Shown: positions 1 through 49,846 of the stretch, in pieces
How the letters are laid out: the number at the start of each line of letters is the position of its first letter
Position numbering within the stretch: position 1 is the stretch's first letter
Virus record (IMG/VR): IMGVR_UViG_3300017565_000008
Location: 1-49,846 of that record
Length of the DNA stretch: 49,846 nt
Origin: a virus
Lineage: Duplodnaviria > Caudoviricetes
Strand: one strand, 5' to 3'
Position numbers and translations under genes: made by a program
The notes under the pieces: generated by a model
Seen by the model: the letters and a program-made list of their open reading frames with translations, nothing else
The model's database searches: none
Told to the model about the DNA's origin: nothing

Positions 1-123
1 AGAAGAATTATACCGAACCAGGATGACCACCGACGACGTGGCTCAAGTTATGAAACATCGTTGCGGAAATGATTTGATTGTTTCTGATAGCGCAGAACCA
101 AGGTTAATACATGAGTTGCAGAA
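1..123. repeat. Terminal direct repeat, identical to 49724..49846 (circular assembly overlap)
   Basis: agaagaattataccgaacc...atgagttgcagaa occurs at both ends and lies inside the terminase ORF, which reads in frame across the junction. Confidence 0.95.
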
Positions 124-379
124 AAAGGGATTAAACGTTACTCCTGCCATTAAAGGTAAGGATAGTGTTAATACAGGAATTGCGTTATTGCAGAACTATA
201 CTCTTATTGTTGATCCAAAAAGCGTTAACTTGGTAAAGGAGCTAAACAATTATTCTTGGTCTGATAAGAAGTCAGAAACACCAATAGATGCACATAACCA
301 CCTTATTGATGCTATTCGTTATGCTGTTAGTAATGCGTTAACAGAAAAAGAAATTGATATAGATTTTTCGTTTATTTAA
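1..379 (+). CDS. terL: Terminase large subunit, C-terminal nuclease part (continues 48813..49846)
   Basis: DSAEPRLI, KGKDSVNTGI and PIDAHNHLIDAIRYA motifs of PBSX/SPP1-type TerL; in frame with the ATG at 48813, giving about 429 aa. Confidence 0.93.
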   Translation, partial: EELYRTRMTTDDVAQVMKHRCGNDLIVSDSAEPRLIHELQKKGLNVTPAIKGKDSVNTGIALLQNYTLIVDPKSVNLVKELNNYSWSDKKSETPIDAHNHLIDAIRYAVSNALTEKEIDIDFSFI

Positions 380-387
380 AAAAAGAT

Positions 388-418
388 TTTGTTTTCTCGA
401 ATATAGGTTGTATCTTTA
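388..418 (+). promoter_or_regulatory. Bacteroidota sigma-A-type promoter (early type)
   Basis: TTTG-N19-TATCTTTA; tatctttacaatatcaaat (411..429) recurs at 689..707. Confidence 0.7.
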
Positions 419-445
419 CAATATCAAATTAAAACAAAGAGTATT

Positions 446-658
446 ATGAAAAATTTAGAAAACATTAAAAATCAACTATTACAAGGTAATATGATTGAAT
501 TAACAAATGAAGAAGATAATTTAACCCTGTTTAAAGGTAAATTTGGTTTTGTTGCTATATTGAATGCAAAAACTTTATTTGGATTTAAAACTATCAATAC
601 ATTTATAAGTAGGTTAGAGTTGGAAATTGATAAAAGAAATTTAGAGTTACAAGATTAA
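446..658 (+). CDS. Hypothetical protein
   Basis: 70 aa ORF after a promoter with an A-rich leader. Confidence 0.7.
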   Translation: MKNLENIKNQLLQGNMIELTNEEDNLTLFKGKFGFVAILNAKTLFGFKTINTFISRLELEIDKRNLELQD

Positions 659-665
659 AATAAAT

Positions 666-696
666 TTTGTATTCTAAAACCAAAACACTATCTTTA
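666..696 (+). promoter_or_regulatory. Bacteroidota sigma-A-type promoter (early type)
   Basis: TTTG-N19-TATCTTTA, near duplicate of the promoter at 388. Confidence 0.7.
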
Positions 697-716
697 CAAT
701 ATCAAATAACAACAAC

Positions 717-863
717 ATGAAAACATTAATCGGAATTTTATTAATCGCATTAGGAATTTACCTAGCAACATTAACAGGTGGTATCGCTTTATTTGGATAT
801 AAGTTTATTATTGTGGGATTGGTTGTAGGTGTGGTTGGTCTTATTAAAACAGAGGAGGCTTAG
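717..863 (+). CDS. Small two-TM membrane protein (48 aa, not in ORF track)
   Basis: MKTLIGILLIALGIYLATLTGGIALFGYKFIIVGLVVGVVGLIKTEEA read from the sequence. Confidence 0.65.
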   Translation: MKTLIGILLIALGIYLATLTGGIALFGYKFIIVGLVVGVVGLIKTEEA

Positions 864-865
864 TT

Positions 866-1267
866 ATGAAAGAATTGATAAACAGCATCGTTAAAGCTAA
901 GTTCTACAGTAGAATTAACCACGTGCCAAGCAAGCTGAAGAATACATTTAAGGTTTTAATACTTGCCCTTGCGCTAACATCATGCGAGAAAGCAACAGAA
1001 CTTTCTCCAATAGAATACGACGATAAAACACGTGTTAGCATCTTCGCTGATAGTTGTGTGGTTCAGATTCTTATTGACGGCAAATACACCGAGTTTGGTT
1101 CTGCCACAACACAATCAACAAAATACATAACGCTAAGTGATTTTGAGTTCATTTCAATATACAGACTGTACGGTAAGCGTTTCAATGTTATTGTAAGTCG
1201 AGGTATGTATCAAAAGGTTTTCGACTTTAATCAGGTTGTTTACTATGAGAACAAGAAAATACAGTGA
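866..1267 (+). CDS. Putative lipoprotein
   Basis: Hydrophobic stretch ending in lipobox-like LALTSC. Confidence 0.55.
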   Translation: MKELINSIVKAKFYSRINHVPSKLKNTFKVLILALALTSCEKATELSPIEYDDKTRVSIFADSCVVQILIDGKYTEFGSATTQSTKYITLSDFEFISIYRLYGKRFNVIVSRGMYQKVFDFNQVVYYENKKIQ

Positions 1268-1445
1268 CCAGCTTAAGGGCGATTGCATTGAGAAATACGT
1301 TGGTTTAGGAATGACAAGCACTGAAATATCAAAGGAAATGAATGTGCCAGGCGAGATGGTGTTGAGATGGGTAGAGTTGTACCACAAAGGAAAGTGCCAA
1401 GTATTGCCAGGGCATAGTCGAATTATTGAAATTATAGTAAAATGA
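1236..1445 (+). CDS. Small helix-turn-helix protein
   Basis: GMTSTEISKEMNVPGEMVLRWV is HTH-like. Confidence 0.55.
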   Translation: MFTMRTRKYSDQLKGDCIEKYVGLGMTSTEISKEMNVPGEMVLRWVELYHKGKCQVLPGHSRIIEIIVK

Positions 1446-2128
1446 AAGAGAAAATCAAGAAAGCAATTAGGTTAAGAAAAAAGGGTATACACGTGTCCGA
1501 AATAGCAAAAAAAGTTGGTATTTCTACTGCAACAGTAAGTAAGTACACAAAGGACGTTAAGCCACCATCGCCAGGTGTTGGGTGTATGGAATTGGCTAAG
1601 AAAGGATATACAGCATTTGGAATAGCACTATTGAAAGACATTACGTATCGTGCTGTATGCGATAATACTAAAGGAATTATACTAGCCACTTTTCACGACG
1701 AGGATAAAGAAATGGTAATCGGATTGAGATTAGATGGATATAGTATCAACGAAGTTGAAAGAATAACCGGAATAAAACGTGGTAGGATAACCGAATACAC
1801 AAAGGGCATGAAAATAGGTTACTACTCAAATATAAAACCAAAAGAAACAAAGGTTATGAAGAAAGTAAAGAAAAAAGTTAAAGCCACACCAACGCAAATA
1901 GAACAGCGTGATATGCTTGGAAAGGGAATTGAGTCAGGAATATATTCTACAGCGGTAAAGCTAAGAGAAGATCGTGACGAGGGAAGGCTTGTTAAAATAT
2001 GCTATATGGAAAAATACGGAAATTCATATAAATATATATCGATTCGTGTTAGAGATAATGCTACAGACACAGAAGCCGGAGAAAGATTTTGTAGTAAATT
2101 TGATAAACTATTCCAATTCGTGTGTTAA
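1442..2128 (+). CDS. Multi-HTH DNA-binding protein
   Basis: Repeated HTH units LRKKGIHVSEIAKKVGISTATVSKY and LRLDGYSINEVERITGIKRGRITEY. Confidence 0.65.
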   Translation: MKEKIKKAIRLRKKGIHVSEIAKKVGISTATVSKYTKDVKPPSPGVGCMELAKKGYTAFGIALLKDITYRAVCDNTKGIILATFHDEDKEMVIGLRLDGYSINEVERITGIKRGRITEYTKGMKIGYYSNIKPKETKVMKKVKKKVKATPTQIEQRDMLGKGIESGIYSTAVKLREDRDEGRLVKICYMEKYGNSYKYISIRVRDNATDTEAGERFCSKFDKLFQFVC

Positions 2129-2148
2129 CAAAATTTTTAGTATATTTG

Positions 2149-2257
2149 TGTAGTGTTACAGCATCTCACAATTAGTAACGAATATAAAAGATATTGCCCT
2201 GTTAATTGATGTTGAGGTGAGATGCAACGGATATTAATAGGGTTTTTTAGTTATACA
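2149..2257 (+). ncRNA. Structured leader 1 (kissing-loop hairpin pair plus U-tract) upstream of HEG1
   Basis: After TATATTTG (2141..2148): hairpin GTTAC/GTAAC with loop containing CATCTCAC (2162..2169); hairpin 2196..2243 with loop containing GTGAGATG (2217..2224); T-run; ATG at 2258. Confidence 0.7.
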
Positions 2258-3244
2258 ATGTCAAGAAGATTAACGACTCAAGAATTTATAGAAAAATCAA
2301 AGTGCGTTCACGGAGATAAATACAACTATGATAAGGTTATATATGTAATGTCTAATAAAAAAGTAATTATACATTGCTACAAACATGGTGATTTTGAACA
2401 AACACCTAATAGTCATTTATGCGGCAGAGGGTGTAATGAGTGCGCTAAAGAAATAACATCAACAAAATTGTCTGGAAATAATTGTTTATTTATTGAAAAA
2501 GCAAAATTAAAACACGGAAATAAATACGATTATAAATTAGTGTGTTATAAAAACAATAGGACAAAAGTGAAAATAATCTGTCCTATACACGATGTATTTG
2601 AGCAAACACCCGCGCATCATTTAAATGGGGGTTGCGAAAAATGTGGTAGAAGTATTATTAACTTTAAAAACAAGAAAAGCATTAGTGATGTTATAAAAGA
2701 TTTTAAAAAAATACATGGTGACAGATACGATTACTCACTTGTTGATTATAAAAAATGGAATTTAAATATAAAAATAAAATGCAATATTCATGGAGTTTTT
2801 GAGCAAACTCCGAATAAACATTTAAATGGTAATGGGTGTTATAAATGTGGCAGAGATAGTATATCTATTAAAAACCGTATTAACTCCACAACTTGGGGGT
2901 TCTCTAAATGGTGCGATGCGGCATTTAAAAGTAAGGTATTCGACTCTTTCAAAGTTTACATAATAAAATGTTGGAACGAAACAGAAACATTCTACAAGAT
3001 AGGAAGGACTTATAGATTAACTAAATATAGGTTTAATAGTAAAAGAGACTTACCATATAACTATGAGGTTGTAAAAGAATTAGTATTTGACAAACGAGCA
3101 GAAATGATTGATAATGCTATAGATTGCTTTTATAAAGAAATAGACTTAAAGAGAATAAATAAAGAATTAAAATATACACCGATGTTGTTTTTTAAGGGTA
3201 TGAACGAATGTTTTTCAGAGATAAATTTTGATATATTAAATTAA
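2258..3244 (+). CDS. HEG1: homing endonuclease with three DUF723/CapR-like Zn-ribbon repeats and a C-terminal GIY-YIG-like (T5orf172-like) domain
   Basis: Repeats HGDKYDY..V.Y......V.I.C..HG.FEQTP..HL.G.GC..C; C-terminal VYIIKCWN..E.FYKIGRT. Start moved to MSRRLTTQEF. Confidence 0.8.
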   Translation: MSRRLTTQEFIEKSKCVHGDKYNYDKVIYVMSNKKVIIHCYKHGDFEQTPNSHLCGRGCNECAKEITSTKLSGNNCLFIEKAKLKHGNKYDYKLVCYKNNRTKVKIICPIHDVFEQTPAHHLNGGCEKCGRSIINFKNKKSISDVIKDFKKIHGDRYDYSLVDYKKWNLNIKIKCNIHGVFEQTPNKHLNGNGCYKCGRDSISIKNRINSTTWGFSKWCDAAFKSKVFDSFKVYIIKCWNETETFYKIGRTYRLTKYRFNSKRDLPYNYEVVKELVFDKRAEMIDNAIDCFYKEIDLKRINKELKYTPMLFFKGMNECFSEINFDILN

Positions 3245-3279
3245 GTGTCTATATTTACAGAAATTAAAACACATATACA

Positions 3280-3819
3280 ATGGAAGAAGCTAAAAAAGTT
3301 TACACTGAGTCGACACCAAGATTGATTGAGTTGCATAAGAGTTATGTCGGAAGAAAGAATGTTGTGAAAAACTATGTAGATATTGAATATTTTGACAACG
3401 TAAACAGTAGTGATGAAACAGGGTATTTCTGGGCAAGTCATTTACGCGAGTTCACTTATAACCATATTGGCGGCTACACCAAACTATCCGAACAAGAATT
3501 TATTGAGTTTATGGGGTTGGAAGATTGTCAATTGGTTTCTAATAATGCTAAAAAAGAAACATCCGGCAAGCTGTCATACGAAATAGATTGGACATTTATT
3601 AAACATATGGCGGAAAGAATGGATTCAAATAAAGGTAAATACGAACCTTATAATTGGGTTAAGCCCATGAGTAACCCAAAAGATTTATTAAACGCAATTA
3701 CAAGGCATTTAGTAGCATTGCACGAGGGTGTTATGGAAGATGATGGAAGACCATATGGGCATATTGAAGCAATAGCTTGCGACGCAATGATGTATTTCAG
3801 GCAGATTGTTAATAAATAA
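3280..3819 (+). CDS. Protein with C-terminal dATP/dGTP diphosphohydrolase-like (DUF5664) domain
   Basis: KYEPYNWVKP...LLNAITRHL...D.G..H....AC pattern. Confidence 0.65.
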   Translation: MEEAKKVYTESTPRLIELHKSYVGRKNVVKNYVDIEYFDNVNSSDETGYFWASHLREFTYNHIGGYTKLSEQEFIEFMGLEDCQLVSNNAKKETSGKLSYEIDWTFIKHMAERMDSNKGKYEPYNWVKPMSNPKDLLNAITRHLVALHEGVMEDDGRPYGHIEAIACDAMMYFRQIVNK

Positions 3820-3834
3820 TTTTTCGTATATTTG

Positions 3835-3925
3835 TATAACGCAGTCACGGGCGTATGTAAGATATTTTAATAATAGAGTTGGTTAGTAGGGAACCGTGAC
3901 CCCGAACGCCTACTCTATTTTTTTT
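3835..3925 (+). ncRNA. Structured leader 2 (kissing-loop hairpin pair plus U-tract) upstream of HNH gene
   Basis: After TATATTTG (3827..3834): hairpin ACGC/GCGT with loop AGTCACGG; hairpin AATAGAGT...ACTCTATT (3872..3919) with apical loop AACCGTGAC; T-run; ATG at 3926. Confidence 0.7.
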
Positions 3926-4531
3926 ATGGAAAATTATTTTAATAGAAGTTTTAACTATTTGTCGCTTGTAGAAAAGACAACAAAAAGTAAGTCTATTTAC
4001 AATTGTGGAGTTTGTGGTTTTAACAAGGAAATACACGATTACAAGGTTTTAAGCGGTCATGATAAAACTTGCGGATGTAGAAATGGGGCTAACAATAATA
4101 TAGTTTTAGATATTTCTACTGATGGTAAAATAAGGACACAAACTGGTTTAATATTAAACTCAAACATGGCTAACGGATATGAAGGAATTTCGGTTGGTGA
4201 AATAAAGGACTATGTACACAGGGTTGTCGCATCAAAATTCATCCCTAATCCCAATAATTATACAGATGTAAATCATATAGACGGAAATAAAAAAAACAAT
4301 AATGTTAATAATTTAGAATGGTGTGATAGAAGTTACAATTTAAATCATGCTATATCTACAGGATTGAAGGTTTATAAAAAGGGATTAAAAAATAAACAAA
4401 GAAGGTTTTCAGATGTGGAAATAGATTATATAAGAAACTCTAATAAAGGGTCAACGACAATTGGTAGAGAATTAGGTGTGTCTAAAACTACAATTCAAAA
4501 TATTAGGAGAGGGTTAATTTACAAGGTATAA
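3926..4531 (+). CDS. HNH homing endonuclease (HNH_3-like with C-terminal HTH)
   Basis: YVHRVVASKFIPNP...VNHIDGNKKNNNVNNLEWC...N..HA; C-terminal GRELGVSKTTIQNIRRG. Confidence 0.88.
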   Translation: MENYFNRSFNYLSLVEKTTKSKSIYNCGVCGFNKEIHDYKVLSGHDKTCGCRNGANNNIVLDISTDGKIRTQTGLILNSNMANGYEGISVGEIKDYVHRVVASKFIPNPNNYTDVNHIDGNKKNNNVNNLEWCDRSYNLNHAISTGLKVYKKGLKNKQRRFSDVEIDYIRNSNKGSTTIGRELGVSKTTIQNIRRGLIYKV

Positions 4532-4610
4532 ACACAAGAACGGTTTAGAGGATTTAAAGAAAGCGGAATTTTATTTAAAGAAATTGATTGAGGGATATGG
4601 AAAAGATTAA
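4518..4610 (+). pseudogene. C-terminal remnant of a DUF3310 (SaV-like) gene
   Basis: Frame reads FTRYKHKNGLEDLKKAEFYLKKLIEGYGKD*, has no start codon and is preceded by an in-frame TAA at 4515. Confidence 0.65.
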
Positions 4611-4761
4611 ACAACTTTGCGGAAGTAATATGGTTTATTGCAAAATGCTTAAATTGTATAACAACTTTGAAATGCCAATAGGCGCAAGACACAGATTGGT
4701 TGTTGAAGATAAAAATGAACAAGAAAAGTTTTTAAAGTTTTTACTTGCAGAACTGAAATAG
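4597..4761 (+). CDS. Hypothetical protein (54 aa, not in ORF track)
   Basis: MEKIKQLCGSNMVY...FLLAELK*; fills the gap between neighbouring genes. Confidence 0.5.
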   Translation: MEKIKQLCGSNMVYCKMLKLYNNFEMPIGARHRLVVEDKNEQEKFLKFLLAELK

Positions 4762-4779
4762 AAGTGTTACTTTTGCTAC

Positions 4780-5130
4780 ATGAAAAAGAAAATAGAATTA
4801 ACAAAAGAACAGGCAGAGGGATTGTACTATAACATAAATAGTTACTTTCTTGCATTGCGTGTGGCCGAGATGATTGATAAGACAATGTTCGGTCGTTTAA
4901 AGTTCGGCACACCAACAATGAATAACCATCTTAGAAAAGCACGCGAAAGCATTCAGGCTCTTCTAGTTGAGTTCAATAAAGTATTTAGAGCTAAAGACAC
5001 TGACATGGTAGAATACGACGCACCTGCGGCTTTATTTGAGGTATTGGAGTATTTCTCACGGATGCCACCAGAACAGATTGAAGAAACTTTAAAAAATATA
5101 AAAGATTATGAATTACCAAGAAAAAGTTAG
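4780..5130 (+). CDS. Hypothetical protein
   Basis: 116 aa ORF; TACTTTTG ends 4 nt before the ATG. Confidence 0.7.
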   Translation: MKKKIELTKEQAEGLYYNINSYFLALRVAEMIDKTMFGRLKFGTPTMNNHLRKARESIQALLVEFNKVFRAKDTDMVEYDAPAALFEVLEYFSRMPPEQIEETLKNIKDYELPRKS

Positions 5131-5713
5131 AGAATTTCAAATCGCATCGGGACAACCTGTAAGCGATACACCACGGGAGTTAACAAAAGAAGAATACGAC
5201 TTCCGTGATAATTTGTTACGTGAAGAAATACGAGAATTGCAATACGCTATTGTTGACAATAACCGTGTTGAGATATTGGACGCTTTGTGTGATATTAAAT
5301 ACGTAAATGACGGGACAGCTAATCAAATGGGTCGAGAAAACGAGGAGGTCGAGGATATTTTTTGGCATAACAAAATTTTCACTAAGACTGTAAATAAATT
5401 AGTTGAATCTTTAATTGACATCAAGTGCGATGAGGTTGAAACTATAAACGCATTAGTTGGTATTATTGCATCAAGTATAGGCCTCACACTAGAAAACTTC
5501 AAAACAGCTTTAGATCGTGTCCATGATTCAAATATGTCTAAGTTCTGCTACGATATTAAGACAGCTCAAAGTACTAGGGATTTCTATTCTAGGCAAGGTA
5601 TTGACACGTATATCGAACCACGAGAAAAGAAGTTTGTAGTTTATCGTTCAGGTGATGGAAAGGTCCTCAAAAGTACTGACTTCTACCCTCCATACTTAGA
5701 AGATTTAGTTTAA
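5108..5713 (+). CDS. MazG/HisE-like nucleoside triphosphate pyrophosphohydrolase
   Basis: LLREEIREL...EILDALCDIKYV...RVHDSNMSK...DGKVLKS. Confidence 0.85.
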   Translation: MNYQEKVREFQIASGQPVSDTPRELTKEEYDFRDNLLREEIRELQYAIVDNNRVEILDALCDIKYVNDGTANQMGRENEEVEDIFWHNKIFTKTVNKLVESLIDIKCDEVETINALVGIIASSIGLTLENFKTALDRVHDSNMSKFCYDIKTAQSTRDFYSRQGIDTYIEPREKKFVVYRSGDGKVLKSTDFYPPYLEDLV

Positions 5714-5719
5714 AACAAG

Positions 5720-5744
5720 AGCGAGAAAAAAAATCTCGCTTTTT
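5720..5744 (+). terminator. Intrinsic terminator
   Basis: AGCGAGA/TCTCGCT hairpin followed by a T-run. Confidence 0.65.
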
Positions 5745-5781
5745 ATTTTGAATTATGAAAAGGATTTACTAATTTAGCGTT

Positions 5782-6102
5782 ATGAAAAAAGAAACAATAT
5801 TTAGAAAGGTGCTTGTCGAGGATAGGTTACCCGAATTTTGCCAAACAAAAATATTCATAGACAAATTAGGAGCAAGCGCTCAATTTTCTATTGACAGTGT
5901 AGATGTAGCATATTGCAGAGTAAATAGAGAATTTGTTACAGTCGAAGTAATAAAAAACGATTATGAATACTGGCTCGAAGAAATCCAGTTGCCTAGTGAG
6001 GAGGATATACAGAAACAGATGGACAGCCGTAATAATTTTTTAATGTTAGGATTTATTAAAGGCGCAAACTACATCCTCGGATTTATTAACAATAAGAAAT
6101 AG
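5782..6102 (+). CDS. Hypothetical protein
   Basis: 106 aa; VEDRLPE motif common in small phage proteins. Confidence 0.65.
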   Translation: MKKETIFRKVLVEDRLPEFCQTKIFIDKLGASAQFSIDSVDVAYCRVNREFVTVEVIKNDYEYWLEEIQLPSEEDIQKQMDSRNNFLMLGFIKGANYILGFINNKK

Positions 6103-6106
6103 AGAA

Positions 6107-6307
6107 ATGGATAAAACAGAAATAGGGCTTCAAGTGGCAAACGCTATTTTCCGTCAATTACAATTAGATAACAACCACAGGATAGTTGCGTGGATTTATA
6201 ACGTAAAAGGCTATCCAAATATGTTCAGGATAGCTTTTACTGATGGAACAGATGCAGTTGCAACTCTTGGAGCGTGTTTAGAATCTGTAATAGAAATATC
6301 TTATTAA
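6107..6307 (+). CDS. Hypothetical protein
   Basis: 66 aa ORF in a tightly packed operon. Confidence 0.6.
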   Translation: MDKTEIGLQVANAIFRQLQLDNNHRIVAWIYNVKGYPNMFRIAFTDGTDAVATLGACLESVIEISY

Positions 6308-6328
6308 ACAAAACCAAATAAAAACACT

Positions 6329-6598
6329 ATGACACAGGAATTTAAAGGGTCAACACCACCATGGTACATAGACAACGATACAAATCAATTGGTTATAACC
6401 AACAGCGATGAAACAAAAGCGGTTGCGTTTATTCCCAAACGAAGCGATAACGCAAAAGCGGATTCAGTTTTGATCAAGCACGCTCCCGAAATGTTGGAGA
6501 TGTTGAAGTATCTGTATGAATTAACAGAGTATTTTGATGAATGGGGCGAGGAAAGAGAAAAAATAAGTGAACTAATCACTAAAGCAACTACGATATGA
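6329..6598 (+). CDS. Hypothetical phage protein
   Basis: TPPW...A.LI..APEMLEML motif of a widespread small phage family. Confidence 0.7.
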   Translation: MTQEFKGSTPPWYIDNDTNQLVITNSDETKAVAFIPKRSDNAKADSVLIKHAPEMLEMLKYLYELTEYFDEWGEEREKISELITKATTI

Positions 6599-6984
6599 TA
6601 AAGGAATTTAGAAATACAGGAAAACAACGAGCGGAGGAATACAGCAAGTTTGCTGGAACGTTCAAATCTGGAATAGATTACTTCACAGGGTACACACGTG
6701 CCTTAGAAGATGTACAAGAGGAAATCGATCAATCAGAAACTTACCAAAAAGGATTTGTAGCCCTCCAAGAAGCTGTATTGAAGTCAGCAGAAAAAAACAA
6801 AGAGTTGGTGGAGATGTTGGGGCGATGCAAAAAGTCATTGGATTGGATTTATGAGAAGTGTCCTGCTCCTGTTTTAGATACGCAAGAAGAAGTGGAAAAC
6901 ATGACAGAATATGTTTTTTACCGTAGACAAGAAATTAAGACACTATTACATTCTTTAAAGAAAGGAAAAACTGATGCAGTCTAA
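6595..6984 (+). CDS. Hypothetical protein
   Basis: 129 aa; ATGA overlap with the upstream gene. Confidence 0.65.
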   Translation: MIKEFRNTGKQRAEEYSKFAGTFKSGIDYFTGYTRALEDVQEEIDQSETYQKGFVALQEAVLKSAEKNKELVEMLGRCKKSLDWIYEKCPAPVLDTQEEVENMTEYVFYRRQEIKTLLHSLKKGKTDAV

Positions 6985-7240
6985 AATAAATGAAAAAGCA
7001 ATCGAGCTTGTTAATAAGTTCATGCAACCAATTGACCAATTAGGAAGCTATCCAATGTGTTACGAAACAGCAAAGCAATGCGCTTTAATACATGTTGATG
7101 GTATTATCGAACAATGGGAGTATATCGACACCTATTTAGCAGATGCTCAAGGCGAGCTTAACCCTAACCTTCGATACTGGCAGGATGTTAAACAAGAAGT
7201 CATCGGATCGATCCACACCACCCACGATAAAGGAAAGTAA
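6974..7240 (+). CDS. Hypothetical phage protein
   Basis: AKQCALI.VD.I...YWQDVKQE motif. Confidence 0.7.
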   Translation: MQSKINEKAIELVNKFMQPIDQLGSYPMCYETAKQCALIHVDGIIEQWEYIDTYLADAQGELNPNLRYWQDVKQEVIGSIHTTHDKGK

Positions 7241-7378
7241 TGGCATTTATCATAAAAATCGTTTTTTCAATTATTGTTTTTTGTTGGGTTTATTTGTTGA
7301 TAATGTTCGTCTACGATTCAATGTCAAATAAATACAATTAAATTTGCTATTAACACATTTAGTTACTATCTTTGATTT

Positions 7379-7609
7379 ATGATAGATAGAGAAAGAGCAT
7401 TAGTGGCGAGTAAGGATTCGTACGAGTTACTAAAAAACTGGGAAGAGCCTATTTTCAAAACAACACAAGAATGGTTGGAATCAGGCGAAATAAGATATCC
7501 ATATTTAATATGGGATGAAGACCAATGGACAGGTTCTGTTTCGTTGAATAGATTAGAGTTTAGGTCTAATGGAGAGCCTTATATAAAAAGTATGGTTATT
7601 TTTGAGTAA
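7379..7609 (+). CDS. Hypothetical protein
   Basis: 76 aa; TATCTTTG ends 4 nt before the ATG. Confidence 0.65.
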   Translation: MIDRERALVASKDSYELLKNWEEPIFKTTQEWLESGEIRYPYLIWDEDQWTGSVSLNRLEFRSNGEPYIKSMVIFE

Positions 7610-7618
7610 ATTTATTTT

Positions 7619-8596
7619 ATGTCAAAAGTTATAACAACAGAATATTTTATTAAAAAAGCTAAATCTATTCACGGAGATAAATACAACTATGATAAGGTTA
7701 TATATGTAATGTCTAATAAAAAAGTAATTATACATTGCTACAAACATGGTGATTTTGAACAAACACCTGGAAATCATTGTCATAAAAGAAATCCACAAGG
7801 CTGCCCACAATGCGGTATAGATAGAAAGAGTGATTTTTTCAGTTTCAATACTGATGAATTTATTAAAAAATCTAAAGAAAAACACGGTGATAGATACGAC
7901 TATTCTCTTGTTGATTATAAAAACTCAAGAGAAAAAGTAAAGATTATTTGTGGAGAACACGGTGTTTTTGAGCAAAGAGCCGTTAATCACTTAGGTGGTT
8001 TTGGATGCGTTAAATGCGCTAACGATAAAGTATCTTCTATAAAATCTTATGATACAAAAGACTTTATAGAAAAAGCAATAAAAACACATGGTTATAAGTA
8101 TGATTACACTTTAGTAAAGTACGTTAATTCTCAAAACAAGGTTAAAATAATTTGTCCAATTCATGGTGTCTTTGAACAGAAAGCAAACAACCATTTGAAT
8201 AATAGGGGATGTTATAAATGTTCTAGAGATGTTGTTTCAAGGCGTCACAAAGAAAAACCACAGGGGTGGAATATTACTAGTTGGCAGAAAAAAGCCGAAC
8301 AAGCTAAAAATTTCGATAGTTTCAAAGTTTATATAATTAAATGTTGGAATGAAAATGAAGAATTTTATAAGATTGGAAGAACTTATAATACAATAAAACG
8401 AAGATTTACAGGTAAATACAATATGCCATATAATTATGAAGTTTTAAAAGAAATCATATTCCACAACGCGAAGGATTGTTTTGACAAAGAGAATGAGTTA
8501 AAGTTGTTACATAAAAATTTTAAGAAGATACCATCAATAAAATTCAACGGTATGAACGAATGTTTTTCAGAGATAAATTTTGATATATTAAATTAA
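7619..8596 (+). CDS. HEG2: Zn-ribbon-repeat plus GIY-YIG-like homing endonuclease (paralogue of HEG1)
   Basis: Same repeats and FDSFKVYIIKCWN..E.FYKIGRT domain. Confidence 0.8.
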   Translation: MSKVITTEYFIKKAKSIHGDKYNYDKVIYVMSNKKVIIHCYKHGDFEQTPGNHCHKRNPQGCPQCGIDRKSDFFSFNTDEFIKKSKEKHGDRYDYSLVDYKNSREKVKIICGEHGVFEQRAVNHLGGFGCVKCANDKVSSIKSYDTKDFIEKAIKTHGYKYDYTLVKYVNSQNKVKIICPIHGVFEQKANNHLNNRGCYKCSRDVVSRRHKEKPQGWNITSWQKKAEQAKNFDSFKVYIIKCWNENEEFYKIGRTYNTIKRRFTGKYNMPYNYEVLKEIIFHNAKDCFDKENELKLLHKNFKKIPSIKFNGMNECFSEINFDILN

Positions 8597-8633
8597 GTGT
8601 CTATATTTACAGAAATTAAAACACAATAGAATT

Positions 8634-9491
8634 ATGTTAAAGAAAGAAGAAGTATTTGTACGTGTTAGTAGCGAGAAGAAAGCACGGAAGTTGGCGAAGT
8701 TGTTGGAGATGTTTGGGGAGGGTGTTTATAAACCAACACTAAAAAGATTAAAAAATGGTGTTGTAAGCGATGAATATCCGATTGTTCATTATAATTGGGA
8801 GTGGAACGGTATAGGAAGCTCTCCTATAGACAAAACCAAAGTATCAATAAAAGAACTACGAAACATTTTGGCGGTTGAGCATTTAAAATCTGGCGATGTT
8901 GTGGTGTTGAATAATGGTGAAATTGTAAAAATAAAACACATTGGTGATGTATGGTTTGAAGAATTAAACGGACTTTTTCATGCATCAGATTTCATCCGTT
9001 ACGCAAACGAAGAAGAAAAAGCGTTGTTAGAGCCTGTTAGTTTAACGGAGAAAGACTATAAAGACAATACTTGGTACAAATCAAATAGAACTGGGAATTT
9101 GTTTTTCTTAGACAAGATTTCATCTTATCATTATGGTTTTAATTCATGTTGTTATAGTGATGATATTAGATGGTTCGAGTGTTTTAAAGAGAATGGTTTT
9201 GATATCGCAACAAACTGGACCGAAGCAACACCCCAAGAAGTAGAAGAAGCTTTGATTAAGGAGGTAAAGAGGAGGTATAAGGTTGGGGATTTACTGCGTG
9301 ATGAAGATGGAGATACCAAACGTTTCGGATTGTTTACACTTCGTTATAGACATGAATTCAACACATTATTTCAAGCTGGAATAAACATCTTCAAAGACGG
9401 CAAATGGGCAGAAGTAATCAAACCCGGAAAATCACTAGAAGAACGTGTTAAGGAGTTAGAACAAAAGGTTGAACAATTAGAAAATAGGTAA
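8634..9491 (+). CDS. Hypothetical mosaic phage protein
   Basis: 285 aa ORF with related segments RYANEEEK and TEATPQEVEE. Confidence 0.7.
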   Translation: MLKKEEVFVRVSSEKKARKLAKLLEMFGEGVYKPTLKRLKNGVVSDEYPIVHYNWEWNGIGSSPIDKTKVSIKELRNILAVEHLKSGDVVVLNNGEIVKIKHIGDVWFEELNGLFHASDFIRYANEEEKALLEPVSLTEKDYKDNTWYKSNRTGNLFFLDKISSYHYGFNSCCYSDDIRWFECFKENGFDIATNWTEATPQEVEEALIKEVKRRYKVGDLLRDEDGDTKRFGLFTLRYRHEFNTLFQAGINIFKDGKWAEVIKPGKSLEERVKELEQKVEQLENR

Positions 9492-9500
9492 ACAGGAAAA

Positions 9501-9528
9501 GGCTAGTTTAACGACTAGCTTTTTTTTT
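9501..9528 (+). terminator. Intrinsic terminator
   Basis: GGCTAGT/ACTAGCT hairpin plus T-run, directly followed by the portal promoter. Confidence 0.75.
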
Positions 9529-9543
9529 GTATCTTTGTTTATT

Positions 9544-10896
9544 ATGTTTGGATTCAACAATAAAGCTAAAAAGCAAGAGCAACTAAAGCGTGATATGGAA
9601 ATGTTGGCTAACGTCAACTTGTTTCAATGGCTTGGTGCAGACCTACCTATTATAAATGACGATGCTAACCAGTACATAAATCGCATTTGGCGCAATGTAG
9701 GAGTGGTTTACACCGCTACATCATTGATATATGAAAAAGTGTTGCAATGCCCTGTTGTGTTCTATAAAGTCAAGGACAAGAAGGCCAACAGGAAACTAAA
9801 AGCATTCAAAGGAAGTGACGTAAACACTGACGCTTATCGTATATTAAAGGCTCGTGCGTTAGAAGAGATTGAACCTATACAAGCATTACAGGACTTGTTA
9901 AAACAACCTAATCCGCAACAACGATGGTCTGACTTTTTAGGTGTGTTCTGCCTTAGCTACCTGCTTACGGGAAACTCATACGTTTACAAGCAACTAAGCA
10001 AAACTACAAAGCGACCTATTGAATTGTGGGCAATGCCTGAATTGCATATTGAATCTGGCGGTACATATAATCCTGTAAAGTCTTATTATCAGTTTTGGCA
10101 GACCGAGAACGAGAAGCAATATCCTGCTGATACGATATACCACGCTAGGACACCTAATCCGAACTTTACTACAACAGGGAGTCAATTATACGGTGTTAGT
10201 CCTTTGCGTGCGTTCCTAGAGCCTTTGAGGTCTATTGAGGAATCATACAAACAGGCATCAAAGCAATTAAAGTCTGGTGGTGTTCTTGCTATGCTTAGTC
10301 CGGCGCGCGCCGAAGATGCTTTTAACGCTGACCAACGCAATGCGTTTATGGCTAAGTTCAAAGAAGCTTTACGATCGCAATCGCCAAACTCTAGGTACTT
10401 AACAAGCTCTATTGCTATGGACGTTCAACAGGTTGGTTTACCTAGTGGTGACTTGGATTTACTTAATATCCGCAGTGCAGACGAGCAGTCTATTTACAAG
10501 GCTTATAAGATACCATTGCAGTTCTATAACCAGGATAGTTCTAGCTATAATAATCAGAGTATTGCGAACATCCAATTCATAACAAACGCTGTTGCGCCAC
10601 TTGCAAAGGTTTGTAGCGATATGTTGACAGACTTTGTTGGGGTGCATTTTGACGATGTTATTATTGAGCTTGATATTAATTCATTGCCTGAATTATCTGC
10701 AAATATTAAAGAGCAAATAGAGTGGATTGATAAGGCGGTTGAAAGTGGTATTATAAGCAGAAACGAAGGCAGATACCAGATTGGATACGGAGAAATAGAG
10801 GGTGCTGAATACATGAGTGGATTCTTGTATCGTGGTAGGTCTTTAGAAAAACTGTATGACGGAAGCATACAAATTAATGATAATAAACAAAACTAA
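9544..10896 (+). CDS. Portal protein (HK97 family)
   Basis: LLKQPNP.Q, LLTGNSY and LYGVSPL motifs; about 450 aa; TATCTTTG at 9530..9537. Confidence 0.92.
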   Translation: MFGFNNKAKKQEQLKRDMEMLANVNLFQWLGADLPIINDDANQYINRIWRNVGVVYTATSLIYEKVLQCPVVFYKVKDKKANRKLKAFKGSDVNTDAYRILKARALEEIEPIQALQDLLKQPNPQQRWSDFLGVFCLSYLLTGNSYVYKQLSKTTKRPIELWAMPELHIESGGTYNPVKSYYQFWQTENEKQYPADTIYHARTPNPNFTTTGSQLYGVSPLRAFLEPLRSIEESYKQASKQLKSGGVLAMLSPARAEDAFNADQRNAFMAKFKEALRSQSPNSRYLTSSIAMDVQQVGLPSGDLDLLNIRSADEQSIYKAYKIPLQFYNQDSSSYNNQSIANIQFITNAVAPLAKVCSDMLTDFVGVHFDDVIIELDINSLPELSANIKEQIEWIDKAVESGIISRNEGRYQIGYGEIEGAEYMSGFLYRGRSLEKLYDGSIQINDNKQN

Positions 10897-11824
10897 AACA
10901 TTCTTGACTGCCATTAAATTTTATTGATGGCAGTTTTTTTGATTTCCTGTTGATTCTTTTTAATTCAGTTTCTTTGTTAAAAGCATCTTTAGCGTTTCCA
11001 AACACAATTTCTTCTACTACCTCATAATTATAAGGCATAATTGACTTTGCTCTAAATCTATGTTTTGTAGTTGTAAACATTCTTCCAATTTTATAGAATT
11101 CCTCATTGTCATTCCAACAACGGATAATATACACTTTAAAAGAATCAAAATGTCTACTGCTTTTAGCTTTTTCTTCCCAATTTGTTATATTCCATCCTGT
11201 TGGGTTTTTAGACATTTTTTCAGATATTTTTTTGTTACCACATAAACTACATCCCTTACCTTGTATATGGTTACTAGGTGTGCATTCAAAATCACCGTGT
11301 TCTTTACAATTTATAGTTACTTTTATTGTTGAATTTACATAAACAACTTTATCATAGTTATATCTATTGCCATGTTTTATCATTGCTCTTTTAATAAATT
11401 GAGTTATTGTTAACGATGTTTTTTTATTCGCCAATATTTTACCGCACATTGGACACCCATTACCAAGAAGGTGGCTATTTGCTTCTTGCTCGAACATCGT
11501 ATGAATTGGGCATATTATTTTAACTTTATAATGGTTACCCTTGTATTCAACTAAAGAATAATCGTACTTATTACCATGCTTTTTTATAGACTTATTAATA
11601 AATTCTTGTGTATTTGATTTAGCATTACCAGTACACTTATGGCATTTTTGAACAAATAAATGCGCACTAGCTCTTTGGTAGAACGTTCCATGGTTGTTGT
11701 TTTTACAAATTATACCAACCTTAGTATTGGTATTTACATATTCAACTAACGAGTAGTCGTATTTATCTCCATGAACTTGCTTTGCTTGATTAATAAATTC
11801 CTCAGTTGTTTTTCTTCTTGCCAT
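10874..11824 (-). CDS. HEG3: Zn-ribbon-repeat plus GIY-YIG-like homing endonuclease
   Basis: Same family as HEG1/2; start MARRKTTEEF; overlaps the portal 3' end tail to tail. Confidence 0.8.
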   Translation of the reverse strand: MARRKTTEEFINQAKQVHGDKYDYSLVEYVNTNTKVGIICKNNNHGTFYQRASAHLFVQKCHKCTGNAKSNTQEFINKSIKKHGNKYDYSLVEYKGNHYKVKIICPIHTMFEQEANSHLLGNGCPMCGKILANKKTSLTITQFIKRAMIKHGNRYNYDKVVYVNSTIKVTINCKEHGDFECTPSNHIQGKGCSLCGNKKISEKMSKNPTGWNITNWEEKAKSSRHFDSFKVYIIRCWNDNEEFYKIGRMFTTTKHRFRAKSIMPYNYEVVEEIVFGNAKDAFNKETELKRINRKSKKLPSIKFNGSQECFSFVYYH

Positions 11825-11919
11825 TATAAAATAAAAAAGCCTATCGAATAATAAGGCTACCACACACTTATTACCCGTAGGCTAATTAATATTTTTCTCG
11901 TTGGTGGTAGTCAACAATA
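11825..11919 (-). ncRNA. Structured leader 3 (kissing-loop hairpin pair plus U-tract) upstream of HEG3
   Basis: On the minus strand after TATATTTG (11927..11920): hairpin TTGTTG/CAACGA with loop ACTACCAC; long hairpin 11883..11838 with loop TGTGTGGTAGC; T-run; ATG. Confidence 0.72.
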
Positions 11920-11938
11920 CAAATATACAAAATTTTAT

Positions 11939-12592
11939 TTAAATATAAGGTATATATGCACTGCTATTGTATGTTTTATAAAAATGACTTCTTCCTTCTT
12001 TTAGTAGTTTAGATTTTTCAATATTGGAAAAACTCCTTTTATGTGTTTTTGGGTCTTGATCCATACAATAGAAAAGACCATCACTAAAAATATCTATAAA
12101 CCTTTCTGGCGTTAAACCTGCATTATATATTCTCCTGGTGAACTCAACGTGTTCGTATGCGGAAAAGAATGTTGTATCAAAACCTCCAACCGTTTCAAAT
12201 ACTTTTCTATTGTAATACATTGCGCATCCATTAACTAAATTGAATACACGGTAGTTTTCTTTATTTTTTATTGGTTTATAAAAAGTGTAACAAGCGTGAT
12301 TTAATCCGCTTTCTATGTATCTACTAAATGCATCTTTGTGAATTGGCATAGTATCGTCATCTAAAAGGAATAAATGTTCAGCGTTAGTTTCCATGAACAA
12401 TGAGATACACTTATTCTTAGCACGTGGTATTCCTGCCCTTTCTTCAAACCTATAATCGCTTTTGCAATACTCAATATCGCTTGCATCATCGACTATGATA
12501 ATGTCACGTTCCGGCACATACTTAGTGACCTCGATTAAAACACGTTCTAATTCGTTTGGTCTGTTTCTTGTTGTGATTGCGACTTTAAACAT
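11939..12592 (-). CDS. Glycosyltransferase family 2
   Basis: VAITTRNR, IVDDAS, GIPRAKN and FLLDDD (DxD) motifs. Confidence 0.88.
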   Translation of the reverse strand: MFKVAITTRNRPNELERVLIEVTKYVPERDIIIVDDASDIEYCKSDYRFEERAGIPRAKNKCISLFMETNAEHLFLLDDDTMPIHKDAFSRYIESGLNHACYTFYKPIKNKENYRVFNLVNGCAMYYNRKVFETVGGFDTTFFSAYEHVEFTRRIYNAGLTPERFIDIFSDGLFYCMDQDPKTHKRSFSNIEKSKLLKEGRSHFYKTYNSSAYIPYI

Positions 12593-13239
12593 AATGAGTT
12601 AATTTTAATACTTTCAATTCGTTCTTTTTCGGGTACGCTACCTTTTATAGCGTGGTTGTAGTCGTATGAGTAAAACTCTTTTATAGCGTTTGGAATGTCA
12701 ATAAAAGGATATGGATTCAAACCGGCTTTGTGTATTCTTTCACTAAAAACCCGATGCTCTAACCCCCATCTACCAGGCATTTCAGGATATGTAACTCCAC
12801 TGTCTAACACAAGCTTGTCACAATACAATAATAAACCGCATGGTGCGTTATAAACCCAGTGATAACGGTGTTGTTCAATTACATAAACTTCGTTGCTTAT
12901 ACGGCGTCCTGTGATGTCCTTTTCGTATGATAAGCACATGTGACTAAAATCTGAATTTATATACTTGTATAGTATGTTTCCGTTTAGAGGATATACGTCA
13001 TCATCAGCAAGAAAAATGTGACTATAACCCATTTCACGAGCGTATTCTAAGCATTGGTTCTTTGCTCGAGATATACCTAATGGCGTTTGGTTACGAATCG
13101 TTGCTCCATCAAATGGTGTATCACTACCGTCATCAACAATCATTATAGAAAAGTCAGTATAGTACATTTCCCAATGCTTAATACAGTTTCTAGCTGTATC
13201 ATGCCTATTATGCACTGTTATTGCTATTAGTGGCTTCAT
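12547..13239 (-). CDS. Glycosyltransferase family 2
   Basis: IAITVHNR, IVDDGS, GISRAKN and FLADDD motifs. Confidence 0.88.
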   Translation of the reverse strand: MKPLIAITVHNRHDTARNCIKHWEMYYTDFSIMIVDDGSDTPFDGATIRNQTPLGISRAKNQCLEYAREMGYSHIFLADDDVYPLNGNILYKYINSDFSHMCLSYEKDITGRRISNEVYVIEQHRYHWVYNAPCGLLLYCDKLVLDSGVTYPEMPGRWGLEHRVFSERIHKAGLNPYPFIDIPNAIKEFYSYDYNHAIKGSVPEKERIESIKINSLCLKSQSQQETDQTN

Positions 13240-14549
13240 TTTGTTTTCTTTAGATATGCTTGATAGTTCGGATTGTCGTGAAATAGGTTGTCTTTATAGT
13301 GATTGTTGTAAATAGTGCATTGCCCCCAGGTTACGTCGTCTTTGTCTATTTCTTTATCTTGCTTGAATGTAATACTACCTAAGTGAGTTACTAAAGCACT
13401 AGTCACTAACATTGGTTTTACCCCTACTTTCTCGCATTCTTTTATTGTAGCATTATCGCTGAACCAATAAGAAACAATGTTTGGTAGACCTCCTATCTTA
13501 GTCCATAAATCCCTAGTCATCATAAAGCACCAACCCGAAAAGTAACGACCGCATTTAGTGCCTATTTCGTTAGTTTTTATATCTGTTTGACGTGGGTCTT
13601 TAGGGCATTTAGGACTAACGAGAGGATAATTGGCCGACAACAATTCGTGAAGCCATCCATGGTGAAAAAGTAAGTCATTGTTGCAGAACAAAATGTGTTT
13701 AGCTTTACCTTGTTTTGCGCCTAAGTTCATGTTGTCATTATAATTGAATGATTCTGTATGATGATAAACAGTCTGCGCATTGTTATACTGAACGTGTGGC
13801 ATCTGCTCAATGACTATTACATTAACAGGCAATTGATTAGCACCAGATATACAAGTGTCAATAGTTTTTTGCGTCATAGCCTTTAAACTAGAGTTGCTGG
13901 CTTTAGAGAGGATAACAACGTCAACGATAGCAGGTTGTTGTCTGCGTTTTCTAATGTGTTCCGGCAAGTTTTGAAATTGTGTTTCTGTCACGTTGTCGTT
14001 GTATTTGTAGTAATATAATACCTCTTTAATTTGATGCTCTGTTTTTAAGTGAGGTAACAGTAATTTAGCGTAGGCTTGATCTTCTGCGTACTTCAATGAC
14101 GGGAAAGATGATTTTAAAGATAACTCACGCTTAACGCAACTAATATGGTTTGGTATTCTGTAGTACCTATTATGAGTATTGTAATCTCGTTTGTTGTGTA
14201 TAGAATAGTCGCATATCTTACCAACACCGCCGTTTATAGTCACATTAGCATAAAATGTAATAACATCAGTGTCATGTTCTATTGCATCTAAAAGCTTTGA
14301 TATAAACTTAGGGTGTATTTCATCGTCATCGTCGACAAACTGTATATACTCGCCCTGAGCCATTTCTACCATAAGGTTACGCTTATCACCAAGCATAATA
14401 GATTTATTGTCGCTAAGTACTAAAACCTCAACTTGTTCTTTTTGTAGATAGTCAAGCTCTTCAATCTGTCTGTAAATTTCGTCCTGTATTTTAGGTAGAA
14501 AATTATTTCGCCTAGTATGTACACTAGGAACTAATATTGATAGTTTCAT
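13236..14549 (-). CDS. Two-domain glycosyltransferase (GT2-GT2)
   Basis: N domain LSILVPS...GEYIQFVDDDD...YAED; C domain VDVVILS...ILFCNNDL...WFSDN. Confidence 0.85.
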   Translation of the reverse strand: MKLSILVPSVHTRRNNFLPKIQDEIYRQIEELDYLQKEQVEVLVLSDNKSIMLGDKRNLMVEMAQGEYIQFVDDDDEIHPKFISKLLDAIEHDTDVITFYANVTINGGVGKICDYSIHNKRDYNTHNRYYRIPNHISCVKRELSLKSSFPSLKYAEDQAYAKLLLPHLKTEHQIKEVLYYYKYNDNVTETQFQNLPEHIRKRRQQPAIVDVVILSKASNSSLKAMTQKTIDTCISGANQLPVNVIVIEQMPHVQYNNAQTVYHHTESFNYNDNMNLGAKQGKAKHILFCNNDLLFHHGWLHELLSANYPLVSPKCPKDPRQTDIKTNEIGTKCGRYFSGWCFMMTRDLWTKIGGLPNIVSYWFSDNATIKECEKVGVKPMLVTSALVTHLGSITFKQDKEIDKDDVTWGQCTIYNNHYKDNLFHDNPNYQAYLKKTK

Positions 14550-14750
14550 TTAGTAAATAGGTTTTAAAGGTTTGGTAATTGGTTGGTAGTGGGTAACATT
14601 CTCAATCCAGTATACTATGTTTTCTAGTCTGAATTGTATAATGTTAACGTCATTACTTAAATTATCAAATTCGAAATAGTAGCCATACGCCTTAGGCAAA
14701 TCCGCTTCACTTTCGATTTTAATCCAACCGTTGTTATCTTTCTTTTCCAT
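14550..14750 (-). CDS. DUF551-like small protein
   Basis: GWIKIESEADLP...VTHYQPI.KP.KP. Confidence 0.65.
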   Translation of the reverse strand: MEKKDNNGWIKIESEADLPKAYGYYFEFDNLSNDVNIIQFRLENIVYWIENVTHYQPITKPLKPIY

Positions 14751-14752
14751 TT

Positions 14753-15043
14753 CTATTTTATTTCAAATTTCAATAACTCTTTTTCAGCCAACTGTATAAA
14801 CTCATTACAGTCATCAATAGCACCGTTAACAAGCAGGTGCATAGCATATTCCTTGTAATCGATTGTATTCCTTAGTACTGCGCCGGTTAGTTCACGTACT
14901 TTATTTTCCCATAATTCTACGGCTTCTATATATAACGCATTGCATCCTACATTTAAGCCATACAAATATAAGTAATTAGCTGCACTGTTTAGTTGAGCAA
15001 GATTAACGCATCTTGAAACAACCTGGTGTAGTTTAGTTTTCAT
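14753..15043 (-). CDS. Hypothetical protein
   Basis: 96 aa ORF in the leftward operon. Confidence 0.6.
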   Translation of the reverse strand: MKTKLHQVVSRCVNLAQLNSAANYLYLYGLNVGCNALYIEAVELWENKVRELTGAVLRNTIDYKEYAMHLLVNGAIDDCNEFIQLAEKELLKFEIK

Positions 15044-15046
15044 AAT

Positions 15047-15211
15047 CTATATATTAAAATAAACAACACCGTTAATAACTTCTTTTATTCTTACTCCAAT
15101 AGTATTTCTATATGGATACATTGCGCCCTCACATTTTTGACACCTTAATCTTTGTAAATCATCAACATAACCACACTTAGAACACTGTCTGTAATTTTTA
15201 GTTTTCTTCAT
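15047..15211 (-). CDS. Small Zn-ribbon protein (54 aa, not in ORF track)
   Basis: MKKTKNYRQCSKCG...RCQKCEG; first gene after the leftward promoter. Confidence 0.55.
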   Translation of the reverse strand: MKKTKNYRQCSKCGYVDDLQRLRCQKCEGAMYPYRNTIGVRIKEVINGVVYFNI

Positions 15212-15237
15212 AACATTTATTTAATTTAATCAATACC

Positions 15238-15269
15238 CAAAGATAATAAACTACTTTATATTATACAAA
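15238..15269 (-). promoter_or_regulatory. Leftward promoter of the operon that ends in the glycosyltransferases
   Basis: TTTG-N20-TATCTTTG on the minus strand. Confidence 0.75.
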
Positions 15270-15417
15270 TAATAAATACTATTTATAATGATTCTAAATA
15301 AGAATATAAAGAAAAGAAACTGCAAATTTAATACAAATATAGTAATTATATTTTTAATGATAAAATTATCTTAATAAATACAATAGGAAGTATATAAATC
15401 ATTATTAAGGGCTAGAA

Positions 15418-15606
15418 GCGTCCATATCGAATATCAATAAAAATCTATTCTATTTGATTTAAATGTACATTATTTAGTTGCATAGCTTACTATTGGACGT
15501 ATGGACGCATTGTTTTCCCATTCGGTCGCCAAAAAATATAGAAACTTATCTTTTCACGTTTTTATATATAGTAAAGACTTTGCTTTTAATACGTCCATGC
15601 GTCCAA
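15418..15606. repeat. Origin-like element C built from TGGACG/CGTCCA repeats
   Basis: GCGTCCA (15418); TTGGACGTATGGACGCATT (15493..15511) and its 17/19 inverted copy AATACGTCCATGCGTCCAA (15588..15606); AT-rich spacers. Confidence 0.6.
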
Positions 15607-15852
15607 AGGTAATCGGGGTAAGTTACGGTAAGTTACCTTTAAATTACCTTTTTTCGACTTTTTTCAACCCTATAAACCATTAATAATCAATATAATATAT
15701 ATATTATTTAAAGTATATATATATAAAGGTAATCTGGTAATCTAAGAAAATAGGGAAAAGTATATATTTTTATAAAAAGTTTTTTATGAAAAATTTAATA
15801 GTATTATTTATAAAGTCGAAAAGTATCAAAATACCAAATTACCGATTACCTT
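15607..15852. repeat. Origin-like element B with GGTAA/TTACC iterons; homologue of 46707..46952
   Basis: GGTAA x3, TTACC x2, (TA)n core, GGTAATCTGGTAA, A-rich spacer, TTACCGATTACC. Confidence 0.7.
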
Positions 15853-15899
15853 TTGTGGTAAAAACACATTAAAAATATTATTTGTATATTTGTATCATT

Positions 15900-16019
15900 A
15901 TGGCAAAGCAAACAAAGAAACCCACTACTAAACAGGTGGAAGAACTTAAAAAGCTGACTGACGAGAAGAAGGTTAAGCCTGTAAACGTATTTAGAAGCAT
16001 CTTAACTTTGGTTAAATAA
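15900..16019 (+). CDS. Small basic protein (39 aa, not in ORF track)
   Basis: MAKQTKKPTTKQVEELKK...; follows TATATTTG (15885..15892); its stop abuts the protease ATG. Confidence 0.55.
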   Translation: MAKQTKKPTTKQVEELKKLTDEKKVKPVNVFRSILTLVK

Positions 16020-16757
16020 ATGGATATAGAAAAATTAAGGTCTGTTACAAAAGACAGGATTGGAAAGTCTGTTACATATAAAGTCTGCTCTTTTAACCAG
16101 GTTGCTAATAATTCAGCTACTAAAGCGGAAGATACAGAACAGGATTCAGGCAACGTAATCTATCCTATTATAAATACCACGAATTTTTTGGATTCGCACG
16201 GCGATGTTCACGCTAAAGGTATTTGGGGCGAAGAGCCTATTGAGGGTATTAGCTATATTATCGACCACAACTATGGTGTAGACGGTCTTGTTGCATCTCC
16301 TAAAGACGTTCGTGTTTATGTAGAGCGTTTGAGGTGGAAGCAATTAGGTTTAGATATTAACGGCACTACCGATGCGTTGCGTTTTGAAGTTACTTTGCAA
16401 GACTATGCTAATGATAAATTTGTTAAGGCGCTAAAAGCTGGCGTTCCTTTGCAAAACTCGGTTCGTATGATTTACGAGGATTTATCTCTATGCGTTAACA
16501 ATAGCGATTTTAAAGACGAGTACGCAAACTGGAACAAGTACCTAAAAGAAGTGGCTAACCAAGAGGATGCTATGGAATTAGGTTACTTTTGGTACGTTAA
16601 AAAAGCAAGGGTATTCTTAGAGGGTTCGGCTGTGCTACGTGGGTCAAACAACATGACGCCTATGCAAACAAAAGAAGAGGAAAATACAGGCGATGAGCCT
16701 ATCACTAATAAAGAAGAAGGTGTGAAAACCACGCCTGTATGGTTAAATTTAATGTAA
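16020..16757 (+). CDS. Prohead (capsid maturation) protease
   Basis: DSHGDVH, QNSVRM.Y and EGSAVLRGSN..TP motifs; immediately upstream of the capsid gene. Confidence 0.8.
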   Translation: MDIEKLRSVTKDRIGKSVTYKVCSFNQVANNSATKAEDTEQDSGNVIYPIINTTNFLDSHGDVHAKGIWGEEPIEGISYIIDHNYGVDGLVASPKDVRVYVERLRWKQLGLDINGTTDALRFEVTLQDYANDKFVKALKAGVPLQNSVRMIYEDLSLCVNNSDFKDEYANWNKYLKEVANQEDAMELGYFWYVKKARVFLEGSAVLRGSNNMTPMQTKEEENTGDEPITNKEEGVKTTPVWLNLM

Positions 16758-16764
16758 AAACAAA

Positions 16765-18030
16765 ATGTTCGTTTACAAATCAGAAAAAGAAATCGCTGAA
16801 TTATCGGAGTACCAAAGAGAGAAGTATTTCGATCAAAAGCGTGACCACGAAGCTAAAGAAGCTAAGGATGCGGCTGAAAAGGCGGCTAAGGATGCAGTTG
16901 AGTTGGCATTGAAAGATGTTGATTCTAAGATTGCTGATGCTAAGAAAGAAGCTCAAGAAGAAGCTGAAAAAGGCTTCGAAAGCAAAATCACTGCGGTTAA
17001 AGAGGAATACGACCGTAAGTTAGAAGATGCTGAAAAGGCGATGAAACGTATTGACGATAATTTTATCGGAGAGCGTGTTAAGTCCGTTGAGAATCAGATT
17101 TTCGATTCATTAACAGATGAGCAAGTAAAAGAGTTGGTTTCTGTAAAAGGTAAAACCGTAGAGTTAGATAATGTTAACTTAACTCAAAAAGCTCCAATGT
17201 CTACTTTTGCAGGTTCAGTGGCTACGGGTACGCCCGCTTTGGTTGGTCCAGGTCATTACAAGTTCTATGCTCGTGACTTAATGAATGTAAGAAGCACTAC
17301 TTCAAACGCAATTCCTTACATTCAGTTCACTAAAGACGACGCTTTAGCTGGAATCGGAACTACTGCCGAAGGTGCGCAAAAACCTAACTTTGGTTATGTT
17401 GGCGAGGCTAAGGTTGCCAATGTGTACAAAATTGCTGGTCTTTTGGATGTAACAGACGAAATGCTAGACGACGTTGTAGGATTCCGTTCTTGGATTGCAA
17501 GAGAGGCTGTATTAGCTTTGCGTGATGTTGAGGACTTTAAACTATACAAAGGATCTGGCGTATCTGATATTGAAGGTCTTTGGACTTCATCTTCTGCAGC
17601 CCCTGTAATTGCAGGTATTGGTGGAAGTGAGTTGGAAGAAGTTTGTTCCGCTATTACTTCGGTTCGTAAAAACAACCGTGAAGCGACTGCTATTGTTGTT
17701 TCTCCAGCTAAATGGATGCAGATTTATCTTAACAAGGATAACGAAAACGCATACACTTATCCGGTTATTTTCGACACAACTCGTAACGTGTTAACTTTAG
17801 CTGGTGTACCAGTTGTTTACTCAAACGTATTTGGTGACGAAGAGGGATTAATCGGTGACTTCCAAAGAGGTGCTGAAATTTGGCAACGTAAAGGTATTAG
17901 CCTTGCATACGGTGACCAACACGTCGATAACTTTGGTAAAAACATTGTAACTATTCGTGTTGAGGAGCGTTTAGCATTGACTAAATACTACGAAGATGCT
18001 TTCTACAAATTGTTTGAGGCTACTACTTAA
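16765..18030 (+). CDS. Major capsid protein (HK97 fold with N-terminal delta domain)
   Basis: Coiled-coil N-terminus; AEGAQKP, EMLDD, LAGVPVV, GDF and N.VTIRVEER motifs. Confidence 0.95.
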   Translation: MFVYKSEKEIAELSEYQREKYFDQKRDHEAKEAKDAAEKAAKDAVELALKDVDSKIADAKKEAQEEAEKGFESKITAVKEEYDRKLEDAEKAMKRIDDNFIGERVKSVENQIFDSLTDEQVKELVSVKGKTVELDNVNLTQKAPMSTFAGSVATGTPALVGPGHYKFYARDLMNVRSTTSNAIPYIQFTKDDALAGIGTTAEGAQKPNFGYVGEAKVANVYKIAGLLDVTDEMLDDVVGFRSWIAREAVLALRDVEDFKLYKGSGVSDIEGLWTSSSAAPVIAGIGGSELEEVCSAITSVRKNNREATAIVVSPAKWMQIYLNKDNENAYTYPVIFDTTRNVLTLAGVPVVYSNVFGDEEGLIGDFQRGAEIWQRKGISLAYGDQHVDNFGKNIVTIRVEERLALTKYYEDAFYKLFEATT

Positions 18031-18056
18031 TAATTCTTTTTCATAATTTTCTATTT

Positions 18057-18090
18057 GCCCCTAGACTTACTCAAAAGCTAGGGGTTTTTT
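18057..18090 (+). terminator. Intrinsic terminator after the capsid gene
   Basis: CCCCTAG/CTAGGGG stem plus T-run. Confidence 0.75.
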
Positions 18091-18267
18091 GTTACCAAAG
18101 TGGGGTTGTTAGATTGTCTATATAGTAACCAATCATAATCATCAAAGACCATGCTGTTAATATAACTATAGACGCTCCCCAGGGATTATCGTTTTTAATT
18201 GCCTTTATTGAGTATATCAATCCTATAAAAGTCAGTACTACCCAAATAATTTCTAGTATATTCATTT

Positions 18268-18519
18268 CTATTTTACTTTAGTGATTGTTAGTTTACCGAT
18301 TGGTTTTGTTTCATTAAGGCCAAGACACAATGTTCTTTGACCCATGTAAGTATTACTATAACTATCTAAATGACCATTAAGTAACTGATGATAATCATCA
18401 AATGAAACAGTATGACCACCAGTCTTAAATACACCACTACTGAAACTGTTCTGTAACACCTCCACAACCTCAAAGCTATCCCCTACTTTTAATTTTCTTT
18501 CCATGTTAGTAATCTCCAT
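18268..18519 (-). CDS. Hypothetical protein
   Basis: Part of a leftward cassette of small ORFs. Confidence 0.6.
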   Translation of the reverse strand: MEITNMERKLKVGDSFEVVEVLQNSFSSGVFKTGGHTVSFDDYHQLLNGHLDSYSNTYMGQRTLCLGLNETKPIGKLTITKVK

Positions 18520-18694
18520 TATAAACGTGAATAATATCTGTTGTTACTTCCTCAATATCTAACGGTTCATCTTTTAAACCGTTTTCGTCTAGTTCTTTTC
18601 TAATCATAACTTTGGCAGTTTCTAAATCTTTTGCCTTAACTATAATAGTAGAACCAAGCCATATTCCTTTTCCTTCGTGTTTGTATATTTTCAT
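18506..18694 (-). CDS. Hypothetical protein
   Basis: 62 aa ORF in the leftward cassette. Confidence 0.6.
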   Translation of the reverse strand: MKIYKHEGKGIWLGSTIIVKAKDLETAKVMIRKELDENGLKDEPLDIEEVTTDIIHVYNGDY

Positions 18695-18696
18695 AT

Positions 18697-18882
18697 CTAC
18701 TTATTTAAAAGATAATTATTCCATTCTCTATCCAATGTAACGTAATCGTTTGTACAATAAATATTCAATCCTACTTTTCTTTCAATCATGCATCCCGATT
18801 GCGTTTCGTGTATAGCAACGATGTTACCTAGATGGATGCTAACCTTGCGTCCTGATTCTAGTGTTAGTTCTGTTGTTTTCAT
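18697..18882 (-). CDS. Hypothetical protein
   Basis: Start moved to MKTTELTLESG. Confidence 0.6.
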   Translation of the reverse strand: MKTTELTLESGRKVSIHLGNIVAIHETQSGCMIERKVGLNIYCTNDYVTLDREWNNYLLNK

Positions 18883-18884
18883 TA

Positions 18885-19031
18885 TTATTCTACTACCTCG
18901 CATTCGGTTTTAAGCACAAGGCAATCATTAATCCAATAATCACCATCTTCGTCTTTTTCAGCTTTATAAACGTTACCTATTTCAAAATCATCCTCAAACA
19001 TCCAAACTTCTTTAATAATCTTTATTTTCAT
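18885..19031 (-). CDS. Hypothetical protein (48 aa, not in ORF track)
   Basis: MKIKIIKEVWMFEDD...ECEVVE*; upstream promoter TTTG-N20-TAGCTTTG. Confidence 0.55.
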   Translation of the reverse strand: MKIKIIKEVWMFEDDFEIGNVYKAEKDEDGDYWINDCLVLKTECEVVE

Positions 19032-19107
19032 AACATTAATTTTTTAAATCTCAACTACATTGATAAGACAATTCAAAGCTAAGCAATAGAAATCACAATT
19101 GCAAATT

Positions 19108-19371
19108 TTATCGTTTTGTTTTTTCAATGAATTTGGTTATTACAGCTTTTCTACAATATTGTGATTCGTATATATGTCCAGTGTCTTCGTGAAACATAAC
19201 TGTATCACCAACAACATGTGGTATATCTATATATACTTTGTTGTATGTTTGCTTTAATATTTCAACTCTTTTTCCATCTAGTGCAACCGCTTCGTACTTA
19301 TATTCGGTTATTTCATCTACAATACAGCTACTTAATTGTAGACATGACAATATTAATAGTATCTTTCTCAT
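19108..19371 (-). CDS. Putative lipoprotein
   Basis: MRKILLILSCLQLSSC signal and lipobox; own promoter. Confidence 0.6.
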   Translation of the reverse strand: MRKILLILSCLQLSSCIVDEITEYKYEAVALDGKRVEILKQTYNKVYIDIPHVVGDTVMFHEDTGHIYESQYCRKAVITKFIEKTKR

Positions 19372-19429
19372 ACCTATAAGTTACAAACCCAAAACGACAA
19401 TTGCAAATAAAATCGTATATTTGTATATT

Positions 19430-19855
19430 ATGGCAGTATCGTTAACATTATTCAAGAAAATAGCTCGTATAGATTGGAGTCAGGATGACGAGGAATTGCA
19501 ACTATATTTAGATGGTGCGGTAGAGTTTATGGAGCAGAAAACAAATGTTTCTATGAAGCCTAAAACTATAAGTTATGTTAGCGATGGTTGTGCTAGAGAA
19601 ATATATGACTTTCCGATAATAAGCATTACAGGATCCGATAATATATACAACGGCGTGTTAAGTACCGTTATCTATTCTAAGTCAGGCGATAATGTAACTA
19701 TAAATTTAGGTGATGCTAATAATAAACTGCTAGAGGCTGTTACCTATTCTGTTGCATTAACTATGTATGAGCAAAAAGAAATTGATGGTGTTGTGTTGCC
19801 TACTGATGTGGAAATAAAGGTCAATCGTTTTATTCGTGATAGTTTTATCTCCTAA
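19430..19855 (+). CDS. Head-tail adaptor (HK97 gp6/SPP1 gp15-like)
   Basis: K..ARID...DDEEL..YL.GA..F.E..T; start moved to MAVSL after TATATTTG. Confidence 0.85.
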   Translation: MAVSLTLFKKIARIDWSQDDEELQLYLDGAVEFMEQKTNVSMKPKTISYVSDGCAREIYDFPIISITGSDNIYNGVLSTVIYSKSGDNVTINLGDANNKLLEAVTYSVALTMYEQKEIDGVVLPTDVEIKVNRFIRDSFIS

Positions 19856-19867
19856 ACCCGTTACGAT

Positions 19868-20221
19868 ATGGCAAAGACAAAATTAAAGTTTGACGCGGCA
19901 CAATTAAAAGACTTCTGTTCGATATACGAAGAGCAACCTATGCCAGACGGATTCGGAGGAACATCAGGAATGGGGTGGGTATTGGTTGCAAGTCCTAGGT
20001 GCAAGATGAACATCAAGACTAAGACAAGCCAAATACAGGAACAAGGTGGATCTTGGGGTTTTTACCAGGTTTATGAGTTCGTCATACGAAACAACCAAAA
20101 TTACAATATACAGAAAGACATGGAATTGAGAAGCGGCGGTGTTACATACGTTATCCGTGGTGTAGCACCGAGTGAAACGAATCCGTCGTATTTAATAATA
20201 TATACAGAAACAAAACAATAA
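19868..20221 (+). CDS. Head closure protein (SPP1 gp16/HK97 gp7-like)
   Basis: PDGFGG...W, F.IR and Y.I..V pattern; position after the adaptor. Confidence 0.8.
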   Translation: MAKTKLKFDAAQLKDFCSIYEEQPMPDGFGGTSGMGWVLVASPRCKMNIKTKTSQIQEQGGSWGFYQVYEFVIRNNQNYNIQKDMELRSGGVTYVIRGVAPSETNPSYLIIYTETKQ

Positions 20222-20223
20222 TA

Positions 20224-22617
20224 ATGGCAAAACGTATTATAGATGCTAGAGTTAGGCAAAAGGCTGCTCCGCTTGAAGAATGGAATAACAGTAATTTAGA
20301 TTCATTGGACGGTGAACAGTTGTTTGTTAGGTCTGATGTTGATGATGCCGTTATTGGGTTTAAATTAGGTGCTAAAAACAAAAAGTTTAGTGAGCTTCCT
20401 TATCCAGACTTTACTGTTAGAGGTAAGGTGTCTACAACTTCTACATGGACTGGTAGGCAAAGCGGTATATATATACCAACAACAAACGGCAATTACAATG
20501 GCGTACAGGTAAATCTAACAGAAGGTTACCAAGTTCTTTATTGGGATGGTTCTACTGTTGAGAAAGTTGTATATCCTAATGATTATGTAGGGGCTGTTTT
20601 TGGAGGTGTTATTGATGATACTTATGATTTATCTAATCCAACAGAGCCAATATGGTACATAGCTTCACCAGGGACATATAATACTGTTCCGTCTATAACA
20701 TTGACAGAGAACTCTATTTTAACTTGGAATGGGCAGTCATGGTCGCATATACCTTTTGAGTTAGAGGTAAGGGGTGAGTTTTTGGTTGCTGACAACATTC
20801 AAGAAGTTAGAAATATTACTCCAGACGTAGCTTCTCTATTGGTTAACGGTACATATAAAGGCGTTACTGTTTTGGGCTATGATGAACCGAATGATACTCC
20901 ATCACCAATAAACTATTATGTTAGCGATACATTGTTGTCAGATAATGGTGGTAGCGTCTTAGAGGGTGGAGGAATAAAATTAGAGCATAATTTTAACGGA
21001 TCAATAGATGTTTCTTATTTTGGAGCTAAAGGGGATTTTACCGGCAATATTTCTAATCCTTATACTGACAACCATACCTTTATACAAAACGCTATAAACA
21101 GTATTATTAAAGGGGAGATATTATTTGGAAAGGGTGCTTATGCCTTCTCCAAAACATTGGAAATACCTACAGTAGACTCGGGAACAAATAGTGCTGAAAT
21201 TATATTTAAGTCTAAAGGAAAATTAAGCTCTGGAGGCACACTATTTCAAGCAAGCAGCGGAATAGTGCAATTGAATTTTGTGGGTCAAACAGATGTTCGT
21301 GCCATTAACTCATCGAGTTTACAAACCTGGATAGACATTCAAAACATAGGTCTTGTAAATAATAGTGGGAGAAATGATGTTGATGGTCTTGTGATGAATG
21401 ATTATCGTTCAAACAGAATGACAAACTTTTCTGCAATTCTTTTCAGGGACAACATATCTATTGATGGAGATACTTATTATACAATATTTGATAAATGTTC
21501 ATTCACTCATGCTAAGAGAAATAATGTCTATTTAAATAGATTAGCTAACATGACCTCTTTTATTGGGTGTAGAATATCATTATCAGAATCAGTTGGATTA
21601 AGGGCACCTCAAATTGGGGATGGAATCAATATTGTTAATTCGTTTATTGAGGGAAATAAAGGTGCTGGAATATATGTCAATAATTGTAGATTATTGAATG
21701 TAAGTGGTTGTTATATTGAGAATAACGCGGCTGTTGGAGAGGTTTTATCAGGGGTTAGATCTCAGGTCATAATAGGTGCTTATACTAATAATATCAACAC
21801 ACCTACTAAAGCAACTTTTAATAACAACTATGTTATGACCGTTGGTGATGGATGTGATTTTATATATGCTCTACATACAAATTCAGCAACTATTGGAAAT
21901 ATCAATGTATCAATAATTGAAAATACCATCCCTGCAACATTAATAACAAAAGATATATCTGCTACGGATAGAACTCACTTAGTTAGGTGTAATTATCCTG
22001 CTTACTTAGAGTTTTATGTGGATAATAACAAATACTCATATACATCTAAAACAAAGATGTATTATCCTGTTAACTCAAGACCATCTATATTGGCTAGTTT
22101 TTACAGCAATAACGATGATAGTGTTACTTTCCTAAGACCAGAATGGAACAGGGCTATATTTTCTAAAAACACTACAGAACGAGGTTTAGTTACAAATAAA
22201 ATATCTTATGTCTCTCCACAAGTTTTGGGTGATGGCAGTAATAAGGATACATCTTTCGATGTAGATGTAGATGCTCCTGATTTATCCACAGCTAATATGA
22301 ATCTACGAGAGTTTAGGTTTACAAATACAACAGGAAATCTAATTAAACAGAGTTACAACGGAAACACGACAACTCCACAGCTCATGTTTGAACAAGATTG
22401 TAAATCAGGTCTGTTTTATTCAAGGGGAGGCTTAAAAATAGGTGATTCAAGTTTGAATGTAAGAATACTAACCGGACTAGCTACGCCAAATGGTAATTAT
22501 TTTGCTTCAAGAGGATCAATATATTTATATCAAGGCACAACTACAACTGGTATATATTTCAAAACTACAGACAATGCCTCAAACACAGGGTGGGTACTAA
22601 TTCCGACGGCTCCATAA
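20224..22617 (+). CDS. Virion spike/appendage with right-handed beta-helix (pectate-lyase-like depolymerase)
   Basis: DVSYFGAKGD...DN...IQNAIN beta-helix cap; IEGN/YIEN repeats; N-terminal EW..SN..L.GE...KLG...F.ELPY anchor motif. Confidence 0.8.
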   Translation: MAKRIIDARVRQKAAPLEEWNNSNLDSLDGEQLFVRSDVDDAVIGFKLGAKNKKFSELPYPDFTVRGKVSTTSTWTGRQSGIYIPTTNGNYNGVQVNLTEGYQVLYWDGSTVEKVVYPNDYVGAVFGGVIDDTYDLSNPTEPIWYIASPGTYNTVPSITLTENSILTWNGQSWSHIPFELEVRGEFLVADNIQEVRNITPDVASLLVNGTYKGVTVLGYDEPNDTPSPINYYVSDTLLSDNGGSVLEGGGIKLEHNFNGSIDVSYFGAKGDFTGNISNPYTDNHTFIQNAINSIIKGEILFGKGAYAFSKTLEIPTVDSGTNSAEIIFKSKGKLSSGGTLFQASSGIVQLNFVGQTDVRAINSSSLQTWIDIQNIGLVNNSGRNDVDGLVMNDYRSNRMTNFSAILFRDNISIDGDTYYTIFDKCSFTHAKRNNVYLNRLANMTSFIGCRISLSESVGLRAPQIGDGINIVNSFIEGNKGAGIYVNNCRLLNVSGCYIENNAAVGEVLSGVRSQVIIGAYTNNINTPTKATFNNNYVMTVGDGCDFIYALHTNSATIGNINVSIIENTIPATLITKDISATDRTHLVRCNYPAYLEFYVDNNKYSYTSKTKMYYPVNSRPSILASFYSNNDDSVTFLRPEWNRAIFSKNTTERGLVTNKISYVSPQVLGDGSNKDTSFDVDVDAPDLSTANMNLREFRFTNTTGNLIKQSYNGNTTTPQLMFEQDCKSGLFYSRGGLKIGDSSLNVRILTGLATPNGNYFASRGSIYLYQGTTTTGIYFKTTDNASNTGWVLIPTAP

Positions 22618-22627
22618 AAACAATAAA

Positions 22628-23032
22628 ATGAAAATAACAGGCTTACAATCGTGCTTGAACGCATTAAAGTTTGACGACAGCAAGATAGGCAATATCATAG
22701 AAACGGCAGGGAGTAAAATCCTTGCCGATACTAAATCTGGTATTGGTCAAGTTGATAGTACTGTTGCATCGAGTTACAATATGTTCGTTACCAAAAACGA
22801 GAACGGTTGGACTGTTAATGTTGGTAGTGACATCGACTTGTCGGCTTATTATGAATTTGGCACGGGGAATTTCGTCGTAGTACCACCAGAAACTACAGAC
22901 GCATATACTATGCAATGGTTCAAAACTGGTAAGGGTACATTACGACCTCATGCCTCGCTTATTCCTGCTTTTCGTATTGCTAAGCCTAAATTGATTCAAG
23001 AGCTGACAAATGAGTTAAACCGTCAATTCTAA
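22628..23032 (+). CDS. HK97 gp10-like tail completion protein
   Basis: MKITGL...Y.EFGTG...PH..L.PAF. Confidence 0.8.
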   Translation: MKITGLQSCLNALKFDDSKIGNIIETAGSKILADTKSGIGQVDSTVASSYNMFVTKNENGWTVNVGSDIDLSAYYEFGTGNFVVVPPETTDAYTMQWFKTGKGTLRPHASLIPAFRIAKPKLIQELTNELNRQF

Positions 23033-23050
23033 AATTCGTATATTTGTAAT

Positions 23051-23473
23051 ATGATTATAAATCCCAATAAATATATTAGACAGTCAATAATCCAAGCGGT
23101 CAGTCCGATTTCTTGTTGGGATAATATGGTTCCTAAAAATGTTACCTCACCTCCGCAAAGTTATTGTCTTATAACAAGTATGGGTAAACAGGAATTTGCG
23201 AGGGCAAAGAATTGCTACGAATGGTTAGTGTCATTTAATTTAGAGGTCATACACATCGGTAGTTTAGGATATTCTTATTCCGCTGTTTTGGATGATATGA
23301 TAGCTAATATTATACCGAAGATGAAAAGCCTTACAAATAACACTATTCGCATTAAAAACGTAAACTTAGAGTTTGAGAATGATTTGAGTTTTAATAGCAC
23401 AACCAATACCATAAATAGGAAGATTCTTAGTTATGAGGTATGGGCTGACCACCAAGAGGAGGTAACAACGTAA
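23051..23473 (+). CDS. Tail terminator-like protein
   Basis: Size and position; NPNKYIR...D..VP...P..Y.LI. Confidence 0.65.
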   Translation: MIINPNKYIRQSIIQAVSPISCWDNMVPKNVTSPPQSYCLITSMGKQEFARAKNCYEWLVSFNLEVIHIGSLGYSYSAVLDDMIANIIPKMKSLTNNTIRIKNVNLEFENDLSFNSTTNTINRKILSYEVWADHQEEVTT

Positions 23474-23949
23474 TGGCATTAAGGGGCAACATATATGGTG
23501 TTAAAATAAACGATGATTTTTTGCCGTGTGAGATTGACTGCGAAATTACTATAACTACGGACATGATTGAGAAATCGGGAAGTCATGGTGGTAGATTTAA
23601 ACACTTTAGACCGGGCTACATTAATTGGGCGATTTCGGCTAATGCAAGAACGGTGATAGGGTTATTGAATTCAAGCTCAAATTCATTGTTGGAATATCAA
23701 ATTAACGGAATTGAAATAGAAGTATATATTTCGGCTAGACAAAGCAATATTCAAGAATTTGACATTGGTGGCATTGTTTTAATATCAAGTCAGCAGTTAA
23801 GTTTTGGTAATAGCGGATTCTCTAATCATTCTATAACAATGCAAGGAACTGGTTTGCTAGGGTTGACTTATGATGATATACAGGCAATAATAAACGCACA
23901 GCCTTATTATGATGAAAAAAATATTATTGTAGATACGACTAAATGGTAA
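23473..23949 (+). CDS. Tail tube-like protein (paralogue 1)
   Basis: C.I.ITTDMIE.S...F..G.I.WAISA...I.MQGTG.L (TP901-1/lambda-like tube fold). Confidence 0.7.
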   Translation: MALRGNIYGVKINDDFLPCEIDCEITITTDMIEKSGSHGGRFKHFRPGYINWAISANARTVIGLLNSSSNSLLEYQINGIEIEVYISARQSNIQEFDIGGIVLISSQQLSFGNSGFSNHSITMQGTGLLGLTYDDIQAIINAQPYYDEKNIIVDTTKW

Positions 23950-24233
23950 TAATCAAAACACAAACGGGATGGTGCGCAAGCAACGAGGCTAGTATTCATA
24001 ACAAGAAATACCCTAATATAGTTGATGGAAAAACGCAAGGATTCTTTAGTCAAAAGGAATGTCATGTAGTTAGTCCTTATATTGTTTCTGGTTCGCTCGA
24101 GGGCAAAGTTAAGATTGCTATTAAAGATGATGTTAGCGGGGTGGTTTCATGTTTCGACGGAGAATGTATAACACCAACAAGAATTCGCATAACAAACGAT
24201 TGCGACAATACTTGGCTAAAAACCATAAAATAA
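23943..24233 (+). CDS. Hypothetical protein in the tail region
   Basis: 96 aa ORF. Confidence 0.55.
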   Translation: MVIIKTQTGWCASNEASIHNKKYPNIVDGKTQGFFSQKECHVVSPYIVSGSLEGKVKIAIKDDVSGVVSCFDGECITPTRIRITNDCDNTWLKTIK

Positions 24234-24274
24234 ATAATTCGTATATTTGTATAAACTAAAATAAGAGAAATAAA

Positions 24275-24727
24275 ATGGCAAACGCAATTCCTGGGAAAGC
24301 ATTCGGGCTAAGGTTCGAAAATGTATATTTTGAGTGCCAAACCGATCTGTCCTTTGATGTTACGGTTGACACAGAAACTGCTGATAATTGTAAACCAAAT
24401 CCTACCGAAGAATGGGCTGATGCTCAATTTGCAACACCTACAACCTCGGGTATTTCGTGGACTGCAAGTGTTACGGCTAAGGTGACTGACGCTTACGCTA
24501 ACAATCAATACACAGCTTTAGAAACTATTAAGGTTGGAACACGTGGTGATTTAGAGATTTTTACAAACATTACAAGCACCAACAGCCCTGTTGTTAATGA
24601 GTTTATTGTAAGCGGTGAAGCAATTTTAACAGGGTTTACACTATCTGCTGCCGAAGCCGGCGAGGCTACTTATGAGCTTTCGTTCACAGGATATGGAAAT
24701 TATGCTGTTACGCCTGTAACTACATAG
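24275..24727 (+). CDS. Major tail tube protein
   Basis: CQTDLSFD..CK...SWTASVT...GEA.LT.F.L.A...ATYELSFTG.G; own promoter at 24242..24249 with an A-rich leader. Confidence 0.85.
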   Translation: MANAIPGKAFGLRFENVYFECQTDLSFDVTVDTETADNCKPNPTEEWADAQFATPTTSGISWTASVTAKVTDAYANNQYTALETIKVGTRGDLEIFTNITSTNSPVVNEFIVSGEAILTGFTLSAAEAGEATYELSFTGYGNYAVTPVTT

Positions 24728-24900
24728 TGAAACAATACGAAATAGTAAAAATACGCAAAACTACTAAGGGATGGTTAGTACATATAAATATCATCCCTGA
24801 GTACTGCGGTTGCACGTTTAATAGGCGTGTTATTGAATTTATACAAGAAAAAGAACCAACAGTAGAACAAATAGAAAATGAAATTAAAAATAGAAGATAA
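24727..24900 (+). CDS. Hypothetical protein (GTG start, 57 aa, not in ORF track)
   Basis: VKQYEIVKIRKTTKGWLVH...IKNRR*. Confidence 0.4.
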   Translation: MKQYEIVKIRKTTKGWLVHINIIPEYCGCTFNRRVIEFIQEKEPTVEQIENEIKNRR

Positions 24901-25381
24901 AGAATACGGTTTTGTATGGGGAACTGCCACATACGAGAAAACCATAATGTTGTTGCAAAAGTTCTATGCCGAGAACGAGTTAAATTTAGATGTTAATTTA
25001 GATTTTATTCTAGCATCTTTAGGTCGCACAGAGGTTTTTAATAGGCTTGTTTTTTGCGGGCTTAACACATGGTGCGATAAAAACGACGTTGAGCGACCTT
25101 TTTCTAATGTTTATGATTTCCTATTAGAATTTGATGGTATTGTAGATAATCTATTCCTGGAGGCTGTATTTTCCGATATTTTGGATAGCACTACAATGGG
25201 AGAGCCTGTATTAGAATATATAGAAAGGGTGCATGGTCAAGTTCTTAGTAAGGAAACTGTGAAGAAAGGGCGTGATACTAAAAAAAAATACCTCTCGAAC
25301 TTGGAAAAATCATCATCGAACTCAGCTCCTACGGCATCAACCCAGAAAAAATCAAATATACGACAATTAAAGAGTACCTAA
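24878..25381 (+). CDS. Tail assembly chaperone (G)
   Basis: Between tail tube and tape measure; A9 slippery run at 25280..25288. Confidence 0.8.
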   Translation: MKLKIEDKEYGFVWGTATYEKTIMLLQKFYAENELNLDVNLDFILASLGRTEVFNRLVFCGLNTWCDKNDVERPFSNVYDFLLEFDGIVDNLFLEAVFSDILDSTTMGEPVLEYIERVHGQVLSKETVKKGRDTKKKYLSNLEKSSSNSAPTASTQKKSNIRQLKST

Positions 25382-25596
25382 TAATAAAGCAGGGTAACGA
25401 GTTAAAAGAAGAAAGGGAATGGAGTAGAACACGCGCACTAATGACTAGCGTCATAAATAGCGTAGCTAAAGAACCAATTTCACCTCAAAAAGTTGTTACA
25501 TTGCCGTTCTTAGATTTGAGTGATGATATAGTAACATTACCTATTAGTTCAGAAAAAGAGGCTAGAGAAATATTAGTAGATATAAGAGGTTTTTAA
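25280..25596 (+). CDS. Tail assembly chaperone G-T extension (-1 frameshift)
   Basis: -1 frame is open: IPLELGK...GINPEK...EWSRTR...KEPISPQKVVTLPFLD...IRGF*. Confidence 0.8.
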
Positions 25597-26552
25597 TCTC
25601 TTATATCTATTTTATAGAAGCATTCTTGCATACCATTGAATGATAGCCGAGGTATATATTTAAGTTCTTTGTTATTTCGTTTTAACTCCCATTCTTTATT
25701 ATAGCAATCCCTTGCATTATCAAAAACTATTTCTTTGACTACTTCATAGTTGTATGGCATATTATATTTGCCTAAGAATCTTTTTTTAATAGAATTGAAA
25801 GTCCTTCCTATTTTATAGAAATTTTCATTATCATTCCAACACTTAATAACATACACCTTAAATGAATCGAATCTATTACTTTCACGTGCTTTGCGCTCCC
25901 AATTAGTAACTGACCAACCTGTTGGGTTTTCTTTTAATGCTTTATTAGTCCTATTTCTTCCACAATCAGGACATCCATTGTTATTTAAATGGTTTATAGG
26001 TGATTGTTTAAACTCTCCGTGTTCTTTACAGATTATTTTTACCTTAGTTTTAGAATCTTTGTATTCAACTAATGAATAGTCATATCTATCACCGTGAACT
26101 TGTTTGCACTCTTGTAAAAACAAATCAACACATTTTGTTTTTGATAAAGAAAGTTTTATTCGCGAACATTTAACGCATTCTTGACCAATTAAATGTTTTC
26201 TTGGACTAATATAGAATTTATTATGAATTTTACAAATTATAGCAACCTTTGTGTGCGCATTTGTGTATTTTGTAATACTATAATCATATGTATTTCCGTG
26301 AATTAATTTAGCATCTTTTATGAATTGTTCGGTTGTTTTTCTAGACATATTAGACGAAGATTCAAAACCGCAAAAACTACATCCTTTACCCTTGAAATGA
26401 TTACATGGTGTCATGTCGAAAAAACCGTGTTCTTTGCATTTAATCTTTACTTTTTCTTTAGTACCATTATACTCAACCAAACTATAATCGTACCTTTTAC
26501 CATGTTTATCTTCGAACCGTTTTATTACATCTTCTTGTGTCAACTTTCTCAT
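25593..26552 (-). CDS. HEG4: Zn-ribbon-repeat plus GIY-YIG-like homing endonuclease
   Basis: Same family as HEG1-3; start MRKLTQEDV 4 nt after a TATATTAG box. Confidence 0.8.
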   Translation of the reverse strand: MRKLTQEDVIKRFEDKHGKRYDYSLVEYNGTKEKVKIKCKEHGFFDMTPCNHFKGKGCSFCGFESSSNMSRKTTEQFIKDAKLIHGNTYDYSITKYTNAHTKVAIICKIHNKFYISPRKHLIGQECVKCSRIKLSLSKTKCVDLFLQECKQVHGDRYDYSLVEYKDSKTKVKIICKEHGEFKQSPINHLNNNGCPDCGRNRTNKALKENPTGWSVTNWERKARESNRFDSFKVYVIKCWNDNENFYKIGRTFNSIKKRFLGKYNMPYNYEVVKEIVFDNARDCYNKEWELKRNNKELKYIPRLSFNGMQECFYKIDIRD

Positions 26553-26608
26553 ACCGCTAATATAATACATTAAATCCGTATATGCAAATTTTTTCGTATT
26601 TTTGTTGT

Positions 26609-29251
26609 ATGGCTAGCAATACAGGTTCACCAAGGCTCGAAATATCCATCGACGCAATAACAACAGGTCTTAAGAAAGGTTTAGAGGACGCTCGTAAAGA
26701 ATTAAAAAACTTTAACGACGAGGTTAAACGTGGTGGTAGTCCTGATTTAAAGAACGCATTACAAGCGGAGAAAGTTGCTTTGGCTCAATCTAAAACCGAA
26801 GCACAACAAGCGAGAACGGCAATAGCACAATTAGCTTTAGCAAAAAAACAAGGTCAATCAGCTACGGTAGCTTTGTCTGGGTCGTACCGTGAAGCTCAAC
26901 AACGTTTATCTGCATTGGGTCGCTCGATTAGAGAGGCGCAAGGTGGTTTTACAAACACCACTCCCGCTATTCGTGCGCAAATATCAGAATACAACAAGTT
27001 AAATGCTAAGCTAAAAGAATTTGATAAGCAGATGGGGTTGAATTACCGTAATGTTGGTAATTATCCTAGTGCTTTTTTAGATGCTATACCTGGTATAAGT
27101 CAATTTACTACAGCGGTAGGCTTGATGGGTACTGCTATCGCTGGGTTACAAAAATCATTTTCAACAAATCTTAGGTTAGACTCTTTATATGAGGGTTTAA
27201 AAGTTGCTAGTGGTAGTGCTGAAGCTTTTGAGAAAAACGTATCATTCTTAAGAGAAACTTCCGAGAGATTAGGCCTTACTTTTTCAGATAATATCAAGGC
27301 GTTTAAAAATTTCTATGCGTCAGCTACTGGTGCTAATATAAGCGCAGAAGATACTAGAAGGATATTTGAGTCGGTTGCAAACGCTGGTGCTAAATTACGA
27401 TTATCGAGCGATGACGTAACAGGAGCGTTGAGGGCTTTAGAGCAAATGGCTTCTAAGGGGAAGGTTCAAGCGGAAGAGTTAAGAGGTCAATTAGGAGAAA
27501 GATTGCCACGAGCTTTTGAATTAGCCGCTAAAGCAATGGGCGTTACCACCGCTGAACTAAACAAGATGCTTGAAGATGGTAAGGTAATGTCAGATGTATT
27601 CTTACCTAAATTTGCTATTGAATTAGACAAAGCATTCGGCAACGATAGTACAAAGAAAATAGAGGGAATGCAAGCCTCTATAGGTAGAATGAACACCGCT
27701 TTAGACAATCTATGGGAAAGCGAAAAAGTTAAATCTTGGTTTACAGAGGCTATTGACGGAGTTGGTGAATTAGCAAGTGAAATAAACAAACTTATAAACT
27801 CTAATAGCGGTAAACAGTTTTGGGGACGTTTTTGGGATAAGGATTATGACGCAAAAAGACAAACCGTTCTGCAATCAAGCGGTTTTTCTGGTATGTCCAC
27901 AAACGAGCAATTAGATCGTATTACAAAACAGACCAAATACGTAGCTCAATTAGGAAAGCAGTTAGGTGCTAACGATATAATATATAAATCCCAACTGAAC
28001 GTTCTTAACGAGATGACAAAGCAATATGCAAGTCAATTCGGAAAAGTTACGGATATTAATAAGGTTGTTGAAGATACTGAAAAGAAAACTAAAAAGTCAG
28101 GTAAAACACCAACAAACACAAGCGATATTCTAGGCGACTTAGCTGGTACTGAAGGCAACGATTACGACAAGCGTATTGCTAAGATTAATCAGGAGTATAC
28201 TAAGTTAGTAGAAAAGATTCGAGAATCAGTAGGAAGTCAAGCTGATATTTCAAAGGCTTTAAACCTTGCTGGTGCTAAGCGTGATATTGATACGCTTAAA
28301 GTTAGCGTTGATAGATATACAGACGCGTTAAAGAAAAACAGAGGTATTACAGGCAAGCAATCGGTTTCGTTGTCGGGTAGTTTAAACGCTGGCTCACTAC
28401 CATTGTTGGCACGTAACCAAGAACGCTTAAACAGACCTATAACAAGCAACTTGACTGATGAGTTTTCAAAGCAGTTCACTAGTACTTTGCGACGTGGATT
28501 GGCTAGTACGTTTAACGACTTATTCAGCAACATTTCTAATCTAAGCGAGGGCGCATACGAGATAGAAAAGAAATACGCTGATTTAAGGGCAAACGCTACG
28601 GCAGAACAGATAGCAGGATTGAACAAGATGGAAGCATTAGAGCGTAAGATTAATAACGGTCTTACAAATATGCTTTCAAAACTAGGGAGTACATTTACAT
28701 CAATAAGTGGTAATATTCTTAGTAGCGCTTTGAGTAATGCTATTGCCGACCCTGAAAAAGGTCTTAGCGATTTAAAGAAAATGTTTTCGGGAGATAATAA
28801 AGCGTCAGGTTATGGCTCTATTGCTTCATTATTGGGAGGTGCTTTAGGTAGTGTATTTAAGCCAAGCGATACGGTTGGGCAGTCGTTGAGTGGGGCTTTG
28901 GCGGGTCTTGGTTCTGGAGTGGCTATAGGAACAATGATAGGCGGGCCGCTTGGAACTATTTTAGGTGGTGTAGGAGGGGCTTTAATAGGAGGTTTAACAT
29001 CTTTATTCGGTGCTAATAAAAGGAAAAGAGAAGAGGAGTTAGCCGAACTACAACTTGCAGAGCAAAGGAAATTAGTCGTTCTTGCCGAGCGACAAAACGC
29101 ACTAGCATACCAAAGTAGCATTATTGGACAAATGATAAATGGCGGAATGGTTACGGCGATTGAGAGAGATGCCTTTGGTAACCTCGAGACAACGATAAAC
29201 GGAGATCAAATTAGATTGGTATTAGATAGAAGTAAAAGTGGCAGGGGTTAA
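26609..29251 (+). CDS. Tape measure protein
   Basis: QMASKGKVQAEELRGQLGERLP tape-measure domain, RNVGNY motif, Gly-rich TM C-terminal region; start MASNTGS. Confidence 0.95.
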   Translation: MASNTGSPRLEISIDAITTGLKKGLEDARKELKNFNDEVKRGGSPDLKNALQAEKVALAQSKTEAQQARTAIAQLALAKKQGQSATVALSGSYREAQQRLSALGRSIREAQGGFTNTTPAIRAQISEYNKLNAKLKEFDKQMGLNYRNVGNYPSAFLDAIPGISQFTTAVGLMGTAIAGLQKSFSTNLRLDSLYEGLKVASGSAEAFEKNVSFLRETSERLGLTFSDNIKAFKNFYASATGANISAEDTRRIFESVANAGAKLRLSSDDVTGALRALEQMASKGKVQAEELRGQLGERLPRAFELAAKAMGVTTAELNKMLEDGKVMSDVFLPKFAIELDKAFGNDSTKKIEGMQASIGRMNTALDNLWESEKVKSWFTEAIDGVGELASEINKLINSNSGKQFWGRFWDKDYDAKRQTVLQSSGFSGMSTNEQLDRITKQTKYVAQLGKQLGANDIIYKSQLNVLNEMTKQYASQFGKVTDINKVVEDTEKKTKKSGKTPTNTSDILGDLAGTEGNDYDKRIAKINQEYTKLVEKIRESVGSQADISKALNLAGAKRDIDTLKVSVDRYTDALKKNRGITGKQSVSLSGSLNAGSLPLLARNQERLNRPITSNLTDEFSKQFTSTLRRGLASTFNDLFSNISNLSEGAYEIEKKYADLRANATAEQIAGLNKMEALERKINNGLTNMLSKLGSTFTSISGNILSSALSNAIADPEKGLSDLKKMFSGDNKASGYGSIASLLGGALGSVFKPSDTVGQSLSGALAGLGSGVAIGTMIGGPLGTILGGVGGALIGGLTSLFGANKRKREEELAELQLAEQRKLVVLAERQNALAYQSSIIGQMINGGMVTAIERDAFGNLETTINGDQIRLVLDRSKSGRG

Positions 29252-29973
29252 TATAACCCCTCTTTTTTATTTGTATGAGAATATTCGCCAAATAATTCTT
29301 TTGCTTTTTTATCGTAAGCTTTTGCGGCTTCTATTTCGCAATCAAAACGACCCAAGTGAATTGTTTTTTTATTTACAAATATTTTTGACTGCCATTTATT
29401 CCTTGACTTATCCCATGTTACCCCTTTAAAAATAGATGATTTACCATTTTGCATAGATTGATTCATTCCATTATTTTGTCTATTGCATAATCTAAGATTT
29501 GACTTTCTATTATCTAATCTGTCATGATTTATGTGGTCAACTTCCAAGTTTTTCGGAGCATCCATTATTAATCTATGCATCCTTATTTTTTTATTCCCGT
29601 TTAATGCGTAACCATTTTCATTAATATACCAATTAATATCTTTTAATTTATCAAAATCCTCGTTATCAACCTTTGCGAATTTACCTTTTGTTAATGGTAT
29701 AAGTTTATAATATTCAGGTTGTTCAAAATCCCAGTTTCTTAAATTTATACTATTTATTGTGAATTTCATACCAGCATATATGGAACTACATTTAGGACAC
29801 TTTTGCTTTGAATACATATGTTTATTAGGCGTTTGCTCAAAAACACCATGGTTATAACACTTAATTTTAACTTTAACACTATTCCCTTTATATTCTACCA
29901 ATGAGTAATCATATGTATCTCCGTGAATGCCTTTAAACCTCTTAATAACTTCTTCTTGCGTTAACTTTCTCAT
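29248..29973 (-). CDS. HEG5: chimeric homing endonuclease (one Zn-ribbon repeat, HNH, AP2)
   Basis: MHRLIM...VDHINHDRLDNRKSNLR; AP2 SSIFKGVTW...HLGRF..E.EAAKAYD. Confidence 0.88.
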   Translation of the reverse strand: MRKLTQEEVIKRFKGIHGDTYDYSLVEYKGNSVKVKIKCYNHGVFEQTPNKHMYSKQKCPKCSSIYAGMKFTINSINLRNWDFEQPEYYKLIPLTKGKFAKVDNEDFDKLKDINWYINENGYALNGNKKIRMHRLIMDAPKNLEVDHINHDRLDNRKSNLRLCNRQNNGMNQSMQNGKSSIFKGVTWDKSRNKWQSKIFVNKKTIHLGRFDCEIEAAKAYDKKAKELFGEYSHTNKKEGLY

Positions 29974-30028
29974 ACCACAAACATAATCATTAAAATCCAT
30001 ATACGCAAATAAAATTGTATCTTTGTAT

Positions 30029-32212
30029 ATGCCACTAAAATACATAATACAATTCGTAGACTTTAACGAAAATGGTTACTTGATTGAGATTGACAGTCCT
30101 GATTACTCGGGTACGCCTATACAGTTAACTCCTAGTGCAGAACCTCTTATAATCGAATACAATGGCAACAACGACGATGACATATTCAAGACACATGTTA
30201 TACCTAGTTCGGCAACGTTACAAGTGGTAAGTGAAAATTTGGATATAGAGGAATTACTGTACATAAACGATGCTAGTTATAAGGTTCGTGTATATAATGA
30301 ATACCTTGGCTCATACTCGCTGTATTGGTCTGGGTGGCTTGTTTCAGACGGAATACAAGAAGTTGATAGTGGTGTGCCTTATGATGTTACTTTAAGGGCT
30401 ATCGACGGATTAGAGCTTATGGATAACGTTGTTTTATCTTGGGATAACTTCACTTCATCACTTGTTTCAGTTAATGGTCAGATAGCGCACCAACGTTCTC
30501 CTATAAACGCGTTTAGAGTGGCTCTGTTTAAGTCAAACAACCTAGACAACCCTTTGCCTTTTCTTTGGAATACAAGCCTAGAAAACGATCATTATCCAGG
30601 GAGAGATATGGTAGCCGGAGCGACAAGAATAAACCCAAGAGGCGAGGTATCTATGCTGAACAAAACGTGTGATTGGTGGGTAGATAACCTATCAAAGAGC
30701 GCAATTTCTTGGTTATATCAATCAAATGGCTCGTGGTACTTGAATAACTACTTTGATTCTGTTGGTGGGCAATTCAATGGATGGGTTATAGGAAGCGATA
30801 CAACCGTAAATCAACCAGCTACATTTGTTGATGATATTTCGGTACAATCGGTTCTGCCTACGGACACAAGGAATAACTCGTGGTTCTGGTTCGGTAAAAA
30901 GCCTTATGGAAGTGTTTCGGTTTTATACAATGATGTTAAGTTCCCTGAAAATAACGCCTTGCCAAATGCTGGTTTTGACACTACTATTACTGGTGTTGTT
31001 GCTGATTGGTATGCTAAATTCAGTAACGCTTCGTTATATTCGGAATCTCCAATAAACCAACGTCAAGATGGTTTCTCTTTAGAAGTGGATAACCTAACAG
31101 CTAATGAAGATTACGTTACATTTGGATCTATACCGATTGATACGGATGTTTTATATAAGAATGCTACGTTAGGTTTTATATGGATGCCTATATTGGGTTA
31201 TGACTTGACGTCCGAGGGCGCAATCGATTTTTCTAAAAATCCTTTACATATAAGCGTAAGTTTAGAAATAGAGGGAACTGAATATTTCCTTAATGAGTTT
31301 GGTTTTTGGACAGACAACAACCTACCCGCTAATGCGCAGGTTACTAACTTCTATTACCAAACTTCTGGAGATACTTTTAACGTAGAATTTGATACCGCAA
31401 AGAACTTTCAGCCCGGAGATGAAGTAAGAATATACTTTAGAAGGGGAGGTGTTGATACCGGATACTTTATTAAGTTCGATACAGCTATGTCGGTGCAGGA
31501 CGGTGTTAATTATATAGCCACTAAAATACCTAATACATCAACTCCTAACACTTATAGCGTATCTGTTCAAGGCGTCACAAATAGTCCATCATGGCAGAAC
31601 GCTTATACAGTAAAAGTTACAAACTACTACAGAAAAATTGAGATAGATGGTGGAAACCAACTTAGACCAAACGACGCGCTTAGTATAGCGTTTCAATCAA
31701 AAGGCGGTGATACAGGTATAAAACTACCATCAGGTTTGGGAAGATTGAGCTTTGAGATTTATTCAAAACCAGGAAGTAAGATGCGATTAGATGACGCTTA
31801 TTTTACCGTTAATGATGCGCATGATGTTTATAAGGTTGCAGTACCAAATACAAAGAACAGCGACGCAAGTTACGATATGGGCATATCAAGTGGGTTTAGT
31901 GGTAATATGGTTACCTCTTATGGAGATGGATTTGCTACACGTGACGAATCAATGTTATGGGACCGTGGTAAGACATTGACTGAATTGTATGGTCGCGCTA
32001 TTATGGACACACGAAACAGAGGTATAAGGGTTTTTAGTGGAGAAATAGATAAACTAATGTCGTGGGGTCTATTCAGTCTGATGGGCAAAACTTATGCACC
32101 ACTATCAATGCGACTAAATGTAAGGGAGTGTTATACAAGTGTTGTGGGAGCTGAGTTTACGCCTAGCGCATTGAGTTACACAGTAACACATAAAAGCAAT
32201 GAAGGGGACTAA
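30029..32212 (+). CDS. Tail tip/baseplate hub-like structural protein
   Basis: Follows the tape measure; YWSGWL and LRAIDGL..L motifs seen in Bacteroidota siphophage tail proteins. Confidence 0.75.
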   Translation: MPLKYIIQFVDFNENGYLIEIDSPDYSGTPIQLTPSAEPLIIEYNGNNDDDIFKTHVIPSSATLQVVSENLDIEELLYINDASYKVRVYNEYLGSYSLYWSGWLVSDGIQEVDSGVPYDVTLRAIDGLELMDNVVLSWDNFTSSLVSVNGQIAHQRSPINAFRVALFKSNNLDNPLPFLWNTSLENDHYPGRDMVAGATRINPRGEVSMLNKTCDWWVDNLSKSAISWLYQSNGSWYLNNYFDSVGGQFNGWVIGSDTTVNQPATFVDDISVQSVLPTDTRNNSWFWFGKKPYGSVSVLYNDVKFPENNALPNAGFDTTITGVVADWYAKFSNASLYSESPINQRQDGFSLEVDNLTANEDYVTFGSIPIDTDVLYKNATLGFIWMPILGYDLTSEGAIDFSKNPLHISVSLEIEGTEYFLNEFGFWTDNNLPANAQVTNFYYQTSGDTFNVEFDTAKNFQPGDEVRIYFRRGGVDTGYFIKFDTAMSVQDGVNYIATKIPNTSTPNTYSVSVQGVTNSPSWQNAYTVKVTNYYRKIEIDGGNQLRPNDALSIAFQSKGGDTGIKLPSGLGRLSFEIYSKPGSKMRLDDAYFTVNDAHDVYKVAVPNTKNSDASYDMGISSGFSGNMVTSYGDGFATRDESMLWDRGKTLTELYGRAIMDTRNRGIRVFSGEIDKLMSWGLFSLMGKTYAPLSMRLNVRECYTSVVGAEFTPSALSYTVTHKSNEGD

Positions 32213-32640
32213 AGCCCCCTTCTCGTTTCGTTTCTTATAAATTCGTTCAACGTTATTAGCACGCCTTTTTGATTTTTACGGCTACTTATCCATAACAAGC
32301 CTTTGTGAGAAACGGGATTTTTGTTGATTAAAACCTGTATAATGGCTTCTCCTGTTGGCTCGTCGTTATAGGTATATATAATGCTTTCGTCATCTTCTTT
32401 GCGTTCGCCGTTAACAATGTATGTATCAAGGACGATTTTTGATCCGTCTATGATAACAATTCTATCATCATACAGCGAAACAAGATACGTTTTCTGTACT
32501 TCATCTCCTGAATACCATTTTTCTGATACTGGATTGTAAGATAAAGGTTTGTAGTCGTAGCTGATTATGTCTACTCTGTTTTGCGATTGTGCCGTAACCA
32601 TACCCAGTACGATTAACAACGTGGTTAGTAGTGTTTTCAT
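32209..32640 (-). CDS. Putative secreted protein
   Basis: Sec signal MKTLLTTLLIVLGMVTAQSQ. Confidence 0.6.
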   Translation of the reverse strand: MKTLLTTLLIVLGMVTAQSQNRVDIISYDYKPLSYNPVSEKWYSGDEVQKTYLVSLYDDRIVIIDGSKIVLDTYIVNGERKEDDESIIYTYNDEPTGEAIIQVLINKNPVSHKGLLWISSRKNQKGVLITLNEFIRNETRRGL

Positions 32641-32642
32641 AA

Positions 32643-33131
32643 TTATTTGTTGAATAAAAGTTCTATTACTTCTTGTTGGGTTATTTTTTTGGCGTATTTG
32701 TAGTAATTTGTTTCAGAAGCTAAGTAAGGATAAATATCTGTGTCAATGTGACTAAGTTTTCCTATTACAAAATCTTCTTCTTCATCATCCCAAAACTTAC
32801 AGACATCACCAACTTCAGGCTCTTTCAATTTCTTAACTTTTTCTTTAAGTATTTCCACACGTTTAACGGCTTCGATTAGTTGATCTTCGTATGATTGCTC
32901 GAATAGTGTTGATATGTGGATTGTTGGGTCTGTTGTATTAGAAAATAACCACGTGGTAATATCTTCGCTTTGGTAATAAACAAAACTCTTGTATTTATGA
33001 AAATCAGGAAGGAATCCATAATCCCAACCTGTATAATTCTCAATCAACCATTGCAACAACTCTTCCGCTTGTTCGTGTGTAATACATCTAAGGTCGTAAA
33101 TTTGGTTACGGTCTAAATCCTGTATTTTCAT
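32643..33131 (-). CDS. Hypothetical protein
   Basis: 162 aa; P.VGDVC.FWD motif; own leftward promoter. Confidence 0.65.
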   Translation of the reverse strand: MKIQDLDRNQIYDLRCITHEQAEELLQWLIENYTGWDYGFLPDFHKYKSFVYYQSEDITTWLFSNTTDPTIHISTLFEQSYEDQLIEAVKRVEILKEKVKKLKEPEVGDVCKFWDDEEEDFVIGKLSHIDTDIYPYLASETNYYKYAKKITQQEVIELLFNK

Positions 33132-33226
33132 GTTTAATTTTTTAACAAACCAACACCACGTTGATTATGATGCTAAGATAAAAACTAAAATCGACAATAA
33201 CAAATTTTTCGTATATTTGTTACAAT

Positions 33227-33826
33227 ATGTCAGTAAAAATAATTCAGAAATATGTGGGTGCAAAACAAGACGGTGTAATAGGTAACGAAACGCTTTCTAA
33301 GTTTGCTTGTAAGTTAGGTATAACACGTGCTATGACAGCACATTTCTTCGGTAATCTACATCACGAAAGCGGTGGGTTTAGGATTGTTGAGGAAAGCGGT
33401 AATTATTCCGCTAAGCGATTGTTACAAGTATTTCCTAAATATTTCAATCCATTCAATGTTATGCAATACGCAGGTAATGCCGAAGCTATTTTCAATAAAA
33501 CTTATGGTGGTAGAATGGGTAATACAGAGCCAGGAGATGGGTATAAATTCCGTGGTCGTGGATTCATGCAAACTACAGGGAAATACAGTTACGAGCGTTT
33601 AGGCAAGTTCCTAGGCGTTGACCTTGTAAAGAACCCCGATTTAGTAGCTACCACATATCCATTAGAATCCGCAATATTTTATTTTACTGATAATAAATTA
33701 TGGAATCTTGTTGATGATATAAGCGAGGAAAGCATTCGATTGATACGTAAGCGTGTAAACGGTGGATATAACGGTTTAGATGACGTGAGAAATAAAGTAA
33801 AGTACTATTACAATTTGATGAAATAA
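33227..33826 (+). CDS. Endolysin, glycoside hydrolase family 19 with short N-terminal PG-binding motif
   Basis: Q..VG...DG.IG..T; HESGGF; GDGYKFRGRGFMQTTG..Y; VNGGYNGL..R. Confidence 0.93.
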   Translation: MSVKIIQKYVGAKQDGVIGNETLSKFACKLGITRAMTAHFFGNLHHESGGFRIVEESGNYSAKRLLQVFPKYFNPFNVMQYAGNAEAIFNKTYGGRMGNTEPGDGYKFRGRGFMQTTGKYSYERLGKFLGVDLVKNPDLVATTYPLESAIFYFTDNKLWNLVDDISEESIRLIRKRVNGGYNGLDDVRNKVKYYYNLMK

Positions 33827-33828
33827 AG

Positions 33829-34140
33829 ATGCCTGATAGCAAACCAGACTTCCTAGGACAACGCGTAAATGATAGTGGCAAGATATTTGGATGGATCAAA
33901 GACAATCCATTAGCGTTCTTATGCACATTCCTTACCGTTACTAATATTATTTTTATATGGGCTTGGATGTCTGCAAAAAATGAGAATATCGAAATTAGCA
34001 ATAAGCTAAACAAGGATATTCAACAGGAAATCAGAAATCAATTACCACAAGAGGTTAGGCGTCAAGTTCAGCCTATTGAAAAAGATTGGGGAAAGAGTAG
34101 AGATAAAATTGACACGCTTGTAAAAACATTAACGAAATGA
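33829..34140 (+). CDS. Putative holin
   Basis: Single TM segment; adjacent to the endolysin. Confidence 0.5.
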   Translation: MPDSKPDFLGQRVNDSGKIFGWIKDNPLAFLCTFLTVTNIIFIWAWMSAKNENIEISNKLNKDIQQEIRNQLPQEVRRQVQPIEKDWGKSRDKIDTLVKTLTK

Positions 34141-34337
34141 GAAAGTTTGTTATAATAACATTTTTACTACTAAGCTCCGTTGTGTGTGGTAGTGCTACTA
34201 TAGAAGTTAAAAATAGTACGATTATTGCTTTGGAAAATTTAAACAATTCACTAGATAATTTGGAATATGAGATACTTAATAGGAATAGTTCTGATAATGA
34301 CGTTGGGGTCATGCGGGCTGTTCAAAAAGACAAATAA
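34137..34337 (+). CDS. Small exported protein in the lysis cassette
   Basis: Signal-peptide-like N-terminus; overlaps both neighbours. Confidence 0.4.
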   Translation: MRKFVIITFLLLSSVVCGSATIEVKNSTIIALENLNNSLDNLEYEILNRNSSDNDVGVMRAVQKDK

Positions 34338-34824
34338 GCATATAGATAAATCTGAATCCGTTACAAGGGTTGAGCATAGCGAGGTTAAAGTCGGCAATGT
34401 AGAATCGAAAGAAGTTGACCGCGGTACTGTGGTAACTGAAACTGAACGCATCGAGGAAAGAAAACGTGATGGTGGTAAGCGTGTAGTTACAGGAGAACTA
34501 AAACCAGGGCGAAATGTTCTAATGGATTCGGTTCTAAAAGAGCTTGTTTTAGTATTCGATTCGCTTACAAACCGTATTGATGTAGAAGTAACGATTCCTC
34601 CGGTTGAAGAGCGTGTTGTAACAAAAGAACGTAAAGAAGAGAAAAAAGATCAAGAGAGAAAGGAAATAAGAAAAGACAGTGCCGTTATTCGTGATGATAG
34701 GTTTAGCACTGTGTCTAGCGAGGAAATAAAAAAAGAATCCAAACCGGATTATAATTGGATTTGGTATGTAGGTGTTTTAATTATTGTATTATGGTTGCTT
34801 TGGAAGCGTTATCGTTGGTTTTAG
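34267..34824 (+). CDS. Unimolecular spanin-like lipoprotein
   Basis: N-terminal lipobox LGSC and C-terminal TM WIWYVGVLIIVLWLLW followed by KRYR. Confidence 0.75.
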   Translation: MRYLIGIVLIMTLGSCGLFKKTNKHIDKSESVTRVEHSEVKVGNVESKEVDRGTVVTETERIEERKRDGGKRVVTGELKPGRNVLMDSVLKELVLVFDSLTNRIDVEVTIPPVEERVVTKERKEEKKDQERKEIRKDSAVIRDDRFSTVSSEEIKKESKPDYNWIWYVGVLIIVLWLLWKRYRWF

Positions 34825-34871
34825 TTTGTAGTTTTGGTTTAGTTTGTTTTGTTAAGTCAAGGGCAAAAAAT

Positions 34872-34896
34872 AGGCGAGGTTTTTAGGCTCGCCTTT
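34872..34896. terminator. Terminator between convergent operons
   Basis: AGGCGAG/CTCGCCT stem flanked by A-run and T-run. Confidence 0.7.
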
Positions 34897-34907
34897 TGTT
34901 ATTTTTA

Positions 34908-35165
34908 TTACCATTGACCGAAGAAAATAATATCACTTCCATCATCTAATTTAGCCTTAAAAACATCTACACCACCGTAGTCTAATGATATTAATTTGTA
35001 ATCGATATAATTGGATTTCACAAAATCTTGAAAGTAATTAAAATCTTTGCATCCAACCATTAAACAACCGTCTATTCTTGCGGGGTTTGTTTCTTTCTTT
35101 TTCTTTAGTTCTTGGTATTCCTCATAATCCGACAAGGATATTACCACTACGTTTTCTATTTTCAT
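34908..35165 (-). CDS. Hypothetical protein
   Basis: 85 aa; TAATTTAG box ends 4 nt before the ATG. Confidence 0.6.
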   Translation of the reverse strand: MKIENVVVISLSDYEEYQELKKKKETNPARIDGCLMVGCKDFNYFQDFVKSNYIDYKLISLDYGGVDVFKAKLDDGSDIIFFGQW

Positions 35166-35203
35166 AACGCTAAATTAAGTAATGTTTTTTATAATTGCAA
35201 GTT

Positions 35204-35392
35204 TTATTTATATTCTACTTCAACCTCATATCCCAAATGTTGTAAAACCTCTATAATAGCTTGGTCGCTGTCTGCATGATTGTGTATATGTTCACCATCA
35301 ATATAAACAGCTCTACCCCACTCATAACAACACCCATCACCGCACTCATAATCCCATTCTTCAAAAGTAACTTTTAGTTTTTTCTTTGCCAT
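35204..35392 (-). CDS. Hypothetical protein with CGDGCC motif
   Basis: W.YECGDGCCYEWG. Confidence 0.65.
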   Translation of the reverse strand: MAKKKLKVTFEEWDYECGDGCCYEWGRAVYIDGEHIHNHADSDQAIIEVLQHLGYEVEVEYK

Positions 35393-35399
35393 AATATAT

Positions 35400-36509
35400 T
35401 TATTTAAAATAATGAACCAACCTTGCTATCTGACCATCATCGAAGTTATGTACAAACCCCTCAATCGCTTTTTTAGCGCCTGTGTAGCCGTTTCTATAAT
35501 GCCAGCTATCTGAACTGCTCGGGCTTCTTAAATACTCAACCGTAACCCCTATATAGTCCTTGCCGCTTTGAAACTTTGTTACCTGCTTATGGTGGATGTG
35601 ATGAAGATATACATTTCTAAAAACTGTTTCAGCCCATAAATTAGGGACTTCGTTTGCCACGTGTAATGGCATATCGGCCATTTTCGCTCCGTCACCATGA
35701 CTGACGCCTATAAGATTCTTACCGTATCGGTAATACTTTCTATGTGCTATACTATCGTCTATTGTAACTCTATCGCAATTCCTGAACCAACAAGACAAAG
35801 ATCGTGCAAACATCCATCCGCTTTGATAGTCATGGTTGCTTGGACAAAACAATATGTCAACTTCAAACTCCTGGATTAAACGCTCAATTATTTCGACGTG
35901 CGTATCTAATGCGGTATTGAACATGTCATAAAACATAACATCTGTATCTTGTGGCGTTCCGCTTGTGGTCGTTTTCTTTGGATTATCATAATGCAATACG
36001 TCATTACCTATAATAAAAAGAACCTTGTCAATTCCAAATGCACGACCTTTGCTGACAATTCCGTTAACACCGTCTAAGCAACGTTGTTTTGCTATGTTGA
36101 TATTATAAGATTCGCCTGTTTCGTAACTTGAAGAAAGTTTACCGAAATGTGCATCAGCGATATCAATAACCAATAAGTTATTAGTTTTCTGTGGTATAAT
36201 CGGAAGTTTTTCGTATTTAGGAGAATAATTTGACAGTTTTTCGGCAAGTAAGTCGGTAAATTCTTCTTCGCTTAACTTGTTTTTGTTAGGCTTAACAAGT
36301 ATCGAAAAGTCCTTGCTTTTCTTATCCCAATACATTGAAACATCGTCCTTGTTAATTCCTACCTCATCGCAATACGCATCGAATCCGTTTCTTAGACCTT
36401 GCAACTCGGTGTACTGTTCCTGTGATATTCTATATTGTTTTGATTTTGTTAGCGTTAAGCCTAGTTGGGTTGCGTGTTCATCCTTGATACGGGTGTTTAT
36501 TCTTTCCAT
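35400..36509 (-). CDS. Calcineurin-like metallophosphoesterase
   Basis: DIADAHFG, GND..H, SNHD, HGD and HHIHH motifs; start moved to MERINT. Confidence 0.85.
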   Translation of the reverse strand: MERINTRIKDEHATQLGLTLTKSKQYRISQEQYTELQGLRNGFDAYCDEVGINKDDVSMYWDKKSKDFSILVKPNKNKLSEEEFTDLLAEKLSNYSPKYEKLPIIPQKTNNLLVIDIADAHFGKLSSSYETGESYNINIAKQRCLDGVNGIVSKGRAFGIDKVLFIIGNDVLHYDNPKKTTTSGTPQDTDVMFYDMFNTALDTHVEIIERLIQEFEVDILFCPSNHDYQSGWMFARSLSCWFRNCDRVTIDDSIAHRKYYRYGKNLIGVSHGDGAKMADMPLHVANEVPNLWAETVFRNVYLHHIHHKQVTKFQSGKDYIGVTVEYLRSPSSSDSWHYRNGYTGAKKAIEGFVHNFDDGQIARLVHYFK

Positions 36510-36527
36510 GTTGTGCAAATATAGTTA

Positions 36528-36554
36528 AAAACCCCGATTAAAATATCGGGGTTT
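36528..36554 (-). terminator. Terminator after the methylase
   Basis: AAACCCCGAT/ATCGGGGTTT stem. Confidence 0.7.
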
Positions 36555-36564
36555 AATTAGTTTA

Positions 36565-37470
36565 CTAGAAAAGTGTTAGAACGCTACTATTCTCTATAAC
36601 AGCATCTCTATGATTTTTTACGTTAAGATTAAAATAACTGTCTTTTAATTCAATGCTTATTGACTTTCTTCCCATTTTTAATGCTTGAAAACCCTCGCTA
36701 CCTATTCCGCCAAATGGACTAAACACAACTTCTCCATCGTTTGAGTATAAATGAAGTATTCTCTCAATAGTGTCTAATTGAAGAGGTGTAATATGCTTTT
36801 CATCATTACCATCTCTTCCACTCCTGTATTGAAGTGTTCTAGAATAATTTATATCATACCAAACAGGGGAAGCATATTTTTGCCACAAATCAACAGGGAG
36901 ATAATCTCCTTTTGTTGTGTCTGTATCTTGGTGGGTTATTGGTTTTTCATTTTCTCCATCGTTTCTGAAAAAAAGAACATAATCTGGAATACCTACCCTT
37001 GTCATTGAACTATCTTTTTTAATTGTTTTGTGAAGTAATCCTAATGCTTTAGTTCTTTGCATTTCTGTTACTGGATTCTTCCATATAGTAACCCTACTAT
37101 GATATATCAATCCAGCGTCTTGGTGCATCTTTATAATATCTCCGCTAAAATCACGAAGACCAATATATCCCTCTTTACCTTTTTGAATTGGTAAATCCAT
37201 ACAATGAACAGCTATTATTCTACCGGGTTTTACTATTCTTTTTATTTCTTTTATTAAAAACTCGTAGTGTGTTTTAAACTGACTATAATTAGCACTATTA
37301 TTCATGTCTTTTGGGTCGTCTGAATAAACATACAATTCAAAGAATGGTGGAGAATAAACACATATATCAGCTACATTATCTGGCAATCCCTGAGAAACTT
37401 CTACACAATCTCCGCAATACAATGCGTAATTATCTGTTACTACCTGATCTTTTAATACTACTTCTTTCAT
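36565..37470 (-). CDS. DNA methyltransferase (N4-C/N6-A, beta class)
   Basis: GDCVE, SPPF catalytic motif, KH.TPLQ and SPFGGIGSEG. Confidence 0.9.
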   Translation of the reverse strand: MKEVVLKDQVVTDNYALYCGDCVEVSQGLPDNVADICVYSPPFFELYVYSDDPKDMNNSANYSQFKTHYEFLIKEIKRIVKPGRIIAVHCMDLPIQKGKEGYIGLRDFSGDIIKMHQDAGLIYHSRVTIWKNPVTEMQRTKALGLLHKTIKKDSSMTRVGIPDYVLFFRNDGENEKPITHQDTDTTKGDYLPVDLWQKYASPVWYDINYSRTLQYRSGRDGNDEKHITPLQLDTIERILHLYSNDGEVVFSPFGGIGSEGFQALKMGRKSISIELKDSYFNLNVKNHRDAVIENSSVLTLF

Positions 37471-37471
37471 G

Positions 37472-38803
37472 TTAATTGAATTTTGGGGTTAAAATTTTAA
37501 CTTTTTTATATTCTCTTTGTGGTTTATTTTTTTTGTAATCTGATTCAGCAGAATATTTAGACATCTGCTTAATCATTTCAAAATGATTTTCTTGTTTTTC
37601 TAATATTGTTTTTCTTACATTAGCTTGGCTTGATGGTATCAGCAAATGTACGGTTACCTTATTCTTTTGACCGAATCTATAACAACGTCTAACTGCTTGA
37701 TAAAATTGTTCAAATTTAAAGTCATATGACATAAATATCATATTACTACAGTTCTGATAATTCATACCCATAGATGCTATTGAAGTTTTTGTTATTAACA
37801 CTCTAAATTCTTCATTAGCAAATCCATTAAGATGTTTAGCTTTAAATTCTGGTTTATCACTTCCTTGGACATTTATTGCATCAGGCAATAATTTATTTAA
37901 AGTATTTGTTTCATCATTAGATAACGCCCAAATTATATATTGACTATCATTTGAATTAACTATATCCAATGTTTTAGATATTCTGTCATCAAAGGACCTT
38001 CTTAAATCTTTATGCAAATCCGTAGCACTTACTGCTATATCTGAAAACAAAGTATTTGTATTATTATCAACATCTATAATATGTTCTATATATTCTATTT
38101 CCGGAAGGTTATATCCATCAGAATTAAAACCTAATGTTGATGGGTTATCAATAGCCATTGACCATGTTGCTATGTATTTCCAAAAATCATCTATAGCGTG
38201 TTTTCTTAGTCTCCATTTAGATGTTTCTCCACCATCATGAACAAAGTACATTGCTAGAATTTCTAAATATGTCATACCCCCTAAAAATTCACTATGCTGA
38301 CCTAATTCCATGTGATCGTTTGGTGACGGTGTTGCCGTACAAGATAGCTTATAAGGCGTGTTTTTGAAAGATGATATTATAAGTTGAGACAATTTACCAT
38401 CCCTACCCTTTAATATAGAGCTTTCATCTAGCACAACGCCTACATATTTAGACGTGTCTATGTTTTTTAATTGGTCATAATTCGTGATATCGAAAACATC
38501 TAAATCAATACCGAATTTAATAGATTCTCTTTTTGTTTGGTCGACAATAGCTAATGGAGCAAGTATAAGTACTTTTCCTCCTGTTTTATTACTTACTAAC
38601 CTTGACCACTCTAACATACAGAATGTTTTACCTAATCCGCAATCAAAAAAGAATGCGAATTTTCCTTTTTTAATAGCTGTTTTAACTCCATACTTTTGAA
38701 AGTCCTTAAGTAATGGGTTTAAATCACTTTCTTGAACATCGAAACCACTTTCTAAAAATGATTTCTTTTTGCTCTCTAAAAATTTTTCATAACTTATTTC
38801 CAT
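37472..38803 (-). CDS. SNF2-like helicase partner of the methylase
   Basis: DCGLGKT, LDESS, TATPSPND, GMNYQ and QAVRRCYRFGQ; start moved to MEISYEKF. Confidence 0.88.
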   Translation of the reverse strand: MEISYEKFLESKKKSFLESGFDVQESDLNPLLKDFQKYGVKTAIKKGKFAFFFDCGLGKTFCMLEWSRLVSNKTGGKVLILAPLAIVDQTKRESIKFGIDLDVFDITNYDQLKNIDTSKYVGVVLDESSILKGRDGKLSQLIISSFKNTPYKLSCTATPSPNDHMELGQHSEFLGGMTYLEILAMYFVHDGGETSKWRLRKHAIDDFWKYIATWSMAIDNPSTLGFNSDGYNLPEIEYIEHIIDVDNNTNTLFSDIAVSATDLHKDLRRSFDDRISKTLDIVNSNDSQYIIWALSNDETNTLNKLLPDAINVQGSDKPEFKAKHLNGFANEEFRVLITKTSIASMGMNYQNCSNMIFMSYDFKFEQFYQAVRRCYRFGQKNKVTVHLLIPSSQANVRKTILEKQENHFEMIKQMSKYSAESDYKKNKPQREYKKVKILTPKFN

Positions 38804-38948
38804 GACGCAAAGTAAAATAAAAGTTTTGATATATGCAAATAGTTTTTTAAATTTGTTGAACATTTATATAGCAACGGAAATTATTTTCACTTTTTTCTTG
38901 CATATATAAAACTAATAAACTACCTTTACATCATTAAACAAAAACATT

Positions 38949-39227
38949 ATGAAAGCAATACACAAATTCATACTCCCAATGAAGGAGGAATCAACAATTG
39001 AAATGCCTTACGGTTCAAAAATCATCAAAGGTGAAAACCAAGAGGGATTCGTTGCTATTTGGGCAATAGTAGACTTGGATGCGCCAAAGGTAGATCGTCA
39101 TTTTCGCCTTTATAAAACGGGGCAAAAGTTTGAATGTGGCGATGTTAACAAATTAGATTTTATAGGTCGTGCGGACATTCATGTAGGCATGGACTTAGGT
39201 ATGCACATTTTTGAATTACTACCATGA
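38949..39227 (+). CDS. Conserved phage hypothetical protein
   Basis: IHKF.L....IEMP.G..I...Q....IWA.VD...TG...H.FE. Confidence 0.7.
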   Translation: MKAIHKFILPMKEESTIEMPYGSKIIKGENQEGFVAIWAIVDLDAPKVDRHFRLYKTGQKFECGDVNKLDFIGRADIHVGMDLGMHIFELLP

Positions 39228-39862
39228 AAACATACGGAAGCGAACCAATCGAAACAGCATCAGATGTTATTGTCGATAATTCAGAAATGTATTTTTACCA
39301 ATATCTACCTATTCATATAGACAGAACAGGGTATGTAGCGATACCTAGACAGTTACTCCCATTAAGTGAGTTAGTTTGGAAGTGTATAGTAGATTTTAGA
39401 AAAAATGTGGATGAAAATTGGACTGATTACTATATTTATCTAACAGCCAAATGTCTTTATGTAAAAGGTGGCGAAAATCTTAATCGATTAGGTTGGCATT
39501 GTGATGGATTTATGACAGATGATATCAATTACATTTGGTGTGACTGCATACCGACTGAATACGTAACAGGAGAATTTCAACTTATTCAAGATCATGAAAA
39601 AAGTATTGATCAAATGAATAGATTATTATATCATTCTGAAACTCTTAAATGTAAGCCTAACAGTATCTATCGACTTGATGAGACAGTAATTCATCGTTGC
39701 GATTACAACCGATCAAAGCAAGCAGTATTAAGACACTTTGTTAAAGTTTCTTTCAGTAAAGAGAAGTACAACCTAAAAGGCAACTCACACAATTATTTAT
39801 TAGATTATGAATGGGAAATGAAAGATCGAGATACTAATAGGAACCATCCGATAAAAAAGTAA
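39224..39862 (+). CDS. 2OG-Fe(II) dioxygenase-like protein
   Basis: GWHCDG (HxD), distal IHR and R.F..VS. Confidence 0.65.
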   Translation: MKTYGSEPIETASDVIVDNSEMYFYQYLPIHIDRTGYVAIPRQLLPLSELVWKCIVDFRKNVDENWTDYYIYLTAKCLYVKGGENLNRLGWHCDGFMTDDINYIWCDCIPTEYVTGEFQLIQDHEKSIDQMNRLLYHSETLKCKPNSIYRLDETVIHRCDYNRSKQAVLRHFVKVSFSKEKYNLKGNSHNYLLDYEWEMKDRDTNRNHPIKK

Positions 39863-39923
39863 AATAAATTTGCATATATCACTTTAACTACTTATCTTTG
39901 ATTATTGAAACTTTAAAAAACAA

Positions 39924-40367
39924 ATGAAAATGGAAAAGCAAACAATTTACGGAATCGGCTACGACCTTGAGGTATTACAATTCAGTAACCACTCAAAAAG
40001 AACAGACGTTGAAATTATGGTAACCTGCGAAGAGGGTTCAGAATCATTTTGGATTGAGATTAAAAACTACGGCGAAGCATTCGACGACATCACGCCCGAT
40101 ATGATTGAGGACGAGAATCTTGTAGAAGCTGAACAATGGGTAAACGAAACTGTTATTGGATATATAGCATCAGAAGCCGCTAAGACTTGTGTTCGATTAT
40201 CAAGCCGTGAGTTTTATTACTCATTCAGCATCGGCACTATTAACGATTTACAATTAACGGTTATGTGCTTTGAAAAACAGGGTAACTATATTGGCAAACT
40301 TAATGGCTCGTGGTCGGTTAGTGGTGAAGGACAATCAAGGGAATTATTGAATAAATTAAATAAATAG
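39924..40367 (+). CDS. Hypothetical protein
   Basis: 147 aa; first gene after a TTTG-N20-TATCTTTG promoter. Confidence 0.65.
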   Translation: MKMEKQTIYGIGYDLEVLQFSNHSKRTDVEIMVTCEEGSESFWIEIKNYGEAFDDITPDMIEDENLVEAEQWVNETVIGYIASEAAKTCVRLSSREFYYSFSIGTINDLQLTVMCFEKQGNYIGKLNGSWSVSGEGQSRELLNKLNK

Positions 40368-40369
40368 AA

Positions 40370-40990
40370 ATGAGTAAAGAATTAGTAAAAAAGACTTTCT
40401 CTGATTTAATATCGTCAGAGAAAGTTATTAAAATGGCGAACCTTGACGAGTTTAATACACTTATCAATCAGAACCCGCCTGTAAAATGGATCAAAACCAA
40501 CCCATACGCAAACAACTCAAAGTATTTACCTATTGATAAGGTTGAGTTATTGTTAAGAAAGATTTATAAAGACGTTGATATTGAGGTATTACGAGAGGGT
40601 GTTATGTTCAATGCCTTGTATGTAACAGTTCGTATTCATTATACACATCCCGTAACAGGTGAGAAAGGATTTAAGGACGGTACAGGCGCAAAACAGATTC
40701 AGACAAAGAAAGGCTCATCGCCAAGCGATATGGCTAACATCAATAATAATGCTGTTGAAATGGCACTCCCGATAGCTAAGACAAACGCAATCAAGGATGC
40801 TACACATACATTAGGACGTATTTTCGGAGGTGATCTTAACCGTAAGGATGTTTTAGAGGAAAAACTCGACGAAACACTTCAAAATAAAAAATGGGAAGTA
40901 GAGCGTGAGCGTATTCTAATTGCAATCGAAAACGGACACAAACCAACAGATGAAGAAGTTGAATATTACAAATTAGATGAAACAGTTTAA
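40370..40990 (+). CDS. Sak/Rad52-like single-strand annealing protein
   Basis: YLPI.KVE.LL...DG.GA...A.P.A.T.A.KDA...GR.FG.DLNR; next to exonuclease and SSB. Confidence 0.7.
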   Translation: MSKELVKKTFSDLISSEKVIKMANLDEFNTLINQNPPVKWIKTNPYANNSKYLPIDKVELLLRKIYKDVDIEVLREGVMFNALYVTVRIHYTHPVTGEKGFKDGTGAKQIQTKKGSSPSDMANINNNAVEMALPIAKTNAIKDATHTLGRIFGGDLNRKDVLEEKLDETLQNKKWEVERERILIAIENGHKPTDEEVEYYKLDETV

Positions 40991-41693
40991 AATTAGATGT
41001 TCTGCTATATCGGATATTATGGCAGAACCACGATTAAAAAGCGAAACTCTATCGCAAGGTGCAAAAACATATGTAGAAAAGTGGGTTAAGCAAAATATGT
41101 TCGGCAGGCGTGAGCAGATAAACTCAAAGTATATATCTAAGGGATTAGAAACGGAAGAGCAAGGATTGAATCTTATTACGCAAGTTCTAAAACTTGGATT
41201 CTTTACAAAGAACGAAGAACGCAAAGAGGATGACTACAAAACAGGAGAAATCGACTTTTTAGAAAAAGGGGTAATTTACGATAACAAGGCTTCATTCAGT
41301 ATTGAAACATTCCCTTTGTTCGGTAAATCACTTGACGTTAAATATTACGCACAGATGCAGGGTTATCTCGATCTTTGGAGGTTAGAAAAAGGAAAGGTTT
41401 GCTACACATTGGTAAATACACCTTTCGATATTCTAAAGCGTGAGTTACGATGGATTGAGGATGATAACGAAAAGCAACAAACGGCACTTAACCACATTTT
41501 TACTGAAAAGTATTGGAAAGAAGTAAGAGCTGAATTATTCCCAAATGCAAAACCTATTAAATTTCAGTCAATCGAAGATAAATACCGTGTTAAGGTATTC
41601 GAGGTTATTAGGGATGACGAGTATATCAATAAAATAAACATTAAGGTTAAACTTTGTAATGAATATGCTCAAGAATTATTAGTAAATTTGTAA
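40977..41693 (+). CDS. YqaJ/lambda-exonuclease-like nuclease
   Basis: IRCS, KG.E.E, TGE.D, D.K.S and YY.QMQGY..L. Confidence 0.8.
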   Translation: MKQFKIRCSAISDIMAEPRLKSETLSQGAKTYVEKWVKQNMFGRREQINSKYISKGLETEEQGLNLITQVLKLGFFTKNEERKEDDYKTGEIDFLEKGVIYDNKASFSIETFPLFGKSLDVKYYAQMQGYLDLWRLEKGKVCYTLVNTPFDILKRELRWIEDDNEKQQTALNHIFTEKYWKEVRAELFPNAKPIKFQSIEDKYRVKVFEVIRDDEYINKINIKVKLCNEYAQELLVNL

Positions 41694-41715
41694 ACACTTT
41701 AAATAACATAATAAA

Positions 41716-42063
41716 ATGGCAAACATTTCAACAAGATTAAATCTTTTAGCTATTCCAGGAGCAGTTAAAACAGAATTAGACGGTAAAGGCGGTAAAAAGG
41801 TTGCAGCAGTTGTTATCCCAATTGAATACGCAAATCTTTACAACGGAGAAAAAGGCGTTTATTTAGACCTTATCGGTTTTGACCTAAAGAACCCACAAGC
41901 AGACCGAAAAGACACACACTTGGTAAAACAATCATTACCAAAAGAAAAGCAAACCGATGATATGCCAATTTTAGGCAGTCATACAGCTTGGGGTCAGAAG
42001 TCTGAAAAGGTAGAAGTTGCGCAAGTTGTTGATGATAGTTGGGATGATGATTTACCATTTTAG
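41716..42063 (+). CDS. ssb: Single-stranded DNA-binding protein (Bacteroidota phage type)
   Basis: Acidic tail DDDLPF; THLVKQSLPKE...PILG. Confidence 0.75.
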   Translation: MANISTRLNLLAIPGAVKTELDGKGGKKVAAVVIPIEYANLYNGEKGVYLDLIGFDLKNPQADRKDTHLVKQSLPKEKQTDDMPILGSHTAWGQKSEKVEVAQVVDDSWDDDLPF

Positions 42064-42065
42064 TC

Positions 42066-42293
42066 ATGAGCAAGGAAATAAAATTAAACTTTACTAATCT
42101 ACTCACAACAATAAACGTTTACGGAACTAATCAAAAGGAGTTTCACCAAAAATGCTTTCAAGAAGTATTAAACAATTGGTTTAACAATCATATTGCACTT
42201 AGAATAGATGTAAACGGGGGTAGATTAGAATTTACAGGGATAAAAGAAACAGATACTCATTTAATTTTAAGATATAGATATAGGGAGGTTTAA
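42066..42293 (+). CDS. Hypothetical protein
   Basis: 75 aa; followed by a GGAGG/CCTCC hairpin and T-run. Confidence 0.55.
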   Translation: MSKEIKLNFTNLLTTINVYGTNQKEFHQKCFQEVLNNWFNNHIALRIDVNGGRLEFTGIKETDTHLILRYRYREV

Positions 42294-42312
42294 CAGCCTC
42301 CTTTTTTAAACT

Positions 42313-43989
42313 ATGAACCACCTGCAAAATATTAAACACACTTTATTTCCGTATCAAGAACGTGACATGAATAATGTCATTGAAGCGTTGCAACACAATA
42401 GAAAGATATGCTTTGTTGCACAAACCTCGTATGGCAAAACGTTCTCGTTCTGCACGGTTTCTAAGTGGTACAATCAAACTTATAATAAAAAAGTTGTTAT
42501 ACTGTGTCATCGGGAAGAACTCGTGCATCAGGCGACTAAGACCTGTATATCATTAGGTATGACAGTAGAAAAGGTTATGCCAGGTGTTAACCGTTACCAT
42601 CATTGCGCGGATGTCTATATTGGTATGGAAATGACGATACACAACAAGTTAAAGAAAAATCCTAATTTTTTCAAAGACTTAGGTATGATTGTTATTGATG
42701 AAGTACACGACGGTCACTTTGATAAACATATTGAACAATTTACAACGCAAAAAATATTGGGTTTTACAGCGACGCCTATTCGTGAAAAAAGATTGACCTA
42801 CTTTAAATGCCCTCGTTGCAAATCGGTATCAAATGAGTTAGACGATTGTTGCGGATTCGAGATGGAGGAATGGTCAAAGCCGTTTTCTATGTCGTTATTA
42901 TTCGATGACATTGTAATCGGCGCTAGTACTGACGAGCTTATTGAGTTTGGTAGTATCGTTAAGGATATAAACTTTGTTGAGCATTTCACAGATTTAACCG
43001 ACTTAAAAACCGATTCAACAGGCGAGTTTACAACCGAAAGCCAAAACGCTGTATTCGCTAAAAAAGATGCTGTATTTAATTGTCTATTGAATTACGAAAA
43101 CATCTGCAAAGGCAAAAAGACAATTATATTCAATCCATCAGCTAAAGTAAACAAAATGATTTACGAGCAGTTCAAAGAAGCTGGGTACAACATCAAGCTG
43201 TACGATTCTGTCAATGAAACAGAAATGTCACGCAAGGAAACTGTAAAATGGTTTGAGGAAAACGACGACGCAATTTTATGTAACGTTGCTTGCTTCACTA
43301 CTGGATTCGATTCTCGTGAGGTACAAGCCGTTATTTTAAATAGGGCAATAGGTACGCTTAGTTTATTCTTGCAGTGCGTAGGGCGTGGCGCAAGATCATC
43401 TAATAGCATTTATAAGGACTCGTTTATCGTTATTGACGGAGGCGGTAATATTGAACGCCATAATACATGGTCATCTCCGCGTGATTGGGTAAAAATATTC
43501 AATGAAGGAATCGGTAAGGATCGTGCCAAAAAGGAAACACCACTATCAGTTGCGGAGTGTGAAGATTGCGGATTTTTGTTTGCCCGTAGCGAATCGACTT
43601 GCCCGAATTGCGGTCACGTTACACCGACAAAACAAAAGCCTGAACGTCAACCAGGTGAAACGATATTAACGCCTATTGATAATATACCACTACCTAACGG
43701 TAAGAAGATAGCTACTTACGTGTTGAGTAAAGGCGGCGACATTCACATGGCGTTCAAAGTAATGTATGAACAAATACTCGACTTATTCCGTTTAAATCTC
43801 GTTTCTAAAGAACAATACCTAAACAATAAAAACGATGGCAGGTTGGCTAAAAGATTTGGCGAGATTATAAGACCAGTATACTTCGCATTGCTTAACACGC
43901 CTGAGTTTCCTAAGGATAGTAACAGGACATTGAAATATGTTACAAAAAAAACAATTGAGAAACTTGATCGTTACTATGGGCTATCTTAA
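42313..43989 (+). CDS. SF2 DExH helicase with Zn-ribbon (RadD/YejH-like)
   Basis: TSYGKT, DEVH, TATP, TTGFD, Q.VGRG.R and CxxC...CxxC. Confidence 0.9.
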   Translation: MNHLQNIKHTLFPYQERDMNNVIEALQHNRKICFVAQTSYGKTFSFCTVSKWYNQTYNKKVVILCHREELVHQATKTCISLGMTVEKVMPGVNRYHHCADVYIGMEMTIHNKLKKNPNFFKDLGMIVIDEVHDGHFDKHIEQFTTQKILGFTATPIREKRLTYFKCPRCKSVSNELDDCCGFEMEEWSKPFSMSLLFDDIVIGASTDELIEFGSIVKDINFVEHFTDLTDLKTDSTGEFTTESQNAVFAKKDAVFNCLLNYENICKGKKTIIFNPSAKVNKMIYEQFKEAGYNIKLYDSVNETEMSRKETVKWFEENDDAILCNVACFTTGFDSREVQAVILNRAIGTLSLFLQCVGRGARSSNSIYKDSFIVIDGGGNIERHNTWSSPRDWVKIFNEGIGKDRAKKETPLSVAECEDCGFLFARSESTCPNCGHVTPTKQKPERQPGETILTPIDNIPLPNGKKIATYVLSKGGDIHMAFKVMYEQILDLFRLNLVSKEQYLNNKNDGRLAKRFGEIIRPVYFALLNTPEFPKDSNRTLKYVTKKTIEKLDRYYGLS

Positions 43990-44167
43990 AATCTCAGAAC
44001 TATTCAAGTTATTGAGCGATGCAGAACCATATAGCGAAGAATACTACAGAATAATTCGTGTTATTGATTGTGAGCTTGACGGAATATCCTGGGATACAAG
44101 AGTGACAGAAGCTAAAAAAGACAAAGGACGCATCGAAAACTCCAAACAATACAAACTATTTTTATAA
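43976..44167 (+). CDS. Hypothetical protein
   Basis: Likely start MGYLKISEL; followed by a terminator. Confidence 0.5.
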   Translation: MGYLKISELFKLLSDAEPYSEEYYRIIRVIDCELDGISWDTRVTEAKKDKGRIENSKQYKLFL

Positions 44168-44192
44168 GTCAGGCGATAAAACCTGACTTTTT
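44165..44192 (+). terminator. Intrinsic terminator
   Basis: AAGTCAGG/CCTGACTT stem plus T-run. Confidence 0.75.
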
Positions 44193-44251
44193 TGTTTGTT
44201 TTTATGATTATAGTTTAGTATATTTGTATTTCACTTTAATAATTTTATAAT

Positions 44252-44470
44252 ATGGTTTTATTTATTCAAAACAAAAAGTACATGGATTATATCTTAGAGG
44301 ATAATTCAAAAAGTGTACACAAAGAGGCGTTTAACATACTCAGAGAGCAAACGCTATCAAATTCAAAAGTTCCTTTTCACATTTCTACGGAATACTGTGT
44401 ATTCACGCTTGTTAAGTGTGATATTGAAAAAGATTTATTTGTTTACGAATTTAACGGTACTCACGGATAA
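44252..44470 (+). CDS. Hypothetical protein
   Basis: Follows TATATTTG at about 44219. Confidence 0.55.
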   Translation: MVLFIQNKKYMDYILEDNSKSVHKEAFNILREQTLSNSKVPFHISTEYCVFTLVKCDIEKDLFVYEFNGTHG

Positions 44471-44476
44471 GGAATT

Positions 44477-46687
44477 ATGTCAAAATTAAAAGAATATACA
44501 ACCAGTCTTTACGCGAATCAATCCGAAAAGACTAACAAAACTATTGACCTCGACAATTATGTCGGGATGATTCAGTACGGCGCAAATCAAGACGCTGTTA
44601 TAAACGGTAGAAACGCAAAACAACGTGGCGACGAAGAAACATACAAGCGCATCAAGTCCCAATCTATGTGCGTTACTCCTGTTGGAACTATCCCTAATGG
44701 CGAATCTAAGACAGAGCAGAACTTAACGCCTGTTGGTATAGTGTGTATTGATATTGATACTGAGTTAACATCAGAGCAGGAACACGCTATATACAACGAC
44801 CAATACACCTTTATAGTTCATAAATCTTTTGGTGGTGACGGTTATTGCGTTTTCGTAAAGATTGATCCGTTAAAAGCTAAGGATGCTTATGATGCTGTAT
44901 CTAAGTACTACTATGACACGTACGACATTAGCACGGATAAGGCTTGTAAGAACATCAACAGGCTTCGCTATGTAAGTTACGACCCGGATATTTTGGTGGT
45001 CGATAATAGCAAGAAGTTTAACGTTAAAGTAGATAAGAAAGATCAAGCCCCTAAGCAAGTTCAGTACGTTTATACTCAATCAGACCTTGACTCGATACTA
45101 AGCCAGATTCGTGATAGACATATCGACCTTTGTCAAGAGGATTATTACCGTTACGTTCGTATTGGTCTCGCATTCGCTTCGGAGTTCGGTGAGTCAGGAC
45201 GTGACAACTTTCATTTCGTTTGCTCATTCGGTTCAAAGTACAATAAAAAAAACACCGATAAGGACTATAACGGATTCTTAAAAAAAGGTGCAGGCTTATG
45301 TACTATCGGTACGTTCTACTATTATTGTAAAGAAGCAGGTATTGATATTTATAGTGAGCGTACACGTCAGATTATCAACCGAGTTAACATATCTAAGATG
45401 CAAGGCGGTGCGACTGTTGAGTCGGTGTCCTCAAATCTTGCAATAGTAACAGGAACGGAAGCAAACGAAGAGGAACGTGCGCTCATAGCTAAGTTAATAA
45501 ACGACAAAACCGACTATACGAAACTCGCTAACGACGAACTAACAGAAATCGAGCAACTAGCTAACTTTATAGTAGACGCATATAATCCAGAATATGACGA
45601 AATTATAAACAAGAAGCTTATTAATGGTAAGATTATGGACGACACTAATATTGATGACATATACCTTGCTTGTAAAAAGAACTTCGATTTTAATGTCAAT
45701 AAAAACGACATACGTTCTATTCTAAATTCAAGCTATCTAAAGCGCAAGAACATACTAAAAGACTTTATCCGAGATAACGAGCATTTAGACACCGATGGTC
45801 ACATTCAGCAATACGTAGATTGCATATATCCTCAAAGCGAATACAATAGATGGGCTTTCACTAAATGGATGGTCGGTACTATGCATAATTGGTTCTGTTC
45901 ACACGATGACCCTGAGGCTAGTCCGCTCACATTGGTTCTTACAGGCAACAAACACGGTTCGGGTAAAACGTCGTTCTGTCGTCACGTACTTCCAAAGGAG
46001 TTATCACGTTATATTATTCAGTCCAAGCTATCAGATAACAAGGATGCTAAATTTCGTTTAGGTCAGTCGCTTATCGTTTTCGATGACGAGTTCGGTGGTA
46101 AAGCGTTCAAAGACGATAAAGAATATAAAGAGCTTTCAAACTTGACGTATATCACCGACCGTAAATCATACGGATATGAAGATACAACGCTAAGACGACG
46201 TGCATCTCTTATGGCCACAACTAACGAGATGGATATTATAAAAGACCCGACAGGTAATAGGCGTATTCTACCTATAAAAGTAGAAAGCACCGATTATGAC
46301 GCTATGGTTGCTATGGATAAAACACCTATGATTATGGAGGCTTATCGTCTATACAAAGAGGGTTACGATTGGCGAATATATAAAGAAGAAGAACAGCAGT
46401 ATATATATGAAAATACCACATCGAACCAAGCAGTAAACGCAATGGAAGAGGTATTTTTCAATTACTTCTCTTTAGATATGAATTTCGAGCATAACACAGA
46501 AGTAGTAATGAATCAAGGCGAGGTATTGCAATATCTTACTAAGCATTCGGGTCTAAAACCGACAAAGTTCGACGTAAAAGAAATCTTCACTAAGAATAAA
46601 TTTGAGTATAAATCCCATAAAGTCAACGGAAGAGTCAAAAGCGGTGTTAAATTGTACATGTCAGGAAGTGAAGCTGTACCGTTCTAG
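44477..46687 (+). CDS. Primase-helicase (BT4734-like primase N-domain, PriCT-2, VirE/VapE P-loop helicase)
   Basis: IDID, S.GGDG, DKACKNINRLRYVSYDP; Y....IG.A; G..HGSGKT, DDE and DPTGNRR. Confidence 0.88.
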   Translation: MSKLKEYTTSLYANQSEKTNKTIDLDNYVGMIQYGANQDAVINGRNAKQRGDEETYKRIKSQSMCVTPVGTIPNGESKTEQNLTPVGIVCIDIDTELTSEQEHAIYNDQYTFIVHKSFGGDGYCVFVKIDPLKAKDAYDAVSKYYYDTYDISTDKACKNINRLRYVSYDPDILVVDNSKKFNVKVDKKDQAPKQVQYVYTQSDLDSILSQIRDRHIDLCQEDYYRYVRIGLAFASEFGESGRDNFHFVCSFGSKYNKKNTDKDYNGFLKKGAGLCTIGTFYYYCKEAGIDIYSERTRQIINRVNISKMQGGATVESVSSNLAIVTGTEANEEERALIAKLINDKTDYTKLANDELTEIEQLANFIVDAYNPEYDEIINKKLINGKIMDDTNIDDIYLACKKNFDFNVNKNDIRSILNSSYLKRKNILKDFIRDNEHLDTDGHIQQYVDCIYPQSEYNRWAFTKWMVGTMHNWFCSHDDPEASPLTLVLTGNKHGSGKTSFCRHVLPKELSRYIIQSKLSDNKDAKFRLGQSLIVFDDEFGGKAFKDDKEYKELSNLTYITDRKSYGYEDTTLRRRASLMATTNEMDIIKDPTGNRRILPIKVESTDYDAMVAMDKTPMIMEAYRLYKEGYDWRIYKEEEQQYIYENTTSNQAVNAMEEVFFNYFSLDMNFEHNTEVVMNQGEVLQYLTKHSGLKPTKFDVKEIFTKNKFEYKSHKVNGRVKSGVKLYMSGSEAVPF

Positions 46688-46706
46688 TTATTCAAATAAG
46701 ACAGAA

Positions 46707-46952
46707 AGTAATCTAAGGTAATCTGAGGTAAGTTACCAACAAATTACCTTTTTTTGAACTTTTACAAACTCATAACTATCTAATAATAATATATATATAT
46801 AATTTATTTAATATATATATTTAATAAGGTAATCTAGTAACTTGTAAAAAGAGTAAAAAGTATAAATAAAAATAAAAATAAAAATTAGGAAAAAGTAAAG
46901 AGTATATTATATAAAGTCAAAAAACTATAAAATACTAGATTACCGATTACCT
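46707..46952. other. Putative replication origin (element A)
   Basis: Non-coding, directly after the primase-helicase; 10-bp-spaced (G)GTAA repeats, TTACC, (TA)n core, GGTAATCTAGTAA and TTACCGATTACC. Confidence 0.7.
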
Positions 46953-46966
46953 CTAAACAAAAAAAC

Positions 46967-47392
46967 ATGAAAAGAAAATCTGAATCCGCTCTGCAATCGC
47001 AATGCTACGTCTACTTCAACAACACGTACTGCCTTAAGAATCATAACCCGCGTTTGATATGGTTTCTAGTTCCAAATGAAATCGCATCGGTTGTAGGTGG
47101 TGTATTTCAAATCATGGGTGTTTCAAACAACATCATAACGAAAGCCGTTAGCATGATTGTTGATGGTATGAAACGGATAGGTTTCTTAGCAGGAGTTAGC
47201 GATAATATTATACTTGCGGATAATGGGCGTACATTCTTAGTGGAGTTCAAACTACCTGGAAACAACCAACAACCTAACCAAGTCGAGTTCCAACAACGAG
47301 CAGAGTCGTTAGGGCATACTTATGTTGTGATTAAAAGCATAGATCAGTTTAAAGAGTTTTGTACAAAAGAATTTAATAATGAAAGCAAATAG
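46967..47392 (+). CDS. VRR-NUC nuclease
   Basis: SESALQ, VPNE, G..AGVSD, VEFK and Q.EFQ. Confidence 0.85.
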   Translation: MKRKSESALQSQCYVYFNNTYCLKNHNPRLIWFLVPNEIASVVGGVFQIMGVSNNIITKAVSMIVDGMKRIGFLAGVSDNIILADNGRTFLVEFKLPGNNQQPNQVEFQQRAESLGHTYVVIKSIDQFKEFCTKEFNNESK

Positions 47393-47753
47393 AGTAATAA
47401 TAGCGGGTAGTAGGAATTGTCCTGAATACAACGTGGAATTGTTTAGGAAAATAGATAAAATATTGGGTAACATTGGTTGGGATGATTTAGAGATAGTTTC
47501 AGGAACTTGCAAAGGTGCGGATAAACTTGGAGAAAATTACGCAGACTTATATGGAGAGGATGCAAAACAATTCCCCGCAGATTGGGAAACATACGGTAAA
47601 AGCGCAGGATATATCCGTAACAAACAAATGGCTCAATACGCCACTCATCTTATAGCATTATGGGATGGGCAAAGTAAAGGAACAAAGAATATGATAAACC
47701 TAGCTAAGCAATACGGTTTAAAAGTTAGAATAATCAATTTTAAGACACTCTAA
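47379..47753 (+). CDS. SLOG/YspA-like (DUF2493) protein
   Basis: IAGSR, IVSG..KGAD, ADW..YGKSAG..RN.QM and WDG.SKGT. Confidence 0.85.
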   Translation: MKANRVIIAGSRNCPEYNVELFRKIDKILGNIGWDDLEIVSGTCKGADKLGENYADLYGEDAKQFPADWETYGKSAGYIRNKQMAQYATHLIALWDGQSKGTKNMINLAKQYGLKVRIINFKTL

Positions 47754-47765
47754 CACGTTTTTGAT

Positions 47766-48017
47766 ATGAACACACGTAAAAACAATTTAAAGCCGTTAGA
47801 GCCGATTAAAACACGTCTAGTTAACGAAGATGGTAGTATTAACCTTGTTGAGTTCGAGATAGACGGCGTTTCTGCTCGAATAGTAGGAACACAAACGGGT
47901 GGAAGAAAAGTAAGTGAAGCAATCGACGAGGTTAGGTTTGAAACAGGAGAGAGGCGTTATTATACTAGAGGGGAACTATACCTACTTGAAAAAAATAATA
48001 AAATAAAACTTGTTTAA
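47766..48017 (+). CDS. Hypothetical protein
   Basis: 83 aa ORF. Confidence 0.55.
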   Translation: MNTRKNNLKPLEPIKTRLVNEDGSINLVEFEIDGVSARIVGTQTGGRKVSEAIDEVRFETGERRYYTRGELYLLEKNNKIKLV

Positions 48018-48062
48018 TTGAAAAGTAGTTTGTATCTTTGAAGTATCAAAACAGATAAAGAT

Positions 48063-48209
48063 ATGAAAACTGCATACCAACTTTACAGAAATGAATTAGA
48101 AACAATCAATCAATTGTTTGAATTAGGAATGATTTCTCATGTAGAAAAGATTTCAAAAGAAACTAGAGCAAAGTATTTGTATATTACACAAAAAAGAGAT
48201 AGCGAATAA
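48063..48209 (+). CDS. Hypothetical protein (48 aa, not in ORF track)
   Basis: MKTAYQLYRNEL...RDSE*; follows TTG-N20-TATCTTTG. Confidence 0.55.
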   Translation: MKTAYQLYRNELETINQLFELGMISHVEKISKETRAKYLYITQKRDSE

Positions 48210-48215
48210 AAAACA

Positions 48216-48311
48216 ACACCATTGGCGAAATTTAAACGCAAGGGATGTAAAATTGTGAGTAATCAATATATGACCCGAACTCACTTACAGGTATCGAACC
48301 CTGTATGGTAA
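48216..48311 (+). ncRNA. Degenerate tRNA-like element
   Basis: ACCAT/ATGGT acceptor-like stem, TGGCGAAA...AAACGC D-arm, GTGAGT/ACTCAC long arm and ACAGG-TATCGAAC-CCTGT T-arm; anticodon stem is defective. Confidence 0.55.
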
Positions 48312-48318
48312 AGTTGTT

Positions 48319-48339
48319 AACCGCCTAACAAGCGGTTTT
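48319..48339 (+). terminator. Intrinsic terminator after the tRNA-like element
   Basis: AACCGC/GCGGTT stem plus T-run. Confidence 0.7.
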
Positions 48340-48420
48340 TACTATTTATATTATACTAACCCAATCCGTTTAAAAATAATTTAGTATATTTGTACTTAGG
48401 TGAGAACCGTTTTTATTATT

Positions 48421-48795
48421 ATGGAGAATTTAGGAGGAAGACCACCGCATTATAATAATGCAGAGGAATTGCTTGCAAAAGCAGAGGAATATTTTAATTC
48501 AGTTAGTAAGCCAACTATAACAAGATTGTGCTTACATCTTGGTTTTGAATCACGTCAGAGCTTCTATGCTTATGAGCAAAAAGAGGGGTTTAGTTACGCT
48601 ATAAAGAGGTTGAGGACTAGAATCGAGGCGGAGTATGAAGATTTGGTAACAGACAAAGACCACGCAACAGCAGGGGTTATCTTTGCGCTTAAGAATCTAG
48701 GCTGGTCAGATAAAACCGAAATCGACCATACGTCAGCAGGAGAGAAGCTAGATACGTCTACTAAGATTGTTTTTAGTAAGGGTAGTAAGAAGTAG
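48421..48795 (+). CDS. terS: Terminase small subunit (P22 gp3/Sf6-like)
   Basis: GGRPP.Y...EEL......YF, PTIT.L..HLGF.SRQ..Y.Y and IFALKN.GW.DK; directly upstream of terL. Confidence 0.88.
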   Translation: MENLGGRPPHYNNAEELLAKAEEYFNSVSKPTITRLCLHLGFESRQSFYAYEQKEGFSYAIKRLRTRIEAEYEDLVTDKDHATAGVIFALKNLGWSDKTEIDHTSAGEKLDTSTKIVFSKGSKK

Positions 48796-48812
48796 TTTCG
48801 TATCTTTGTGAT

Positions 48813-49846
48813 ATGGAATTGAGTTTAAGTGAAAAGTACGAGCCATTATTTGAATTATTAAGCGGTGAGTATCCTGATATTGACACTGTAGTAATAACAG
48901 GTGGTCGTAACAGTCAGAAGTCATTTGCAGTCGGTACTTGGGCGTGTGTAGCCGCTAAGGATTGCGCTTATAATATACTTTACACTAGATATACTCTTGT
49001 CAGCGCAGAGGATAGCATCATCCCGGAATTTAACGAGAAATTAGAAATACTCAATGCTTATAATAGCTTCGATGTTACTAAGGACAGAATCAATGGTCAT
49101 AACGGAAGCAAGATTGTATTTAAGGGAATACGCACATCAAGCGGTAACCAAACAGCGGCTTTAAAGTCATTAAAGGGATTTAACGTTTTCGTTCTTGAAG
49201 AAGCTGAAGAAATGCCTAGTTTCGATCAATGGGATAAGATTAAGAAATCTATTCGTAGCAATGATAAACAGAATATTAACATCCTTATACTTAACCCTAC
49301 GACAAAAACCCATTGGATATATACTGAATTATTCGAAGAACGTGGTGTCCCTGAGGGATGGAACGGTATTAAAGACAACGTGATGTATATTCATTCTAGT
49401 TACTTAGATATGGATAGAAATCTGATAGCCGACAACTTGTGGAATGACTTTGAGGATAAACGTGTAGCATACGAGGAATGGATTAAGTTACCACAATCAG
49501 AGCAAGACCACAGCCCATTAAAGAAGAAAGCCAAGTACTACAAGCACGTAATTATGGGGGGATGGCTTGAAAAATCAGAAGGGGTTATATTTGAGAATTG
49601 GGAATTAGGAGAATTTAAGGAAACGGAGTTAATGCGTTGGGGTAATGACTTTGGTTTTAGCAATGACCCAACAACACTTGTCAATATTGCTATTGATAAA
49701 AAAACAGAACGAATCTACCTTAAAGAAGAATTATACCGAACCAGGATGACCACCGACGACGTGGCTCAAGTTATGAAACATCGTTGCGGAAATGATTTGA
49801 TTGTTTCTGATAGCGCAGAACCAAGGTTAATACATGAGTTGCAGAA
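48813..49846 (+). CDS. terL: Terminase large subunit, N-terminal ATPase part (continues at 1..379)
   Basis: MELSLSEKYEPL...GGRNSQKS (Walker A), LKSLKG, VLEEAEE (Walker B), LNP and GNDFGFSNDP. Confidence 0.93.
   Translation, partial: MELSLSEKYEPLFELLSGEYPDIDTVVITGGRNSQKSFAVGTWACVAAKDCAYNILYTRYTLVSAEDSIIPEFNEKLEILNAYNSFDVTKDRINGHNGSKIVFKGIRTSSGNQTAALKSLKGFNVFVLEEAEEMPSFDQWDKIKKSIRSNDKQNINILILNPTTKTHWIYTELFEERGVPEGWNGIKDNVMYIHSSYLDMDRNLIADNLWNDFEDKRVAYEEWIKLPQSEQDHSPLKKKAKYYKHVIMGGWLEKSEGVIFENWELGEFKETELMRWGNDFGFSNDPTTLVNIAIDKKTERIYLKEELYRTRMTTDDVAQVMKHRCGNDLIVSDSAEPRLIHELQ
49724..49846. repeat. Terminal direct repeat (copy of 1..123)
   Basis: Identical to the window start. Confidence 0.95.

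Follow-up and report, generated by a model that had tools for sequence, protein, structure and literature searches.

In the guanidine-IV leader (mepA motif), the first loop of a two-hairpin leader has been proposed to kiss the terminator loop and so promote read-through; as the passages drawn on describe it, this RNA requires a ligand, the nucleotides surrounding its kiss are highly conserved, and its regulatory targets are efflux genes (PMC11611296, PMC10907184). In P4 seqA/CI/seqC, P1 C4 and Gifsy-1 IsrK, according to the parts of the literature used here, a phage leader with short complementary words undergoes premature termination, a short RNA comes from the same leader, and antirepressor or replication genes lie downstream; these are systems of Proteobacteria, in which a processed antisense RNA acts in trans and the targets flank the antisense on both sides (PMC4825925, PMC3632133). 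In pT181-type plasmid attenuators, loop–loop recognition is described as deciding termination, with the loop sequence setting the specificity (PMC3753616). RNA structure limits the expression of free-standing nucleases of the T4 type, such as I-TevI, segB and mobE, by single hairpins hiding the Shine–Dalgarno sequence or by intragenic terminators, and promoters for downstream genes travel with the nuclease; the portion of that source consulted describes no loop–loop pairing (PMC2988022). Fremin et al. (2023) listed unnamed viral RNA candidates that lie no more than 25 bp from antirepressor or HNH/NUMOD4 genes, for example DNAVirus_1203, which is 96 nt long and mostly aquatic; the main text, which with the tables served for our comparison, contains no kissing loop (PMC10690425).

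Here we describe leaders in a 49,846-nt stretch of a Caudoviricetes genome (IMG/VR record IMGVR_UViG_3300017565_000008, positions 1 to 49,846), referred to as the window. Three leaders of roughly 100 bases were found in it, each ahead of one nuclease gene. As in guanidine-IV, the loop of the first hairpin is complementary to the terminator loop; unlike guanidine-IV, the words vary freely, no conserved pocket was seen, Rfam returned no match, and phage nuclease, replication and antirepressor genes lie downstream. In contrast to C4, a single word pair is present and the partner lies inside the terminator hairpin; gene types like those of C4 were found only behind leaders of relatives (2 antirepressor and 10 replication genes among 57), whereas the genes in the window are nucleases. 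In pT181-type systems the antisense RNA is transcribed off the opposite strand and is complementary throughout, whereas here a single transcript contains both words, which are complementary over 7–9 nt.

Layout of the Three Leaders

Leader L1 (plus strand) starts with a predicted promoter box, TATATTTG, at 2141–2148, of the Bacteroidota −7 type, the consensus being given as TAnnTTTG (PMC10620806, in part). It is followed by hairpin 1 (HP1) at 2155–2179 with word W at 2161–2169, by an AU-rich linker at 2188–2195, and by hairpin 2 (HP2), a predicted intrinsic terminator with its stem-loop at 2196–2243 (2196–2248 with the U-tract at 2243–2248) and the partner W* at 2217–2225. In L2 (plus strand), the predicted promoter box is at 3827–3834, HP1 at 3839–3854 (W, 3844–3850) and the HP2 stem-loop at 3872–3919, extending over 3872–3925 with the U-tract at 3918–3925 (W*, 3894–3900). 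L3 lies on the minus strand, with its predicted promoter box at 11927–11920, HP1 at 11915–11900 (W, 11910–11904) and the HP2 stem-loop at 11883–11838, reaching 11833 with the U-tract (W*, 11863–11857). The order of TATATTTG box, small hairpin, AU-rich linker and long hairpin with U-tract is common to all three leaders, the HP1 loop begins with A in each, and the linker reads A(A/G)ATATT, so that the layout described in the first-pass annotation was found in the sequence at the same places. The distance from the U-tract to the ATG is 0 nt in L2, where the two abut, and 8–9 nt in L1 and L3.

The loop words had been described as perfectly complementary and specific to each leader, and this was confirmed for L2 (GTCACGG/CCGTGAC) and L3 (CTACCAC/GTGGTAG), with 7 bp each; in L1 (GCATCTCAC/GTGAGATGC) the match was likewise perfect, but at 9 bp it is one pair longer than had been noted. 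All six cross-matches reached 4–6 bp. Dinucleotide shuffles attained the cognate match in 17/5000 cases for L1, 239/5000 for L2 and 180/5000 for L3, so each match taken singly is modest, and the reality of the loop pairing rests on the relatives that show it rather than on single matches in the window. Whole-leader folding gave z-scores of −1.45, −1.14 and −3.27 for L1, L2 and L3, respectively. HP1 by itself is weak (−1.2 to −3.4 kcal/mol), while HP2 is stable (−15 to −21 kcal/mol) and is followed by the U-tract, between the predicted promoter and the first gene. A simple terminator scan missed the HP2s because their stems and loops are long.

Genes behind the Leaders

The three genes belong, as proposed, to two unrelated nuclease families. 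HEG1 (2258–3244, plus strand, 328 aa) and HEG3 (10874–11824, minus strand, 316 aa) encode zinc-ribbon-repeat endonucleases matching phrog_681 (E = 7e-44 and 3e-56, respectively), and the gene behind L2 encodes an HNH endonuclease of 201 aa (3926–4531, plus strand; Pfam HNH_3, phrog_59). A promoter-like box directly 3′ of HEG1 (3250–3257, plus strand) belongs to a repeat, D9, shared with the nuclease gene at 7619, and would drive the next gene independently of L1. The HNH cassette was read as inserted because the remnant of a gene for the C-terminal part of a DUF3310 protein (4518–4610, plus strand; PF11753, E = 3.6e-5, 24.2 bits against a cut-off of 24) overlaps the HNH stop. HEG3 is the sole gene behind L3, since it is convergent with the portal gene. 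Three further nuclease genes of this phage (at 7619, and at 26570 and 30045 on the minus strand) have no such leader, which is accordingly present at 3 of 6.

Covariation of the Loop Pairing among Relatives

A scan of viral sequences for leaders, blind to the loop words, yielded 31 leader clusters, with words wholly different from cluster to cluster. Cognate words matched over at least 7 bp in 28 of the 31 clusters, compared with 58 of 930 swapped pairs. In a hand-picked alignment of 27 leaders (A2), the kiss helix was 97.7% paired and the whole structure 84.7%, against 36–48% for slid controls; double changes occurred in 6 of the 8 kissing pairs and one kiss pair was invariant. Word changes in two close families were double in 12 cases and single-sided in 3. 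Leaders found by independent routes also matched (L041, 9 bp; L496, 7 bp), as did two in mumin9-1 (MN812224.1), a cultured phage of Flavobacterium sp. LMO9, with boxes at 11666 and 12701 and matches of 7 and 8 bp. A first automatic MAFFT alignment gave no consensus pair in RNAalifold, because the HP1 words were out of register, and the resulting model was sequence-only. Layout, exact complementarity and compensatory change are thus shared across phages, and the suggestion of a conserved RNA structure with covarying loop–loop pairing held. The geometry varied among relatives, the partner lying in the apical loop or in a 3′ bulge, HP1 being sometimes missing and one leader having reversed polarity; competition with terminator folding therefore fits better than a fixed scaffold.

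RNA Strand, Features of the Predicted Terminator and Folding of Growing Transcripts

In 29 leaders, 61 of 517 HP2 pairs were G-U, the sense-strand fold was the more stable in 25, and a tandem GA internal loop was found in 14 on the sense strand and in none on the opposite strand. RNA rather than DNA is therefore taken to be the acting molecule; the same bias favours a sense RNA over an opposite-strand transcript, judged from sequence. The 8 nt 3′ of the stem contained 5–8 T in all 29 leaders, and an ORF started about 9–26 nt past the stem in 27, which were all those with sequence available.

Growing transcripts of the 29 leaders were folded with nested models, which do not represent pseudoknots. 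W:W* was part of the best nested fold in 29/29 leaders just after W* had emerged, in 22/29 at five nucleotides before the stem end, and in 0/29 with the terminator complete, the completed terminator being lower in energy in 29/29; such folds give the same picture for a kiss that blocks the base stem of the terminator and for one that coexists with it. At 8 nt before the HP2 end, native HP2 had formed in 4/29 cases with the cognate 5′ part, compared with 130/226 with a foreign 5′ part. In the three leaders of the window, the 5′ part was not seen to pair systematically with the base arms of the terminator.

Distribution and Database Searches

Nucleases account for 13 of the 57 genes downstream of leaders across relatives, which also include methylase genes, and a leader was present near only 3/47 and 2/55 nuclease relatives, self copies included. 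The proposed tie to homing endonucleases therefore stands for the leaders of this genome, but not for the family, and a nuclease-specific leader was rejected. No guanidine exporter genes were found downstream of leaders in the window or in relatives.

The Rfam 15 covariance models gave only weak chance matches far under the cut-off for the whole window, for L1 alone and for 20 + 6 related loci, in agreement with the view that this is no named family. The C4 model (RF01695) exceeded its cut-off in none of five records, the best score being 13.8 bits against 45, elsewhere in record G002. BLASTN of the leaders against cultured phages returned short chance matches only; those in phi12:1 and a Porphyromonas phage were rejected as lying within coding sequence, and a leader descriptor found nothing convincing in phi12:1 or in two examined stretches of crAss001. 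A pattern scan of 11 of 64 parts of GTDB gave mostly chance matches, with 4–5 of 5 free word positions matching in 3/120; two of these three resemble genuine leaders and lie on short MAG contigs with non-Bacteroidota labels. When the chromosomes of 401 Bacteroidota genomes were scanned, 14 genomes gave a total of 17 matches, compared with 14 control matches, and no match had a 7-bp word. Covariance model R2, which is weak on divergent members (E = 0.25 for L2 of the window; 10/50 virus records missed), found 0/5 on Bacteroidota chromosomes, with 150 candidates scored per genome. Taken together, comparative sequence evidence argues for a real RNA family in Bacteroidota phages, uncatalogued in Rfam, the candidates of Fremin et al. 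having been compared by tables and main text.

Proposed Mechanism and Alternatives

We suggest that each leader may be a ligand-free transcription attenuator, a reading that we regard as evenly balanced between right and wrong. During transcription, the 5′ word W would pair with W* in the predicted terminator loop, this kiss would hinder closure of the terminator, and a fraction of polymerases would then pass the U-tract into the gene. Promoter activity, termination at the U-tract, co-transcriptional formation of the kiss and its equation with read-through are what we infer in this scheme, and the outcome may vary with how fast the polymerase moves, with a protein, or with leader RNA acting in trans. 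Attenuation in cis is made plausible by the nested folding and by the precedent of guanidine-IV. A permanently formed kiss would be a fixed valve and not a switch.

The first-pass annotation had also suggested feedback or immunity in trans after the logic of P4 CI and P1 C4, and we consider it rather unlikely that this is the main role. The terminated leader RNA, or an HP2 piece cut in the AU-rich linker, would build up and seize the word on new transcripts; the cis kiss would then fail, the terminator would win, and the word would serve as a gene- or phage-specific address, all of which we hold with the same reserve. Rapid change of the words among close relatives with nearly the same hairpins is consistent with such an address: L144 and L166 differ at 3/6 word positions and 0/38 other hairpin positions, L142 and L143 at 3/8 and 1/38, and L217 and L237 at 3/7 and 1/61. 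In family A, 7 changes fell in 8 word columns against 10 in 41 others (p = 0.013), but family B had no excess (6 in 7 columns against 42 in 60, p = 0.39), so that the element-specific code that had been proposed gained support in one family and not in the other. The three words of this phage do not cross-pair; nevertheless, cross-pairing of at least 7 bp is equally common within genomes (4/34) and between them (48/386), so that words are no more distinct within a genome than between genomes, and one phage has two leader pairs with common words. The nucleases, antirepressors and replication initiators downstream are gene types that the CI and IsrK systems guard, as far as the cited parts describe them (PMC4825925, PMC3632133). 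In the L172 family, a 3′-bulge variant, two small 5′ hairpins precede a long one whose bulge contains the word, a layout that by eye resembles the target plus antisense of C4-a1b1, the alignment compared being supplement 5 of PMC2864571 (used in part); similarity of the loop words to C4-a1b1 was dropped as a sign of homology, being at chance level for 6-mers. Against action in trans, the full-length terminated RNA holds both words and could mask itself, and a second downstream target copy as in P4 seqC was not seen in the three window leaders, where the ATG follows within 0–9 nt. No integrase or repressor was found among the 86 ORFs scanned in this phage, and lysogenic immunity is therefore not indicated here.

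A kiss on the finished RNA, which would stabilise the terminator or protect a compact sRNA of about 100 nt with its own job, so that the kiss means OFF or no gating, is improbable. The tandem GA and the perfect Watson–Crick kiss would make a compact, stable RNA, the kiss and the two hairpins fit into one drawing, and the terminator, once complete, gives the best nested fold; however, free exchange of words and the varied geometry oppose a conserved scaffold or a fixed outside target, and the leaders point into an ORF just past the stem. We consider translational control, with HP2 covering the ribosome footprint in read-through transcripts and the kiss opening or locking it, to be highly unlikely. 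The ATG lies directly past the U-tract or close to it, and hairpins over the ribosome site are reported to restrain T4 homing endonucleases (PMC2988022, in part), but in all three window leaders the HP2 stem includes neither the start codon nor the AU-rich stretch preceding it, and among relatives the distance from stem to ATG ranges over 9–26 nt with the U-tract kept throughout. Leaky insulating terminators or a protein-bound DNA inverted repeat, with an incidental loop match, can hardly be credited: each hairpin would also halt transcripts of the upstream gene, the single matches are just modestly unlikely, and the GTDB and chromosome scans were at chance level, but the excess of cognate over swapped matches and the double changes oppose this, the strand bias indicates RNA, a protein would not tolerate free exchange of its binding sequence, and an incidental match is largely refuted by the covariation.

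Biological Significance

Combining cis attenuation with action in trans, we offer tentatively, as a possibility leaning towards the unlikely, an RNA-only lock-and-key circuit widespread in Bacteroidota phages, in which a single short transcript would serve as switch and inhibitor at once, the kiss with the leader's own terminator meaning on and accumulated leader RNA meaning cognate off in trans; the words would diversify like incompatibility groups, and selfish nucleases would have borrowed them to time and cap their expression. Bacteroidota are a major gut and aquatic phylum in which little phage gene control has been described. If gating by a ligand-free kiss is true, the leader would be a naturally occurring attenuator that could be reprogrammed through its free code of 7–9 nt, and would be useful as an orthogonal part for Bacteroidota. 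If action in trans is true, it would amount to P4/P1 RNA immunity in minimal form and would give selfish nucleases a new means of limiting self-damage. Phage mumin9-1 is in culture and has two of these leaders, so that the cis and the trans question can both be tested directly.

The phage and its nuclease genes

The window is a complete phage record of 49.8 kb with a 123-nt end repeat and siphovirus-type gene content. The nearest matches of its primase-like protein were in Flavobacterium, Cellulophaga and Nonlabens phages (best identity 43%), and TAnnTTTG boxes, given as the Bacteroides -7 consensus in PMC10620806, precede many genes. From these relatives and boxes we infer a Bacteroidota host. 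No integrase or repressor was found among the 86 ORFs scanned.

Six nuclease genes were identified: four zinc-ribbon-repeat endonucleases (2258 and 7619; 11824 and 26570 on the minus strand), one HNH (3926) and one HNH-AP2 (30045, minus strand). HEG1 (ATG 2258) and the 7619 nuclease have in common a 5' block (2251-2417 and 7612-7778, 85% identical) and an 83-nt 3' end (3191-3273 and 8543-8625, 98% identical) that takes in the downstream promoter-like box. These blocks suggest that nuclease copies have recombined with one another and that the downstream promoter may be re-supplied by the cassette. A second, unrelated start module of 69 nt (19360-19428, 26541-26609 and 29962-30030, minus-strand starts) is common to two antisense nucleases and an orphan ORF of 87 aa, and every copy has a promoter box of the plus strand back to back with it. 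A C-terminal remnant of a DUF3310 gene (4518-4610) directly behind the HNH gene is a possible insertion scar. Two AT-rich intergenic regions (15617-15866 and 46717-46967), about 72% identical over about 250 nt and carrying TA-rich inverted arms, are possibly origins or regulatory regions.

The three leaders

The layout described by the first-pass annotation was found before HEG1 (leader L1), HNH (ATG 3926, L2) and HEG3 (ATG 11824, minus strand, L3): a 5' hairpin (HP1) and a long hairpin with a U-tract (HP2), predicted to be a terminator. By the leader model R2 and by inspection, 3 of the 17 TATATTTG boxes in the window were followed by this structure, all before nucleases, and it was absent before the other three nuclease genes. 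The cognate matches between the 5' word (W) and its partner word in HP2 (W*) were 9, 7 and 7 bp in L1, L2 and L3, and the cross matches were 4-6 bp. Shuffles reached the cognate length in 17, 239 and 180 of 5000 cases, respectively. Since promoter-like boxes lie at 3250, after HEG1, and by inspection at 4768, before the gene at 4780, and since HEG3 runs convergently into the portal gene, each leader seems to serve little besides its own nuclease. Three adjoining glycosyltransferase genes (11939-14549, minus strand) end 12 nt ahead of the L3 box. At several TATATTTG boxes (19416, 23039, 33212 and, on the minus strand, 36523) an ATG follows after only 12-15 nt, which would imply nearly leaderless mRNAs.

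Relatives and covariation

A viral-contig scan with the L1 word pair returned 61 loci of like two-hairpin layout. A word-blind scan, which fixed only box, linker and stem base, returned at least 120 loci; among those listed were 93 distinct leaders. A structure-only terminator filter kept 62 of these, which formed 31 clusters at 80% identity. Cognate matches of at least 7 bp were present in 28 of the 31 clusters listed versus 58 of 930 swapped pairs, and with the threshold at 8 bp in 18 of 31 versus 17 of 930. Nine of the 31 leaders dropped by the filter also reached 7 bp; most are AT-rich chance matches, and L162 and L177 appear real.

For 27 leaders picked and aligned by hand, of which 16 carry the L1 word, pairing in the kiss helix (W:W*) was 97.7% and double changes occurred at 6 of its 8 pairs, which bears out the proposed covariation of the loop-loop pairing. 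The observed values were not attained in any of 500 shuffles, and slid controls lay at 36-48% versus 84.7% for the whole structure. In an automatic alignment of a more diverse set of 22 leaders, misregistered HP1 words kept any consensus pair from emerging. A relative of L3 (L476, G015 12098) carries one compensatory double change in its word (CTACTAC/GTAGTAG).

The conserved element is an RNA on the leader strand, as indicated by G-U pairs in HP2 (61 of 517), better folding of HP2 on the sense strand (25 of 29 clusters) and a tandem GA internal loop (14 of 29 versus 0 on the opposite strand); L221 and L228, which have no loop word, were left out of these 29 clusters. W* sits either in the apical loop or in a 3' bulge, the latter in several families. 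Some leaders have no HP1, and the words of L435 (G022 24861) are in swapped order relative to L339; phage G022 has two further leaders. In leaders L172, L189, L217, L237 and L248, two small 5' hairpins precede a long terminator hairpin with W* in a 3' bulge. By eye this variant resembles the target plus antisense layout of C4, and it had no Rfam C4 match.

Genes behind the leaders and distribution

Starting from the proteins, with duplicates and loci without an in-frame ATG left out, box and terminator hairpin were found for 3 of 47 distinct HEG1 relatives (out of 80 loci) and 2 of 55 distinct HNH relatives (out of 67 loci). Three of these five leaders were copies of the window phage, and the remaining two both had a word match, of 9 and 7 bp. 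Among the cultured phages examined, the closest was Flavobacterium phage mumin9-1 (MN812224.1, L579), with leaders at 11666 and 12701; the leader before a NUMOD4 endonuclease has a 7 bp match and that before a helicase-primase operon an 8 bp match. The word at 12701 is the same as that at G033 4787. No convincing leader was found in phi12:1 or the examined stretches of crAss001. Host chromosome scans, with insensitive queries, gave chance-level results only, and no member of the family turned up in the genomes searched.

By PHROGs matches, the 57 distinct downstream genes, some of them ORFs cut at locus ends, comprised 13 nucleases, 10 replication proteins, 4 methylase or ParB-like proteins, 2 antirepressors, 1 terminase, 1 protein labelled phosphofructokinase, 2 unknown families and 24 genes without a match. 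Because these genes span many functions, the leader is a general phage leader which nucleases often carry or insert behind. With only 13 of 57 nucleases, and three of six window nuclease genes lacking a leader, the tie to nucleases does not hold for the family.

Mechanism and alternatives

In the proposed mechanism, the box would drive a leader transcript that HP2 and its U-tract would terminate; W would meet W* before the 3' arm of HP2 emerges, and the kiss with the terminator loop would lead to read-through. In nested folds of the growing RNA, modelled without pseudoknots or polymerase, W:W* appeared in all 29 leaders just after W* had emerged; 22 of them still had it with five nt of the stem to go, and none did afterwards. 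HP2 formed early in 130 of 226 folds with a foreign 5' part versus 4 of 29 with the cognate one. These folds suggest a kinetic block of the terminator by the kiss, and we give anti-termination in cis an even chance of being correct.

Diversifying word specificity would imply action in trans, and its support is mixed. Between close relatives, words were swapped with the remaining HP2 nearly unchanged, a comparison conditioned on the similarity of that remainder. On spanning trees, with 12 double and 3 single word changes, family A had 7 changes in 8 word columns versus 10 in 41 (p=0.013), an excess that favours feedback in trans. However, family B had 6 in 7 versus 42 in 60 (p=0.39), and words were no more distinct within genomes than between them. 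We examined 35 further virus records, covered wholly or nearly, with 13 extra leaders hand-picked beyond the seeding ones. The comparison of words covered 21 leaders from 10 records and left out four known leaders that the descriptor had missed. Cross-pairing of at least 7 bp was found for 4 of 34 ordered pairs from the same genome versus 48 of 386 from different genomes, the latter figure being inflated by the seeded L1 word; nothing here indicates selection for distinct words in one genome. The claim that each leader has its own pairing code agrees with the window, where no cross-pairing exceeds 6 bp; for the wider set the evidence is mixed. Trans feedback as the main purpose is doubtful. 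The 150-kb phage G002 has five leaders (11103, 11853, 23902, 32564 and 124278), two before antirepressor-like genes, and two pairs of them have common words.

Compared with anti-termination in cis, a kiss that stabilises is quite unlikely, translational control is more improbable still, and an incidental word match is the least credible reading.

Comparison with known systems

In the guanidine-IV riboswitch, a kiss with the terminator loop is described as promoting read-through (PMC11611296, PMC10907184), which is a precedent for the mechanism proposed here; the leader is like it in shape, but membership tests placed it outside that class. It is perhaps like P4 CI, P1 C4 and IsrK in logic (PMC4825925, PMC3632133 and PMC2864571, whose supplement 5 holds the C4-a1b1 alignment), but membership tests excluded it from these too. 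T4 nuclease genes are described as controlled by single hairpins and internal terminators (PMC2988022). The leader matched no Rfam 15 family, in agreement with the initial failure to recognise a named one, and the C4 model RF01695 had no match over its cut-off in five records.

A full-text search, with thin coverage of subscription papers, found no description of the element, and neither kissing nor Bacteroidetes appears in the main text of PMC5737381. PMC10690425 catalogues candidates without names that precede HNH, NUMOD4 and antirepressor genes; judged from that listing, leader members may already be among them. The leader is a real, widespread structured RNA, undescribed in the literature searched. 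Its sequence and predicted folding point to a new form of terminator attenuation, and with the cultured phage mumin9-1 the direction and trigger of the leader are open to experiment.
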